Source of the DNA: Squalus acanthias
Taxonomy: Eukaryota
Assembly (NCBI GenBank): GCA_030390025.1
Contig: CM059432.1
Location: 84,694,001-84,758,000, forward strand
Length of the DNA stretch: 64,000 bases
Direction: 5' to 3'
This document shows, in pieces, positions 1-64,000 of this stretch. A program made the position numbers and the translations under genes. Numbering within the stretch: position 1 is the first letter of the stretch; every line of letters begins with the position of its first letter. A model generated the notes under the pieces. That model saw nothing but the letters and a program-made list of their open reading frames with translations, ran no database searches and was not told the origin of the DNA.

Positions 1-3000
1 GTGGTATAAAGAGTGTGAGAGTGGGAACAGCGGAATAAAGAGCGCGAGAACGGGAACAGTGGTATAAAGAGCGCGAGAACGGGAACAGTGGTATAAAGAG
101 CGTGAGAGAGGGAACAGTGGAATAAAGAGCGCGAGAGTGGGAACAGCAGAATAAAGAGCGCGAGAGTGGGAACAGTGGAATAAAGAGCGTGAGAGTGGGC
201 ACAGTGGAATAAAGAAGGGAGAGAGGGAACAGCGGAATAAAGAGCGCGAGAGTGGGAACAGCGGAATAAAGAGCGGGAGAGTGGGAACAGTGGAATGAAG
301 AGCGTGAGAGTGGGAACAGTGGAATAAAGAGCGGGAGAGTGGCAACAGCGGAATAAAGAGCGCGAGAGTGGGAACAGCGTAATAAAGAGCGGGAGAGTGG
401 GAACAGCGGAATAAATAGCGCGAGAGCGGGAACAGTGGAATAAAGAGCGTGAGAGCGGGAACAGCGGAATAAAGAGCGGGAGAGCGGGAACAGCGGAATA
501 AAGAGCGAGAGCAGCGGGAACAGTGGAATAAAGAGCGCGAGAGTGGGAACAGTGGAATGAAGAGCGTGAGAGTGGGAACAGTGGAATAAAGAACGGGAGA
601 GTGGGAACAGCGAAATAAAGAGCGCGAGAGTGGGAACAGCGGAATAAAGAGCGCGAGAGTGGAAACAGCGGAATAAAGAGCGCGAGAGTGGGAACAGCGG
701 AATAAAGAGCGCTGAGAGCGGGAGCAGCGGAATAAAGAGCGCGAGAGTGGGAACAGCGGAATAAAGAGCGCGAGAGCGGGAACAACGGTATAAAGATCGG
801 GAGAGCAGGAACAGCGGAATAAAGAGCGTGAGAGTGGGAACAACGGTATAAAGAACGTGAGAGTGGGAACATTGGTATAAAGAGCGCGAGAGCGGGAACA
901 GCGGAATAAAGAGCGTGAGAGTGGGAACAGCAGAATAAAGAGCGCGAGAGCGGGAACAGCGGAATAAAGAGCGCGAGAGCGGGAACAGCGGAATAAAGAG
1001 CGGGAGAGTGGGAACAGCAGAATAAAGAGCGGGAGAGCGGGAACAGTGGTATAAAGAGCGTGAGAGTGGGAACTGCAGAATAAAGAGTGGGAGAGCGGGA
1101 ACAGTGGAATAAAGAGCGTGAGAGTGGGAACAGTGGTATAAAGAGCGGGAGAGCGGGAACTGTGGAATAAAGAGCGTGAGAGTGGGAACAGCAGAATAAA
1201 GAGCGGGAGAGCGGGAACAGCGGAATAAAGAGCGTGAGAGCGGGAACAGTGGTATAAAGAGCGCGAGAGTGGGAACAGTGGAATAAAGAGTGGGAGAGCG
1301 GGAACAGCGGAATAAAGAGCGTGAGAGTGGGAACAGTGGAATAAAGAGTGCGAGAGCGGGAACAGCGGAATAAAGAGTGCGAGAGCGGGAACAGCGGAAT
1401 AAAGAGCGCGAGAGCGGGAACAGCGGAATAAAGAGTGCGAGAGTGGGAACAGCGGTATAATGAGCGCGAGAGCGGGAACAGCGGAATAAAGAGCGGGAGA
1501 GCGGGAACAGTGGAATAAAGAGCGGGAGAGCGGGAACAGTGGAATAAAGAGCGCCAGAGCGGGAACAGCGGAATAAAGAGCGGGAGTCGGAGCAGCGGTA
1601 TAAAGAGCGCGAGAGCGGGAACAGTGGAATAAAGAGCGTGAGAGTGGGAACAGCGGAATAAAGAGCGCGAGAGCGGGAACAATGGTATAAAGAGCGTGAG
1701 AGTGGGAACAGCAGAATAAAGAGCGGGAGAGTGGGAACAGCGGAATAAAGGGCGGGAGAGTGGGAACAGTGGAATAAAGAGCGCGAGAGTGGGAACAGTG
1801 GTATAAAGAGTGTGAGAGTGGGAACAGTGGAATAAAGAGCAGGAGAGTGGGAACAGTGGAATAAAGAGCGCGAGAGCGGGAACAACGGTATAAAGATCGG
1901 GAGAGCAGGAACAGCGGAATAAAGAGCGTGAGAGTGGGAACAACGGTATAAAGAACGTGAGAGTGGGAACAGTGGTATAAAGAGCGGGAGATCGGGAACA
2001 GCGGAATAAAGAGCGTGAGAGTGGGAACATTGGTATAAAGAGCGCGAGAGCGGGAACAGCGGAATAAAGAGCGTGAGAGTGGGAACAGCAGAACAAAGAG
2101 CGCGAGAGCGGGAACAGCGGAATAAAGAGCGCGAGAGCGGGAACAGCGGAATAAAGAGCGGGAGAGTGGGAACAGCAGAATAAAGAGCGCGAGAGCGGGA
2201 ACAGTGGTATAAAGAGCGTGAGAGTGGGAACTGCAGAATAAAGAGTGGGAGAGCGGGAACAGTGGAATAAAGAGCGTGAGAGTGGGAACAGTGGAATAAA
2301 GAGCGTGAGAGTGGGAACAGCAGAATAAAGAGCGCGAGAGTGGGAACAGCGGAATAAAGAGCGTGAGAGTGGGAACAGCAGAATAAAGAGCGGGAGAGCG
2401 GGAACAGCGGAATAAAGAGCGTGAGAGTGGGAACAGTGGAATAAAGAGTGCGAGAGCGGGAACAGCGGAATAAAGAGCGCGAGAGCGGGAACAGCGGAAT
2501 AAAGAGTGCGAGAGTGGGAACAGCGGTATAATGAGCGCGAGAGCGGGAACAGCGGAATAAAGAGCGGGAGAGCGGGAACAGTGGAATAAAGAGCGGGAGA
2601 GCGGGAACAGTGGAATAAAGAGCGCCAGAGCGGGAACAGCGGAATAAAGAGCGGGAGTCGGAGCAGCGGAATAAAGAGCGCGAGAGCGGGAACAGTGGAA
2701 TAAAGAGCGTGAGAGTGGGAACAGCGGAATAAAGAGCGCGAGTGCGGGAACAGCGGTATAAAGAGCGTGAGAGTGGGAACAGCAGAATAAAGAGCGGGAG
2801 AGTGGGAACAGCGGAATAAAGAGCGGGAGAGTGGGAACAGTGGAATAAAGAGCGCGAGAGTGGAAACAGTGGTATAAAGAGTGTGAGAGTGGGAACAGCG
2901 GAATAAAGAGCAGGAGAGTGGGAACAGTGGAATAAAGAGCGCGAGAGCGGGAACAACGGTATAAAGATCGGGAGAGCAGGAACAGCGGAATAAAGAGCGT

Positions 3001-5068
3001 GAGAGTGGGAACAACGGTATAAAGAACGTGAGAGTGGGAACAGTGGTATAAAGAGCGGGAGATCGGGAACAGCGGAATAAAGAGCGTGAGAGTGGGAACA
3101 GCAGAATAAAGAGCGCGAGAGCGGGAACAGCGGAATAAAGAGCGCGAGAGCGGGAACAGCGGAATAAAGAGCGGGAGAGTGGGAACAGCAGAATAAAGAG
3201 CGCGAGAGCGGGAACAGTGGTATAAAGAGCGTGAGAGTGGGAACTGCAGAATAAAGAGTGGGAGAGCGGGAACAGTGGAATAAAGAGCGTGAGAGTGGGA
3301 ACAGTGGTATAAAGAGCGGGAGAGCGGGAACAGTGGAATAAAGAGCGTGAGAGTGGGAACAGCAGAATAAAGAGCGGGAGAGCGGGAACAGCGGAATAAA
3401 GAGCGTGAGAGCGGGAACAGTGGTATAAAGAGCGGGAGAGCGGGAACAGCGGAATAAAGAGCGTGAGAGTGGGAACAGTGGAATAAAGAGTGCGAGAGCG
3501 GGAACAGCGGAATAAAGAGTGCGAGAGCAGGAACAGCGGAATAAAGAGCGTGAGAGCGGGAACAGCGGAATAAAGAGTTTGAGAGTGGGAACAGCGGTAT
3601 AATGAGCGCGAGAGCGGGAACAGCGGAATAAAGAGCGGGAGAGCGGGAACAGTGGAATAAAGAGCGCCAGAGCGGGAACAGTGGAATAAAGAGCGCCAGA
3701 GCGGGAACAGCGGAATAAAGAGCGGGAGTCGGAGCAGCGGTATAAAGAGCGCGAGAGCGGGAACAGTGGAATAAAGAGCGCGAGAGCGGGAACAGCGGTA
3801 TAAAGAGCGTGAGAGTGGGAACAGCAGAATAAAGAGCGGGAGAGTGGGAACAGCGGAATAAAGAGCGCGAGAGTGGGAACAGTGGAATAAAGAGCGCGAG
3901 AGTGGGAACAGTGGTATAAAGAGTGTGAGAGTGGGAACAGCGGAATAAAGAGCGGGAGAGTGGGAACAGTGGTATAAAGAGCGTGAGTGGGAGCAGCGGA
4001 ATAAAGAGCGGGAGAGTGGGAACAGCGGAATAAAGAGCGCGAGAGTGGGAACAGCGGAATAAAGAGCGGGAGAGCGGGAACAGCGGAATAAAGAGCGGGA
4101 GAGCGTGAACAGTGGTATAAAGAGCGCGAGAGCGGGAACAGTGGTATAAAGAGTGTGAGAGTGGGAACAGTGGAATAAAGAGCGCGAGAGCGGGAACAGT
4201 GGAATAAAGAGCGCGAGATCGGGAACAGTGGAATAAAGAGCGCGAGAGCGGGAACAGTGGAATAAAGAGCGCGAGAGCGGGAACAGTGGTATAAAGAGCG
4301 CGAGAGCGGGAACAGTGGTATAAAGAGCGCGAGAGCGGGAACAGCGGAATAAAGAGTGTGAGAGTGGGAACAGCGGAATAAAGAGCGCGAGAACGGGAAC
4401 AGTGGTATAAAGAGCGCGAGAACGGGAACAGTGGTATAAAGAGCGTGAGAGTGGGAACAGTGGAATAAAGAGCGCGAGAGTGGGAACAGTGGAATAAAGA
4501 GCGTGAGAGTGGGAACAGTGGAATAAAGAGCGGGAGAGAGGGAACAGTGGAATGAAGAGCGTGAGAGTGGGAACAGTGGAATAAAGAGCGGGAGAGTGGG
4601 AACAGCGGAATAAAGAGCGCGAGAGTGGGAACAGCGGAATAAAGAGCGGGAGAGTGGGAACAGTGGAATGAAGAGCGTGAGAGTGGGAACAGTGGAATAA
4701 AGAGCGGGAGAGTGGGAACAGCGGAATAAAGAGCGCGAGAGTGGGAACAGCGGAATAAAGAGCGGGAGAGTGGGAACAGCGGAATAAATAGCGTGAGAGC
4801 GGGAACAGTGGAATAAAGAGCGTGAGAGCGGGAACAGCGGAATAAAGAGCGGGAGAGCGGGAACAGCGGAATAAAGAGCGAGAGCAGCGGGAACAGTGGA
4901 ATAAAGAGCGAGAGCAGCGACACAAAGAGCGCCGAGAGCAGGAGCAGCGGTAGAAAGAGCGCCGATAGCGGGAGCAGCGGCACAAAGAGCGCCGAGAGCG
5001 GGAGCAGCGGTATAAAGAGCGCCGAGAGCGGAAGCAGCGGTATAAAGAGCGCCGAGAGCGGAAGCAGC
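1..5068. repeat. 29-bp tandem satellite (consensus AGAG(C/T)GGGAACAG(C/T)GG(A/T)ATAAAGAGCG(C/T/G)G), about 170 units, ending in about five 30-bp variant units; runs off the window start
   Basis: Unit spacing read directly (e.g. AGAGC at 241 and 270). Units become AAAGAGCGCCGAGAGCGGGAGCAGCGGTAT from about 4925. Confidence 0.98.
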
Positions 5069-7377
5069 ATGAGAAGGACCAGACCTGGTGGGGGCACAGC
5101 GAAAGCAAGCAGTTAAAAGGAGCAGTCCCGAGCAGCAGCAACTCAACAGAGGCAGGTTTTGAAAAAGTGACGTTGGCACAAGGGAAGGAGCTGATTGGTG
5201 AGTAGCTGGTGAGTGTATTTTGATTTAAGTTTTTAGTTTATTTCTGCTAAGTTAGTTAATAGCTTATTAAATAGAGGGAAAGAGCTGATTGGTGAGTAGC
5301 TGGGGAGTGTTTTTTGTTAAGTTTTAAGTTTATTTCTGCTGGGTTAGATTTTTGTCCATTAACGAGAGGTATGGCAGGGCAGCTTCATCCCGTGGAGTGC
5401 ACATCCTGTGCCATGTGGGAAGTCCTGGACACTTCGCATTGAAGGGATAATTACCAGTCCTAGCCCTTTTTGAGCTACCCCAGATCAGGCGTATTCCCCA
5501 GACATTCACCTTCAACTAAAGTTAGCGATAGCCGAATCCTACAGATGCTTAATTGGGTCTAAAGGTCAGACTACCTCTCCCTAAAGGAAAGGAACGGCCT
5601 GAAGATGTTACCGTCCTCTGGATAGCACTTTTAACAAGTTTTGTAGGCTTCGCAAAATTCCCCAGAAACTCGAACAGAACCCTAAAGGGGGTGATTTTTG
5701 GATTTTTATACGAATTTGGAATGATGGGACCTAAATGAAGGAATTTGAGGTGAAAACCCCAGTTTCGGACATTTTTAAGGATCAGGGAAGAAAAACCCTG
5801 AGGAAAATGACTTTGGAAAAATACTATACCTTTAAAAGGGCCATTAGGAAAGCCTGCAGTCACAGAAACTCCACAGGCTGCAGGAAAGGGTGTGGTGAGG
5901 CAGTGGACAGCTTTTGGATATTGGGACCGAGCCAAGCTGTCTGGGAGATGTGTGCACTGCAATCCAACCAAGGAGGAAGAGCCTCACCCAAAACCTCACA
6001 TACACATCCAAAAATGAATAATCCAAGACCCCTTTTGAAATCCCCAGGCCCAAACAGGATGCTAGAAGCCTGAAAACAATAAAACATCCAGTACACCTAT
6101 TACCCCATCAAAAACCAATTAGCCAAGTATCTACAGGGACAGATTAACAAGCCCGCCAAAAACCTAAGACAAAAGGGGCGAGATTTGGCGCGTAGATAAA
6201 GGCCCTGCCTAAATGGATGACATCGGAAGCCATCAGGACAAGTAAACATAAAATTAAACCCATCAAACTTAACGAGCCTGCCAAAACCTAAGACAAAAGA
6301 ATGAACAGGCCTCAACTGAAACCTAAATCACTTCAACACGAAACCGATTTAGTAAAGCGCTTTTGGCACGAAAAATACACTGGGCCTGAACGGTATAATT
6401 GAGGGCCTATTCCCCCAGCAAACACAGCAAGTTACTCACTGCTACAGGAGCCACACAACACGAGCAAGAGGAGGAGAGAAGCAGCAAGGCCATGAGGCAG
6501 ACCCGGGGCGAGATCGGAGGCAGGGACAGACAAGGCCAGGCAAGGGCTAGAGCTGACACCACTGGGAGCGAGTCGGCATCGCTCAGTACACGGTCCAGCA
6601 CTAACAGCCACTAGCCAAGGTCACTGGAGGCTGGGAGCAAGTCGGCATCGCTCAACCCACGGTCCAGCCCCAGGAGGTACCGCCCCGACAGGCCTCCAAC
6701 GCAACAAATCGACCACTAGAGCCACCAAGGGCTCCACGAGGTAGACCGCCACTCAAAAGTACCACATGGACCAAGGCCCCGTGCAACGACCAACCACCAG
6801 GCAACCATGACCTAAATCAGCCAACCAGGGGAAACCTGAACAAACGCCAACCCTACAACTACTCCTGGCTTACCCCTGGGTAAGACTTGCATGCAAAGAC
6901 TCTAAACCTACAGCTAGAAGCAAAGAAATCGGGTACTTACCTGATAAATCCACAACTGTGCCTTACCGCATCTGCGGACTCCACCTGACCGAGGAGCCTT
7001 TGCAGATTCCACAGACCGGTACCATGTGGGGACGGCAGGCCCCAAAGGACACAAAGAGAGTACCCCAAAAACGCAATCAACTTACCTGGCTGGATTTCGA
7101 ACTGTCAAAACCCCTGTTTGGTGATCATTATCCCTGATCTCCTGAAACAAAAACTTAGCTAGACAATGGGATTTTGGGAGGGATAAGGGTTTTTGTAGAT
7201 TGTAAGGGGGAAAAATTCAGTTGGTTGCGCCTCCCGTTAGCGCCTTAAGAGGGCGCTAATGGGGCGCAAAGCAGCTCGCGCCCGGGCGCAGCGATGTTTG
7301 CACTGCTCGCGAACTTAACTAGACATTTTGTGGCGGCGCTAAACTTTATCGCCGCGATCTCCTGCGCGCGCAGATTG

Positions 7378-7500
7378 TGACGTCATACGAGAGTGCAACG
7401 CCCTTGTGGCGCCCCCATCCTTACCGCCTGGCGCATCCAACGACCGGTAGAGTGGAACGCTATCAATCGCTGTGGGGCTGGGGGGGGGCGCTATTTAAAG
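7378..7500 (+). promoter_or_regulatory. Putative transposase promoter: CRE palindrome TGACGTCA (7378-7385) and TATA-like TATTTAAAG (7492)
   Basis: Motifs lie about 200-310 bp upstream of the ATG and are kept in related copies (33389, 50344, 56960). Confidence 0.5.
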
Positions 7501-7692
7501 GGGGCCTCTTCCTGTCTTTCTCTGTGGTTGACATTTTTGCACCACTCGTTCTGAGAGAGAGAGAGAGATTCGGAGAGAGAGAAAGAGAGACTTCTGCATT
7601 GAGTCAACGCTGTGTGAGGTAGTTTTGGCTACTCATCCTAACTTCGCTGGTACTTTGGTTTCTGGCCTTCATAACTTTGCTTGCTAAGAGAT

Positions 7693-8723
7693 ATGGGGGC
7701 TGCACTGATGGGGGGCGTCGTCCTGCGCCAGCTGAATCGGAGGAGACAGAGACGCAGAGAGAGAGTGGCAATGATGGCCAGACGGAGGAGGGCCAACAGG
7801 CGTCTGTACAGGAGAGCTTACCCTCCCAGGGTATATCGTGAACAGCTCTCCTACATTCATATGTCTGAGGAGCAGTGTCTGCGAAGGCTGTGCTTCAGCA
7901 GGGAGGTGGTCACTGAGCTCTGCCACCTGCTGCAGCCAGATCTGCAGCCTCAACTGAGGTCCAGGACGTCTCTGTCGGTGGCAGTGAAGGTCACAGTGGC
8001 TCTGAACTTTTATGCTACTGGCTCATTTCAATCTGCTGTTGGGGACATCGCCAATATCTCCCAGTTCGCGGTGCATTGCTGCATCCGGAAGGTCACAAAT
8101 GCCCTCTTTAAAAGGAGACGAGAGTTCATCTCTTTCCCCATGACCCCAGACAAGCAGCAAGAACGCGCTCTGGGCTTTGCGAGGATAGCGGGCTTCCCCA
8201 TGGTGCAGGGCGCCATTGACTGCACGCATGTGGCTTTGCATGCTCCGCATGAGAATGCCGAGGATTTCCGGAACAGAAAGGGGTTCCATTCCTTGAATGT
8301 TCAGTTGGTCTGTGACCACAGACAGCTGATACTCGCTGTCAATGCCCAGTATCCTGGCAGCTGCCACGATGCTTTCATCCTGCGCCAGACTACTGTGGCA
8401 GAACTTTTCGAGGCACCGCATCAGCCAGTTGGTTGGCTTCTCGGGGACAAGGGGTATCCACTGAGCACCTGGCTGATGACACCGCTCCGTACGCCCAACA
8501 CCCCTGCTGAGCTGCGGTACAACGAGAGCCATCAAGCTACCAGGAACATCGTGGAGCACACAATCGGCGTGCTCAAGCAACGGTTCCGCTGTCTCGACCA
8601 TTCGGGAGGAGCCCTGCAGTACTCGCCTGAGCGAGTTTCCAACATCGTAGTTGTGTGCTGCATGCTGCATAACATGGCAATCCTCAGGACCCAGCCAATG
8701 CCACCAGGCCTTGGAGCACCACC

Positions 8724-8754
<31 letters not shown>

Positions 8755-8853
8755 GAGGAGGATGATCAGCAGCAGCACCAAGGCGTGAGGGCGGCCCACA
8801 ATGGTGAAACTGCAAGGGCCGTCCGTCAGCGGCTGATAGCAAGCCGCTTCTAG
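7693..8853 (+). CDS. Harbinger (HARBI1-like) DDE transposase, 386 aa
   Basis: Uninterrupted ORF with GAIDCTH, GDKGY and VEHTIG catalytic motifs, NRKGFHSLNVQLVCD, CCMLHN, an Arg-rich N-terminus and a poly-Glu tract near the C-terminus. First ATG at 7693. Confidence 0.95.
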
Positions 8854-9164
8854 GCCCCTGCTGTGGAAATGGCTTCTGCCATTGAGAACAGCATGAATGA
8901 ACCCAACACGCAACCCCTAAGCCGGCCAAGGCACCAATGATTCCAAACACCAAACATGTATATTTTGAGTACCAAAACTTATTTATTTTACAAACTCTGT
9001 GTGTGTCATTTCTTCATGACAAACTCATACAAATAAACACAAAAAAACAGTCATTACCGTAACTGGTTCTCACAACCTGGAGATCATGTGCAAAACACTC
9101 AACAAAAGTTTGACCACGAACCTCGGCCTTTAATAAAAAAATGACCAACATTTTGTCACAGCTC

Positions 9165-10954
9165 CTACATCGAGGGTGAACTCCTTCCCGTGCGCCCTTC
9201 CCCCCTTCTTACCCTACTGCTCCTCCGCAATGGGACCTCAGTGGCTGCAGCAAGGCTGGTGGAAGGCTGCTGACTGTCAGGCCCTGACAATGCAGATGCC
9301 CTTGAGGGACGGCCTCGACCAGTTCTGGGCCTGGAGGGCCCGGCTGCAGACTGCACCAACTCTGCATGGGCGGCAGCAGTCTGTCCTACAGGCGGTGGCA
9401 ACTGCAGTGGAGAAGTGACAGTGGTGGCAGCAGGAATGCTGTCATCTTGAGCGAGGACAGCAACTCCCTGCTCGACCGGCACACTGGCACTCCCACGGGG
9501 CAGCACCTCAGCATCCGGAGCAATCTGCTGGAGCACAGATTGCTGGCCTGCTGCGGCGCGGTGAGAGCCCCGGGGAAATGTGAACGAACCAGCGAGGATG
9601 GCAGCAGACAGTGCTCGCGTGGCCTCAATCTGAGTCTGCATGAGAGCAGTCTGAGATTGAATTGCAGCACTGAGCTTCAGTGTCGCATCCGCCTGCGCTG
9701 CAGCGAAGTGCTCCACACTCCTTGCCAGTGCTTCAATGCATTTGGGCACCCTACCCACTGCAGCCATGAGCTCAGTGTGCATGCCCACCGCCTGGGTGTT
9801 CATTTCCGCGATCAGCCGCTCCTCCTCTGCGTCCAGTGCAGCAGGACTCGCTGGCATATTCTCCCTCCGGGGAGAAGGCCCCCGAGCTTCCCTACCCCCA
9901 TCGCGTTGCTGCAGCCCGCTGGGTCCTGGAGCTTCACCCTCATCAGACCCTTCCCCCCTGCTCCCCTCCAGGGAAGGCGTGTTCCCAGTGTCGGCATGGG
10001 CTTCCTCGGGAGAGGGAGGCACTGATGCTCCGGCTTCCTCTTCCTCCTCGGCTGCAGCTTCACTCCCACTGGCAGCTTCAGGGCCCGTCTCCTCAGCTGG
10101 TGAATCACCATCTGAAAGCAGGGAGGTACAAGAGTGGCTTTAGCGTGAGGACAGGCTGGCAGTAAGGGAGGAATAAGTGCAGCGAGTTAGTAAGTTGGAT
10201 TGAAAGTGTCAAAGGCTGGTGTTGTGAGGGACAAGTGGAAGGACAGAGGACAAAAAGGTGATGACCTTACCATTGCTGTCCAGAACGGGGTCGGCGTCTC
10301 CAGTGGCGACGGGACCGATCACCCGGCTTGCCACAATCCTGTGGATGCACTCCTCAAGATCGCTGAGGGGTTGCAGCTGAGGCCGCCCTCCACCTGTCCG
10401 TTGCTGCTGTCTCCTATTATGCGCCAGCTTGGCCTGCAAGAAAAAGGACGGCGTCTGAGTAAATATACAGCCATGGTCTTGCCTGATGTGCCTCCCATAG
10501 GTGAATAGCCCTTACTGTATGCAGCCATGGTCTTGCCTGATGTGCCTCCCATAGGTGAATAGCCCTTACTGTATGCAAAGTATGGAATGTGTGTGTGTGC
10601 TTCATGAAAGGGCCATAGGTGTTGGATGAGTGTTGTTAATTGTGGTTTTAAGACCCTCTGGCCATAGAGTGAGGTTGAGATGGAGGGATGGAGAGGTATT
10701 GCAAAAAAGCCACTCACCCTGATGACCCGAGTGAGGTCGTTGAACTTTTTCCGGCATTGGACATCGGTCCTGGGCACCATGCTCCTGGAGGAGACGCGCT
10801 GAGCCACCTCCCTCCACACTCTTCTGTAGTCGCGCGGCAAAGGCCTCCTGCCACTCTCTGGGTACAGTATTGCTCTTCGACGCTCCACCGCGCCAACCAG
10901 AGCATCCAAGGCCCGCTCGGTGAAGCGCTCAGCTCGTTCTCTCGCCCTCTCCAT
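9165..10954 (-). CDS. Harbinger Myb/SANT-like (NAIF1/MSANTD-type) DNA-binding protein, 3 exons: 10954-10718, 10433-10271, 10111-9165; 448 aa
   Basis: Exon 1 encodes RF..E.L..LV..V, W.EVA and QCRKKFNDL. Donors GTGAGT and GTAAGG, acceptors TTGCAG and TTTCAG. Lengths 237+163+947=1347 nt stay in frame, and the same splice sites recur in copy 2. Confidence 0.88.
10469..10575. repeat. 54-bp tandem duplication inside intron 1 of the Myb gene
   Basis: AGCCATGGTCTTGCCTGATGTGCCTCCCATAGGTGAATAGCCCTTACTGTATGC is present twice here but once in copy 2 (about 53783-53836). Confidence 0.9.
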
Positions 10955-13347
10955 CCTTGGCTGGAAATGGAATCTCAGGTCTCTCCAGGTCGAGATTCAA
11001 GGCTGCAATGAGCAGGGTGTGGCTGGGGAGCAAGATCGCCCCCCCCTTTAAGAACTGGCCGGCGCCAGTGTGTCTGTGTTCCCTCGCTAACTGGCAGCAC
11101 CTGCGCTGCGCTCGCGCTCTGAGTTAGCGCCTCACTCCTCGGCCTTTGCGCCTTAAGACAGGTGTGCAGCACCTGATTTAGCGCTCCAATCACCTCCCGG
11201 GGCGTTAAAAGTGAAGTTTCCAGTCAGTGGCGATAATTAGCGCCAGGCGCTAATTTTTGCGCCCGGACGATATTTGCGCCCCAAACGGGGCGCGACTGAA
11301 TTTTTCCCCCATTATATTTTCAAAGCCTCTCTGTAGGTATATTTTACAACTTGTAAATTGAAAACACTTCTCTTAGGGTGTTTACTTGTTTTCTTGCTAT
11401 CTCAATTGGTTGCATATTTATTCGTGTTTCCTGTCTTATTTGATGTTACTTTATGAAGGCATATGGTTGTTTAAAGTTCTACGTTTCTGTTTCCCTGAGT
11501 GTTAGCTTATAACACTTTACTTGGGTCATTCCATTGTGTTTCTCCCAAACTCCAGACCTTCTGGAAGCGCCAATGGTTTGCTTCAATAGGGCCATTGTTT
11601 TTGTGTTTACAACCATCTCCCATTTCAAAGCTTGTGGTGTTTTACAGCTTTTGTGTTAACACTTCATCTTATCTCAGAAGCCTGTATTGTGTTTGCAGCC
11701 TGTGTCGCCAAGGCTTTCCAGACTTTTAAACTCAGTATGTCTTGTATTAATAATATAAGAAATCTGTTTATAGGATGATGTATTTCTTGGAATATGGCTT
11801 ATTCCATTACAGCATAGCCTGGACGACCACATGTGTGGGAAGTGTTGCCAGCTACAGCAACTCGAGCTCTGGGTTTTGGAGCTTGAGCGGCGACAGGAGT
11901 CACTGCGGTGCATCCGCGAGGCTGAGAGTTATGTGCATAGCATGTTTCTAGAGGTGGTCACCCCGCAGTATAAGGGTATGCAGGCAGAGAGGGAATGGGT
12001 GGCCGTCAGACAGAAGAGGAGGACCAGGCAGGTAGTGCAGGAGTCCCTGGAGTGCATCACGCTCTCCAACCAGTATGCTGTTCTGAGTACTGGTGAGGCG
12101 ATGGTTTCTCTGGGGAGTGCAGCCAGAGTCAAATCCATGGCACCACGGGTGGCTCAGCTGCACAGGGGGGGGAGGAAAAAGAGTGGAAGAGTAATAGTGG
12201 TATGGGATTCAATAGTTAGGGGAGCAGACAGGCGTTTCTGTGGCTGTAGACGTGACTCCAGGATGGTATGTTGCCTCCCTGGTGCCAGGGTCAAGGATGT
12301 CACTGAGCGGCTGCAGGACACTGATGGGGGAGGGTGAACAGCCAGAGGTCGTTGTCCATATCGGTACCAATGACATAGGCAGAAAGAGGGATGAGGACCT
12401 GCAGGCAGAGTTTAGGGAGCTAGGAGAGAGATTAAAAAGCAGGACCTCAAAGGTAGTAATCTCCGGATTACTCCCGATGCCACGTGAAAGTGAGTACAGA
12501 AATAGGAGGATAGATCAGATGAATGCGTAGCTGGAGAGATGGTGCAGGAGGGAGGGCTTTAGATTCCTGAGGCATTGGGACCATTTCTGGGGAAGGTGGG
12601 ACCTGTACAAGCCAGATAGGTTACACCTCAACAGAGTCGGGACCAATATTCTCGCGGGGAGGTTTGCCAGTGCTGTTGGGGAGGGTTTAAATTAGCTTGG
12701 CAGGGGGATGGGCACCAGCATATAGGAGTAGAAAAGAGGAATAAGGTGCATAAAAGAGTGATCGTGTGGGATAGTACTAGAGAAGATAGTACTAGAGGCG
12801 GTAGTAGTACCATATTAGATAGGAGCAGACTAAGACAGACTACAAAAAATTCAAAAATGGGTTTAGAATGCATGTATGTAAACGCACAAAGTTTGGTGAA
12901 TAAGGTTGGTGAGCTACAATCACAATTAGCCATGTGGCAATAAAATGTGGCAAAAACGGAAACGTGGCTTAAAAATGGTGAGGGCTGGGCACCTAATATT
13001 CAAGGGTACAAGGTGTTCAGAAAAGATAGGGAAGGAAAAAAGGGAGGTGGGGTGGTAGTGCTGATGAAGGAAAACATTGTACTGTTGGAAAGGGAGGGAG
13101 TTCTTGAGGGGACAAGGACAGAATCCATTTGGTTAGTGTTGAGCAAAAAGGGTATGATCACGCTATTGGGGGTATTCTATAGGCCTCCAAATAGTGAGAG
13201 GAAGGATGAGGAGCAAATCTGCAGGGAAATCACAGAGATATGCAAGAGCTATAGAGTGGTGATATTGGGGGACTTTAATTACCCAAATATCGATTGGGAT
13301 AATGCTAGGGTAAAGGGAAAGGATGGGGAAGAATTTCTGAAATGTGT

Positions 13348-13559
13348 TCAGGAGAATTTCATTGACCAATATATTCTTGGCCCAACTAGGAAGGAGGCAT
13401 TGCTGGATCTGGTGCTGGGGAATGAGGTGGGCCAGGTCAACCAAGTGTCTGTGGGAGAACACTTGGTTGACCTGGCCCACCTCATTCCCCAGCACCAGAT
13501 CCAGCAATGCCTCCTTCCTAGTTGGGCCAAGAATATATTGGTCAATGAAATTCTCCTGA
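13348..13559. repeat. Perfect inverted repeat: 101-bp arms, 10-bp spacer
   Basis: 13348-13448 is the exact reverse complement of 13459-13559; the sequence is CR1 endonuclease region. Confidence 0.97.
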
Positions 13560-14148
13560 GGGAGTGCTATTTAAAGGCGACCGCTTCCTGCCTTTTTTAG
13601 TTGGCGACATTTTTGCACCACACATTCTGAGAGAGAGAGAGAGACTTCTGGAGAGATTCAACGCTGTGTGAAGGAGTTTTGGGTACTGAGCAGCACTTTG
13701 CAGGTTCATTTTGATTTGACCTTCCTTGCATCGATTTAGAAGAGACTGTGGGGCTGCACTCTGAGCTCTTTCCCTGGTCCTCTCCATTGTTCTTTCCAGC
13801 AAATTTGATGTACAGGTCTCTCCAGGCCAAGATTCAAGGCTGCAATGAGCAGGGTGTGGATGGAGAGCAAGATCGGCCCTCCCCTTTAAGAACTGGCCGG
13901 CGCCAGTGTGTCTGTGTTCCATTGCTGACTGACATCACATGAGCTTCGCCAGCGCTCTGTGGTAGCGCCTCGCTCCTCAGCGTTAGCGCCTTAAGAGAGG
14001 TGTGTAGCGCCTGATTTAGCACTCCAATCACCTCCAGGGGCGATAGAAGCCAAGTTTGCAGTTGAAGGCGATAAGTAGCGCCAGGCACTAAACTTTGCGC
14101 CCGGCCAATAATTGCACCCCAAACGGGGCGATATCGAATTTCTCCCCC
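13560..14148 (+). mobile_element. Truncated non-autonomous Harbinger (family A-related MITE), left end lost
   Basis: Similar to 7485-7705 joined to about 10930-11310. Ends GAATTTCTCCCCC and has the same internal junction as 32675-33568. Confidence 0.9.
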
Positions 14149-14311
14149 TCAATGTTTTCAAGGGAAAACTGGATAGGCACTTGAGGGAAATACACTTGCA
14201 GGGCTATGGGAATAGAGTGGGGAAATGGGACTGACTGGATTGCTCTACAGAGAGCCGGCATGGACTCGATGGGCCAAATGGCCTCCTTCTGTGCCGTTAT
14301 GACTCTATGAC

Positions 14312-14368
14312 TTCTGACAGTGCAGCACTCCCTCAGTAGTGCACTGATGTGTTAGCCTAGATTATTGC
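14312..14368 (-). mobile_element. DeuSINE/SacSINE1-like fragment
   Basis: GACAGTGCAGCACTCCCTCAGTA...GCCTAGATT recognised from memory of Deu-domain SINEs. Confidence 0.55.
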
Positions 14369-14781
14369 CCTGGTATCTGTGCACCCTGGATTGACTGATG
14401 TTGTTGATATTCCCTGTGGTGCCTTTGAATGAGCCTGAAGGATGAAAGCTCAGGGTTGTGGTCAACTTCACTACCAGTGGCAGTGTCACTCCTGTGGTGG
14501 AGGTTGCTTGCTGGCCTGATTCAAGCAAATGGTACAACGGTGTCATTAGCTGCCTGCTGAAGCAGAGCCTGCAGAGGTGGGTTTCCTTAGACATTCTCAT
14601 AGAAGTGTAACTGGATCAATAGACATAAAGGAAAGTACAGGCAGTCCACCTCTGGTGTAAGCAAACCTGCTTTGCATCCCTCCTTTTATCCTCTTCTTCC
14701 TTCTCTTTAATAATACAGGAAGAGAAGAATCTCATTGGAATTCCTACATCCAGAATTTTGATTGTAGCAATGATAAATCTT

Positions 14782-15579
14782 GGGCCAGAAATTGTTGGAA
14801 AGTTGTTTCATTAGAATGACGCATTAATGGTATTGCCATTATTAATTTGTAAAAATTCAGGAATTTGCAGAGGAAAAGAGATATTACATGAGCTCTGATT
14901 TGCGCTGCTCCACTGTTAGCCTCGCCAAAGCCGATAAAAGTACCTTCTCGCCGTGAGGCTGCCCATTGAACTGGATGGCAATTGTAAAATTGGTCTTTTT
15001 TCGTCTAGCAATTCCTATGTTCTTATGAAAGCAGTGCAATGATGTACCCACTGGGTGTTCCACTGTTCTTGATCATGATGGAACTTTACTCATGACTCAA
15101 GAATGTTTGTACATTTTGCACACCTACCCTGACATTCACTCATTAACTTCTCAAGGACCAATACAGTCATTCCCCAATGCAACTGGGTTACAATGTTCTC
15201 TTCTTCTGCTGGTTCTTCTTAATATTTTGCTAATTTTTCTTTTCTGTCTTCTTTTTCTCTCTCTCTCTCTTAATCCACTCTCTTTCTTTATCTCTCTTTG
15301 TTCCTCTTTCTGTCTCTAAATTTCATTTGACTCTAATTCACCCTATTTCCTTCTCCGTCTTTTGCTTTGTTTCTTTCTCTATCCTATACTTTCATTGGTT
15401 AAGGAGCTAAGTCATTGGGTATGACATTCACGAGGTCCCAGATGCGACATTGACGTCACCAATATCGGATCGAAGTTCCCGCAATTTGCAGTCCAAATAT
15501 AGTGCATGTCAATGGTGACCATAATAGCCCAATTAACATTGTTTGCCATGAGATCTGCCATTGCAGCAATTTCTATCCC
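14782..15579. mobile_element. Old Harbinger-type MITE, about 800 bp
   Basis: Imperfect TIRs GGGCCAGAAATTG / CAATTTCTATCCC, 3-bp TSD CTT on both sides, CT-rich interior, TGACGTCA at 15451. Confidence 0.6.
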
Positions 15580-16130
15580 CTTGTAGCCAAAAATCTGAAG
15601 ACTCCAAAAGTAAGCAAAGTGCCAAAAAAAGATTGAAAATTTTAGTTCTGATCATCCAAAAATTAAAGGAGCTGATTTTCCTGCTCCTGTGTCTGTGATG
15701 CAACAAATAGTGAGAAATTGGACAGGGAAGATCACCAGGTGCCCTAAAGTCCAGCTTTATATAAGCTCAAAATCAAAATACAGCTGGTCCCTCTTTAAAC
15801 ATTGACATCCTGTCAGCCCGGAACATGTCTGCCCTGATCACATGTTTTATATGGGTGGTCTAAGTGCAGAGCAAATTGGAGAATCAAACCTGTGCTGATT
15901 TCCATCTCATTAACGTTGATTATAATATTTAGATAAAGAGTTCACACATTTTGCACTTTAGGCCAGTCTACAAGGCCAGCTAGAAGATTGCATGGAGTGA
16001 ACAATGGATGGACATCTGGGGAGGTTCATCTCCATCCAATGTTCCAGTTCTCAGTCACAAATTCCACCCTGGCACCACCAATCATGGTTAACAGAAGATT
16101 AGCCCTATTAAATAATGAAGGAATGTAATG

Positions 16131-16258
16131 AACATACATTTATATAGAGCTTTTACATGCTTAGGATGCCCGTAAGTACTTCACAGCTAATGAATTACTT
16201 TTGAAGTTTGGTCACTCTTGTTATAAAGATAAACATGACAGCCAATATGCACACAGTT
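16131..16258 (-). mobile_element. Diverged L2-derived SINE 3' tail
   Basis: The reverse complement resembles the tail at 46108-46202. Confidence 0.6.
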
Positions 16259-16830
16259 AGATACTACATTGGTACCTGTTGAATCAGTAGCCATACGTGA
16301 GAAGCAACACATGACTGAGCACTATCTACCATCATTCTCATTTGAGGTAGGAAAGGTAGCAGTGCTATTGGATGATGAAATGAAAGCCCTGCATACCGAA
16401 TGGCCCTAGTCAGTTGTGTGGAGATACTTTCTTTGAAGTGGATGCTTCTGTAGCAGCAGGTCCATATTAAGAAGCCACTTCCACCTTCCTTATACAACAT
16501 AGGAAAATGGTTAGTATAGTATGGAGGGATCCAATACCCACATATGCACTGCCATCACCTAAAAGAAGCTAGGCTCCTATTATCCCAAATGGTTATGGAT
16601 GATAGGACAATTGGAGCTTCCAAGACTGAGATACATAGATTTTTGTTAGGTGAGGATATCAAGAGATATGGAAGGCGGGTAAATAATTGAGGTGCAGATC
16701 AGCCAACACTGTACTCGCACAGAGTTGCCATAAATGGAGTGCATTGCAAACAGTGTGTAAAAGATGAGAATTTGGTGAGAGTGGGAATTTGGTGCAGAGG
16801 AGGAAGGAGGTGCTGCTTTCTGCCTTCAAT

Positions 16831-17572
16831 GGCCCAAAAATTCATCCCGGTGCGCGAGAGTACGCACTGCGTACTCTCGCGTATTCCCTCTGCAATTGCC
16901 GGTTTTCTGCATGCCCTGCGCATGCGCTGAAAACCGGCAATTGCTCTTTTGAAAAGGGGGCGGTTCCTCGGTGCATCGCGTGCACGCTACAGGCTGCGCG
17001 CACGCTGTGCACTTCATGCTTTGGACACGCAGGTAAGTACTGAAGATTTTAGAAATGTAAAAAGGAGGAGTAAGACCCACTTTTAACAAGGTTAGTAGTA
17101 AATTAAGTATTTTTTTGAATTTTTTTTTACAGGTGTATCTTTTTTAGAGACTTTAAAGACAGGTAAGTTTATTTTTATAACTTTTTAAAAGATTTTAAAT
17201 TTTTTCAAAAATTTAATTTTTTATTTAAAATGGTTAATTTATTTAACTATACTTATTTTATTAATGTGATGGTTTTTTTTAAATTTAATTGAGGTTTAGC
17301 TGTTATTTTGGGGGGGTGTAAGATTCATAGATTTCACAGCACGTATGTGAAACTTATGAATGGAAGATGGTGTGCTGCCTTTGGCTCTAACTGAGTCACG
17401 TGATCCCACAGCTCGCACGAATTCACTACGCCGGTGGGATACGCAAGCACTGCCCGGCTGATGTCTGGAACATCAAGTTCGTGCGAGCTGGATCTGAAAA
17501 ACCACAAGCGAGGTGAGAGATCGCGGGGAAGGCTTACCCCCGCGGGAACAGAGCGAGATCAATTTCTGGGCC
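16831..17572. mobile_element. Harbinger-type MITE, 742 bp, with internal hairpins and an AT-rich core
   Basis: TIRs GGCCCAAAAATT / AATTTCTGGGCC; a homologous copy lies in inverse orientation at 58827-59568. Confidence 0.85.
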
Positions 17573-17704
17573 CATATTTGAAGTGGTTTATGTAAGTTTG
17601 AGGCAGTATTTAAAATTTTGTCCAGTGTTTTAGTGCTTAGTACAAGTTAGTGTGTAAACAAAAACCTTACAACAGACTAAAAAGTAGATAGAAATAATAT
17701 AGAC

Positions 17705-20700
17705 TAATATATAGCAGAGCAGGTTGTGTGTCTGGACTGCAGTATGTGGGAGTTTATGCACAGCGAGACTGTCTCGAATGAACACGTCTGCAGTATGCCT
17801 CCATCTCAAATCTCTCGGCTCAGAGTCATTGAGCTGGAGCATGAATTGGAGATGCTCCGACACATAAGAGAGGGGGAAGAGTACCTAAACAATTTGCTCC
17901 AGACCTCGTCACACCTTGTAGAGAGGTGCAGGATCAGAATGGGGTTGGTGTGACCGATAGCGTACAGAGTAAGAGGAACCCAAGTGAGATAGAGAACAAG
18001 GATCCACAGAAACTGATCCTATCCAACATGCACAATGTACTTGCTACCTGTGAGGATAAGGATAAAGACTGTCGGAAGGACAGCCGGAATGCTGACCATG
18101 GCATCTTGGAGTCGGAGGCTGTCCAAAGGTGGAACGAGGAGGAGGAGGGGAAGTTTAATGTGGAAGTTGTCGGGGTTTCAATAATTAGGGGGACTGATAG
18201 CATCTTTTGTAAGCAGGATAGAGAGTCCCACATCTCGAACCGGGTTGAAAGGATATTGAAGCGGGAGGGGGAGGATCCAGTCATTGTGGTTCATGTTGGG
18301 ACCAACAAAATAGGGAAGAGTAGGCAAGAGGTCCTGTTTGGGGAGTACCAAGAGCTAGGAGCTAAATTAAAGAACAGGACCTCAAGGGTTATAAACGCTG
18401 GATTATTACCTGAGCCACGTGCAAAGTGGCGTAGGGATAAGCAGATTAGGGAGGTGAACACATGGCTGACGGAGTGGTGTGGGAAAGAGGGGTTTCATTT
18501 CATGTGACACTGGCACCGGTACTGGGACAGGAAGGAGCTATACCATTGGGACGGGCTCCACCTGAACCGGTCTGGGACCAGGGTCCTAGCAGAAAGGATA
18601 AATAGGGCGGTCACAAGGACTTTAAACTAGTAAATGGGGGGAAGGACTCAGGTGGAAAAGATAGTATAAGTAACAGTTCTGAAACAAATGAAAAAGAAGA
18701 GAGTAGAGTTAAGGTCAAAAATTGTGTTTTAGGGAATAGTAAAAGATGTAAAGTAATAAAACCAGGATAGACAAATAAGAGATGTGTGAGCAAAACATTA
18801 GAGCAGAAGGACAGGTTAGGATGTGTGGCCTAAATAAGCTTTCTGTGTACAAACGCACGGAGTATAACGTACAAATTGAATGAAATACAGGTGCAAATTC
18901 AACTTGGAGGGTATGACATGGTAGCCATTACTGAGACATGGCTGTAAGACAAGTAGGACTGGGAACTAAATATACCAGGTTATAACATCTATAGGAAAGA
19001 TAGGGAAAATAGTAGAGGGGGAGGAGTAGCCTTAGTGATTAAGGATAAAATCACTTCAGTGATAAGAGAGGATATATCGAGAGGTAAGTAGGCAGTGGAG
19101 ACTTTATGGGTAGAATTAAGAATTAGAAAAGGATTTAAGACTGTAGTGGGAGTTGTGTATAGGCCCCCTGGTAGCACTGTGAAGTAGTAGAATGTATAAA
19201 TGCAGAGATTAGACACGCATGCAGTAAAGGCAGCGTGGTTTTAATGGGGAATTTTAACTTTCATATAGATTGGGATAAGCAGACTAGCACCTGTTAGAAA
19301 GGCAGTGAATTTCTTGAGTGTGCTCAGGATAGTTTGCTGCAACAATATGTCCTAGAACCAACAAGGGGGCATGCCATATTAGATTTAGTAATGAGTAATG
19401 AGCCAGATTTAGTTAACAGCCTATCGGTGCGTGAACATTTATCGAACATGATCGAGTTCAACATAGTGTTTGAAAGGGAGAAACACAAAACAGCTACTGA
19501 AATTAAAGATTTAGGCAAGGCTGACTTCAATGCGATGAGACAGATACTGTCCACAGTAAACTGGGCAAATCTGTTAATGGGTAAAACGACAGAAGATCAG
19601 TGGGAGGTGCTCAAAAAGAATTTAATGTGATACAGAACCAGTTTATACCCCTGAGGGGCAAGAGCTCTACTTGCTACATAAACACCATGGATGACTAAAG
19701 AGGTAAGAAACAACATAAAACTAAAAGAAAAAGCATACAAAAATGCAAAATATAGCACAGATCCTTGCGACTGGGAGAGATACAAAGAACAACAAAAGAT
19801 GACAAAACAGATAGCAAGAGCTACAAAAAGGGAGTATGAAAAGGAAATTACAAGGGATATCAAAATCACAATTTTTTTAAACAATTATATTAGAAAAAAG
19901 AGGGTGGTCAGGAGCAATGTGGGCGCCTTGAAAACTGATAACGGTGTTATTGTAAATGAAAATAAGGAAATGGTGGACATGTTGAATAATTACTTTGCGT
20001 CAGTATTTACAGTAGAGGAAGAGGATAGCATGCCAGACATCCCAAGGAAACTAATATTGAATCACGGACTGGGACTCACCAGAATTAACATAATCAAAAT
20101 AACAGTAATGTAAAAAATAATGGCACGAAAGAGTGACCAGGGCCAGATGGTTTCCGTTGTAAGGTTTTAAAGGAGGTAGGTGAGAACATTGCAGATGCCC
20201 TAACTATAATCTTCCAAAGTTCTATCGATTCGGGAACCATTCCTTTAGATTGGAAAATTGCGCATGTCACTCTGCTATTTAAGAAAGGTGAGAGAGGGAA
20301 ACCAGGGAATTATAGACCAGTTAGCCTAACATCTGTTGTTGGGAAATTGCTAAAGTCTATAATTAAGGATAGAGTGATTGAACACCTTGAAAATTTTCAG
20401 TTGATCAGAGAGAGCAAGCATGGATTGGTGAAAGGTAGGTCATGCCTGACGAACCTAATTGAATTTTTTGAGGAGGTGACTAAAGTAGTGGACAGGGGAA
20501 TGTCTACGGATGTTATTTATATGGACTTCAAGAAGGAATTTGATAAAATCCTTCATAAGAGATTGTTAGCTAAAGTTGAAGCTCACGGAATTGAAGGCAA
20601 ATTATTGACCTGGTTAGGAAATTGGCTGAGCAGCAGGAGACAGAGAGTAGGGATAATGGGCAGATACTCTAATTGGCAGGATGTGACTAGTGGTGTCCCG

Positions 20701-21687
20701 CAAGGATCTGTGTTGGGGCCTCAAGTTTTCACTGTATTTATTAATGACTTAGATGATGGGTTGGAAAGCCACATATCCAAGTTTGCTGATAACACGAAGA
20801 TAGGCGGCATTGTAAGCAGTGTAGTTGGAAGCATAAAATTAAAAAGAGATATTAATAGATTAAGCGAATGGGCAAAACTGTGGCAAATGGATTTCAATGT
20901 AGGCAAATGTGAGGTCATCCACTTTGGACCTAAAAAGGATAGAACAGGGTACTTTCTAAATGGTGAAAAGCTAGAAACAGTGGAGGTCCAAAGAAACTTA
21001 GGGGTCCATGTACATAGATCATTAAAATGTCATGGACTCATACAGAAAATAATTAAAAAGGCTAATGGAATGTTGGCCTTTATATCTAGAGGCTTAGAAT
21101 ACAAGGGGGTAGAAGTTACACTACAGCTACACAGAGCCCTAGTTAGACCACACCTGGAGTACTGTGAGCAGTTCTGGGTACCACACCTTAGGAAGGATAT
21201 ATTAGCCTTGGAGGGGTGCAGTGTAGATTTACCAGAATGATACCTGGACTCCAAGGGTTAAATTACGAGGTGAGATTACACAAATTAGAGTTGTATTCCC
21301 TGGAAATTAAAAGGTTAAGGGGTGATTTGATCAAAGTTTTCAAGATATTAAGGGGAACTATAGGGTAGATAGAGAGAAACTATTTCCGCAGGTTGGGGAG
21401 TCTAGGACGAGGGGCCATAATCTAAAAATTAAAGCCAGGCCTTTCAGGAGTGAAGTTAGGAAACACTTCTACATGCAAAGGGTGGTAGAAGTTTGGAACG
21501 CTTTTCCAGAAACGGCAATTGATGCGAGGTCAATTGTTAATTTTAAGTCTGAGATTGATAAATTTTTGTGAACCAAAGGTATTAAGGGATATGAGGAAAA
21601 GGCGAGTATGATCGCATTGAATGATGAAACAGGCTTGAGGGGCTAAATGGACTACTCCTGTTCCCATGTTCCTATGTCCTATGTTCC
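17705..21687 (+). mobile_element. Near full-length, decayed CR1 LINE (second family)
   Basis: ORF1 remnants (CLDCSMWEF, HVGTN, esterase), endonuclease and RT remnants (GVPQGSVLGP, KFADNTK), and a (CCTATGTT)-like tail. Confidence 0.92.
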
Positions 21688-22120
21688 ATTATCAAATTGA
21701 ATGGTGGAGCAGGCTCAAGGGGCTGAACAGCCTACTCCTGTTCCTAATACAAAAGCAAAATACTGCGGATGCTGGATATCTGAAATAAAAAAAGAAAATG
21801 CTGGAAAGGAGCAGCGGCAGCAGCGGGAGCGGCGGACCTGTGAGGGAGCAGCGGCTGTGGGAGTAAATAAAGGTCGGTGATTTTCAGGTCCAGTTGAGCA
21901 GCGGCAGCAGCGGGAGCGGCGGCAGAATTCGAGAGTGACGTCACAGTACAAAAAGTGATGTCGGCGCAGGGGAAGAAGCTGATTGGTGAGTATTGGGTGA
22001 GTGCTTTTTTTTTCTTCAATTTTAAGTTTATTTCTTTTAAGGTAGTTCATAGTTAAGGCAGTTTGGGAGAGCGAGAATCCGAGAGTTTAAATTTGAGGTA
22101 AGGGATTTTTAATTAAAAGT

Positions 22121-23071
22121 ATGGCGGGGGACCTCAGTCCCATGCGTTGCATGGCCTGCAGCATGTGGGAATTCCTAGATGCTTCTTGCAGTCAGGATGT
22201 CCGCATGTGCAGTAAGTGCCAACGGTTTGGCCAACTTGAGATCCGGTTTTCGGAGCTCGAGCATCAGCTGGAGGCACTGCGGTGTATCCGCGAGGCTGAG
22301 AGTTACGTGGATAGCTCGTTTTTAGATGTGGTCACCCCGCAGCTTAAGAAGCTGCAGTCAGAGAGGGAATGGGTGACCACCAGTCAGAAGAAGGGGGGCA
22401 GGCATGTAGTCAGGAAAGCCCCAGAGTGCATCTCACTCAACAACCGTTTTTCTGTGTTGGAAAACGGTGAAAGTGATGGTTCCTCTGGGGAGTGCAGCCA
22501 GAGCCAAGTTCACGGCACTGTGGGTGGCTCAGCTGCACAAGGGGGGAGGAGTAAGAGTGGAAGGGCAATAGTGGTAGGAGACTCAATAGTGAGGGGTGCA
22601 GACAGGCATTTCTGCGGCCGCAGACGTGACTCCAGGATGGTATGTTGCCTCCCTGGTGCCAGGGTCAAGGATGTCACTGAATGGCTGCAGGGCATTCTAA
22701 AGGGGGAGGGCGAACAGTCAGAGGTCGTGGTTCACATTGGTACCAACGACATAGGTAGAAAGAGGGATGAGGTCCTGCAACAAGAATTTAGGGAGCTAGG
22801 TAGCAGATTAAAAAGCAGGACCTCAAAGGTTGTAATCTCTGGATTACTCCCGGTGCCACGTGCTGGTGAGTATAGGAATAGAAGGATAGAGCAGATGAAT
22901 GCGTGGCTAAAGAGTTGGTGCAGGAGGGAGGGCTTTAGTTTCCTGGATCACTGGGTCTGTTTCTGGGGAAGGTGGGACCTGTACAAGTCGAACAGGTTGC
23001 ACCTGAGCCGGAACGGGACCAACATCCTTGCCGGGAGGTTTGCTAGTGCTGTTGGGGTGGGTTCAAACTAA
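22121..23071 (+). CDS. CR1 ORF1p, 316 aa: Cys-rich zinc-binding N-terminus, coiled coil, SGNH/GDSL esterase-like domain
   Basis: CMAC...CSKC, VVGDSIVRG and HIGTND motifs in an intact ORF. The usual DGLH motif reads NRLH. Confidence 0.88.
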   Translation: MAGDLSPMRCMACSMWEFLDASCSQDVRMCSKCQRFGQLEIRFSELEHQLEALRCIREAESYVDSSFLDVVTPQLKKLQSEREWVTTSQKKGGRHVVRKAPECISLNNRFSVLENGESDGSSGECSQSQVHGTVGGSAAQGGRSKSGRAIVVGDSIVRGADRHFCGRRRDSRMVCCLPGARVKDVTEWLQGILKGEGEQSEVVVHIGTNDIGRKRDEVLQQEFRELGSRLKSRTSKVVISGLLPVPRAGEYRNRRIEQMNAWLKSWCRREGFSFLDHWVCFWGRWDLYKSNRLHLSRNGTNILAGRFASAVGVGSN

Positions 23072-23175
23072 CTTGGCAGGGGGATGGGATACGGAGTGGA
23101 GCTATAGTAGGGGGTGATGCACAGCCAAATATAGAGGAAAAAACAAATCAGTCTGGAAGGCAGAGCAAATATGTA

Positions 23176-25983
23176 ATGGCACAAGGGAGTATGGCAAGGC
23201 TAGATGGCATTTATTTTAATGCAAGGAGTCTTACGAGTAAGGCAGATGAATTGAAGGTGTTGATGAACACATGGGAGTATGATATTGTTGCTATCACAGA
23301 GACATGGTTGAGGGAGGGGCAGGACTGGCAGCTCAATATTCCGGGGTATAGAATCTTCAGGCGAGACAGAGGGGTGTGTGAAAGAGGAGGGGTGTCGCAA
23401 TATTAATCAAGGAGTCAATTACTGCAGTAAGGAGGGATGATATCTTAGCAGGTTCCTCTAATGAGGCCATATGGGTAGAACTTAAAAACAAAAAGGGGCA
23501 AGCACTTTGCTGGGAGTGTACTATAGGCCCCCAAACAGTCAGGGGGAGATAGAAGAACAGATATATAGGCAAATCTCAGAGAAGTGTAGAAATAATAGGG
23601 TAATAATAGTAGTGGATTTCAACTTCCCCAATATTAACTGGGATAGTCAGAGTGTGAAAGGCTTAGAGGGTGCGGAATTATTAAAGTGCATCCAGGAGAG
23701 CTTTTTGAGCCAGCATGTAGAAAGTCCTACAAGAGAGGGGGCGGTTCTGGACCTAATTCTAGGGAATGTAGCCGGGCAAGTGGTAGAAGTGTCAGTAGAG
23801 AGCATTTTGGTGACAGTGACCATAATTCGGTGAGATTTAAGGTAGCCATGGAAAAGGACAAAGATGGACCGGAAATAAAGGTTCTAAATTGGGGGAAGGC
23901 CAATTTTAATATGATAAGGCAGGATCTGGCCAAAGTGGACTGGGATCAGCTACTTGTAGGAAAATCCACATCAGAGCAGTGGGAGTCATTCAGAAAATGA
24001 AATACAGCGCCAACATGTTCCCGTGAAGGTCAAGGGTGGGACCAACAAGTCCAGGGAACCCTGGATGTCAAGGGATATACAAGAATGTATTAGGGGAAAA
24101 AAGGAGGCTTTTGGCAGATACAAAGGACTAAAAACAGTGGAAGCCCTAGAGGAGTATAGAAAGTGCAGGGGGGTACTTAAAGAAGAAATTTGGAGAGCGA
24201 AGAGGGGGCATGAAATAACACTGGTGGGCAAAATAAAGGAAAATCCCAAGGTGTTTTATAAGTATATTAAGGGCAAGAGGATAACCAGGGAAAGAGTAGG
24301 GCCCCATTAGGGACCAAAGTGGCAATCTGTGTGTAGAACCGGAAGATGTAGGTGAGGTTTTAAATGAATATTTTGCATCTGTGTTCACTATGGAGAAGGA
24401 CGATGTAGGCATAGAAATCAGGCAGGGGGATTGTGATATACTTGAACAAATTAGTATTGAGAGGGAGGAGGTACTAGTGGTTTTAGCGGGCTTGAAAGTG
24501 AATAAATCCCCAGGCCCAGGCGAGATGTATCCCAGGCTGCTGTGTGAGGCAAGAGGAGATTTCAGGGGCTCTTACACAAATTTTCAGAACATCTGTGGCC
24601 ACAAGGGAGGTGCCAGAGGACTGGAGGACAGCTAACATAGTAACATTATTCAAGAAGGGTAGTAGGGATAAACCAGGGAATTGCAGACCAGTGAGCCTAA
24701 CATCAGTGGTAGGGAAATTATTGGAAACATTTCTGAGGGACAGAATTAGTCTCCACTTGGAGAGGCAAGGATTAATCAAGGATAGTCAGCATGGCTTTGT
24801 CAGGGGGAGATCATGTCTAACCAATTTGATTGAATTTTTCGAGGGGATGACTAGGTGTGTGGATGAGGGTAGTGCGTTGATGTAGTCTACACGGACTTCA
24901 GTAAGGCTTTTGACAAAGTCCCGCATGGGAGACTGGTCAAGAAGGTAAGAGCCCATGGGATCCAGGGCAATTTGGCACATTGGATCCAAAATTGGCTTCG
25001 TGGCAGGAGGCAGAGGGTAATGGTCGAAGGTTGTTTTTGTGACTGGAAGCCTGTGTCCAGTGGTGTACCGCAGGGATCGGTGCTGGGTCCCTTGCTGTTT
25101 GTAGTGTACATTAATGATTTAGATATGAATGTAGGAGGTATGATCAGTAAGTTCGCAGATGACACGAAAATTGGTGGAGTAGTAAATAGAGAGGAGGGAA
25201 GCCTTAGGCTACAGGATGATATAGACGGGTTGGGCAGAACAGTGGCAAATGGAATTTAACCCTGAAAAGTGTGAGGTGATGCATTTTGGGAGGACTAACA
25301 AGGCAAGGGAATACACAATGAATGGTAGGACCCTAGGAAGGACAGAGGATCAGAGGGACTTTGGTGTGCATGTACATAGATCCCTGAAGGCAGCAGGACA
25401 GGTAGATAAGGTGGTTAAGAAGACATATGGGATACTTGCCTTCATTAGCCGAGGCATAGAATATAAGAGCAGGGAGGTTATGATGGAGCTGTACAAAACG
25501 CTAGTTAGGCCACAGCTGGAATACTGTGTGCAATTCTGGTCACCACACTATAGGAAGGATGTGATTGCATTAGAGAGGGTGCAGAGGAGATTCACCAGGA
25601 TGTTACCTGGGATGGAGCGTTTCAGCTATGAAAAGAGACTGGACAGGCTGGGGTTGTTTTCCTTAGAGCAGAGAAGGCTGAGGGGGGACCTGATTGAGGT
25701 GTACAAAATTATGAGGGGCATAGATAGGGTAGATAGAAAGGAACTTTTCCCCTTAGTAGAGGGGTCAATAACCAGGGGGCATAGTTTTAAGGTAAGGGGC
25801 AGGAGGTTTAGAGGGGATTTGAGGAAAAACTTTTTCACCCAGAGGGTGGTTGGAATCTGGAACTCACTGCCTGAAAGGGTGGTAGAGGCAGGAACCCTCA
25901 CAACATTCAAGAAGCATTTAGATGAGCACTTGAAACGCCATAGCATACAAGGCTATGGACCAAGTGCTGGAAAATGGGATTAG
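23176..25983 (+). pseudogene. CR1 ORF2 (AP endonuclease plus reverse transcriptase), several frameshifts
   Basis: ITETW, YYRPP, VDFN, QHGF, GVPQGSVLGP, KFADDTK and C-terminal motifs are spread across different frames. Confidence 0.92.
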
Positions 25984-26107
25984 AATAGATAGGGCTTGAT
26001 GGCCGGCGCAGACACAATGGGCCGAAGGCCCTCTTTCTGTGCTGTATAACTCTATGACTATATGAAATACTCAGCAGGTCAGGCAGCATCTGTGGATAGA
26101 GAAACAG

Positions 26108-26144
26108 AGTTAACGTTTCAGGTCAATGACCCTTCATCAGAACT
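26108..26144 (-). ncRNA. Minimal type I hammerhead ribozyme in the Penelope pLTR
   Basis: Minus strand reads AGTT-CTGATGA-AGGGTC-ATT-GACCT-GAAAC-GTT-AACT: intact core, stem I AGTT/AACT, stem II GGTC/GACC, and a loopless palindromic stem III (ACGT). Confidence 0.8.
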
Positions 26145-26391
26145 GGAAAAAGCTGGAGATCGAACAGGTTTTTAAGCAAGTGCAGGGGCAGGGAAAGGGG
26201 GGAGGGGAGGAAAGAACAAAAGGGAAGGTCTGTGATAGGATGGAAGGCAGGAGAGATTAAGAGACATTAAGAGATGGTGCAAGGCAAAAGGAGATGGTAA
26301 CGGGACAAGTTAAGAAACAAAAGATGGCTCTAGATGAAGTGTAAATGGCACTGGCAGAATGAAAGACAGCTGCCATGTGGGAGAGAGAAAT

Positions 26392-26425
<34 letters not shown>

Positions 26426-26462
26426 AAATAAAATAAATGGAAAGAAAGGATAGGGGCAGAGG

Positions 26463-29400
26463 TTATGGTCTGAAATTGTTGAACTCTATGTTGAGTCCAG
26501 AAGGCTGTAAAGTGCCTAATCAAAAGATGAGATGCTGTTCCTCGAGCTTACGTTGAGCTTCATTGGAACAGTGTAAGAGGCCGAGGACAGTGAGGTCTGA
26601 GTGGGAGTGGAGCGGAGAATTAAAGTGACAGGCGACTGGAAGCTCGGGGTCACCCTTACAGACTGAATGGAGGTGTTCCGCAAAGCCGTCACCCAATCTG
26701 CGTTTGGTCTCCCCAATGTAGAGGAGACCACATCGTGAGCAGCGAATACAGTATACTAAATTGCAAGAAGTACAAGTAAATCGCTGTTTCACCTGGAAGG
26801 AGTGTTTGGGGCCCTGGACAGTGGGAAGGGTGGAGGTAAAAGGGCATGTGTTGCATCTCCTGCACTTGCTGCCGGATGAAGGGGAAGGGGTGTTGGGGGT
26901 GACAGAGGAGTGGACCAGGGTGTCACAAAGGGAGCGGTCCCTTCGGAATGCTGAAAGGGGAGGTGAGGGGAAGATGTGTTTGGTGGTGGGATCACACTGG
27001 AGGTGACGGAAATGGCAGAGGATGATCCGTTGAATGTGGAGGCTGGTGGGGTGAAAGGTGAGGACAAGGGGAACCCTATCTTGGTTCTGGGAGGGAGGGG
27101 AAGGGGCGAGAGCAGAAGTGCTGGAAATAGAACGGACACGGTCAAGGGCCGTGTCAACCACAGTAGAGGGGAATCCTCGGTTGAGGAAAAAGGAAGACAT
27201 GTCAGAAGCACTAGTATGGAAGGTGGCAGCATCAGAGCAGATGCGGCGGAGACGGAGAAACTGGGAGAATGGAATAGATTCCTTACAGGAAGCAGGGTGG
27301 GAGGAAGTGTAGTCCAGGTAGCTGTGGGAGTCAGTGGGCTTGTAGTGAATGTTTGTCAATAGCCTATCCCCAGAGATGGAGACAGAGAAGTCGAGGAAGG
27401 GAAGGGAGGAGTCGGAGATGGACCATGTGAAGGTGAGGGAAGGGTGGAAATTAGAAGCAAAGTGAATAAAATTTTCTAGTTCAGGGCGAGAGCAGGAAAC
27501 AGCACCGATACAGTCATCAATGAAAAAGAGGTGAGGGAGGGGACCTGAGTAGGACTGGAACAAATAATGTTTCACATATCCCACGAAAAGGCAGGCATAG
27601 CTGGGACCCATGTGGGTTCCCATAGCAACACCTTTAATTTGGAGGAAGTGAGTGGAGTCAGAGGAGAAGTTGTTCAATGTGAGAACAAGTTCAGCCAGGC
27701 GGAGGAGGGTGGTGGTGGATGTGGACTTGTTGAGCCTCTGTTCAAGGAAGAAGCGGGCACCCTCAGGCCATCCTGGTGAGGGATGGAGGTGTAGAGGGAT
27801 TGGACGTCCATAGTGAAAAGGAGACGATTGGGGTCAGGAAACTGGAAACTGTTAAAGTGATGGAGGGCGTCGGAAGAGTCGCGAATGTAGGTGGGAAGAG
27901 ACTGGACAAGGGGAGAAAAAATAGAGTCGAGATAGGAAGAGATAAGTTCCGTGGGGCAAGAACAGGCTGAAACGATGGGTCTACCGGGGCAGTCCTGTTT
28001 GTGAATCTTGGGAAGGAGGTAGAAGCGGGCTGTGCGGGGTTGGGGAATTATGAGGTTGGCGGCCATGGAGGGAAGATCTCCAGAGGAGATGAGGTCAGCG
28101 ACGGTCTTGGAAACGGTGGCTTGATGTTCGGTAGTGGGGTCATGGTCCAGGCGGAGGTAGGAGGAGGTGTCGGAGAGTTGGCGTTCACCCTCCGCTAGGT
28201 AGAGGTTGGTTCGCCAAACAACAACAGCACCACCCTTGTCAGCAGGTTTAATGATAATGTTGGGGTTGGATCTGAGAGAATGGAGTGCTGCAACTTCAGA
28301 GGGAGGTAGGCTGGAGTGAGTGAGGGGAGCAGAGAAATTGAGATGGCCGATGTCACGCCGGCTGTTTGCAATGAAAAGATCTAGAGAGGTTAAGAGGCCA
28401 GAGGGAGGGGTCCAGGTAGAACGAGAATTCTGAAAACGGGAGAAAGGGTCAGCTGTGCGGGGGGAAGACTCCTGGCCAAAGAAGTGGGCACTGAGATGAA
28501 GGCGGTGGAAAAAGAGCTCAGCATCGTGCTGAGCTCGAAATTCATTGAGATGGGGGCGTAAGGGGATGAAGCTCAGGCCTTTGCTAAGGACTGATCATTT
28601 GGGGTCAGAGAGGGGTAGGTCAGAGGGGATAGTGCAAACACGGCAGGGGTTGAGATTGGGAGAAGGGATGGGGTCAGAGGAAAGTGAAGGGGAAGAAGGT
28701 TCCAGAGGGGTGTTGGTGTCCAAGAGTTGTTGAAGCTTGCGATCCTTGACACCTGAAAGGAAGAAAAAAAGTTTTTTGTTAAATCGCCGGATGAGCCGAA
28801 GGATGAAATGGAACTGCGGACCAGGACAGCTTTGAGATAGAGTGAGTCGGTGCTGCTGAAGAGAGAGGTCGAGAGTGTTCATGTGGTGGTGCACAGCATT
28901 CAGCGTGGATCTCAGGATACGGCGAGAGCAGTGGTTCAAGGAACACTGAATATCTTGGAGATATCTGTAGTCCTGGGTGGAATTTCAGTTGGAATCCACG
29001 TGGAGTAAGTCGGAGCCAGAGACAGTTGCTGAGTGTTGGGGAACTCGTTGCCCACCGGTAATTAACCACTCAGAGTCCAGGGTTTCACTAGAGTAAAATA
29101 GCTTTTATTACAAGTTAACAAGGGAGACACTCATCCAAGGACAAATGCTCTCTGAACACAGTTTTTCTACAGGTTTTGTACAACTTGTGGCATTGTTGTG
29201 TCGTGTGCAGAACTTATGTTTCGGGTGCGAAGAAGTCTGTACCGAGTGCAATGCCCCATGTCAGGTGCATCAAGTCCTTCACAGACATCTCCGGGCGTTT
29301 GGCCAACTTTCTTATCACCACAGTTCTGTTGAGTCTTACAGCATGTTCTCACGTTCAACAGTCCCTTATTTCTGTGTTACTGACAACACTTATATATATA

Positions 29401-29619
29401 TTGTGCATATTAGCACAAAGTTGTTAACCCTTTAGTTCCCTTAGTGTCCAATTTTACTCCCCTTTCACTGAGGAAAGATACGTGGCTGTGAAAGCGAGTT
29501 TTGGTAGATACCTGATCAAACACGAGAAGGGAGACAGAAAGCAATGAAGACGAACAAGGTAAAAGAGGCAAACGGAAATCCTGTCGGAGAGAAGAGCAGA
29601 ACTTCTTCAAGGTGGGCAT
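26463..29619 (-). pseudogene. Penelope-like RT plus GIY-YIG endonuclease ORF, disrupted
   Basis: Starts MPTLKKFC at 29619. Contains FYLLPKIHK, GRPIVS, MDVQSLYTSIP, GVAMG, FIDD and VYCIRC...LYIGETKR. Disrupted by frameshifts, an LTR insertion and a premature TGA at 26520. Confidence 0.92.
29034..29467 (-). mobile_element. Solo LTR, 434 bp
   Basis: TGTTGGGGA...TCCCCTTTCA with a 5-bp TSD, CTGAG (29029-29033, 29468-29472). Minus-strand TATA at about 29391-29400 and AATAAAAGC at about 29101-29109. Removing it rejoins the Penelope ORF (HVSFLS|NCL). Confidence 0.85.
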
Positions 29620-29754
29620 TCTTAGAAGAGAAGTGGCAGTGAATTAAACATTAATACAAAAGCAAAATACTGCGGATGCTGGAAATCTGAAATAAAATAA
29701 GAAAATGCTGGAAATACTCAGCAGGTCAGGCAGCATCTGTGGAGAGAGAAACAG

Positions 29755-29791
29755 AGTTAACGTTTCAGGTCGATGACCCTTCGTCATAACT
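29755..29791 (-). ncRNA. Hammerhead ribozyme copy in the 5' pLTR, core mutated (ATGACGA)
   Basis: Same layout as 26108-26144, with C3 changed to A. Confidence 0.6.
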
Positions 29792-29827
29792 GGAAAAAGC
29801 TGGAGATCGAACAGGTTTTTAAGCAAG

Positions 29828-30068
29828 TGCAGGGGCAGGGAAAGGGGGGAGGGGAGGAAAGAACAAAAGGGAAGGTCTGTGATAGGATGGAAGGCAGGAG
29901 AGATTAAGAGGCATTAAGAGATGGTGCAAGGCAAAAGGGAATTGGATAAGCACCTGAAGAGATGCCTTGCACCATCTCTTAATGTCTCTTAATCTCTCCT
30001 GCCTTCCATCCTAACACAGACCTTCCCTTTTGTTCTTTCCTCCCCTCCCCCCTTTCACTGCCCCTGCA
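29828..30068. repeat. Inverted repeat of the Penelope pLTR: 106-bp arms, 29-bp CR1-derived spacer
   Basis: 29828-29933 versus 29963-30068, about 3 mismatches. Confidence 0.9.
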
Positions 30069-30854
30069 TAGAAGCATAGAAGATAGGAGCAGGAGTAGGC
30101 CATTCGGCCCCTCGAGCGTGCTCCACCATTTAATGAGATCATGGCTGATCATCCAAATTCAGTACCCTGTCCCTGCTTTCTCCCCATATCCCTTGATCCC
30201 TTTAGCCTTAAGAAATATATCTATCTCCTTCTTGAATATATTTAATGAATTGGCCTCAACTGCCTTCTGTGGTAGAGAATTCCACAGATTCACCACTCTC
30301 TGGGTGAAGAAATTCCTCCTCATCTCAGTCCTAAATGGCTTACCCCTTATCCTTAGACTGTGACCTCTGGTTCTGGACTCCCCCGCCATCGGGAACATCC
30401 TTCCTGCATCTAGTCTGTCTAGTCCTGTTAGAATTTTATAAGTTTCAATGAGATCCCCTCTCATTCTTCTAAACTCTAGTGAATACAAGCCCAATCGACC
30501 CAATCTCTCTTCATACGTCATTCCTGCCATCCCAGGTATCAGTCTGGTAAATCTTCGCTGCACTCCCTCCATGGCAAGAACATTCTTCCTCAGATAAGGC
30601 GACCAAAACTGCACACAATACTCAAGGTGTGGTCTCACCAAGGCCTTGTACAACTGCAGCAAGACATCCTTGCTCCTGTACTCGAATCCTCTCGCTATGA
30701 AGGCCAACATACCATTTGCCTTCTTAACCGCCTGCTGCACCTGCATGCTTACCTTCAGCGACTGGTGCACAAGGACTCCCAGAACTCGTTGCACTTCCCC
30801 TTTTCCCAATCTATTGCCGTTCAGATAATAATCTGTCTTCCTGTTTTTGCCACC
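30068..30854 (-). mobile_element. 5'-truncated CR1 (RT C-terminus and tail)
   Basis: ORF 30159-30947 carries LVRPHLEYCVQFWSP and LWNSLP; very similar to 60040-61410. Confidence 0.92.
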
Positions 30855-31960
30855 ATTTTCTTTTTTTACTCCTGTTCCGAATGTTGCTATGTTCCTATCC
30901 ACTAGAGGGAGTGCAGGTCGCAACCCGGTGTAAGTGTGGAGATGCACCTACCTGGGACATCCACCAACCTTCCTAAATATTGTGGTGTCAGGGTGAGGTC
31001 CCCTATTTTATGGGACAATTGCGGGTGCCAACAGCAAGGCACATTTAGGATGCCTAGCCAGTTGATGAGGCCAGAAAATCCAGCTGAAAATTGACTAGGC
31101 AGGTCCCTCCTGAATCATCTGAAGGTTGCCCCCTGTGGCTCTCTTTGCAAGGAGGACGCATATAAAAGTGTTAACTGTTGCACTTTGTGGGTCCAGGCTA
31201 TGATCCTGGCCTGAACCCCAAGTTTGGGAATGGTAGTGTAATATTTACGTTACTAGGAACATTAGGAACAGGAGTAGGCCATTCAGCCCCTTGCGCCCGC
31301 TCCACCATTCAATTAGAACATGGCTGATCTGTACATCATTTCCATTTTTCCACCTTTGCTCCATATCCCTTGAAACCCTTACCCAACAAAAATCTCTCGA
31401 AACAGGGACGCCCTTCCAGCTTCTCAACTGATTGCCATTTTTACTGTGCTGAAATTGCAGCTCACTGCAGCCAAAATGAACCTCCCTTTAAGAAATAAAG
31501 GCTGCCTTCAAATGATGTCAGAAACACTCGATTTTCCCGTGCCAATTAGCTGTCAATTCTTAGAATCATAGAATCATAGAATGATTACAGCACAGAAGGA
31601 GGACATTCGGCCCGTTGAGCCCGTGCCAGCTCTCTGCAAGAGCACTTCAGCTAGTCCCACTCCCCCGCCCTTTCCCCGTAGCCCTGCAAATTTTTTCCTT
31701 CAGGTACTTATCCAATTCCCTTTTGAAAGCCATGATTGAGTCTGCCTCCACCATCCTTTCAGGCAGTGCATTCCAGATCCTAACCACTCGCTGCGTAAAA
31801 AAGTTTTTCCTCATGTCGCCTTTGGTTCTTTTGCCAATCACCTTAAATCTGTGCCCTCCAGTTCTCGACCCTTCCACCAATGGGAACAGTTTCTCTCTAG
31901 CTAATCTGTCTAGACCCCCTCATGATTTTGAACACCTCTATCAAATCTCCTCTCAACCTT

Positions 31961-32568
31961 GATACAATAGCAAAATACAGCGCATGCTGGAAAACTAAAA
32001 TAACAACAGAAAGCGCTGGAAAAACTCAGCAGGCCAGGCAACATCCGTGGAGAGAGAAACAGAGTTAACGTTTCAGGTCGAAGACCCTTCATCAGAACTG
32101 AGAAAAAAGCAGGAAATGTAACAGATGAAGTTGGAGGCTGGAGGAAGGAATAAAAGAACAAAAGGGAAGGTCTGTGAGGAGTAGAGACATTAAGAGATGC
32201 TCAAGGCGAGACGAGATGGTAATGGGACAGGTTAAGAAACAAAAGATGGCTCAGAAGTGTGAAATGTGCTGGCAGAATGAAAGACAGCTGCAGTGGGGGA
32301 GAGAGAAAAAAAAAGGGAAAAGGCAAAAACCAAAAGTGTGGATAAAAAAAAAAAAAAAATATATATATGGTAGGGGCCGAGGTTATGATCTGAAATTGAA
32401 CACCTCTATCAAATCTCCTCTCAACCTTGATACAATAGCAAAATTTCAGATCATAACCTTGGCCCCTACCATATATATATATATTTTTTTTTTTTATCCA
32501 CACTTTTGGTTTGTGCCTTTTCCCTTTTTTTTCTCTCTCCCCCATGGCAGCTGTCTTTCATTCTGCCG
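31961..32568 (-). mobile_element. Penelope 3' pLTR fragment with an internal duplication and an inverted segment
   Basis: 31961-32396 resembles the pLTR; 32397-32445 re-copies 31929-31976; 32446-32568 is the reverse complement of about 32268-32395. Confidence 0.85.
32063..32099 (-). ncRNA. Minimal hammerhead ribozyme, core intact
   Basis: AGTT-CTGATGA-AGGGTC-TTC-GACCT-GAAAC-GTT-AACT. Confidence 0.8.
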
Positions 32569-32674
32569 CATCCTTCCTAAAGTGCGGTGCCCAGAATTGG
32601 ACACAATACTCCAGTTGAGGCTGAACCAGTGTTTTATAAAGGTTCATCATAACCTCCTTGCTTTTGTACTCTAT

Positions 32675-33568
32675 GGGGTAGAAATTAGGTCGCGCTCCAT
32701 TTGGGGCGCAAATATCGTCCGGACGCAAATATTAGCGCCTGGCGCTAATTATCGGCACTGACGGGAAACTTCACTTTTACCGCCCCGGGAGGTGAGTGGA
32801 GCGCTAAAGCAGGCGCTGCACACCTCTCTTAAGGCGCAAAGGCCGAGCAGTGAGGCGCTAACTCGGAGCGCTGGCGAAGCTCATGTAATGTCAGTCAGCA
32901 ATGGAACACACACACAATGGCACGGGCCAGTTCTTAAAGGGGATGGTTAATCTTGCTTTCCATCCACATCCTGCTCATTGCTGCCTTGAATCTCGGCCTG
33001 GAGAGACTTGCACATCAAATGTGCTGGAAAGAACAATGGAGAGCACCAGGCAAAGAGCTCAGAGTGCAGCTCCCACGGTCTCTGCTAAATCGATACAAGG
33101 AATGGCAAATCAAAATGAACCTGCAAAGTGCTGCTCAGTACCCAAAACTCCTTCACACAACGTTGAATCTCTCCAGAAGTCTCTCCCTCTCTCTCTCAGA
33201 ATGCGTAGTTCAAAAATGCCACCAACAATAAAAGACAGGAAGAGGCCCCCTTTAAATAGCGCCCCCCCCCAGCCCCACAGCGATTGATAGCGTTCCAGTC
33301 TTCTGGTCGTTGGAAGCGCCAGGCGGTAAGGCAGGGGGCGCCACTCAATTTCTGCTACGGGGCGCCCCAAGGGCGTTGCACCATGGAATGACGTCACAAT
33401 CTGCGCGCGCAGGTGGTCGCAGCGGTAAGTTTTAGCGCCGCCGCACAATCTCAAGTTAAGTTCTCGAGCGGCGCAAACATCGCTGCGCCCGGGCGTTAGC
33501 GGCTTTGCGCCCCATTAGCGCCCTCTTAAGGCGCTAATGGGTGGCGCAACCAAGTGAATTTTTACCCC
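32675..33568 (-). mobile_element. Complete non-autonomous Harbinger (family A-related), 894 bp
   Basis: TIRs GGGGTAGAAATT / AATTTTTACCCC and TSD TAT; the host CR1 rejoins as TACTCTATGCCTCTATT. Confidence 0.93.
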
Positions 33569-34464
33569 TATGCCTCTATTCATGAAGCTCAGGATCCCAT
33601 TTGCTTTTTTAACCGCTTTCTCAACCTGCCCTGCCACCTTCAACGATTTGTGCCCAAATACCCCCAGGTCTCTCTGTTCATGCACCCCCTTTAGGATTGT
33701 ACCCTTTAGTTTATATTGCCTCTCCTCGTTCTTCCTACCAAAATGTAACCCTTTGCACTTTTCTGCATTAAATTTCATCTGTCACGTGTCCACCCATTCT
33801 ACCAGCCTGTCTATGTCCTCTTGAAGTCTATCACTATCCTCCTCACTGTTCACTATACTTCCAGGTTTTGTGTCATCTGCAAATTTTGAAAGTGTGCCCT
33901 GTACACCCAAGTATAAGTCATTAATATACATATATATCAAATTTCTTGCACCCATGTGATCGAGTGCACGTTCCGAGCGCACCACATATTTTTGTGCACG
34001 AAAATGAGCCTAAACCAGTTTCTCCCCCCAAGTGTTTTTTTGGTGGTTCTGTGCAAACATTGCAATAACCTCTTTTTCATCAAGTTTAATACTAAATTAA
34101 AAATAATTGCAAAATAATGTCTATCACCATAATAATTGTTATATTGCTTATGTTTCAATTGGAGGTAGTTACAAAAGCACAAATGGCTTCATGGGCTATT
34201 GTGTTAATCCTCTGAGCACCAGGAGGAAGTCAACTTCACAGTAACAACTGGGGCTAAATTCGATGGCCCTGAAATCGGGCACGGGGATTGTGATGCGCAA
34301 TTAACCCACGTCTGTTGCTTCTGATGCAGGCAGCATGCAAACTTCATGCTGCCTGCTAACTTAAATGATTGCTGCATGGAGCCCAGCATTAAACGAGCTG
34401 TTGAGAGGTTGCAGGCCTCAGCAGGGGGCCCAAGTTTGTGCGAGGCTAGCACCACTTAAAGCTA

Positions 34465-35533
34465 TAATAAAACCAGAAAATGCTGGGAATACTCAGCAGG
34501 TCAGGCAGCATCTGTGGAGAGAGAAACAGAGTTAACGTTTCAGGTCGATGACCTTTCATCATAACTGGAAAAAATTAGAGATGTAACAGATTTTAAGCAA
34601 GTGTAGGGGCAGGGAAAGGGGGGAAGGTCTGTGATAGGATGGAAGGCAGGAGTGATTAAATGACAAAAGGTATGATTGTACAAAGCCAAAGGAGATGGTA
34701 ATGGAACAAGTAAAGAAACAAAAGATGGGTCTAGAAGAGGTGTAAATGTGAATAGCAGAATCATCAACAGCTACTATCTGAAAAAATAGAGACTGAAATT
34801 GTTGAACTCAATGTTGAGTTCGGAAGGCTGTAAAGTGCTTAATCGAAAGATGAGGTGCTGTTCCTCGAGCTTACGTTGAGCTTCATTGGAACAGTGTAAG
34901 AGGCCGAGGACAGTGAGGTCTGAGTGGGAGTGGAGCGGAGAATTAAAGTGACAGGCGACTGGAAGCTCGGGGTCACCCTTACAGACTGAACGGAGGTGTT
35001 CCGCAAAGCCGTCACCCAATCTGCGTTTGGTCTCCCCAATGTAGAGGAGACCACAGAGTGAGCAGTGAAAACAGTATACTAAATTGCAAGAAATACAAGT
35101 AAATCGCTGTTTCACCCAGAAAGTGTGTTTGGGTCCCTGGATGGTGGGAAGGGAGGAGGTAAAAGGGCAGGTGCTGCATCTCCTGCGCTTGCACGGGAAG
35201 GTGCCGTGGGAAGGTGCCGTGGAAGGGAGGGGTGTTGGGGGTGATTGAGGAGTGGACCGGGGTGTAGCGGAGGGAGCGGTCCTTTCGGAATGCTGAAAGG
35301 GGAGGGGAGGGGAAGATGTGGTGTGGTGGTGGTGGGAACCCGCTGAAGGTGGTGGAAATGGTGGAGTATAATTCATTGGATGTGGAGGCTGGTGGGGTGA
35401 AAGGTGAGGACAAGGGGAACTCTTTCGTGGTTCTGGGAGGGAGGGAAAGGGGTGAGAGCAGAAGTGCAGGGAAATAGAATGGACACGGTTGAGGGCCATG
35501 TCAACCACGGTCGAGGAGAATTAATTAAACCAA
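34465..35533 (-). mobile_element. 5'-truncated Penelope (GIY-YIG end plus pLTR with a mutated hammerhead at 34530-34566)
   Basis: LYIGETKRRLGD motif; 9-bp TSD TTAAAGCTA at 34456-34464 and 35534-35542. Confidence 0.9.
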
Positions 35534-36616
35534 TTAAAGCTAGCCTGCATTACTTAAAGCCAGCTTACACCTCTTAAAGGGGAGGTGCATTCTGGCTGAA
35601 GCAGGTGCTGGAAGTGGCTAGGGAAGAGAGAGTGAAGAAGAACACTGAATTATGGCGCAACAGGGCAGAGAGCATGCTGCAAGGTTCACAGGCGCTGCAC
35701 TGGAAGCCTTGGTGGAGGAGGTGAACAGGAGGAGAGCGGTCCTCTATCCACAGGGGCCAGGATGCCCCCCAGACAAACTCTGCAATGGCAGTGGGAGCAG
35801 GTAACAGTGGAGGTTAATGTCAAAAGTCAAGCCCCAAGGACCTGGATGCAGTGCCGCAAAAAGTTCAATGACCTCACACGAGTGGTCAAAGTCAGTGAAT
35901 TCATCTTCAAAAGACATATTCCACCATCTGCTCCAATAGCCTCTCACATGGCTCAATGCACCACACCCCTTCACTCACCTACCAAAAATCTCTATCAAAC
36001 CGGACTCATACCTCACATTCGTAGCTTCACCTCACATTCACACACTTAGCACTGCTGCAAGCCTCAAACCCACATCTGATAGCCTGTACACACTGTCAGC
36101 TATTTTTACCATGACAGGCACATCACCCAAACACATTGCACCAAACTCACTGACACCCTCTCTCTTGCAGGAGAAGATGGTGCACAACTGGAGGCAGCAG
36201 GAGCTAACTGGCAGAGGACAGGCACACCTGCATGACCTCATGCTGATAGAGGAGACGGTGATCGCCATCATTGGGACGTCCAGGATTCGCTGAGTCTGGT
36301 CGCTGAGGCCGTGGCCAGTGGCGGGGCTCAAACCATCGAAGATAACGGTATTCTCATACCTAATCCTCTTTCTTACATCTCAATTCCCCCTCATCACACA
36401 ACGTCTTTTGATGTAAAAGCTGCAGATGGTGTAAGCTTGCACCTCTTACTTTCCCCCCTCCCCACACCGCAACACTACCCTTGTGCCTTTCTCTTTTCAG
36501 ACACCCAAGAATGCAACTGGACCAGGCAGTGGTGGAAAACCAACAGGTGTAGGAGGAAGAAGGCAGTGATGATGAAGACACAGCACCATCACTCAATTTC
36601 ACACTCCGCGTAATTT

Positions 36617-38358
36617 CTTCTTCTTAGGCAGTCCCTCGGAACCGAAGATGACTTGCTTCCACATTAAAAATGAGTTCTCAGGTGACTGATGAGTCCAATG
36701 CGGGACCTAGAGTCTCTGTCACAGGTGGGGCAGACGGTGGTTGAAGGGGCGGGTGGGTGGGGTGCTTGGGTTGACGTGCGCTCCTTCCGCTGTTTGCGCT
36801 TGGCTTCCGCTTGCTCCCGGCGAAGAGACTCGAAGTATTCGGCGCCTTCCCGATGCTTCTCCTCTACTTTGTACGGTCTTGGGCCAGGGATTCCCAGGTG
36901 TAGGTGGGGATGTTGCACTTTTTCAAGGAGGCTTTGAGGGTGACCTTGAAGCGTTTCCTCTGCCCACCTGGGGCTCTCTTGCCATGTCGGAGCTCCGAGT
37001 AGAGCGCTTGTTTTGGGAGTCTCGTATCGGGCATGCGGACGATGTGACCTGTCCATCGGAGCTGATCGAGCGTGGTCAAAGCTTCGATGCTGGGTATGTT
37101 GGCCTGAGCGAGAACACTGACGTTGGTGCGCCTATCCTGCCAATGGATTTGCAGGATCTTGCGGAGGCAGCATTGGTGGTACCTCTCCAGTGCTTTGAGG
37201 TGCCTGCTGTACATGGTCCATGTCTCTGAGGCATACAGGAGGGCGGGTATTACTACTGCTCTGTAGACCAAGAGCTTGGTGCCGGGTTTGAGGTCCTGGT
37301 CTTCAAACACTCTCTTCCTCAGGTGACCGAAGGCTGCACTGGCATACTTCGTCATCGACGTCTGCCCTTGTTGACAGTAGGCTCCTGAGGTATGGAAAGT
37401 GGTCCACGTTGTCCAAGGCCTTGTCATGGATTTTGATAATCGGGGGGCAGTACTGTGTGGTGGGGGCAGGTTGGTAGAGGACCTTTGTCTTACGGATGTT
37501 TAGTGTAAGGCCTATGCTCTCGTACGCTTCGGTGAAGGTGTTAAAGATGGTTTGGAGTTCGACCTCCAAGTGTGCGCAGATGCAAGCGTCGTCTGCATAC
37601 TGTAATTCAACGACAGAGGAAGGGACAACCTTGGATCTGGACTGGAGGCGACGGAGGTTGAACAGTTTCCCGTTTGTTCTGTAAATTAGCTCCACTCCAG
37701 CGGGGAGCTTACTGAGGGTGAGATGGAGCATTGCCGCAAGGAAGATCGAGAAGAGCGTTGGTGCGATGACACAGCCTTACTTGACCCCGGTCCGTGCACG
37801 AATTGGGTCTGTGGTGGAACCATTGATCAGGATCACAGCTTGCATGTCGTCATGAAGCAGGCGGAGGATGGTGACAAACTTTTGAGGGCAGCCGAATTTG
37901 AGGAGGACACTCCATAATCCCTCACGGTTGACAGTGTCAAAGGCCTTTGTGAGGTCAAAGAAGGCCATGTACAGCAACAATTGAAGAACAACAAGGCCTC
38001 AGAAGCAGATGGAATCCCTGCCGAGGCGCTAAAGCATGGCGGAGAAGCACTACTGGCGCGAATTCATGAACTAATTTCTCTTATTTGGAAGGAGGAGAGC
38101 ATGCCAAGGGATCTCAGAGATGCCGTAATTGTGACCATCTTCAAGAAAGGTGACAAGTCCGATTGCGGTAATTACAGAGGAGTTTCCCTGCTGTCTGCCA
38201 CAGGGAAAGTCATCGCAAGAATCCTCCTCAATCGCCTTCTCCCAGTGGCTGAAGAGCTCCTCCCAGAGTCGCAATGCGGATTCCGCCCACTAAGGGGCAC
38301 AATTGACATGATCTTCACCGCGTGCCAATTACAAGAGAAATGCAGGGAACAGCACCAA
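36617..38358 (-). mobile_element. RTE-clade LINE, 5'-truncated with a 5' inversion (37975-38358 on +)
   Basis: Tail GGGACTGCCT(AAG)n, QYADD, LLYASETW, LRWTGH and a C-terminal CPTC..H zinc finger. 11-bp TSD CCGCGTAATTT at 36606-36616 and 38359-38369. Confidence 0.93.
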
Positions 38359-39997
38359 CCGCGTAATTTAGAGGATAGCTTAGATGCAGGATCTGCACAT
38401 GGTGAGACACCAGGCACGCGTGACCTGCAGCCAGGGCAGGAAACAAGGATAGCGCAGGTGCCAACTTGCCAGAGGGCGAGTTGCACACGAGTTCTACTGC
38501 AGAGGACTCAGATGAGGACTTCAATGGGGTGGGCTACAGAAGAAGGCTGATGGGTATGCACAATGAAATTCTTGGGGCATTGGCAGCCTGCCAGAAAGCC
38601 TGCGTGCAATGTCAAGGAGCATGGAGGAGAGCAGCACCAACTTGGCACAGGGTTTTGCGCAGAGCTTGGAGCCCATGCTTTCTAGCATGGAAGTGGTGGT
38701 CAACTCCATCAGCACACTTGCAGATCCAACCATGATGCAGCGTCTGATGGCCGATATCTCAGCTTCCATTGCAGCACAAGCAGAAGCCACCCAATGACTG
38801 GGTGCTGCAGTGGAAGCTCAGACTTCTGTCATGCAAGCTCAACCTGCTGCCATTGTGGCTGCGGTTACCAATGTTCAAAGGGGCTTGCAGGGTGTTACAG
38901 TAGTCCAGCAATAGTCCTCCAGCAGATTACTTGGTTTGCTGAGGCACTGCCCTGGGGGAGTGGCAGTGGGTCCGTGGAACATGAGCTTGCTGTCCTCTCT
39001 CAGGATGACAGCATTTGTCCTCCCACCACTGACACTCCGCCAGTTCCCTTGCTTCTGCCTGTCAGCCAGCCAGCCCAGACTGCTGCCACCCATGCCAAGG
39101 TGGTGCAGTCCAAAGCCGGGTCTTCTAGGCCCAGAGCTGCTCGAAGTTGTCCTCCAAGACCATCTGCAGTCTCCCCCACTGAAAGTCAGCAGCCTTCCAA
39201 CAGCCATGCTGCAGCTACTGGGGTAGCACTGCATTTACTAGTATCGCAGCCAGATAAGTTGGTCATGGAGAGCCCAGCCAGAAAGGGGCTGTCTGGGTTG
39301 CCTCCTTCTCCTTCTCTTGCTCCTCTTCCTCCTCTTCCTTCTGCTCTTCTTCCTGCTTCCCCTACTCCTGAGCCAGTCGCTGTAAAGCTGGTGGCAAGGT
39401 CTGTGCCCTCATGATGGTGATGTTGTGCAGCATGCAGCGGACCAGAACGAATCTCGACACCCACTCTGCCGAGTACTGCAGGGCTCCTCCAGATCATTCC
39501 AGGCAGCAGAAACATTGCTTCCGCACACCAATGGTCTGCTCGATTATATTTTGTGTGTGGCTTTTGTTGTATCAATGCTGCGCACTGGTGGGTGGGATAC
39601 GCACAAGTGTCATGAACCATATTGTTAACAGATAGCCCTTGTTGCCCAGTAGCCACCCTTTGGTTTGTCATTGTGGCCCAAATGCAGATGGCACAGCTGA
39701 CTGCTGCAGAATTAAGGAATCATGGCTGCTGTCAGGACACCGGGCATTCACATGCAGGATTCGCTGAGTATGATCGAGTGTAATGTATCCAAGTTTGCTG
39801 ACGATACAAAGCTAGGTGGGAAAGTAAGCTGTGAGATGAGGATGCAAAGAGGCTGCAAAGGAATATAGACAGGTTATGTGAGTGGGCAATAAGGTGGCAG
39901 ATAACGTATAATGTGGGGAAATGAGAGGTTATTCACTTTGGTAGGAAGAATAGAAAAACAGAATATTTTTTAAATGGTGAGAAACTATTAAATGTTG

Positions 39998-40135
39998 TTC
40001 TGATGAAGGGTCCCAGACCTGAAAAGTTAACTCTGTTTCTCTCTCCACGGATGCTGCCTGGCCTGCTGAGTATTTCCAGCATTTTCTGTTGTTATTTCAG
40101 ATTTCCAGCATCCGCAGTATTTTGCTATTGTATTA
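39998..40135 (+). mobile_element. Mini Penelope pLTR insertion (hammerhead plus 3' terminus)
   Basis: TTCTGATGAAGGGTCCCAGACCTGAAAAGTTAACT... flanked by TATTAAATGTTG at 39986-39997 and 40131-40142. Confidence 0.85.
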
Positions 40136-40300
40136 AATGTTGGTGTTCAGAGAGATTTAGGTGTCCTCGTACAGGAAACACAAAAAGTTAGCACGCAGGT
40201 ACAGCAAGCAATTAGGAAGGCAAATGGCATGTTGGCTTTTATTGCAAGGGGGTTGGAGTACAAGAGTAAGGACATCTTTCTAAAATTGTACAGGGCTTTG

Positions 40301-41772
40301 CGGGTGGTGCCATAGGACTGGAAAATTGCAAATGTTACACCCTTGTTCAAAAAAGGGTGTAAGGATAAACCCAGCAACTACAGACTAGTCAGCTTAACCT
40401 CGGTGGTGGGGAAACTTTTAGAAATGATGATGAGGACAAAATTCACAGTCACTTGGACAAGTGTGGATTAATTAAGGGAAGGCAGCATGGATTTGTTAAA
40501 GGCAAATCGTGTTTAACTGACCTGATTGAATTTTTTGATGAGGTAACAGAGCGGGTTGATGAGGGCAATGCGGTTGATGTGGTGTACATGGACTTCCAAA
40601 AGGCATTTGATAAAGTGCCACATAATAGGCTTGCCAGCAAAGTTGAAGCCCATGGAATAAAAGTGACACTGGCAGCATGGATACGAAATTGGCTAAGCGA
40701 CAGGAAACAGAGTGTAGTGGTGAATGGTTGTTTTTCAGACTGGAGGAAGGTATACAGTGGTGTTCCCCAGGGGTCAACACTAGGACCACTGCTTTTCTTG
40801 ATATATATTAATAATTTGGACTTAGGTGTACAGGGCACAATTTCAAAATTTGTGGAAGACACAAACTTGGAAGTATAGTGAACAGTGAGGAGGATAGGGA
40901 TAGACTTCAAGAGGATATTGACAGGCTGGTGGAATGGCGGACACGTGGCAGATGAAGTTTAAAACAGAAAAGTGCAAAGTGATACATTTTGGGAGGAAGA
41001 ATGAGGAGAGGCAATATAAACTAAATGGTACAATTCTAAAGAGGGTGCAGGAACAGAGAGCCCTGGGGGGCATATGTGCACAAATTGTTGAAGGTGGCAG
41101 GGCAGGTTGAGAAAGCGGTTAAAAAAGCATACGGATCCTGGGCTTTATAAATAGAGGCATAGAGTACAAAAGCAAGGAAGTTATGGTGAACCTTTATAAA
41201 ACACTGGTTCGGCCACTACTGGAGTATTGTGTCCATTTCTGGGCACCACACTTTAGGAAGGATGTGAAGGCCTTAGAAGAGGGTGCAGAAAAGATTTACG
41301 AGAATGGTTCCAGGGATGAGGGACTTCAGTTACGTGGCTAGACTGGAGAAGCTGGGGTTGTTCTCCTTAGAGCAGAGAAGATTGGGAGGAGATTTGATCG
41401 AGGTGTTCAAAATCATGATGGGTCTAGACAGAGTAGATAGAGAGAAATTGTTCCCATTGGCGGAAGGGTCGATAACCAGAGGACACAGATTTAAGGTGAT
41501 TGGCAGAAGATCCAAAAGACGACATGAGGAAAAACTTTTTTACGCAGTGAGTGGTTATTATCTGGAATGCACTGCCTGAGAAGGCGGTGGAGGTAGATTC
41601 AATCGTGGCTTTCCAAAGGGATTTAGATAAGTACCTGAAGAAAAAAAATTTGCAGGGCTACAGGGAAAGGGCCGGGGATTGGGACTAGCCGAAGTGCTCT
41701 TGCAGAGAGCCGGCACGGGCTCGATGGGCCGAATGGCTTTCTACTGTGCTGGAACGATTCTATGATTCTATG
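40301..41772 (+). mobile_element. 5'-truncated CR1 nested in a CR1
   Basis: RT motifs (40453-40878) and an (ATGATTCT)n tail; the host CAGGGCTTTG|GTGAGACC rejoins. Confidence 0.9.
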
Positions 41773-42165
41773 GTGAGACCACACCTGGAGTACTGTGCAC
41801 TGTTTTGGTCTCCTTATCTGAGGAAGGACATAATTGTCTTAGAGGCGGTACAACAAAGGTTCACTAGATTGATCCCTGGGATGAGAGGGTTGTCCTATGA
41901 GGAGAATTGAGTAGATTGGGCCTATACTCTCTGGAGTTTAGAAGAATAAGAGGTGATCTCATTGAAACATATAAGATTCTGAGGCGGATTGACAGGGTAG
42001 ATGCTGAGAGGTTGTTCCCCTGGCTGGAGAGTCTAGAACTAGGGGGCATAGTCTCAGGATAAAGTGTCGGCCATTTAAGACTGAGATGAGGAGGAATTTC
42101 TTAACTCACAGTGTTGTGAATCTTTGGAATTCTCTACCCCAAAGGGCTGTGGATGCTGAGTCATT

Positions 42166-42909
42166 GGGGGAGAAATTGCGTATCGCCCCGTTTGGGGGCG
42201 GTAACATCCGGTAGGTGAGACATTTTACGTCAGGCACGGAAGTTCCGCTCCGCTCGCTAAATTCGGGTTACTGCTCCCGGAAGGAAGTGGAGCACTAAAT
42301 CAAGCGCTCCACTTTCTTCCTGGGGCGGGAGCGGGGCGCACAACTCAGCAACGCTACGCACTGGGCCGTGTAGCGCTGCCATGTACGAGGGTCACTTCCC
42401 TCAATTAAAGGGACGGGCCCAAGCTGCATACTCGGCCAAAGAAGAAGCCACCTACCTGGACCAGCGGGGAGTGGGGGGTGCCACACGATCAGCCCAACAC
42501 TCAAGCAGAGTGCCGGGCTGAGTGATCGCGGCAGTGAACCCGCCAACAAACCGCGACCGGAGCGGCAATGAAAACGGCACATTTTTTTTCACAGCAGCTG
42601 GCCACCCTCCCCTTTAATTTTCACAGCGGCCGGCCGCCCGGTGCGTGTCCCCTAAAGCTGTCGCTGTCATCGCCAGGCGCAGCTTCAGGAGGCAATACCC
42701 AATTTAGGGTCCGGGGCGCTAACAGGGCAATGCGCCTGGAGATGACGTCATGGTCTCCAGGCGCAGGGGATCAGGGCTCAATGCCGTAGTGCCGCCGCTA
42801 AACTCCCGCCGAATATGGCGGGAGTCGTTAGCAGTGCTGCGCTCGGTCGCCAAGTCGTTTGCGCCCAGGAACACTAACGGGAGGCACAAATGACCCGAAT
42901 TTCTCTCCC
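42166..42909. mobile_element. GC-rich Harbinger MITE, 744 bp
   Basis: TIRs GGGGGAGAAATT / AATTTCTCTCCC, TSD ATT, GGCGCTAA motifs, TGACGTCA at 42743. Confidence 0.9.
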
Positions 42910-45577
42910 ATTGAGTCTATTCAAGGCTGAGATAGATCAATTTTTGGACTCTAGAGGAATCAAGGGATATGGAGATCGGGCGGTAAAGTGGAGTTGAGGT
43001 TGAAGATCAGTCATGATATCATTGAGTCAGGGTCGAAGGGCTGTATGGCCTACTCCTATTTCTGATTCTTGTGTTCTTATGTTCTCAATCCCATGAGCCC
43101 TAATTTTGTGTAATAACCTCTTGTGTGGCACCTTATTGAGTCTTCTTCCTACCTGTCTGCCCTGGCCTGACACACTCCTAATCCAAGGAATGGAGGCATT
43201 TGTATAATAATAGTGGGCGATCGTTCACAGCATTACTGGGGTGCCTGCCCCATGGGGGCAATGGGATTTTGAACCTGTACCTTGCTGGGGGAGAACCTTT
43301 GGGGGTTCTCAGGTCAATTTGGCCTAAGTCTGCTTAGTTCAGAATTTTGAATGCAGGCTCTTCTGTTCTTCCTGTGCCACTCTCCTAATGGCAATCGGAA
43401 TTTCTCAGAACAGGGCAGAAACCCAACAGAAACAGGTTCCACTCCAAATCCCTCCCCCCCACCCAAATTAGGCTAATTCCGTGCCCCAAGTGGGTGGAAT
43501 TTCTCGACCCTTATGTTTAAATACTTGAAGATTAAGAAAAATAAGGTCACATATTACTTGGAAAATAAGAATCTAAATGGGGTAGAAGAGCAAAGGGATC
43601 TTGGAGTAGAAATACACAAATCATTAAAAGTAGCGACACAGGTTAATAAGGCAAACCAAGCACTAGGGTTTATTTCTCGAGGGATAGAATTGAAAAATAG
43701 AGAAGTTATGCTAAATTTGTATCAAACCTTGGTTAGACCACACATGCAGTGCTGAATACAATTCTGGTCATTGTATAAAAGGATATAGAGTCACTGGAGT
43801 GGGTCAAAAAAGATTTACAAGGATGCTACCAGAAACGCAAGGTTCTACTTATCAGGAAAGGATGAATAGGCTGGGAGAAGGCTGAGGGGTGACCTAATAG
43901 AGATCTTTAAAATTATGAAAGGTTTTCATGCAGTAGACACAGAGAGAGGGGGACAAATTCAGTAACTTAGCGCCTCCAGTTAGCGCCTGGCGGGTCTATA
44001 ATGGGGTGTTGAGGCAGTAGTGGCGTGGCGCGGTGAATCCAGTGCCGTGCACCAAATTCAGCCCCCCCGTAGTGCCGCCGCTACGAGTTAGCGCCAGAGG
44101 CTTGAGCGCCAGGCAGATCGTGATGTCAGTGAGTATGCAATGCTCACTGGGCGCCCGATCTGCCAAATTGAGTATCGCCCCCTGCCTTAGCGCCTCGCCC
44201 CGACAGCGACGGGAGAGGAGGCATGAAGCAGTCGGTAGCCAGCTCCAGAGGCACTACTTAAAGGGAGCATTAATAATGAGTCGGAGCTCTCAGGTTAGTG
44301 CTGTTTCACTGCCTTCTTCATTGTGCAACAGTTTAAATCAGTCATTTAAAGGTTGTTTAGTCTCTGGAGTGTTGTGGGTACTAAAAATTAGTTACATTTA
44401 TTCTCACAACATATCAAAGTTCTACACTTCAGGCTCCGCTTCAGCAAGGAGGTGGTCACAGAACTCTGCCACCTCCTGCAACCAGACCTCGAGCCCCAGA
44501 TCAGGACGAAGACGGCTCTCTCAGTGGCAGTCAAGGCCAGCATCGCCCTCAATTTCTTCGCCAGCGGATCCTTCCAGTCTGCAACAAAAGGAGATATAGG
44601 TAACATTTCGCAGTTCGCCATTCATCGCTGCATCTGGGAGGTCACAAAGGCTCTCTACAGTAGGAGAAGGAACTACATTTGCTTCCCCCATCACCAGAGA
44701 TAAGCAGGATGAGCGTACATGTGGCTTTGCCAGGATAGCGGGCTTCCCCATGGTGCAGGGCGCCATTGACTGCACCCACATGGCTTTGCGGGCACCGCAT
44801 AACAATCCTGAGATCTTCCGTAACCGCAAAGGCTAACACCTTCTTAATGTCCAGTTGGTGTGCGACCACAGACAGCAAATCCTCACTGTCAATGCCTACT
44901 ATCCTGGCAGCAGCCACGATGCCTTCATCCTGTGCCAGCACTCTTCTAACCACCGCATCAAGCTCGTGGCTGGCTGGTTGGAGACAAGGGTTATCCGCTC
45001 TCCACCTGGCTCATGAGTCCCCTCCGCAACCCCAATACTCCTGCACAGCACTCTTATAATGAGAGCCATGTTGCCGCCAGGAACATCATTCAGCAGACCA
45101 ACAGCCTGATGAAGCAACGGTTCCACTGCCTTGACCACTCAGGAGGAGCCCTCCAGTACTTGCCGGAGCAGGTGTCCCATTTCGTGGTGGTGCGCTGCAT
45201 GCTTCACAATCTGGCCATTATGAGGGCCCAGCCCTTGCCAGCAGGGATTGCGGGATCACCTCAGGAGAGAAGAGGGAGAGAAGGAGGAGGAGGAGGAGGA
45301 AGACAAGGTGGAGGAGGAGGAAGAGGAACAGGAGCGAGGGAGGAGGCAGCCACTCGATCGGCCTTCCGGAAGGGTGGTCCGTAACTGCCTCATCAGACTG
45401 CGGTTCCAGTAAATTCAACCCCAGATCCCCGTTGCTCACCAAATCCCCATCATTCTATCCCTGTTGCAGGCCATATCACAGTGCACAGCTGAAATGAGAG
45501 ACAGTACAAAATTATCCGAAGTGAATTAATAAATGTATCAATAATCAGTGAACACATCTTAACAACAACAATATTTA

Positions 45578-46201
45578 CTATTCACCCTTGTGCAATCCCT
45601 TAGCGCCTCTCGTTACTGTGCCTGTGCCTACTCTAGTGCTCCTACGAAGTGTTGGCCCAGTAGCTGCAGCACGGCTGGTGGAAGGCTGCTGAGTGTCCGT
45701 GCGGGAGACTTCAGATGGCCTTGCAGGACGTCCTCGACCATCTCTGGGCCTGGAAGGCCTGGCTATAGACTGCACCACCTCAACATGGGCGGCAGCAGTC
45801 TGGGCTGGCTGGATGACAGGCAGCAACAAGGGCAATGGCGGCGTGGCAGCAGTGGGAGCAGGAATGTTATCATCGTCAGAGAGGACAACAGGTTCCTGCT
45901 CCACAGACCCACTGCCACACCTCCGGGCAGCACCTCAGCATCCCTAGCAATCTGTTGCAGCACAGATTGCTGGCCTGCTGCAACACTGTGAAAGCCCCGG
46001 TGGATGGTGGTCGACCCAGCCACGATGGCAGCAGTCATAGCTTGCGTGGCATCAAGCTGAGACTGCATGAGAGTAGTCTGAGATTGAATGGCACTAACCA
46101 TAGACTGCATTACAACAGTGACTCCACTTCAAAAGTACTTAATTGGCTGTAAAGCGCTTTGAGACGTCCGGTGGTCGTAAAAGGCGCCATATAAATGCAA
46201 G

Positions 46202-46289
<88 letters not shown>

Positions 46290-47659
46290 TCCAGCACTAA
46301 GACGTTGCGTCACTTCTGCTTGTGCTGCAATGGAAGCTGCCAGATCGCCCATCACACGCGGCATCAGGTCTGGGTCGCCACAGTCTCTCTGGGAGTCAAC
46401 CATCCTTTCCAGACTGGAAATGATGAGCTCCATGGTGTGCGCAGAGCTTTGTGCAATGTTGGAGGTGAACTCCTCCACACTCCTTACCATTGCCGCCAGG
46501 CTCTCGGGCACCCTTGCCGTTGTACCTATGATCTCCTTGTGCATGCCCATCACCCTTCTACTAAAGGCCTCCCCATCGAAGTCCTCATCTGAGTCCTGTG
46601 CATCAGACCTCACGCCCGAACTCGCCCTCCGAGGAGCTGGCCCCTGAGCTGCCCTTTCCATCTGGCCTTGCTGCAGCCCGCTCATCCCCGGTGCATCACC
46701 CTGTGCAGATCCCGCTACTATACTAGCCTCTAAAGAACGCGTAGTGCCAGTATTTGAGCTGGTGCCTGCGAGTGAGACATGCAGTGACACGGTGTGTTCT
46801 TCCTCCTCCTCTTCTCCCGCCTCGCTCTCAACGGTGCCCTCAGGGACAGGCAGCTCAGGTGCTTGCTCATTATCTGAAAGCATAAAGGCGTAAAAGATGG
46901 GTTAAGGTGAGGGGAGGGGGGCAGGTAGGGAGAAAGGCATGCATACAGCATGATTATCTGGAAAGTGCAAAACGCTTGTGGGGTGATGGGGAACTGGCAT
47001 GTGAGAAGAAGGAGTAGGGATGAACATACCGTTGTTGTCCCCAAGGGTGTCAACGTCGCCGGTGGCCACGGCGCCCACCACCTGGCGCCCAATAATCTGC
47101 AGCACTCTATTCTCCAGCGCAGACAGTGGTTGGGTGTCGGCTTGTCCCCTGCCTGTGGCTCCTGTTCCCTCCTATTGTGAGCCACCATGGCCTGCAAGAG
47201 AAAGGAAAGTGTGTGAGTGAGTGTGGAGCAATGTTTGGGTGATGTGCCTGCCATAGTTGAATAGCTGTCATTGTGTGCAAGGTGTGAGATGTGGGTGTGA
47301 GTGTTGGTAGGTAGAGATTGTTGGTTGGTGAGTGGTGGGGGTGTGGTTCTTTGGGCAGTGTGTGCAGACTGTGGTTCAGATGGTGGTATGTAGCATTTGT
47401 AGAAGCATTGACTCACCCTGACCACCCGAGTGAGGTCGTTAAATTTCTTCCTGCACTGTGTGTGGGTCCTGGGGAACACAGTGCTGCCCGAGAGCTGATG
47501 GGCAATCTCCCTCCACATGGCATGGAAGACTTGCGGTGAGGGCCTCCTGTCACTTGCCGGGTAGAGCACCGCCCTCCGTCTCCCCACAGCGGACACCAAC
47601 TCCTCCAATGCTCGGTCCGAGAATCTGTGGGCTCTCTCCCTGGGGCGTGGATCTGCCAT
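45578..47659 (-). pseudogene. Myb/SANT gene of Harbinger B1 (exons about 47659-47417, 47191-47030, 46873-45578), broken by a SINE tail
   Basis: RFSDRALEELV, QCRKKFNDLTRVVR|GTGAGT; exon structure parallels family A. Confidence 0.8.
46108..46270 (+). mobile_element. L2-derived SINE (or L2) 3' tail with a (CTTT)n microsatellite tail
   Basis: CATTACAACAGTGAC...GGCTGTAAAGCGCTTT...ATATAAATGCAAGT followed by about 17 CTTT units. Confidence 0.8.
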
Positions 47660-48189
47660 GAGTACAGCTGGTTGAGTCGTCCGGCTCCTTGGACTTGGCC
47701 TGCTCCTGCTACTGACACAGGTTCACAGGCAGCAATGCTGAGAATGAGGTTCTGCAGCATGAATGTACCTCCCCTGTAAGAACTAGAAAGAGCCTGTGGC
47801 GATGGTGACTTGCGATTAGACTGCACCTGAAATTGCTTAGCGCTTTGAGTCTAACGCCACTGAGCTATGCCGTTAGCGCTTGATTTAGCGCTCCCATCCT
47901 TTCTTTGAGCGATGACACTGAATTTTGCGTGCAGCGAGATTCATTAGCACCTGGCGCTAAATCTCAATCTTTTCCAAAGTTAGCACCCACTCCTGGGCTA
48001 TAATGAATTTCTCCCCCAGAGTGTTTCCTCTTGTGGGGAAGAGCAAAACTAGAGGCCATCAATATAAGATAGTCACCAAGAAATCAAATAGGGAATTCAG
48101 AAGAAACTTCTTTACCCAGAGAGTGGGCCTACAGAACAAAATCTGCCTACAAAGTTGGACATTTGTTCTGAAAGGCTGTAAGGATGGCT

Positions 48190-50532
48190 TCAGTAACACT
48201 CGCTACCAAGGATATTCCGGGAGCACGTCTCCTACATAAATTTAACTGAGGAGCAGTGTCTTAGAAGGCTCCGCTTCAACAAAGAGGTGGTCACAGAGCT
48301 CTGCCACCTCCTGCAGCCAGACCTCGAGCCTCAGATCACGACCACCACAGCTCTCTCAGTGGCAGTCAAGGTCACCGTTGCCCTCTATTTCTACGCAAGC
48401 GGATCCTTCCAGTCTGCAGCATGAGACAGAGCTAACATTTTGCAGTTTGCTGACCATTGCTGCATCTGGGAGATCACAGAGGCTCTCTATAGAAGGAGAA
48501 GGGACTACATTTCCTTCCCCATCACCAGAGAGAAGCAGGATGAGCGTGCATGTGGCTTTGCCAGGATAGCGGGATTCCCCATGGTGCAGGGCGCCATTGA
48601 CTGCACCCACGTGGCTTTGCAGGCACCCCGTAACAATCCTGAGGTATTCCGTAACCGCAAAGGATACCACTCACTTAATGTGCAGTTGGTGTGTGACCAC
48701 AGACAGTGAATCCTCACCGTCAACACCCGCTATCCTAGCAGCACTAGAGTAGGCAAAGGCACAGTAATAACAGACACGAAGGGATTGCACAAGGGTGAAT
48801 AGTTAATATTTTTGTTGTAAATATGTGTTAACTGATTTTCGATAAATGTATTAATTCAGTTTGGATTCTTTTGTGGTGTGTCTCATTTCAGCTTTGCGCT
48901 GTGATATGGCCTGCGACAGGGATGGAATGGTGATGTGGTGAGCAACAGGGATCTGGGGTTTAATTCATTGGAACCGCAGCCTGATGAGGCGGTCAAGGAC
49001 CGCCCTTCCAGAAGGCAGATTGAGTGGCTGCCTCCTCCCTCGCTCCTGTTCCTCCGCCTCGTCATCCTCCTCATCTTCCTCTTCCTCCTCCTCCTCCTCA
49101 CCCTCTTCCTCCTCCTCCTCACCCTCTTCCTCCTCCTCCTCCTCCTCACCCTCTTCCTCCTCGTCATTCCCCTCTTCCTCCTCCTGAGGTGGTCCTGCAA
49201 TCCCTGGTGGCAAGGGCTGGGTTGTGGAGCATGCAGCAGACCACCACGAAATGGGACACCCGCTCAGCCGAGTACTGGAGGGCTCCTCCCAAGCAGTCAA
49301 GGCAGCAGAACCGTTGCTTCATCAGGCCGATGGTCTGCTCGATGATGTTCCTGGTGGCAGCATGGCTCTCATTTCTGAGTGCTGGGCAGGAGTGTTGGGG
49401 TTGTGGAGGGAGTCATGAGCCAGGTGGAGAGCGGATAGCCCTTGTCTCTGACCAGCCAACTGCGAGCTTGACGTGATGGCTGGAAGAGTGCTGGCACACC
49501 GGTCTGGTGCAGGATGAAGGCATCGTGGCTGCACCATAGGGAATCCCGCTATCCTGGCAAAGCCACATGTACGCTCGTCCTTCTTCTTTCTGGTGATGGA
49601 GAAGGAAATGTAATCCCTTCTCCTACTGTAGAGAGCCTCTGTGACTTCCCGGATGCAGTGATGGACAGCGAACTGCGAGATATTAGCTATGACTCATGCT
49701 GCAGATTGGAAGGTTCCGCTGGTGAAGAAATTGAGGGCGATGGTGACCTTGACTGCCACTGAGAGAGTCATGGTCGCCCTAATCTGAGGCTGGAGGTCTG
49801 GTTGCAGGAGGTGGCAGAGTTCTGTGAAGCGGAGCCTTCTAATACACTACTCCTCTCGCTTAATTGGAGAATTGCTGTCGGAATACCCTCAGAGGTTAAG
49901 GCCTCCTGTTGACAGCCCTGATGGCCCTCTTCCTCCCTCTGGCCAGATGTTCCAGTCTTTCTCGCTGCTTCCACTCCCTTCGCCGTAGACCCTTCGCGAG
50001 GTTGACTGCCAGTACAATGCCCATTAATGTAACCAAGTGTAGCAGTTTGATTTTTTTAAGAATAAATGTAGCTACCTTTTAGTTGCCACAACTCTCCTGA
50101 TACTAAATAACATTGAAATTATGGAATGAGACTGTTGCACTATGTGAAACTGACAAGAAAGCACTGAAACTCCACTAACCTACAGCTGCAACTCATTACT
50201 GAGGATCCCTTTAAATAACATCCCTGGAGCCGGCTTCCTGTTGCTTCACGCCAGCTCTACCTGTTGCTGTTTCCTCCAGGCGCAAAGGTAGGTGGCAACA
50301 ATCACTTTTGCAGATCGGGCAGTCAGTGAGCGTTGACACTCACTGACGTCACGATCCTCCTGGCGTTGAGGCTCCAGGCGATAACTGTTAGCGGCGGCGC
50401 TGCGGGGGGGGTGGGGCAAGATTTAGCATACGCCATTGGATTCGCCTTGCCCCGGCGATAACACTCTAGCGCCCCATTAGTGCCATCTGCTGGCGCTAAT
50501 GGGAGGTGCTAAGGTACCAAATTTTTTGCCCC
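48190..50532 (-). mobile_element. Rearranged Harbinger family B copy 2: transposase pseudogene on - (about 48965-50025) plus an inverted transposase fragment on + (about 48190-48740); one TIR
   Basis: Ends AAATTTTTTGCCCC at 50532. GAIDCTH fragment on +, long Glu tract at 49055-49185, and only the last about 60 bp of the Myb gene retained. Confidence 0.82.
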
Positions 50533-50918
50533 ATATGATATTTGAATTTTCATGTAAAATCATTCAACCATAAATAGCGGCAATTCAAATTGTTTGGCTT
50601 AGCTCGATATAAATACATCGCACAACCTTTCTGAAGTGTATAGAGAATTTTTTTATGTCTCGTGTGGGCTTCCCCAAATTCCGATTGAGTTGCTCAGTGC
50701 ATATGAAATGTTTAGGTTTATTTCAGCATTGTTGCAAACATAACTGCACAGTAATAATTCTCAATTGGCTTAAAGAAGTCATTTTCCGACTTTGTGTTCC
50801 AATGAGTCAGCTGACTCACCAAGGTGCACATCACAACCATGGAGATGTGTTGTGTACAACTTTCAACATGCAACACAATATGCATTTCCAGTGATTGAGG
50901 CTCACTGCCTGAAATGCC

Positions 50919-52800
50919 GGCCTGAATTTTAACATCAAAGAGTGAATGGGTTTGGGAGCAGGTGGGTAGTTAAAAGCGCTGAAATTGACAGCGCATCAAA
51001 AATCTGGCTTCAACCCTCTGGCTTCCGCATTTAACTGGAGCGCGTTAGGGTGTGAGCAAGAAACGCTCTTGAGAGAGGTGTATTAGCTATTTAAAGCAAT
51101 TACCAGCTATTGAAGAGGCTATTAAGAACCTTTTTTACCTGTGGTTTGAACTTTTACTGGGTGTCCACAGGATTCCCGAGCTTGCTGAACCTTGCCAGTG
51201 AAAGTAAGGCAAGAGCAGAGCGGCAATTGAGGGAGCTGAACAAATAACAGTCAAAAAATCCCATAAATGCTGGAAGAAGACCTGCTACCAAGTGGACCTG
51301 GTGGACACACGTTACCAGTGGCTGTCAAAGTGACCACTGCCCTCAACTTCTTCACCTCAGGCTCCTTCCAGAGATCTGCAGGAGGTATTTGCAGGATCTC
51401 ACAGTTGGCTGCCCACAAAAGTATCACCCTGGTAACCGATGCCATGTTTACCAGGGCAAGCACTTATGTACACTTTGCCACCGATGAAGCCAGTCACAAT
51501 GAGCGGGCCCTTGGGTTTGCAGCTCTTGCTGGCTTCCCACAGGTGCAAGGCATCATCGACTGCACACATGTGGCCATCAAGGCACCCCTAGATCACTGAG
51601 GAGTGTTCGTGAACAGTAAGGGCTTCCACTCCATCAATGGGCAGCTCGTCTGCAACCACAAAAAGATCATCATGCATGCATGTGCCACATTCCATGGGAA
51701 CTGTCATGATTCATTCATCCTGCGCCAGTCCACCCTCCCTCAGCTCTTGCAACCTCCGACCAGACTTACCGGCTGGCTGCTTGGAGACAAGGGTTATCCA
51801 CTGAAGACGCGGCTAATGATGCCGTTGAGGAGGTCAAGCAATGAGGCTGAAGAGCGTTACAATCAAAGCCAAATGACAACGAGATGTGTAATAGAGCAAG
51901 TAATTAGGATCCTGAAGATGCGCTTCAGATGCCTGGACAGATCTGGAGGAGCCCTTCAATACACACCAGCCAGAGTCTCCAGAATGATCCTGGTATGCTG
52001 CACTCTGCACAACACAGCGCAGCAGCGAGGATTGAAGCTACAGGAGGAGCAAGGCACAAAGCCTTTTCGGAGGAGCAGGAGAAGGAGCAGGAGGAGGAGG
52101 AGGAACTTGATATGGACATGGCTTTAGCAGCGACGCACATTGCTGCCTGGGATGGCCGGGGTTGCCTCATAATGGCACGATTTAGTTAGGTTGCACCAGT
52201 ACATCTGGCATCCAAATGCTGAACCAACTTTCCCCCCAAACTCAAACCAGTCCTAAAATAACTGAACCATTCCTGTCACACATATCCATTGCTCGCAGTT
52301 AAGTCATGTCTTACCATTCATTACAACTGACAAGACCACTTGCCAGGCAGCAGGCAAAAATGGGCAAGACGGGAAAGTGGTGCAAAGAAATAACCTAACC
52401 TTCACGGTGCAACATTGCCTAACACACCCTTGTGCATCTAGAGTTCTTTCATCTTCCTCTTCCTACCACTTCTACGTCGTGCAACCCTCGCAGCTTGAGC
52501 AGAGGTAGAGGCAGGATGCTCACTTACCCGCTCGGACTGCTTAGATATTTTTGACCTGACATTCTCTGGGCTTTGGAGCCCGTGAGGGCCCCGCCAAAGA
52601 CTGCTCCTCCTGCACCAGTGCAGGAACAGACTCGGCCATTGGGACACAAGGCAGCATCTGGGGCTCTGACTGAGCGGGGGCAACAGAGAAGAAGTGGAAG
52701 CGCTTTGAGCAGAGTCCCCACTTCCATGTCCCCTTTCACCATCATCCCTCTCATGGCCCACCTACACTTCCCTGCTTCACGGAGTAATGACGGCAAATGC
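50919..52800 (+). mobile_element. Old Harbinger family C remnant with a transposase pseudogene at 51267-52189
   Basis: [26 protein letters not shown] and CCTLHN motifs with a stop and a frameshift; boundaries approximate. Confidence 0.8.
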
Positions 52801-53406
52801 TGACAGTTTTACCTCAACTGCACTTTCTCCCCCGATCCATCTTTGTTCAGTCCTCAAGCATGACCCTGAGCTTTCGGTCCATCAACCAGGATGAAACATT
52901 ACTCCATGGACTTGCGCTTCAGTTTTCCAATTTAACTTTGAGAGATGGAAAGCTGGACAGGGAGCTATCCTGCTGGGTTTCCACGTATTCTTACTCAAAA
53001 ATGGGTTGGTCTTTTTCAAGTAAGGCAGTAACGATGAAGTGATTTTGGGGGAAAAATTCAGCATCGCCCGTTTGGGGCGCGATTATCGGCCGTGCGCAAA
53101 GTTTAGCGCCTGGCGCTAATTATCGCCTCCGACTGCAAACTTGGCTTTTATCACCCCTGGAGGTGATTGGAGCGCTAAATCAGGTGCTACACACCTGTCT
53201 TAAGGCGCAAAGGCCGAGGAGCGAGGCGCTAACTCAGAGCGCGGGCACAGCGCAGGTGCTGTCAGTTAGCGATGGAACACAGACACACTGGCACCGGACA
53301 GTTCTTAAAGGGGAGGGTCGATCTTGCTCTCCAGCCACACCCTGCTCATTGGAGCCTTGAATCTCGGCCTGGAGAGACCTGTGCCTAAATCTTGCAGCCA
53401 AGGACA

Positions 53407-55159
53407 ATGGAGAGGGCCAGGGAGCGAGCACATCACTTCAGCGAGCGGGCCTTGGAGGCTCTGGTTGGCGCGGTGGAGCGCAGAAGATCAATACTGTACC
53501 CAGAGAGTGGCAGGAGGCCTTTGCCGCGCGATTACAGAAGAGTGTGGAGGGAGGTGGCACAGAGCGTCTCCTCCAGAAGCGTGCCCAGGACCCATAAACA
53601 ATGTAGAAAAAAGTTCAACGACCTCACTCAGGTCGTCAGGGTGAGTGGCTTTTTTTCAAGAACCTCTCCATCCCTCCATCTCAACCTCACTCTATGGCCA
53701 GAGGGCCTTAAAACCCCAATGCCCAACACTCATCCAACAGCTATGGCCCTCTCATGAAACACACATGCACATTCCAAACTTTGCATATAGTAAGGGCTAT
53801 TCACCTATGGGAGGCACATCAGGCAAGATCATGGCTGTATATTTACTCAGACGCCGTCCTTTTTCTTGCAGGCCAAGCTATCTCATAATAGGAGACAGCA
53901 GCAACGGACGGGTGGAGGGCGGCCTCAGCTGCAACCCCTCAGCGATCATGAGGAGCGCGTCAAGAGGATTGTGGCAAGCCGGGTGATCGGTCCCGTCGCC
54001 ACTGGAGAGGCCGACCCCGTTCTGGAGAGCAATGGTAAGGTCATCACCTTTTTGTCCTCTCTCCTTCCACTTGTCCCTCACAACACCAGCATTTGACACT
54101 TTCAATCCAACTTACTAAATCACTGCACTCATTCCTCCCTTACTGCCACCCTGTCCTCACGCTAAAGCCACTCTTGTACCTCCCTGCTTTCAGATGGTGA
54201 TTCACCAGCTAAGGAGACGGGCCCTCAAGCTGCCAGTGGGAGTGAAGCTGCAGGCGTGGTGGAAGTTGAAGCCGGAGCATCAGCGCCACCCTCTCCCGAG
54301 GAAGCCCATGCCCACACTGGAAACACGCCTTCCCTGGAGGGGAGCAGGGGGGAAGGGTCTGATGAGGGAGAAGCTCCAGGACCCAGCGGGCTGCAGCAAC
54401 GTTATGGGGGTAGGGAAGCTTGGGGGCCTTCTCCCCGGAGGGAGAGTATGCCAGTGAGTCCTACTGCACTGGACTCAGAGGAAGAGCGGCTGATCGCTGA
54501 AATGTACACCCAGGCACACTGAGCTCATGGGTGCAGTGGGAAGGGTGCCTGAATGCATTGAATCACTGGCAAGGAGTGTGGAGCACTTCGCTGTAGCACA
54601 GGCGGATGCCACGCAACTGTTTAGTGCTGCAATTCAGTCACTGGCTGCCATGACCCCATCGCTGACTGCTCTCATGCAGACTCAGATTGAGGCCACGCGA
54701 GCACTGATTGCTGCCATCCTCGCTGGTTCGGACACATTTCCCCGGGGCTCTCACCGCGCCGCAGCAGTCCAGCAATCTGTGCTCCAGCAGATTGCTCCGG
54801 ATGCTGAAGTGCTGCCCCGTGGGAGTGCCAGTGTGTCGGTCGAGCAGGGAGTTGCTGTCCTCTCTCAAGATGACAGCATTCCTGCTGCCACCACTGTCAC
54901 TTCTCCACTGCACTTGCCACCGCCTGTAGGACAGACTGCTGCCGCCCATGCAGAGTTGGTGCAGTCTGCAGCCGGGCCCTCCAGGCCCAGATCTGGTCGA
55001 GGCCGTCCTTCAAGGGCATCTGCAGTCTCAGGTTCTGACAATCAGCAGCCTTCCAGCAGCCTTGCTGCAGCCACTGGGGTCCTATTACGGAGGAGCAGTA
55101 GGGTGGGAAGGGGGGAAGTGCGCAAGGGAAGGAGATCACCCTCGAAGGGCAAAAAGTAG
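53407..55159 (+). pseudogene. Myb/SANT gene of copy 2 (exons 53407-53640, 53872-54034, 54194-55159), frameshifted near 54515
   Basis: Same splice sites as copy 1; a deletion of about 10 bp produces TGA at 54520-54522. Confidence 0.87.
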
Positions 55160-55470
55160 GAGGTGTGACAAAATGTTGGTCATTTTTTTATTAAAGGCCG
55201 AGGTTCGTGGTCAAACTTGTGTTTAGTGTTTTGGACATTATCTCCAGGTTGTGAGAACCAGTTATGTTAATGACTGTGTTTTTGTGTTTCTTTCTATTAG
55301 TTTGTCATGAGGAAATGACACACACAGAGTTTGTAAAATAAATAAGTTTTTGTATTCAAAATGTACATGTTTGGTCTTTGCAATCATTGCTGCCTTGGCC
55401 GGCTTAGGGGTTGCGGGTTGGTTTCATTCATGTTGTTCTCAATGGCAGAAGCCATTTCCTCAGCAGGGGC

Positions 55471-56622
55471 CTAGAAGTGGCTTGCTATCAGCCGTTGACG
55501 GACGGCCCTTCCAGTTTCTACATTGTGGACCTCCCTCCCGCCTTGGTGCTGCTGATGATCATCCTCCTCCTCTTCCTCCTCCTCCTCCTCTGGTGGTGCT
55601 CCAAGGCCTGGTGGCATTGGCTGGGTCCTGAGGATTGCCAGGTTATGCAGCATGCAGCATACAACAACGAAGAGGGAGACTCGCTCAGGCGAGTACTGCA
55701 GGGCTCCTCCAGAATGGTCCAGACAGCGGAACCGTTGCTTCAGCACTCCGATTGTGTGCTCAACGATGTTCCTGGTAGCTAGATGGCTCTTGTTGTATCG
55801 CAGCTCAGCAGGGGTGTTGGGCGTACAGAGCGGTGTCATCAGCCAGGTGCACAGTGGATATCCCTTGTCCCCGAGAAGCCAACCACCTGGGTGATGCGGT
55901 GCCTGGAAAAGTTCTGCCACAGTAGTCTGGTGCAGGATGTATGCATCGTGGCTGCTGCCAGGATAGCAGGCATTGACAGCGAGTATCAGCTGTCTGTGGT
56001 CACAGACCAACTGTACGTTTAAGGAATGGAACCCCTTTCGGTTGCGGAAATCCTCGGCATTCTCATGTGGAGCACGCAAAGCCACATGCATGCAGTCAAT
56101 GGCGCCCTGCACCATGGGGAAGCCCGCTATCCTCGCAAAGCCAATAGCACGTTCATGCTGCTTGGCCGGGGTCATGGGGAAAGAGATGTACTCTCGTCTC
56201 CTTTTATAGAAGGCATTTGTGACCTGACGGATACAGCAATGGACCACGAACTGGGAGATATTGGCGACGTCCCCAGTAGCTGACTGAAATGAGCCGGTGG
56301 CATAAAAGTTGAGAGCCACTGTTAGCTTCACTGCCACCGACAGAGACGTCCTGCTCCTCAGTTGAGGCTGCAGATCTGGCTGCAGCAGGTGGCATAGCTC
56401 AGTGACCACCTCCTTGCTGAAGCGCAGCCTTTGCAAACACTGCTCCTCAGACATATTAATGTATGAGAATTGTTGGTGAAATACCCTGGGAGGGTAAGGT
56501 CTCCTGTACAGAGGCCTGTTGGCCCTCCTCCGTCTGGCCATGATTGCCACTCTCTCTCTGCGTCTCTGTGGCCTCCGATTCTGCTGGCGCAGGACGACGC
56601 CCCCAATCAGTGCAGCCCCCAT
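55471..56622 (-). CDS. Harbinger (HARBI1-like) DDE transposase, 383 aa
   Basis: Open ORF with GAIDCMH, GDKGY and VEHTIG; ATG chosen by homology to copy 1. Confidence 0.92.
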   Translation of the reverse strand: MGAALIGGVVLRQQNRRPQRRRERVAIMARRRRANRPLYRRPYPPRVFHQQFSYINMSEEQCLQRLRFSKEVVTELCHLLQPDLQPQLRSRTSLSVAVKLTVALNFYATGSFQSATGDVANISQFVVHCCIRQVTNAFYKRRREYISFPMTPAKQHERAIGFARIAGFPMVQGAIDCMHVALRAPHENAEDFRNRKGFHSLNVQLVCDHRQLILAVNACYPGSSHDAYILHQTTVAELFQAPHHPGGWLLGDKGYPLCTWLMTPLCTPNTPAELRYNKSHLATRNIVEHTIGVLKQRFRCLDHSGGALQYSPERVSLFVVVCCMLHNLAILRTQPMPPGLGAPPEEEEEEEEEDDHQQHQGGREVHNVETGRAVRQRLIASHF

Positions 56623-57693
56623 AGTCTCTTGGCAATCAAAGTAATGAAGGTCAAAAACCAAAGTACCTGCAAATTTATGCTCAGTAGCCAAAATTACTTC
56701 ACACAGCGTTGACTCAATGCAGAAGTCTCTCTTTCTCTCTCTCAAAATCTCTCTCTCTCTCTCTCAGAATGAGTGGTGCAAAAATGTCTACCACAGAGAA
56801 AGCCAGGAAGAGGGCCCCTTTAAATAGCGCCCCCCCCCCCAGCCCCACAGCGACTGGGAAGCGTTCCAGTCTACCTGTCGTTGGTTGCGCCAGGCGGAAA
56901 GGAGGGGGGCGCCACTCAATTTCCGTTCTGGGGCACCCCAAGGGTGTTGCACACTCGAATGACGTCAAGATCTGTGCGCGCAGGACATCGGGGCGGTACT
57001 GTTTAGCACCACCGCAAAATGTCCGGTCAATTTCGCGAGAGGCGCAGATATTGCCGCACCCGGGCGCTAGTTGCTTTGCGCCCCATTAGCGCCCTCTTAA
57101 GGCACTAATGGGAGGCGCAAACCAACTGAATTTTTCCCCCATTATATTTTAAATTTTCCATCATATCATCATAGCAACACTGGACATATGGAACACCAGC
57201 ATACAACAGACCCCCAGCATTGTCAGGACCAACAAAGACATTTTAAAAGTTCAAGGATGCACCTAAGGGAATGTATTTGATCATGTTAATCAATTCGCAC
57301 TGCCTCACTACCACTTTGTAGTTCATCTAACAGAGGCCAAATGCTTTTCTCTGCCCTAGAAGGGAGGACCGCTTTTAAGCTATTGCAGATGCCACTATCC
57401 CCTAAAGTGTAGGCTCCCAGCACACAGAAACCCTGCAAAAAATACATCAATTAAGATTGACCCTGGGAAATTCACCATGTTCAGTAGTACGACTGTTGGG
57501 AACGCGGATATCCTGCCATTCCAAACTTCTAGAGACATAGCCGCTAAAGTGCAACATTTGTACATTGTAAAATAAGACTGCGGCTTCTTTTTGAAAAGTG
57601 TTTTTATCCCAAGGTCTGGAAGGAAGTTTTAAAGGATCTCACTTCCTCTGACTCTATTTAGCCCTGTGTAAGTAGATTCCAGAATGATTCAAT

Positions 57694-57858
57694 GGAGGTG
57701 AAATTCAACTTCAGTGAGGATGCAAAATGAGCAGTAATGTGTCAGATGCCTGTTATATACCCCACGCATTGAAGTCACTGGAAAGGAAAGTCAGGCGGGG
57801 TGTATAACTGATCCTCTACCACTCGTTTTGCGCCCCCACCAAAGTTGTATTTCCCTCC
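57694..57858. mobile_element. Small, old palindromic MITE (about 165 bp)
   Basis: GGAGGTGAAATTCAACTT / AAGTTGTATTTCCCTCC ends plus inner complementary segments (GCAAAATGAG / CTCGTTTTGC). Confidence 0.55.
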
Positions 57859-58826
57859 CATCTCATTCACATTGCTACTTCTGTAAATAACTCCGACCAT
57901 GAATATACCTGTTTAATCTGTTCTAAAAATGTCTGACATGGCTGATCCATTTTCTGAAGTGGTATGAGATGTAGAAGTCCTACTTATTATCTGGTAATGA
58001 TGAAAGGATTGATTATTTTCCAGCGCACACAATCTTGCAGTACCTTTGATTCCTAGGAGACTAGGACTTGTCTATATGCCCCCTTCTCAGCCCATGTAGT
58101 CTTACCAAACTCTTTAATCCTGCCTGAAATGTACGTCTGGGCTAGCTCCTGCTTGAAGTGGTGTGAGTGCTGAGGTGTCTGTGATGACTCTTGTTACTGG
58201 CGTCCTCCTCCTGGGTTGTGGCCCTTTTGTTTAAGAAGAAACTGATGGCCCAGGATGACTCCTTGGGCACTGTTATGCACATAGTTGTTATAATAACAAT
58301 AATGTTTCAGTACAAAGGTGCGCCTGCCTGAGCTCAGATTAGGAAATCGCAGGAATGATCCCATGGTTTTTCATGGACAGAAAAAGATGCAGATCATTCC
58401 CGCAATTTCCTCATCTGCACTCCCCACAGGTACTGGAAGCATGCATTCGGAAAATCAATGTTATATTTCATGGAGGAACATAAATACACCTTTGAACCTA
58501 AGGAAAGTGAATGGATATGATTATCATTGCAAAAACCAAAAGCACTGTCAGGCACAAACGTTATCAGCCACAGGACTTGCATGGCCTTCCACCTTTGCTG
58601 GTCCCTCTGTTTAGTGGCAGATTAACCTTCAGACTTGCAAACGGTATTTCTTTGTTTTTTATGCCATCCACAATGTGAAGGATTTCATCAGTAAAGCAGG
58701 CCTTTCTATGCCCTACTCCTTCCATTAAACCTCCAATTTGTAAACTCTCCAGCTAGATTGAAGTGCTGAGGACTTCAATAGCTCTTAAATGGCTATTAAG
58801 AGTGTTAAAGAATGTTTCAGCATAAT

Positions 58827-59568
58827 GGCCCAAAAATTAGTGAGGGCGCCTTCGTGCGAGGGTAAGGCTTCCCCGCGATCTCTCACTGCGCGCTGGCTTT
58901 TTCATTCCCAGCTCGCACGAACTTGATGTTCTGGACAGCAGCTGTGCAGGGCTTCCGTATCCCACAGGCGCAGTTAATTCATGCGAGCTGTGGGATCACG
59001 TGACTCAGTTAGAGCCAATGGCAGCACACCATCTTTCATTCATAGCTTTCAGCAAAAGTGCTGTGAAAGCTATGAATCTATACCCCCCCAAAAGAACAGC
59101 TAAACCTCAATTAAATTTAAAAAAAACCATCACATTAATAAAATAAGTATAGTTAAATAAATTAACCATTTTAAACAAAAAATTAAATTTTTGAAAAAAT
59201 TTAAAATCTTTTAAAAAGTTATAAAAATAAACTTACCTTTCTTTAAAGTCTCTAAAAAAGATATACCTGTTGAAAAAAATTCAAAATAATACTTAATTAA
59301 CTACTTACCTTGTTAAAAGAGGGTCTTACGCCTCCTTTCTTTATGTGCAAAATCTTCCATACTTACCTGCGCGTTCAAAGCACTAAGTGCACTGCGTGCG
59401 CGCAGCCTGTAGCGCGCACGCGGTTCACCTAGGAACCGCCCCCTTTTGAAATCACCAAGTGCCGGTTTTCAGCGCATGCGCAGTGCATGCAGAAAACCGG
59501 CAATTGGAGACAGAATACGCGAGAGTACACAGTGCGTACTCTCGCGTAGCAACACTAATTTTTGGGCC
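58827..59568. mobile_element. Harbinger-type MITE, 742 bp, second copy
   Basis: Perfect 16-bp TIRs GGCCCAAAAATTAGTG / CACTAATTTTTGGGCC; homologous to 16831-17572. Confidence 0.88.
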
Positions 59569-60014
59569 ATTATTACATTTTTTTCTGATTGGCTGTTCAA
59601 AGTGTGATTTTGTAAAATTGTCCCTACAGAGCTACCTTTGTTGCTATGAGTGCAACTCCCACCTTAAAATTTGAGATAGTTTCCAAATCTATCATTGTGT
59701 AGGGATTAAAGATAGGGACAATGTGAGCCTTTCTAATGTTGTATGGCACCCTTGTTCCCGATTAATACACTTTGTTGCACTCTGTTATTTCCACTTGTAT
59801 TAGTGCACACCAAACATCCATTATTGTTCAATTTCACATAATGAATGATCATCTGATCCAATGAGACATGGTGGATGTATTTTTAACTGGAACAAATTGT
59901 GCAATAGAAAATAACTACTTATGTATTTACCCTTATTCAGTGACCTATGTTCAACATTACCAAAACTCATTACGGTATAGGAACAGAGGAACGACGAAAA
60001 AAGGCAAAGGTCCA

Positions 60015-61843
60015 TCTCAAGGAACAGCACCTCATCTTTCATAGAATCATAGAATCATAGAAGATAGGAGCAGGAGTAGGCCATTCGGCCCCTCTAGCCT
60101 GCTCCACCATTCAATGCGATCATGGCTGATCATCCAAATTCAGTACCCTGTCCCTGCTTTCTCCCCATATCCCTTAATCCCTTTAGCCTTAAGAAATATA
60201 TCCAACTCCTTCTTGAATCTATTTAATGAATTGGCCTCTACTGCCTTCTGTGGCAGAGAATTCCACAGGTTCACCACTCTCTGAGTGAAGAAATTCCTCC
60301 TCATTTCTGTCCTAAATGGCTTACCCCTTATCCTTAGACTGTGACCCCTGGTTCTGGACTCCCCGACCATCGGGAACATCCTTCCTGTATCTAGTTTGTC
60401 CTGTCCTGTCAGAATTTTATAAGTTTCAATGAGATCCCCTCTCATTCTTCTAAACTCCAGCGAGTATAAGCCCAATCGACCCAATCTTTCTTCATACGTC
60501 ATTCCTGCTGATCCCAGGTATCAGCCTTGTGAATCTTCGCTGAACTCCTTCCATGGCAAGAACATCCTTCCTCAGATAAGGCGACCAAAACTGCACACAG
60601 TACTCAAGGTCTCACCAAGGCCCTGTACAACTGCAGCAAGACATCCCTGTTCCTGTACTCAAACCCTCTCGCTATGAAGGCCAACATACCATTTGCCTTC
60701 TTAACCGCCTGCTGCACCTGCATGCTTACCTTCAGCGACTGGTGCACAAGGACTCCCAGGTCTCGTTGCACTTCCCCTTCTCCCAATCTATTGCCATTCA
60801 GATAATAATCTGCCTTTCTGTTTTTGCCACCAAAGTGGATAACCTCACATTTATCCACGTTATATTGCATCTGCCACACTTCTGCCCAATCACCCAACCT
60901 GTCCAAATCATACTGGAGTTTCTCGGCATCCTCTTCACAGCACACACGCCCACCCAGTTTTGTGTCGTCTGCAAACTTGGAGATATTTGATCTAGTTCCC
61001 TTGTCTAGATCATTAATATATATTGTGAATAGCTGGGGTCCAAGGACCGATCCCTGCGGTACCCCACTAGTCACTGCCTGCCACTCGGAAAAAGACCCAT
61101 TTATTGCAACTCTTTGCTTTCTGTTTGCCAACCAGTTCTCTATCCAAGTCAATACCTTGCCCCCAATCCCATGTGCCTTAACTTTACATGTTAATCTCTT
61201 ATGCGGGACCTTATCAAAAGCCTTTTGGAAGTCCAAATACACCACATCCACTGGTTCTCCCTTATCTATTTTACCAGTTACATCCTCAAAAAATTCCAAT
61301 AGATTAGTCAAGCATGATTTACCTTTTGTAAATCCATGTTGACTTTGTCCGATCCTGTCACTGTTTTTCAAGTGCTCAGCTATTACATCTTTTACAATGG
61401 ACTCTAGCATTTTAGGCACTTTACAGCCTTCCGGACTCAACATTAAGTTCAACAATTTCAGATCATAAACTCTGCCCCCATTTTTTCAGCCGGCAATTGT
61501 TGATGATTCTGCTATTCCAATTTACAACTCTTCTAGACCTATCTTTTGTTTCTTTACTTATCCCATTACCATCTCCTTTTGTCTTGCACCATCATCCCTT
61601 TTGTCATTTAATCTCTCCTGCCTTCCACCCTATCACAGACCTTCCCTTTTGTTCTTTCCTCCCCTCTCCCCTTTCCCTGCCCCTGCACTTGCTGAAAACC
61701 TGTTATATCGCTAACTTTTTCCAGTTCTGACCTGAAACTTTAACTCTGTTTCTCTCTCCATAGATGCTGCCTGACCTGCTGAGTATTTCCAGCACTTTCT
61801 GTTTTATTTCAGATTTCCAACATCTGCAGTAATATGCTTTTGC
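60015..61843 (+). mobile_element. Penelope 3' fragment split by a CR1; hammerhead core deleted (about 61723-61746)
   Basis: GAACAGCACCTCATCTTT|...|TTAGGCACTTTACAGCC rejoins, followed by the pLTR. Confidence 0.85.
60040..61410 (-). mobile_element. 5'-truncated CR1 (RT domain to tail)
   Basis: ORFs 60604-61455 and 60140-60502; (ATAGAATC)n tail. Confidence 0.93.
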
Positions 61844-62016
61844 ATCAGTCCATCTAGTTTGACTTCTACCACCCTGGTAGTCACATGATACAACAATAAT
61901 GGAGTTGTTGACTAATCATAGCAATCATTCTCTATTAATTAGTCTACAATAGACCCAGACATAACTCTAAAGTCACCTGTTCCTCCCAAGCCTATTACAC
62001 TTACCATATGTCATGT

Positions 62017-62200
62017 CTCAAATTACTTGTATGCTGTATCCCAAAATATTATTTTCTGAAAGAAATTTATCTAATTTGCATTTTAATGAATCAATACTAT
62101 CTGTTTCCACCATTTCCCTAAAGAGCCTGTTCCATAGATTGGCCACTCGTTCACTGAAATAGTTTCCACGGATTAGTTTTGAATTTACCCCTGTTCTGCT
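62017..62200 (-). mobile_element. Diverged CR1 ORF2 C-terminal fragment
   Basis: YFSERVANLWNRL...LKCKLDKFL. Confidence 0.65.
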
Positions 62201-62427
62201 GCAAGAATGTCCAATGAGTGCAAGTGTCCTCAAAAAAGGAGACAAATTTAATTAATTTGATACACAATAAATGCATCAAGAGCAAATGAAACACCCAAGG
62301 ATAATTGGATTGGAGTCCCAGGTAGATGAACACACTCTAATGTGACAATATGCGGCCTAAGCTGAGCATAAGCAGGACCGCTTGTTCTTGAGCAGAGGGC
62401 ACCCTCCTCTAAGGTCAGTGTTTGAGC

Positions 62428-63420
62428 TATGAACATACGAACATACAAACAATGACGGACAGGTAAAGAACATCTGTTCCATCACGCCTGTCCCACACAA
62501 TTGTGATACCTTGAGTATCACAATATATACACTCAACTGCACCCGAAACCATGTGATCTCCTGGGAGAGGCAAAAAAAAACCCAGGCCAATTTGGGGAAA
62601 AAAATCTGGGAAATTCCTCTCTGATCCATCTAGCCGATCGAAACTAGTCCAGGAGACCACTCTGGCCCTGAATTCTCTGCAGTGCAGTACCTACCTTCTG
62701 TAAGAGGTGATCTCCGTCCCAGCTATAAACAAATGCAGCTCTCACTTGAAGGAATTCAACGAATCAGCATCCATTGCACGAGATGGCAGCCTGTTGCAGA
62801 GGTCCACTATTCTCTGGGAAAAGAACCACCTCCTGACATCTAACCTAGATCTGGCCTTATACAGCTTAAATTTGTGACCCCTGGTCCTCCCTAATCTATT
62901 TAATTGGAACAAACTGTCATTGGAACACAATCTATTCTCTTCATTATCTTATAAAACTCAATCAGATCCCCCCCCCTAAGTCTACGCTTCTCTAAAGTGT
63001 AGAGTCCCAACTCTTTTAGCCTATCTGGATAACTAAGGTGCTTTAGACTGGGGATTAGTCTATTGGCCTTCCTCTGTACCCTTTCCAAAGCCTCAATATC
63101 ACCCACCATGTGAGGAGACCAAAACTGGTCTCAGTACTCCAAGTGCGGCCTGACCAAACTAGTATGCCTCGTCTTGTAATCAATTGTCCCACGGATACAC
63201 CCCAACACCCTATTTGCTCTACCTATCGCTTCAGGGCATTTAAAGATGTATGCACTAGCATGCCCAAATCTCTTTCTATCTCCACCTTCTTTAATGCTTT
63301 TCCCTGAAAGGTGTATGAATGTTGAGCATTTGCCCTGCCCACATGCATAACTCTGCACTTATCCAAGTTATACAACATTTGCCAGTCATGAGCCCAATCT
63401 CCCAACACATTGCATTCCAC
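62428..63420 (-). mobile_element. 5'-truncated CR1 of another family with a longer 3'UTR
   Basis: LVRPHLEY, LERVQR, RTRGHKFKL and FFSQRIV motifs; (GAACATAC)n tail at 62431. Confidence 0.85.
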
Positions 63421-64000
63421 TTGAAGCAGACCAGCATCGTCTACAGCAGCATTTCCCAATGGTCCGCGAGGGTACTGCAGGTGGTCCGTGAAAAAATGGT
63501 CCAAATCCCTAAAATAAACGTGTCTGTTGTCTCCACAGATGTTGAATGACCCGCCGTGTGGTTCCAGCCGTGTGGTGCTGTTTAAAGCTGGGTTTTGGGG
63601 ATGAGCTGATGAAAGTGAAAACCTGCTGTGGATGGAGGGCGGGTTGGTTTTCTGGAAGGAGCAAATCAACTGGGCCGAAAAATCAGCTCCAGACAAATTC
63701 ACCAAAATATTTCCCACCTCACTACCGCACAACGGCAAGTACTGCTCCACTCTATCATATAAACCCAACCAGTGCCCCCTCAATGCAGCAATCTTCACCA
63801 GTGTCCCCACCATTATACAACCTCAGGTTTGCATGTACGGAGTGTGCGTCTTTGACAGTGGGCTTTATACAACCGCAGCCGCCGGTACTCTTGAGTCACA
63901 CTAAGTAAATGTAGATGTCATAAATATAAGATCCTCAATAATAAATGCAGGAGAGAATTCAGGAAAAACTTGTTTATGCAAAGAGTGGTTGGAATGTGGA

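What the first reader, a model, noticed from the sequence alone, without database searches (positions are those of the whole stretch)
7206..11310. Apparently intact two-gene Harbinger with a hidden three-exon Myb gene: candidate autonomous element
Seen: perfect TIRs, an open 386-aa transposase with its full D-D-E triad, and a partner gene that the ORF track shows only as fragments but which splices at canonical sites into one 448-aa ORF. Known: PIF/Harbinger mobility needs both proteins, and well-studied vertebrate copies are mostly decayed or domesticated (HARBI1, NAIF1). Inference: this may be a natural, mobilisable vertebrate Harbinger that drives the MITEs in this window.
Basis: partly seen in the sequence, partly recalled or inferred. 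Interest (0 to 1): 0.72.

Follow-up and report, generated by a model that had tools for sequence, protein, structure and literature searches.

The report
Intact but ageing shark Harbinger transposon
This is a complete copy of a known two-gene type of cut-and-paste jumping gene in a shark-like genome; both genes are still open and relatives of it are spliced in RNA data, but this copy has picked up its own mutations and nothing shows that it still jumps.

Summary
The anatomy is real: 16-bp perfect TIRs, an open 386-aa DDE transposase, and a three-exon, 448-aa Myb/SANT gene. The intron-2 junction appears exactly in contigs of both RNA-type runs laid and in neither DNA run. Intron 1 rests on homology only. 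Relatives are shark and ray proteins.

Present-day activity is not shown. The copy has no target-site duplication. It carries a private CpG-type R67C at an arginine kept in 56 of 66 homologs, a 24-bp subterminal deletion, and roughly 1% (at most about 2%) private divergence. The 894-bp MITE shares this copy's end type but is 12-13% diverged, so the subfamily probably moved it long ago.

Best reading: the best-preserved, ageing member of a large, transcribed shark Harbinger family. Intact, expressed vertebrate Harbingers are already published (269 intact copies in a sea krait). I found no characterised autonomous shark family and no native animal Harbinger shown to transpose. The scan noted other Harbinger families, with this target motif and Myb introns, elsewhere in this genome. 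New member of a known kind; the chance that its native proteins work is about 15-20%.

The parts
7206..11310 (.). Full-length Harbinger element (c1), 4105 bp, two convergent genes
   Evidence: Aligns end to end with c2 at 57140-53047, 88.7% by blastn
7203..7205 (+). Left flank triplet TAA; does not match the right flank ATT (no TSD)
7206..7221 (+). Left TIR, 16 bp, begins GGGGG
7237..7428 (.). Left subterminal array of an 8-bp motif (TTAGCGCC, either strand), 6 sites with at most 1 mismatch; candidate Myb-protein binding sites (inferred)
   Evidence: 6 in the first 250 bp, 9 in the last 250 bp, 1 in the 3.6 kb between
7405..7406 (+). 24-bp deletion in c1; the segment is present in c2 and in the 894-bp MITE
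7492..7499 (+). TATA-like word upstream of the transposase (motif match only)
7693..8853 (+). Transposase ORF, 386 aa, D176/D252/E288; private R67C (7891) and R183H (8240), both CpG-type
   Evidence: AlphaFold2 pLDDT 91
8854..9164 (.). Shared 3' region of the two convergent genes; AATAAA at 9032 and 9132 (+) and at 8982 (-)
9165..10111 (-). Myb-like gene exon 3 (947 nt); 9 nt shorter at the C-terminus than c2 and the RNA contigs
   Evidence: loose ends at 9168/9170
10112..10270 (-). Intron 2, 159 nt, GT..AG; spliced out in RNA-type contigs
   Evidence: joint 10111-10271 in X16 (3 contigs) and X17 (1 contig), 0 in X1 and X3
10271..10433 (-). Myb-like gene exon 2 (163 nt)
10434..10717 (-). Intron 1, 284 nt, GT..AG; holds a 54-bp tandem duplication (10464-10577) absent from c2
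   Evidence: junction supported by homology, not among the joints displayed
10718..10954 (-). Myb-like gene exon 1 (237 nt), Myb/SANT domain
   Evidence: PF13873 E 1.4e-9
11124..11280 (.). Right subterminal array of the same 8-bp motif, 9 sites
11295..11310 (-). Right TIR, 16 bp
11311..11320 (+). Right flank: triplet ATT, then a target half-site like those at other ends of the family
32675..33568 (-). 894-bp MITE of the same end class; TSD TAT confirmed by a paralogous empty site near 41160; its TIRs begin GGGGT
13560..14148 (+). Second, left-truncated MITE copy whose outer right end groups with c2
53047..57140 (-). Second full-length copy (c2): transposase open (383 aa, triad present), Myb gene frameshifted by an 11-bp deletion

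Best explanation
A full-length, autonomous-type PIF/Harbinger DNA transposon copy from a large shark family, with both reading frames open but already ageing. How the family works (from published PIF/Harbinger work, inferred here): the two genes are transcribed towards each other. The spliced Myb/SANT protein binds the repeated 8-bp subterminal motif, binds the DDE transposase and brings it to the nucleus and to the ends. The transposase cuts at the 16-bp TIRs and inserts into a 3-bp site within a loosely palindromic target. The same proteins move MITEs that carry these ends. Shown here: ends, frames, triad, motif arrays, a high-copy family, family-level removal of intron 2, past purifying selection on the transposase, and a shared end type with the 894-bp MITE. 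Inferred: this copy has sat in place long enough to gain about 1% private changes. At least one (R67C) probably impairs the transposase, so it is more likely a well-preserved relic than a current source. Its subfamily, not necessarily this copy, moved the MITE in the past.
For: No TSD, while the MITE and the sister-family copy at 43948-48017 keep theirs. Of 24 variant rows displayed inside the element, c2 carries the runs' letter at 22; the 17 coding ones are 13 non-synonymous to 4 synonymous, as neutral decay predicts (omega 1.07). R67C: Arg in 56 of 66 triad-keeping homologs, in c2 and in three outgroup copies. R183H: other letter in over 99% of laid depth in all four runs. c1-only sites are 6 of about 330 at the right end and 8 of 323 at the left, a ceiling near 2%. 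One private departure in 52 broadly conserved columns and 2 in 140 shark-set columns implies about 6-8 private amino-acid changes, about 0.9% (inference). Private indels: 24-bp subterminal deletion, 54-bp intron duplication. MITE ends differ from c1 by 11.9% and 12.8%, and the two MITEs differ from each other by 16%. Sharks mutate slowly (7e-10 per base per generation, PMC10587355), so open frames can persist.
Against: Intactness itself argues for youth: in simulation a neutrally decaying copy keeps both frames, the triad, splice sites and TIRs in only 29%, 8% and 2% of trials at 1%, 2% and 3% substitutions, and fewer with frameshifts. The c1 transposase branch shows purifying selection (14 S, 18 N, omega 0.40, p 0.012), so much of its divergence arose in an active lineage. 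c1 is second-closest to the shark-set consensus of 76 rows and has no private change in its outer 190 bp at the right end. The laid runs probably do not hold this locus (several sites show no contig with the window's letter), so the 'private' changes could be traits of a subfamily in the window's own species. The 24 variant rows come from the 40 shown of 389. The 21-bp gap in Myb exon 3 is shared with an outgroup copy, so it is not decay. No genome was available to count near-identical sisters.
Confidence: 0.68

Rival explanations
1. c1 is a member of a young, still-active subfamily; its differences from c2 and from the runs are subfamily traits, and its two proteins can mobilise elements with these ends today.
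For: Both frames, triad, splice sites and TIRs intact, which is unlikely beyond about 1-2% neutral decay; omega 0.40 on the transposase branch; confident fold; family RNA covers both genes and intron 2 is spliced; c1's outer ends share 13 informative sites with the MITE against 1 for the alternative grouping.
Against: No TSD; R67C at an 85%-conserved arginine; the Myb branch is neutral-like (5 S, 17 N, omega 1.18); no near-identical sister in the window; the best run holds 0.78 of its sampled words; the MITE is 12-13% diverged and has a different fifth TIR base at both ends.
Confidence: 0.18
2. The locus has been rearranged or is mosaic: c1's present flanks come from different original insertion sites, for example through an inversion between the inverted copies c1 and c2. 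The missing TSD then says nothing about age.
For: c1 and c2 carry the same 10 nt on their plus-strand right side. Swapping partners gives a perfect 10+10 palindromic site and lowers TSD mismatches from 4 of 6 to 2 of 6 bases. No joint from the left to the right flank is among those displayed in the DNA runs, although both flanks are repeats. The right ends are mosaic among the four copies.
Against: The family prefers such half-sites anyway. Neither swapped pair is a perfect TSD. Both ends of c1 group with the same MITE, so any crossover would have to lie at the very end or fully inside. No continuity across the swapped junctions could be shown.
Confidence: 0.2
3. c1 is being kept by host selection (incipient co-domestication of both genes).
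For: Both frames open; transposase omega below 1; cross-order conserved Harbinger-derived proteins exist in sharks and rays.
Against: TIRs and subterminal arrays are kept; the family is high-copy; c2, whose Myb gene is broken, shows the same transposase omega (0.44); the locus lies in a nest of transposon debris; the closest database protein is only 67% identical.
Confidence: 0.04

Closest known systems
Harbinger3_DR / Harbinger3N_DR of zebrafish (reconstructed; Sinzelle et al. 2008, seen only through passages of PMC3016246, PMC2836001 and PMC9710019; primary paper not held)
   Same: DDE transposase plus Myb-like partner; short subterminal motif repeated at both ends (9 bp there, 8 bp here); extended palindromic target whose half-site resembles those at several ends here.
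   Different: That element was rebuilt from consensus and shown active in human cells; its central triplet is CWG. Here the triplets seen are TAT, AGA, ATT, TCA and ACA, the copy is natural, and activity is untested.
Harbinger-Snek of sea kraits (PMC8437027; parts 1-2 of 4 of the main text read)
   Same: Natural vertebrate two-gene Harbinger with intact copies (269 in Laticauda colubrina, 1 in L. laticaudata), RNA-seq over both genes, and non-autonomous derivatives.
   Different: Recent horizontal arrival in snakes. The family here falls in a shark-and-ray clade and is held by runs of nine organism labels at shares of 0.34 or more. Sequence relationship to Harbinger-Snek not tested.
PHIS groups PIF/Harbinger, NuwaI and NuwaII (PMC4482050; passages)
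   Same: Two ORFs, short TIRs starting with G, about 4.1-4.7 kb, 3-bp TSD; 'potentially active' is defined there by two intact ORFs (88, 11 and 22 families).
   Different: The groups are defined by TSD (TWA, CWG, C|TNA|G); the triplets seen here fit none cleanly. TIRs starting GGG resemble NuwaI.
Ping/Pong with mPing of rice (PMC2836001; passages)
   Same: Two-protein requirement and a MITE partner sharing the ends.
   Different: [quoted passage not shown] The MITE copies here are 16% apart at the right end.
Harbingers of coelacanth, newt and teleosts (PMC3787270, PMC5741667, PMC9179366; passages)
   Same: Abundant vertebrate Harbingers; expression reported in newt and in four fishes including medaka gonads.
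   Different: PMC9179366 found none in elephant shark and asked for other cartilaginous fishes to be examined. Shark genome papers only list the superfamily.

Membership tests
PIF/Harbinger (PHIS) two-gene transposon | DDE_Tnp_4 transposase with D-D-E triad | tested here: met
   PF13359 E 6e-42; D176, D252, E288 in the homologous columns
PIF/Harbinger (PHIS) two-gene transposon | Second gene with a Myb/SANT domain | tested here: met
   PF13873 E 1.4e-9; gap-free alignment across the exon 1/2 junction to P0009, 43% over 112 aa; intron 2 joint in RNA-type contigs
PIF/Harbinger (PHIS) two-gene transposon | Short TIRs, usually starting with G or A | tested here: met
   16 of 16
PIF/Harbinger (PHIS) two-gene transposon | 3-bp target-site duplication, family level | tested here: met
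   MITE TAT/TAT with paralogous empty site; sister-family copy AGA/AGA
PIF/Harbinger (PHIS) two-gene transposon | 3-bp target-site duplication at this copy | tested here: not met
   TAA versus ATT; c2 has TTT versus ATT. This lowers 'fresh insertion', not family membership
PIF/Harbinger (PHIS) two-gene transposon | Subterminal repeats bound by the Myb protein | tested here: inconclusive
   8-bp motif enriched at both ends (15 of 16 sites in the terminal 500 bp); binding not testable here
NuwaI / Harbinger3_DR group | CWG TSD | tested here: not met
   Triplets seen at family and sister-family ends: TAT, AGA, ATT, TCA, ACA
NuwaI / Harbinger3_DR group | TIR begins GGG; extended palindromic target | tested here: inconclusive
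   GGG start met; a similar half-site at 5 ends, not at the MITE or at c1's left end; small sample; no tree with named NuwaI sequences
PIF/Harbinger group in the narrow sense | TWA TSD | tested here: not met
   The one proven TSD is TAT
Currently active autonomous element | Near-identical sister copies or insertion polymorphism | tested here: inconclusive
   No sister closer than about 8% in the window; no genome held; the laid runs probably lack this locus
Currently active autonomous element | Transcript from this very copy | tested here: inconclusive
   Longer RNA-type contigs differ from c1 by 3.0% (X17, 5 records) and 5.7% (X16, 5 records), so they come from relatives
Currently active autonomous element | Excision and integration in an assay | not testable with these tools
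   bench test
Domesticated Harbinger gene pair (HARBI1/NAIF1-like) | Single copy, TIRs and TSD lost, conserved synteny | tested here: not met
   TIRs present, second copy in the window, very high depth in DNA runs; synteny not tested

The most novel reading that the evidence does not exclude
The two proteins exactly as encoded by c1, or by near-identical sisters in its genome, still catalyse transposition. This would be a native, unreconstructed animal two-gene Harbinger shown to be active, a cut-and-paste element with demonstrated activity from a cartilaginous fish, with an AT-centred palindromic target and a natural MITE substrate. I found no such case in searches; the 2024 survey of 130 DNA transposons in human cells was seen only as a citation and could hold one.
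Probability: 0.18. Interest if true: 0.58.

Novelty: new member of a known kind. Interest (0 to 1): 0.28.

Why it matters
If the native proteins work, this gives a natural animal Harbinger system for studying the two-protein mechanism, for which no solved structure was found, and a tool with a long target preference. Even if inactive, it documents a large, spliced, two-gene Harbinger family in a shark-type genome, answering a gap named in PMC9179366. It also shows that in slowly mutating sharks open reading frames are weak evidence of current activity. As a kind of system it is ordinary.

Tried and rejected
No own genome is held, so copy number, consensus and near-identical sisters could not be counted. 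Run search: no RNA holder listed on record as RNA; five rows are guessed RNA. The intron-1 joint (10433/10718) is not among the 15 joints shown of 64, and one X16 contig (10612-10858) reads through that donor; this neither shows nor excludes splicing. No empty-site joint (7205 to 11311) is among the rows shown; uninformative, because the runs probably lack this locus. Depth was not used as a copy number. Metagenome scans with the transposase (622 pattern matches, 0 confirmed) and with a 23-nt subterminal word (0) found nothing. Myb exon 1 search among longer proteins: 1 hit of 483 candidates. PDB by sequence: 2 weak hits driven by the acidic tract. Foldseek: 0 matches at E 0.001; the weaker rows are mostly integrases and DDE transposases, so R67 could not be placed against DNA. 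Rejected as decay: the 21-bp gap in Myb exon 3, because the outgroup copy lacks those residues too. Downgraded: R183H, because the column is variable in the broad set. Parsimony assigned position 183 to c2 because two of three outgroup copies share the CpG change; I followed the runs instead. Sinzelle 2008 and Smith 2012 are not held. Supplements of PMC4482050 and PMC8437027, and Repbase or Dfam shark entries, were not seen and may already hold this family. Look-ups of earlier findings by sequence and nearby place were empty.
Full report
Observation. The element spans 7206-11310 and ends in 16-bp perfect inverted repeats. A second full-length copy lies inverted at 57140-53047 (c2, 88.7% by blastn), which fixes the ends. 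The plus-strand ORF 7693-8853 gives 386 aa, matches DDE_Tnp_4 at E 6e-42 and has D176, D252 and E288. The minus-strand exons 10954-10718, 10433-10271 and 10111-9165 join at GT..AG introns of 284 and 159 nt into 448 aa; exon 1 matches Myb_DNA-bind_5. The flanks, which it did not mention, are TAA and ATT: there is no target-site duplication.

Host and family. Of the 120 proteins listed (404 found), 115 carry shark or ray names; the best is 67% identical. In a tree of 30 chosen database proteins plus c1 and c2, the two copies are sisters inside a well-supported clade of shark and ray proteins that also holds one row without an organism name. Twenty of 24 listed runs hold part of the element, under nine organism labels at shares of 0.34-0.78. 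In the two DNA runs laid, summed depth over the element is about 2-18 x 10^5 against 0.2-4 x 10^4 in the flanks, while the single contigs listed have depth 15-230; this shows a high-copy family but is not a copy number. The window holds at least five further Harbinger copies or fragments and two MITEs among LINE debris.

The hidden gene. In one search the joint 10111-10271 (159 nt skipped, GT..AG on the minus strand) appears in X16 (3 contigs, depth 336) and X17 (1 contig, depth 622), two runs of different studies guessed to be RNA, and in neither DNA run. The tool marks the letters between as 'not known'. The intron-1 joint is not among the 15 joints shown of 64, and one X16 contig reads through that donor. 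Intron 1 is supported by homology: database protein P0009 aligns without a gap across the junction (43% over 112 aa), and all four splice sites are kept in c2 and in the sister-family copy at 43948-48017, which is 66-78% identical. The longer RNA-type contigs differ from c1 by 3.0% and 5.7%, so they report relatives, not this locus. Several sites show no contig with the window's letter (for example 7001, 9859, 11421, 11475), so these runs probably do not contain this locus, and polymorphism could not be tested.

Mechanism. From passages of PMC2836001 and PMC9710019: both proteins are needed; in zebrafish Harbinger3_DR the Myb protein binds a 9-bp subterminal motif, binds the transposase and is needed for its nuclear location. 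Here an 8-bp motif occurs 6 times in the first 250 bp, 9 times in the last 250 bp and once in the 3.6 kb between (at most 1 mismatch), and it is shared by c2, both MITEs and the sister family. I infer that it is the Myb site. The genes converge on a 311-bp region with poly(A)-type words on both strands. The MITE has a proven TAT duplication (empty paralogous site). Five ends show a half-site like that of the Harbinger3_DR target, but the central triplet is not CWG, so the PHIS subgroup (PMC4482050) stays open. AlphaFold2 gives a confident model (pLDDT 91); no solved structure matches at E 0.001.

Is this copy young? For: it is second-closest to the shark-set consensus among 76 well-covered rows. 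Its transposase branch shows purifying selection (14 S, 18 N, omega 0.40, p 0.012). Against: no TSD. At 22 of 24 displayed variant sites inside the element c2 sides with the runs, and the 17 coding sites split 13 N to 4 S as neutral change predicts (these come from 40 of 389 rows, kept by support). The Myb branch is neutral-like (5 S, 17 N). R67C is a CpG-type change at an arginine found in 56 of 66 triad-keeping homologs, in c2 and in three outgroup copies. R183H is absent from over 99% of laid depth, though that column varies in distant homologs. c1 also has a 24-bp deletion 200 bp from the left end, a 54-bp duplication in intron 1, a Myb C-terminus 9 nt shorter than c2's, and one base fewer just before the transposase ATG. 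c1-only sites at the ends are 1.8% and 2.5%, a ceiling. Departures at conserved columns (1 private of 52; 2 private of 140) imply about 6-8 private amino-acid changes, near 1% (inference). With the epaulette shark rate of 7e-10 per base per generation (PMC10587355, passages; a borrowed rate, and CpG-rich DNA changes faster), 1% is millions of generations. I could not separate private decay from traits of a subfamily in the window's own species, because no genome is held.

The MITE claim. Over the outer ends c1 groups with the 894-bp MITE and c2 with the truncated MITE at 13560-14148 (13 informative sites against 1 at the right end; 28 sites set c2 apart at the left). So c1's subfamily is the likely partner of that MITE. 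But the MITE has 21 and 23 changes of its own per end, differs from c1 by 12-13%, and begins GGGGT at both ends. It is an old insertion or a separately evolved lineage; 'drives' is at best past tense.

Missing TSD. c1 and c2 share the same 10 nt on their plus-strand right side. Swapping flanks yields a perfect palindromic site and fewer TSD mismatches, which hints at an inversion between the inverted copies. The family's target preference could give the same picture, and no continuity across the swapped junctions was found. This is unresolved, and it weakens the TSD as evidence of age.

Comparison and novelty. Intact natural vertebrate Harbingers are known: 269 intact copies in Laticauda colubrina, and RNA-seq over both genes in L. 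laticaudata (PMC8437027, parts 1-2 of 4 read). There are 88, 11 and 22 two-ORF 'potentially active' families in three PHIS groups, the NuwaI ones mostly from bony fish (PMC4482050, passages). Harbingers are expressed in newt and fishes and make up 9% of insertion polymorphisms in carp (PMC13583293, passages). For sharks I found only repeat-table mentions (PMC12498223, PMC8455134; passages) and a statement that elephant shark lacks them; searches showed no characterised shark family. The animal Harbinger shown active was reconstructed, and PMC2836001 (2010) named only Ping and Pong as naturally active; searches showed no native animal case, but the library lacks most subscription papers. Earlier notes of this scan describe other Harbinger families, the target motif and the Myb introns in this genome; they are unchecked leads that agree with what I tested.

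Verdict. Real, correctly described, and a new member of a known kind. Most likely a well-preserved relic of an active-type family (0.68); current competence about 0.18. Interest 0.28.

Noticed in passing
window 53047-57140: Second full-length copy, inverted: open 383-aa transposase with the triad, Myb gene broken by an 11-bp deletion. It could in principle be complemented in trans by c1's Myb protein.
   Followed up: yes
window 11311-11320 and 57141-57150: c1 and c2 have the same 10-nt plus-strand right flank; swapped flanks form a perfect palindrome. Possible inversion of the 42 kb between them, or strong target preference.
   Followed up: partly
window 10981-11310 versus 32675-33004, 13819-14148, 53047-53376: Right ends are mosaic: inner sites (11023-11113) group the two full copies against the MITEs, outer sites (11134-11294) mostly group c1 with the 894-bp MITE and c2 with the other MITE. 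Suggests exchange of ends between autonomous and non-autonomous lineages.
   Followed up: partly
proteins P0022/P0023/P0067, P0040/P0043, P0010/P0013, P0004/P0005: Four clades of database 'HARBI1-like' proteins are 84-90% identical across distant sharks and rays, and several lack catalytic residues: candidate domesticated Harbinger transposase genes of sharks and rays. Synteny not checked.
   Followed up: partly
window 35560-52020: Dense nest of decayed Harbingers of other families: a full-length copy at 43948-48017 (TSD AGA), fragments at 35658-35897, 38000-39800, 48206-50524 and 51267-52019, and a lone end at 42166.
   Followed up: partly
window 6-5075: 5-kb tandem array of a 29-bp unit (175 copies, 88% matches) that runs into a CR1-like LINE 5' end (class recalled from motif).
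   Followed up: no
window 5420-7140: Unclassified repeat left of c1, with two minus-strand splice-donor words (6936, 7081); covered by contigs of all four runs, with no Harbinger protein match.
   Followed up: partly
window 14379-14729: Fragment of a more distant Harbinger transposase N-terminus on the minus strand (33% to c1).
   Followed up: no
window 16828-17543 and 58856-59571: 716-bp repeat pair, 89% identical, inverted, unclassified.
   Followed up: no
protein P0009: Database gene model that fuses Harbinger Myb exons to a transposase; may be a mis-joined prediction or a real fusion.
   Followed up: no
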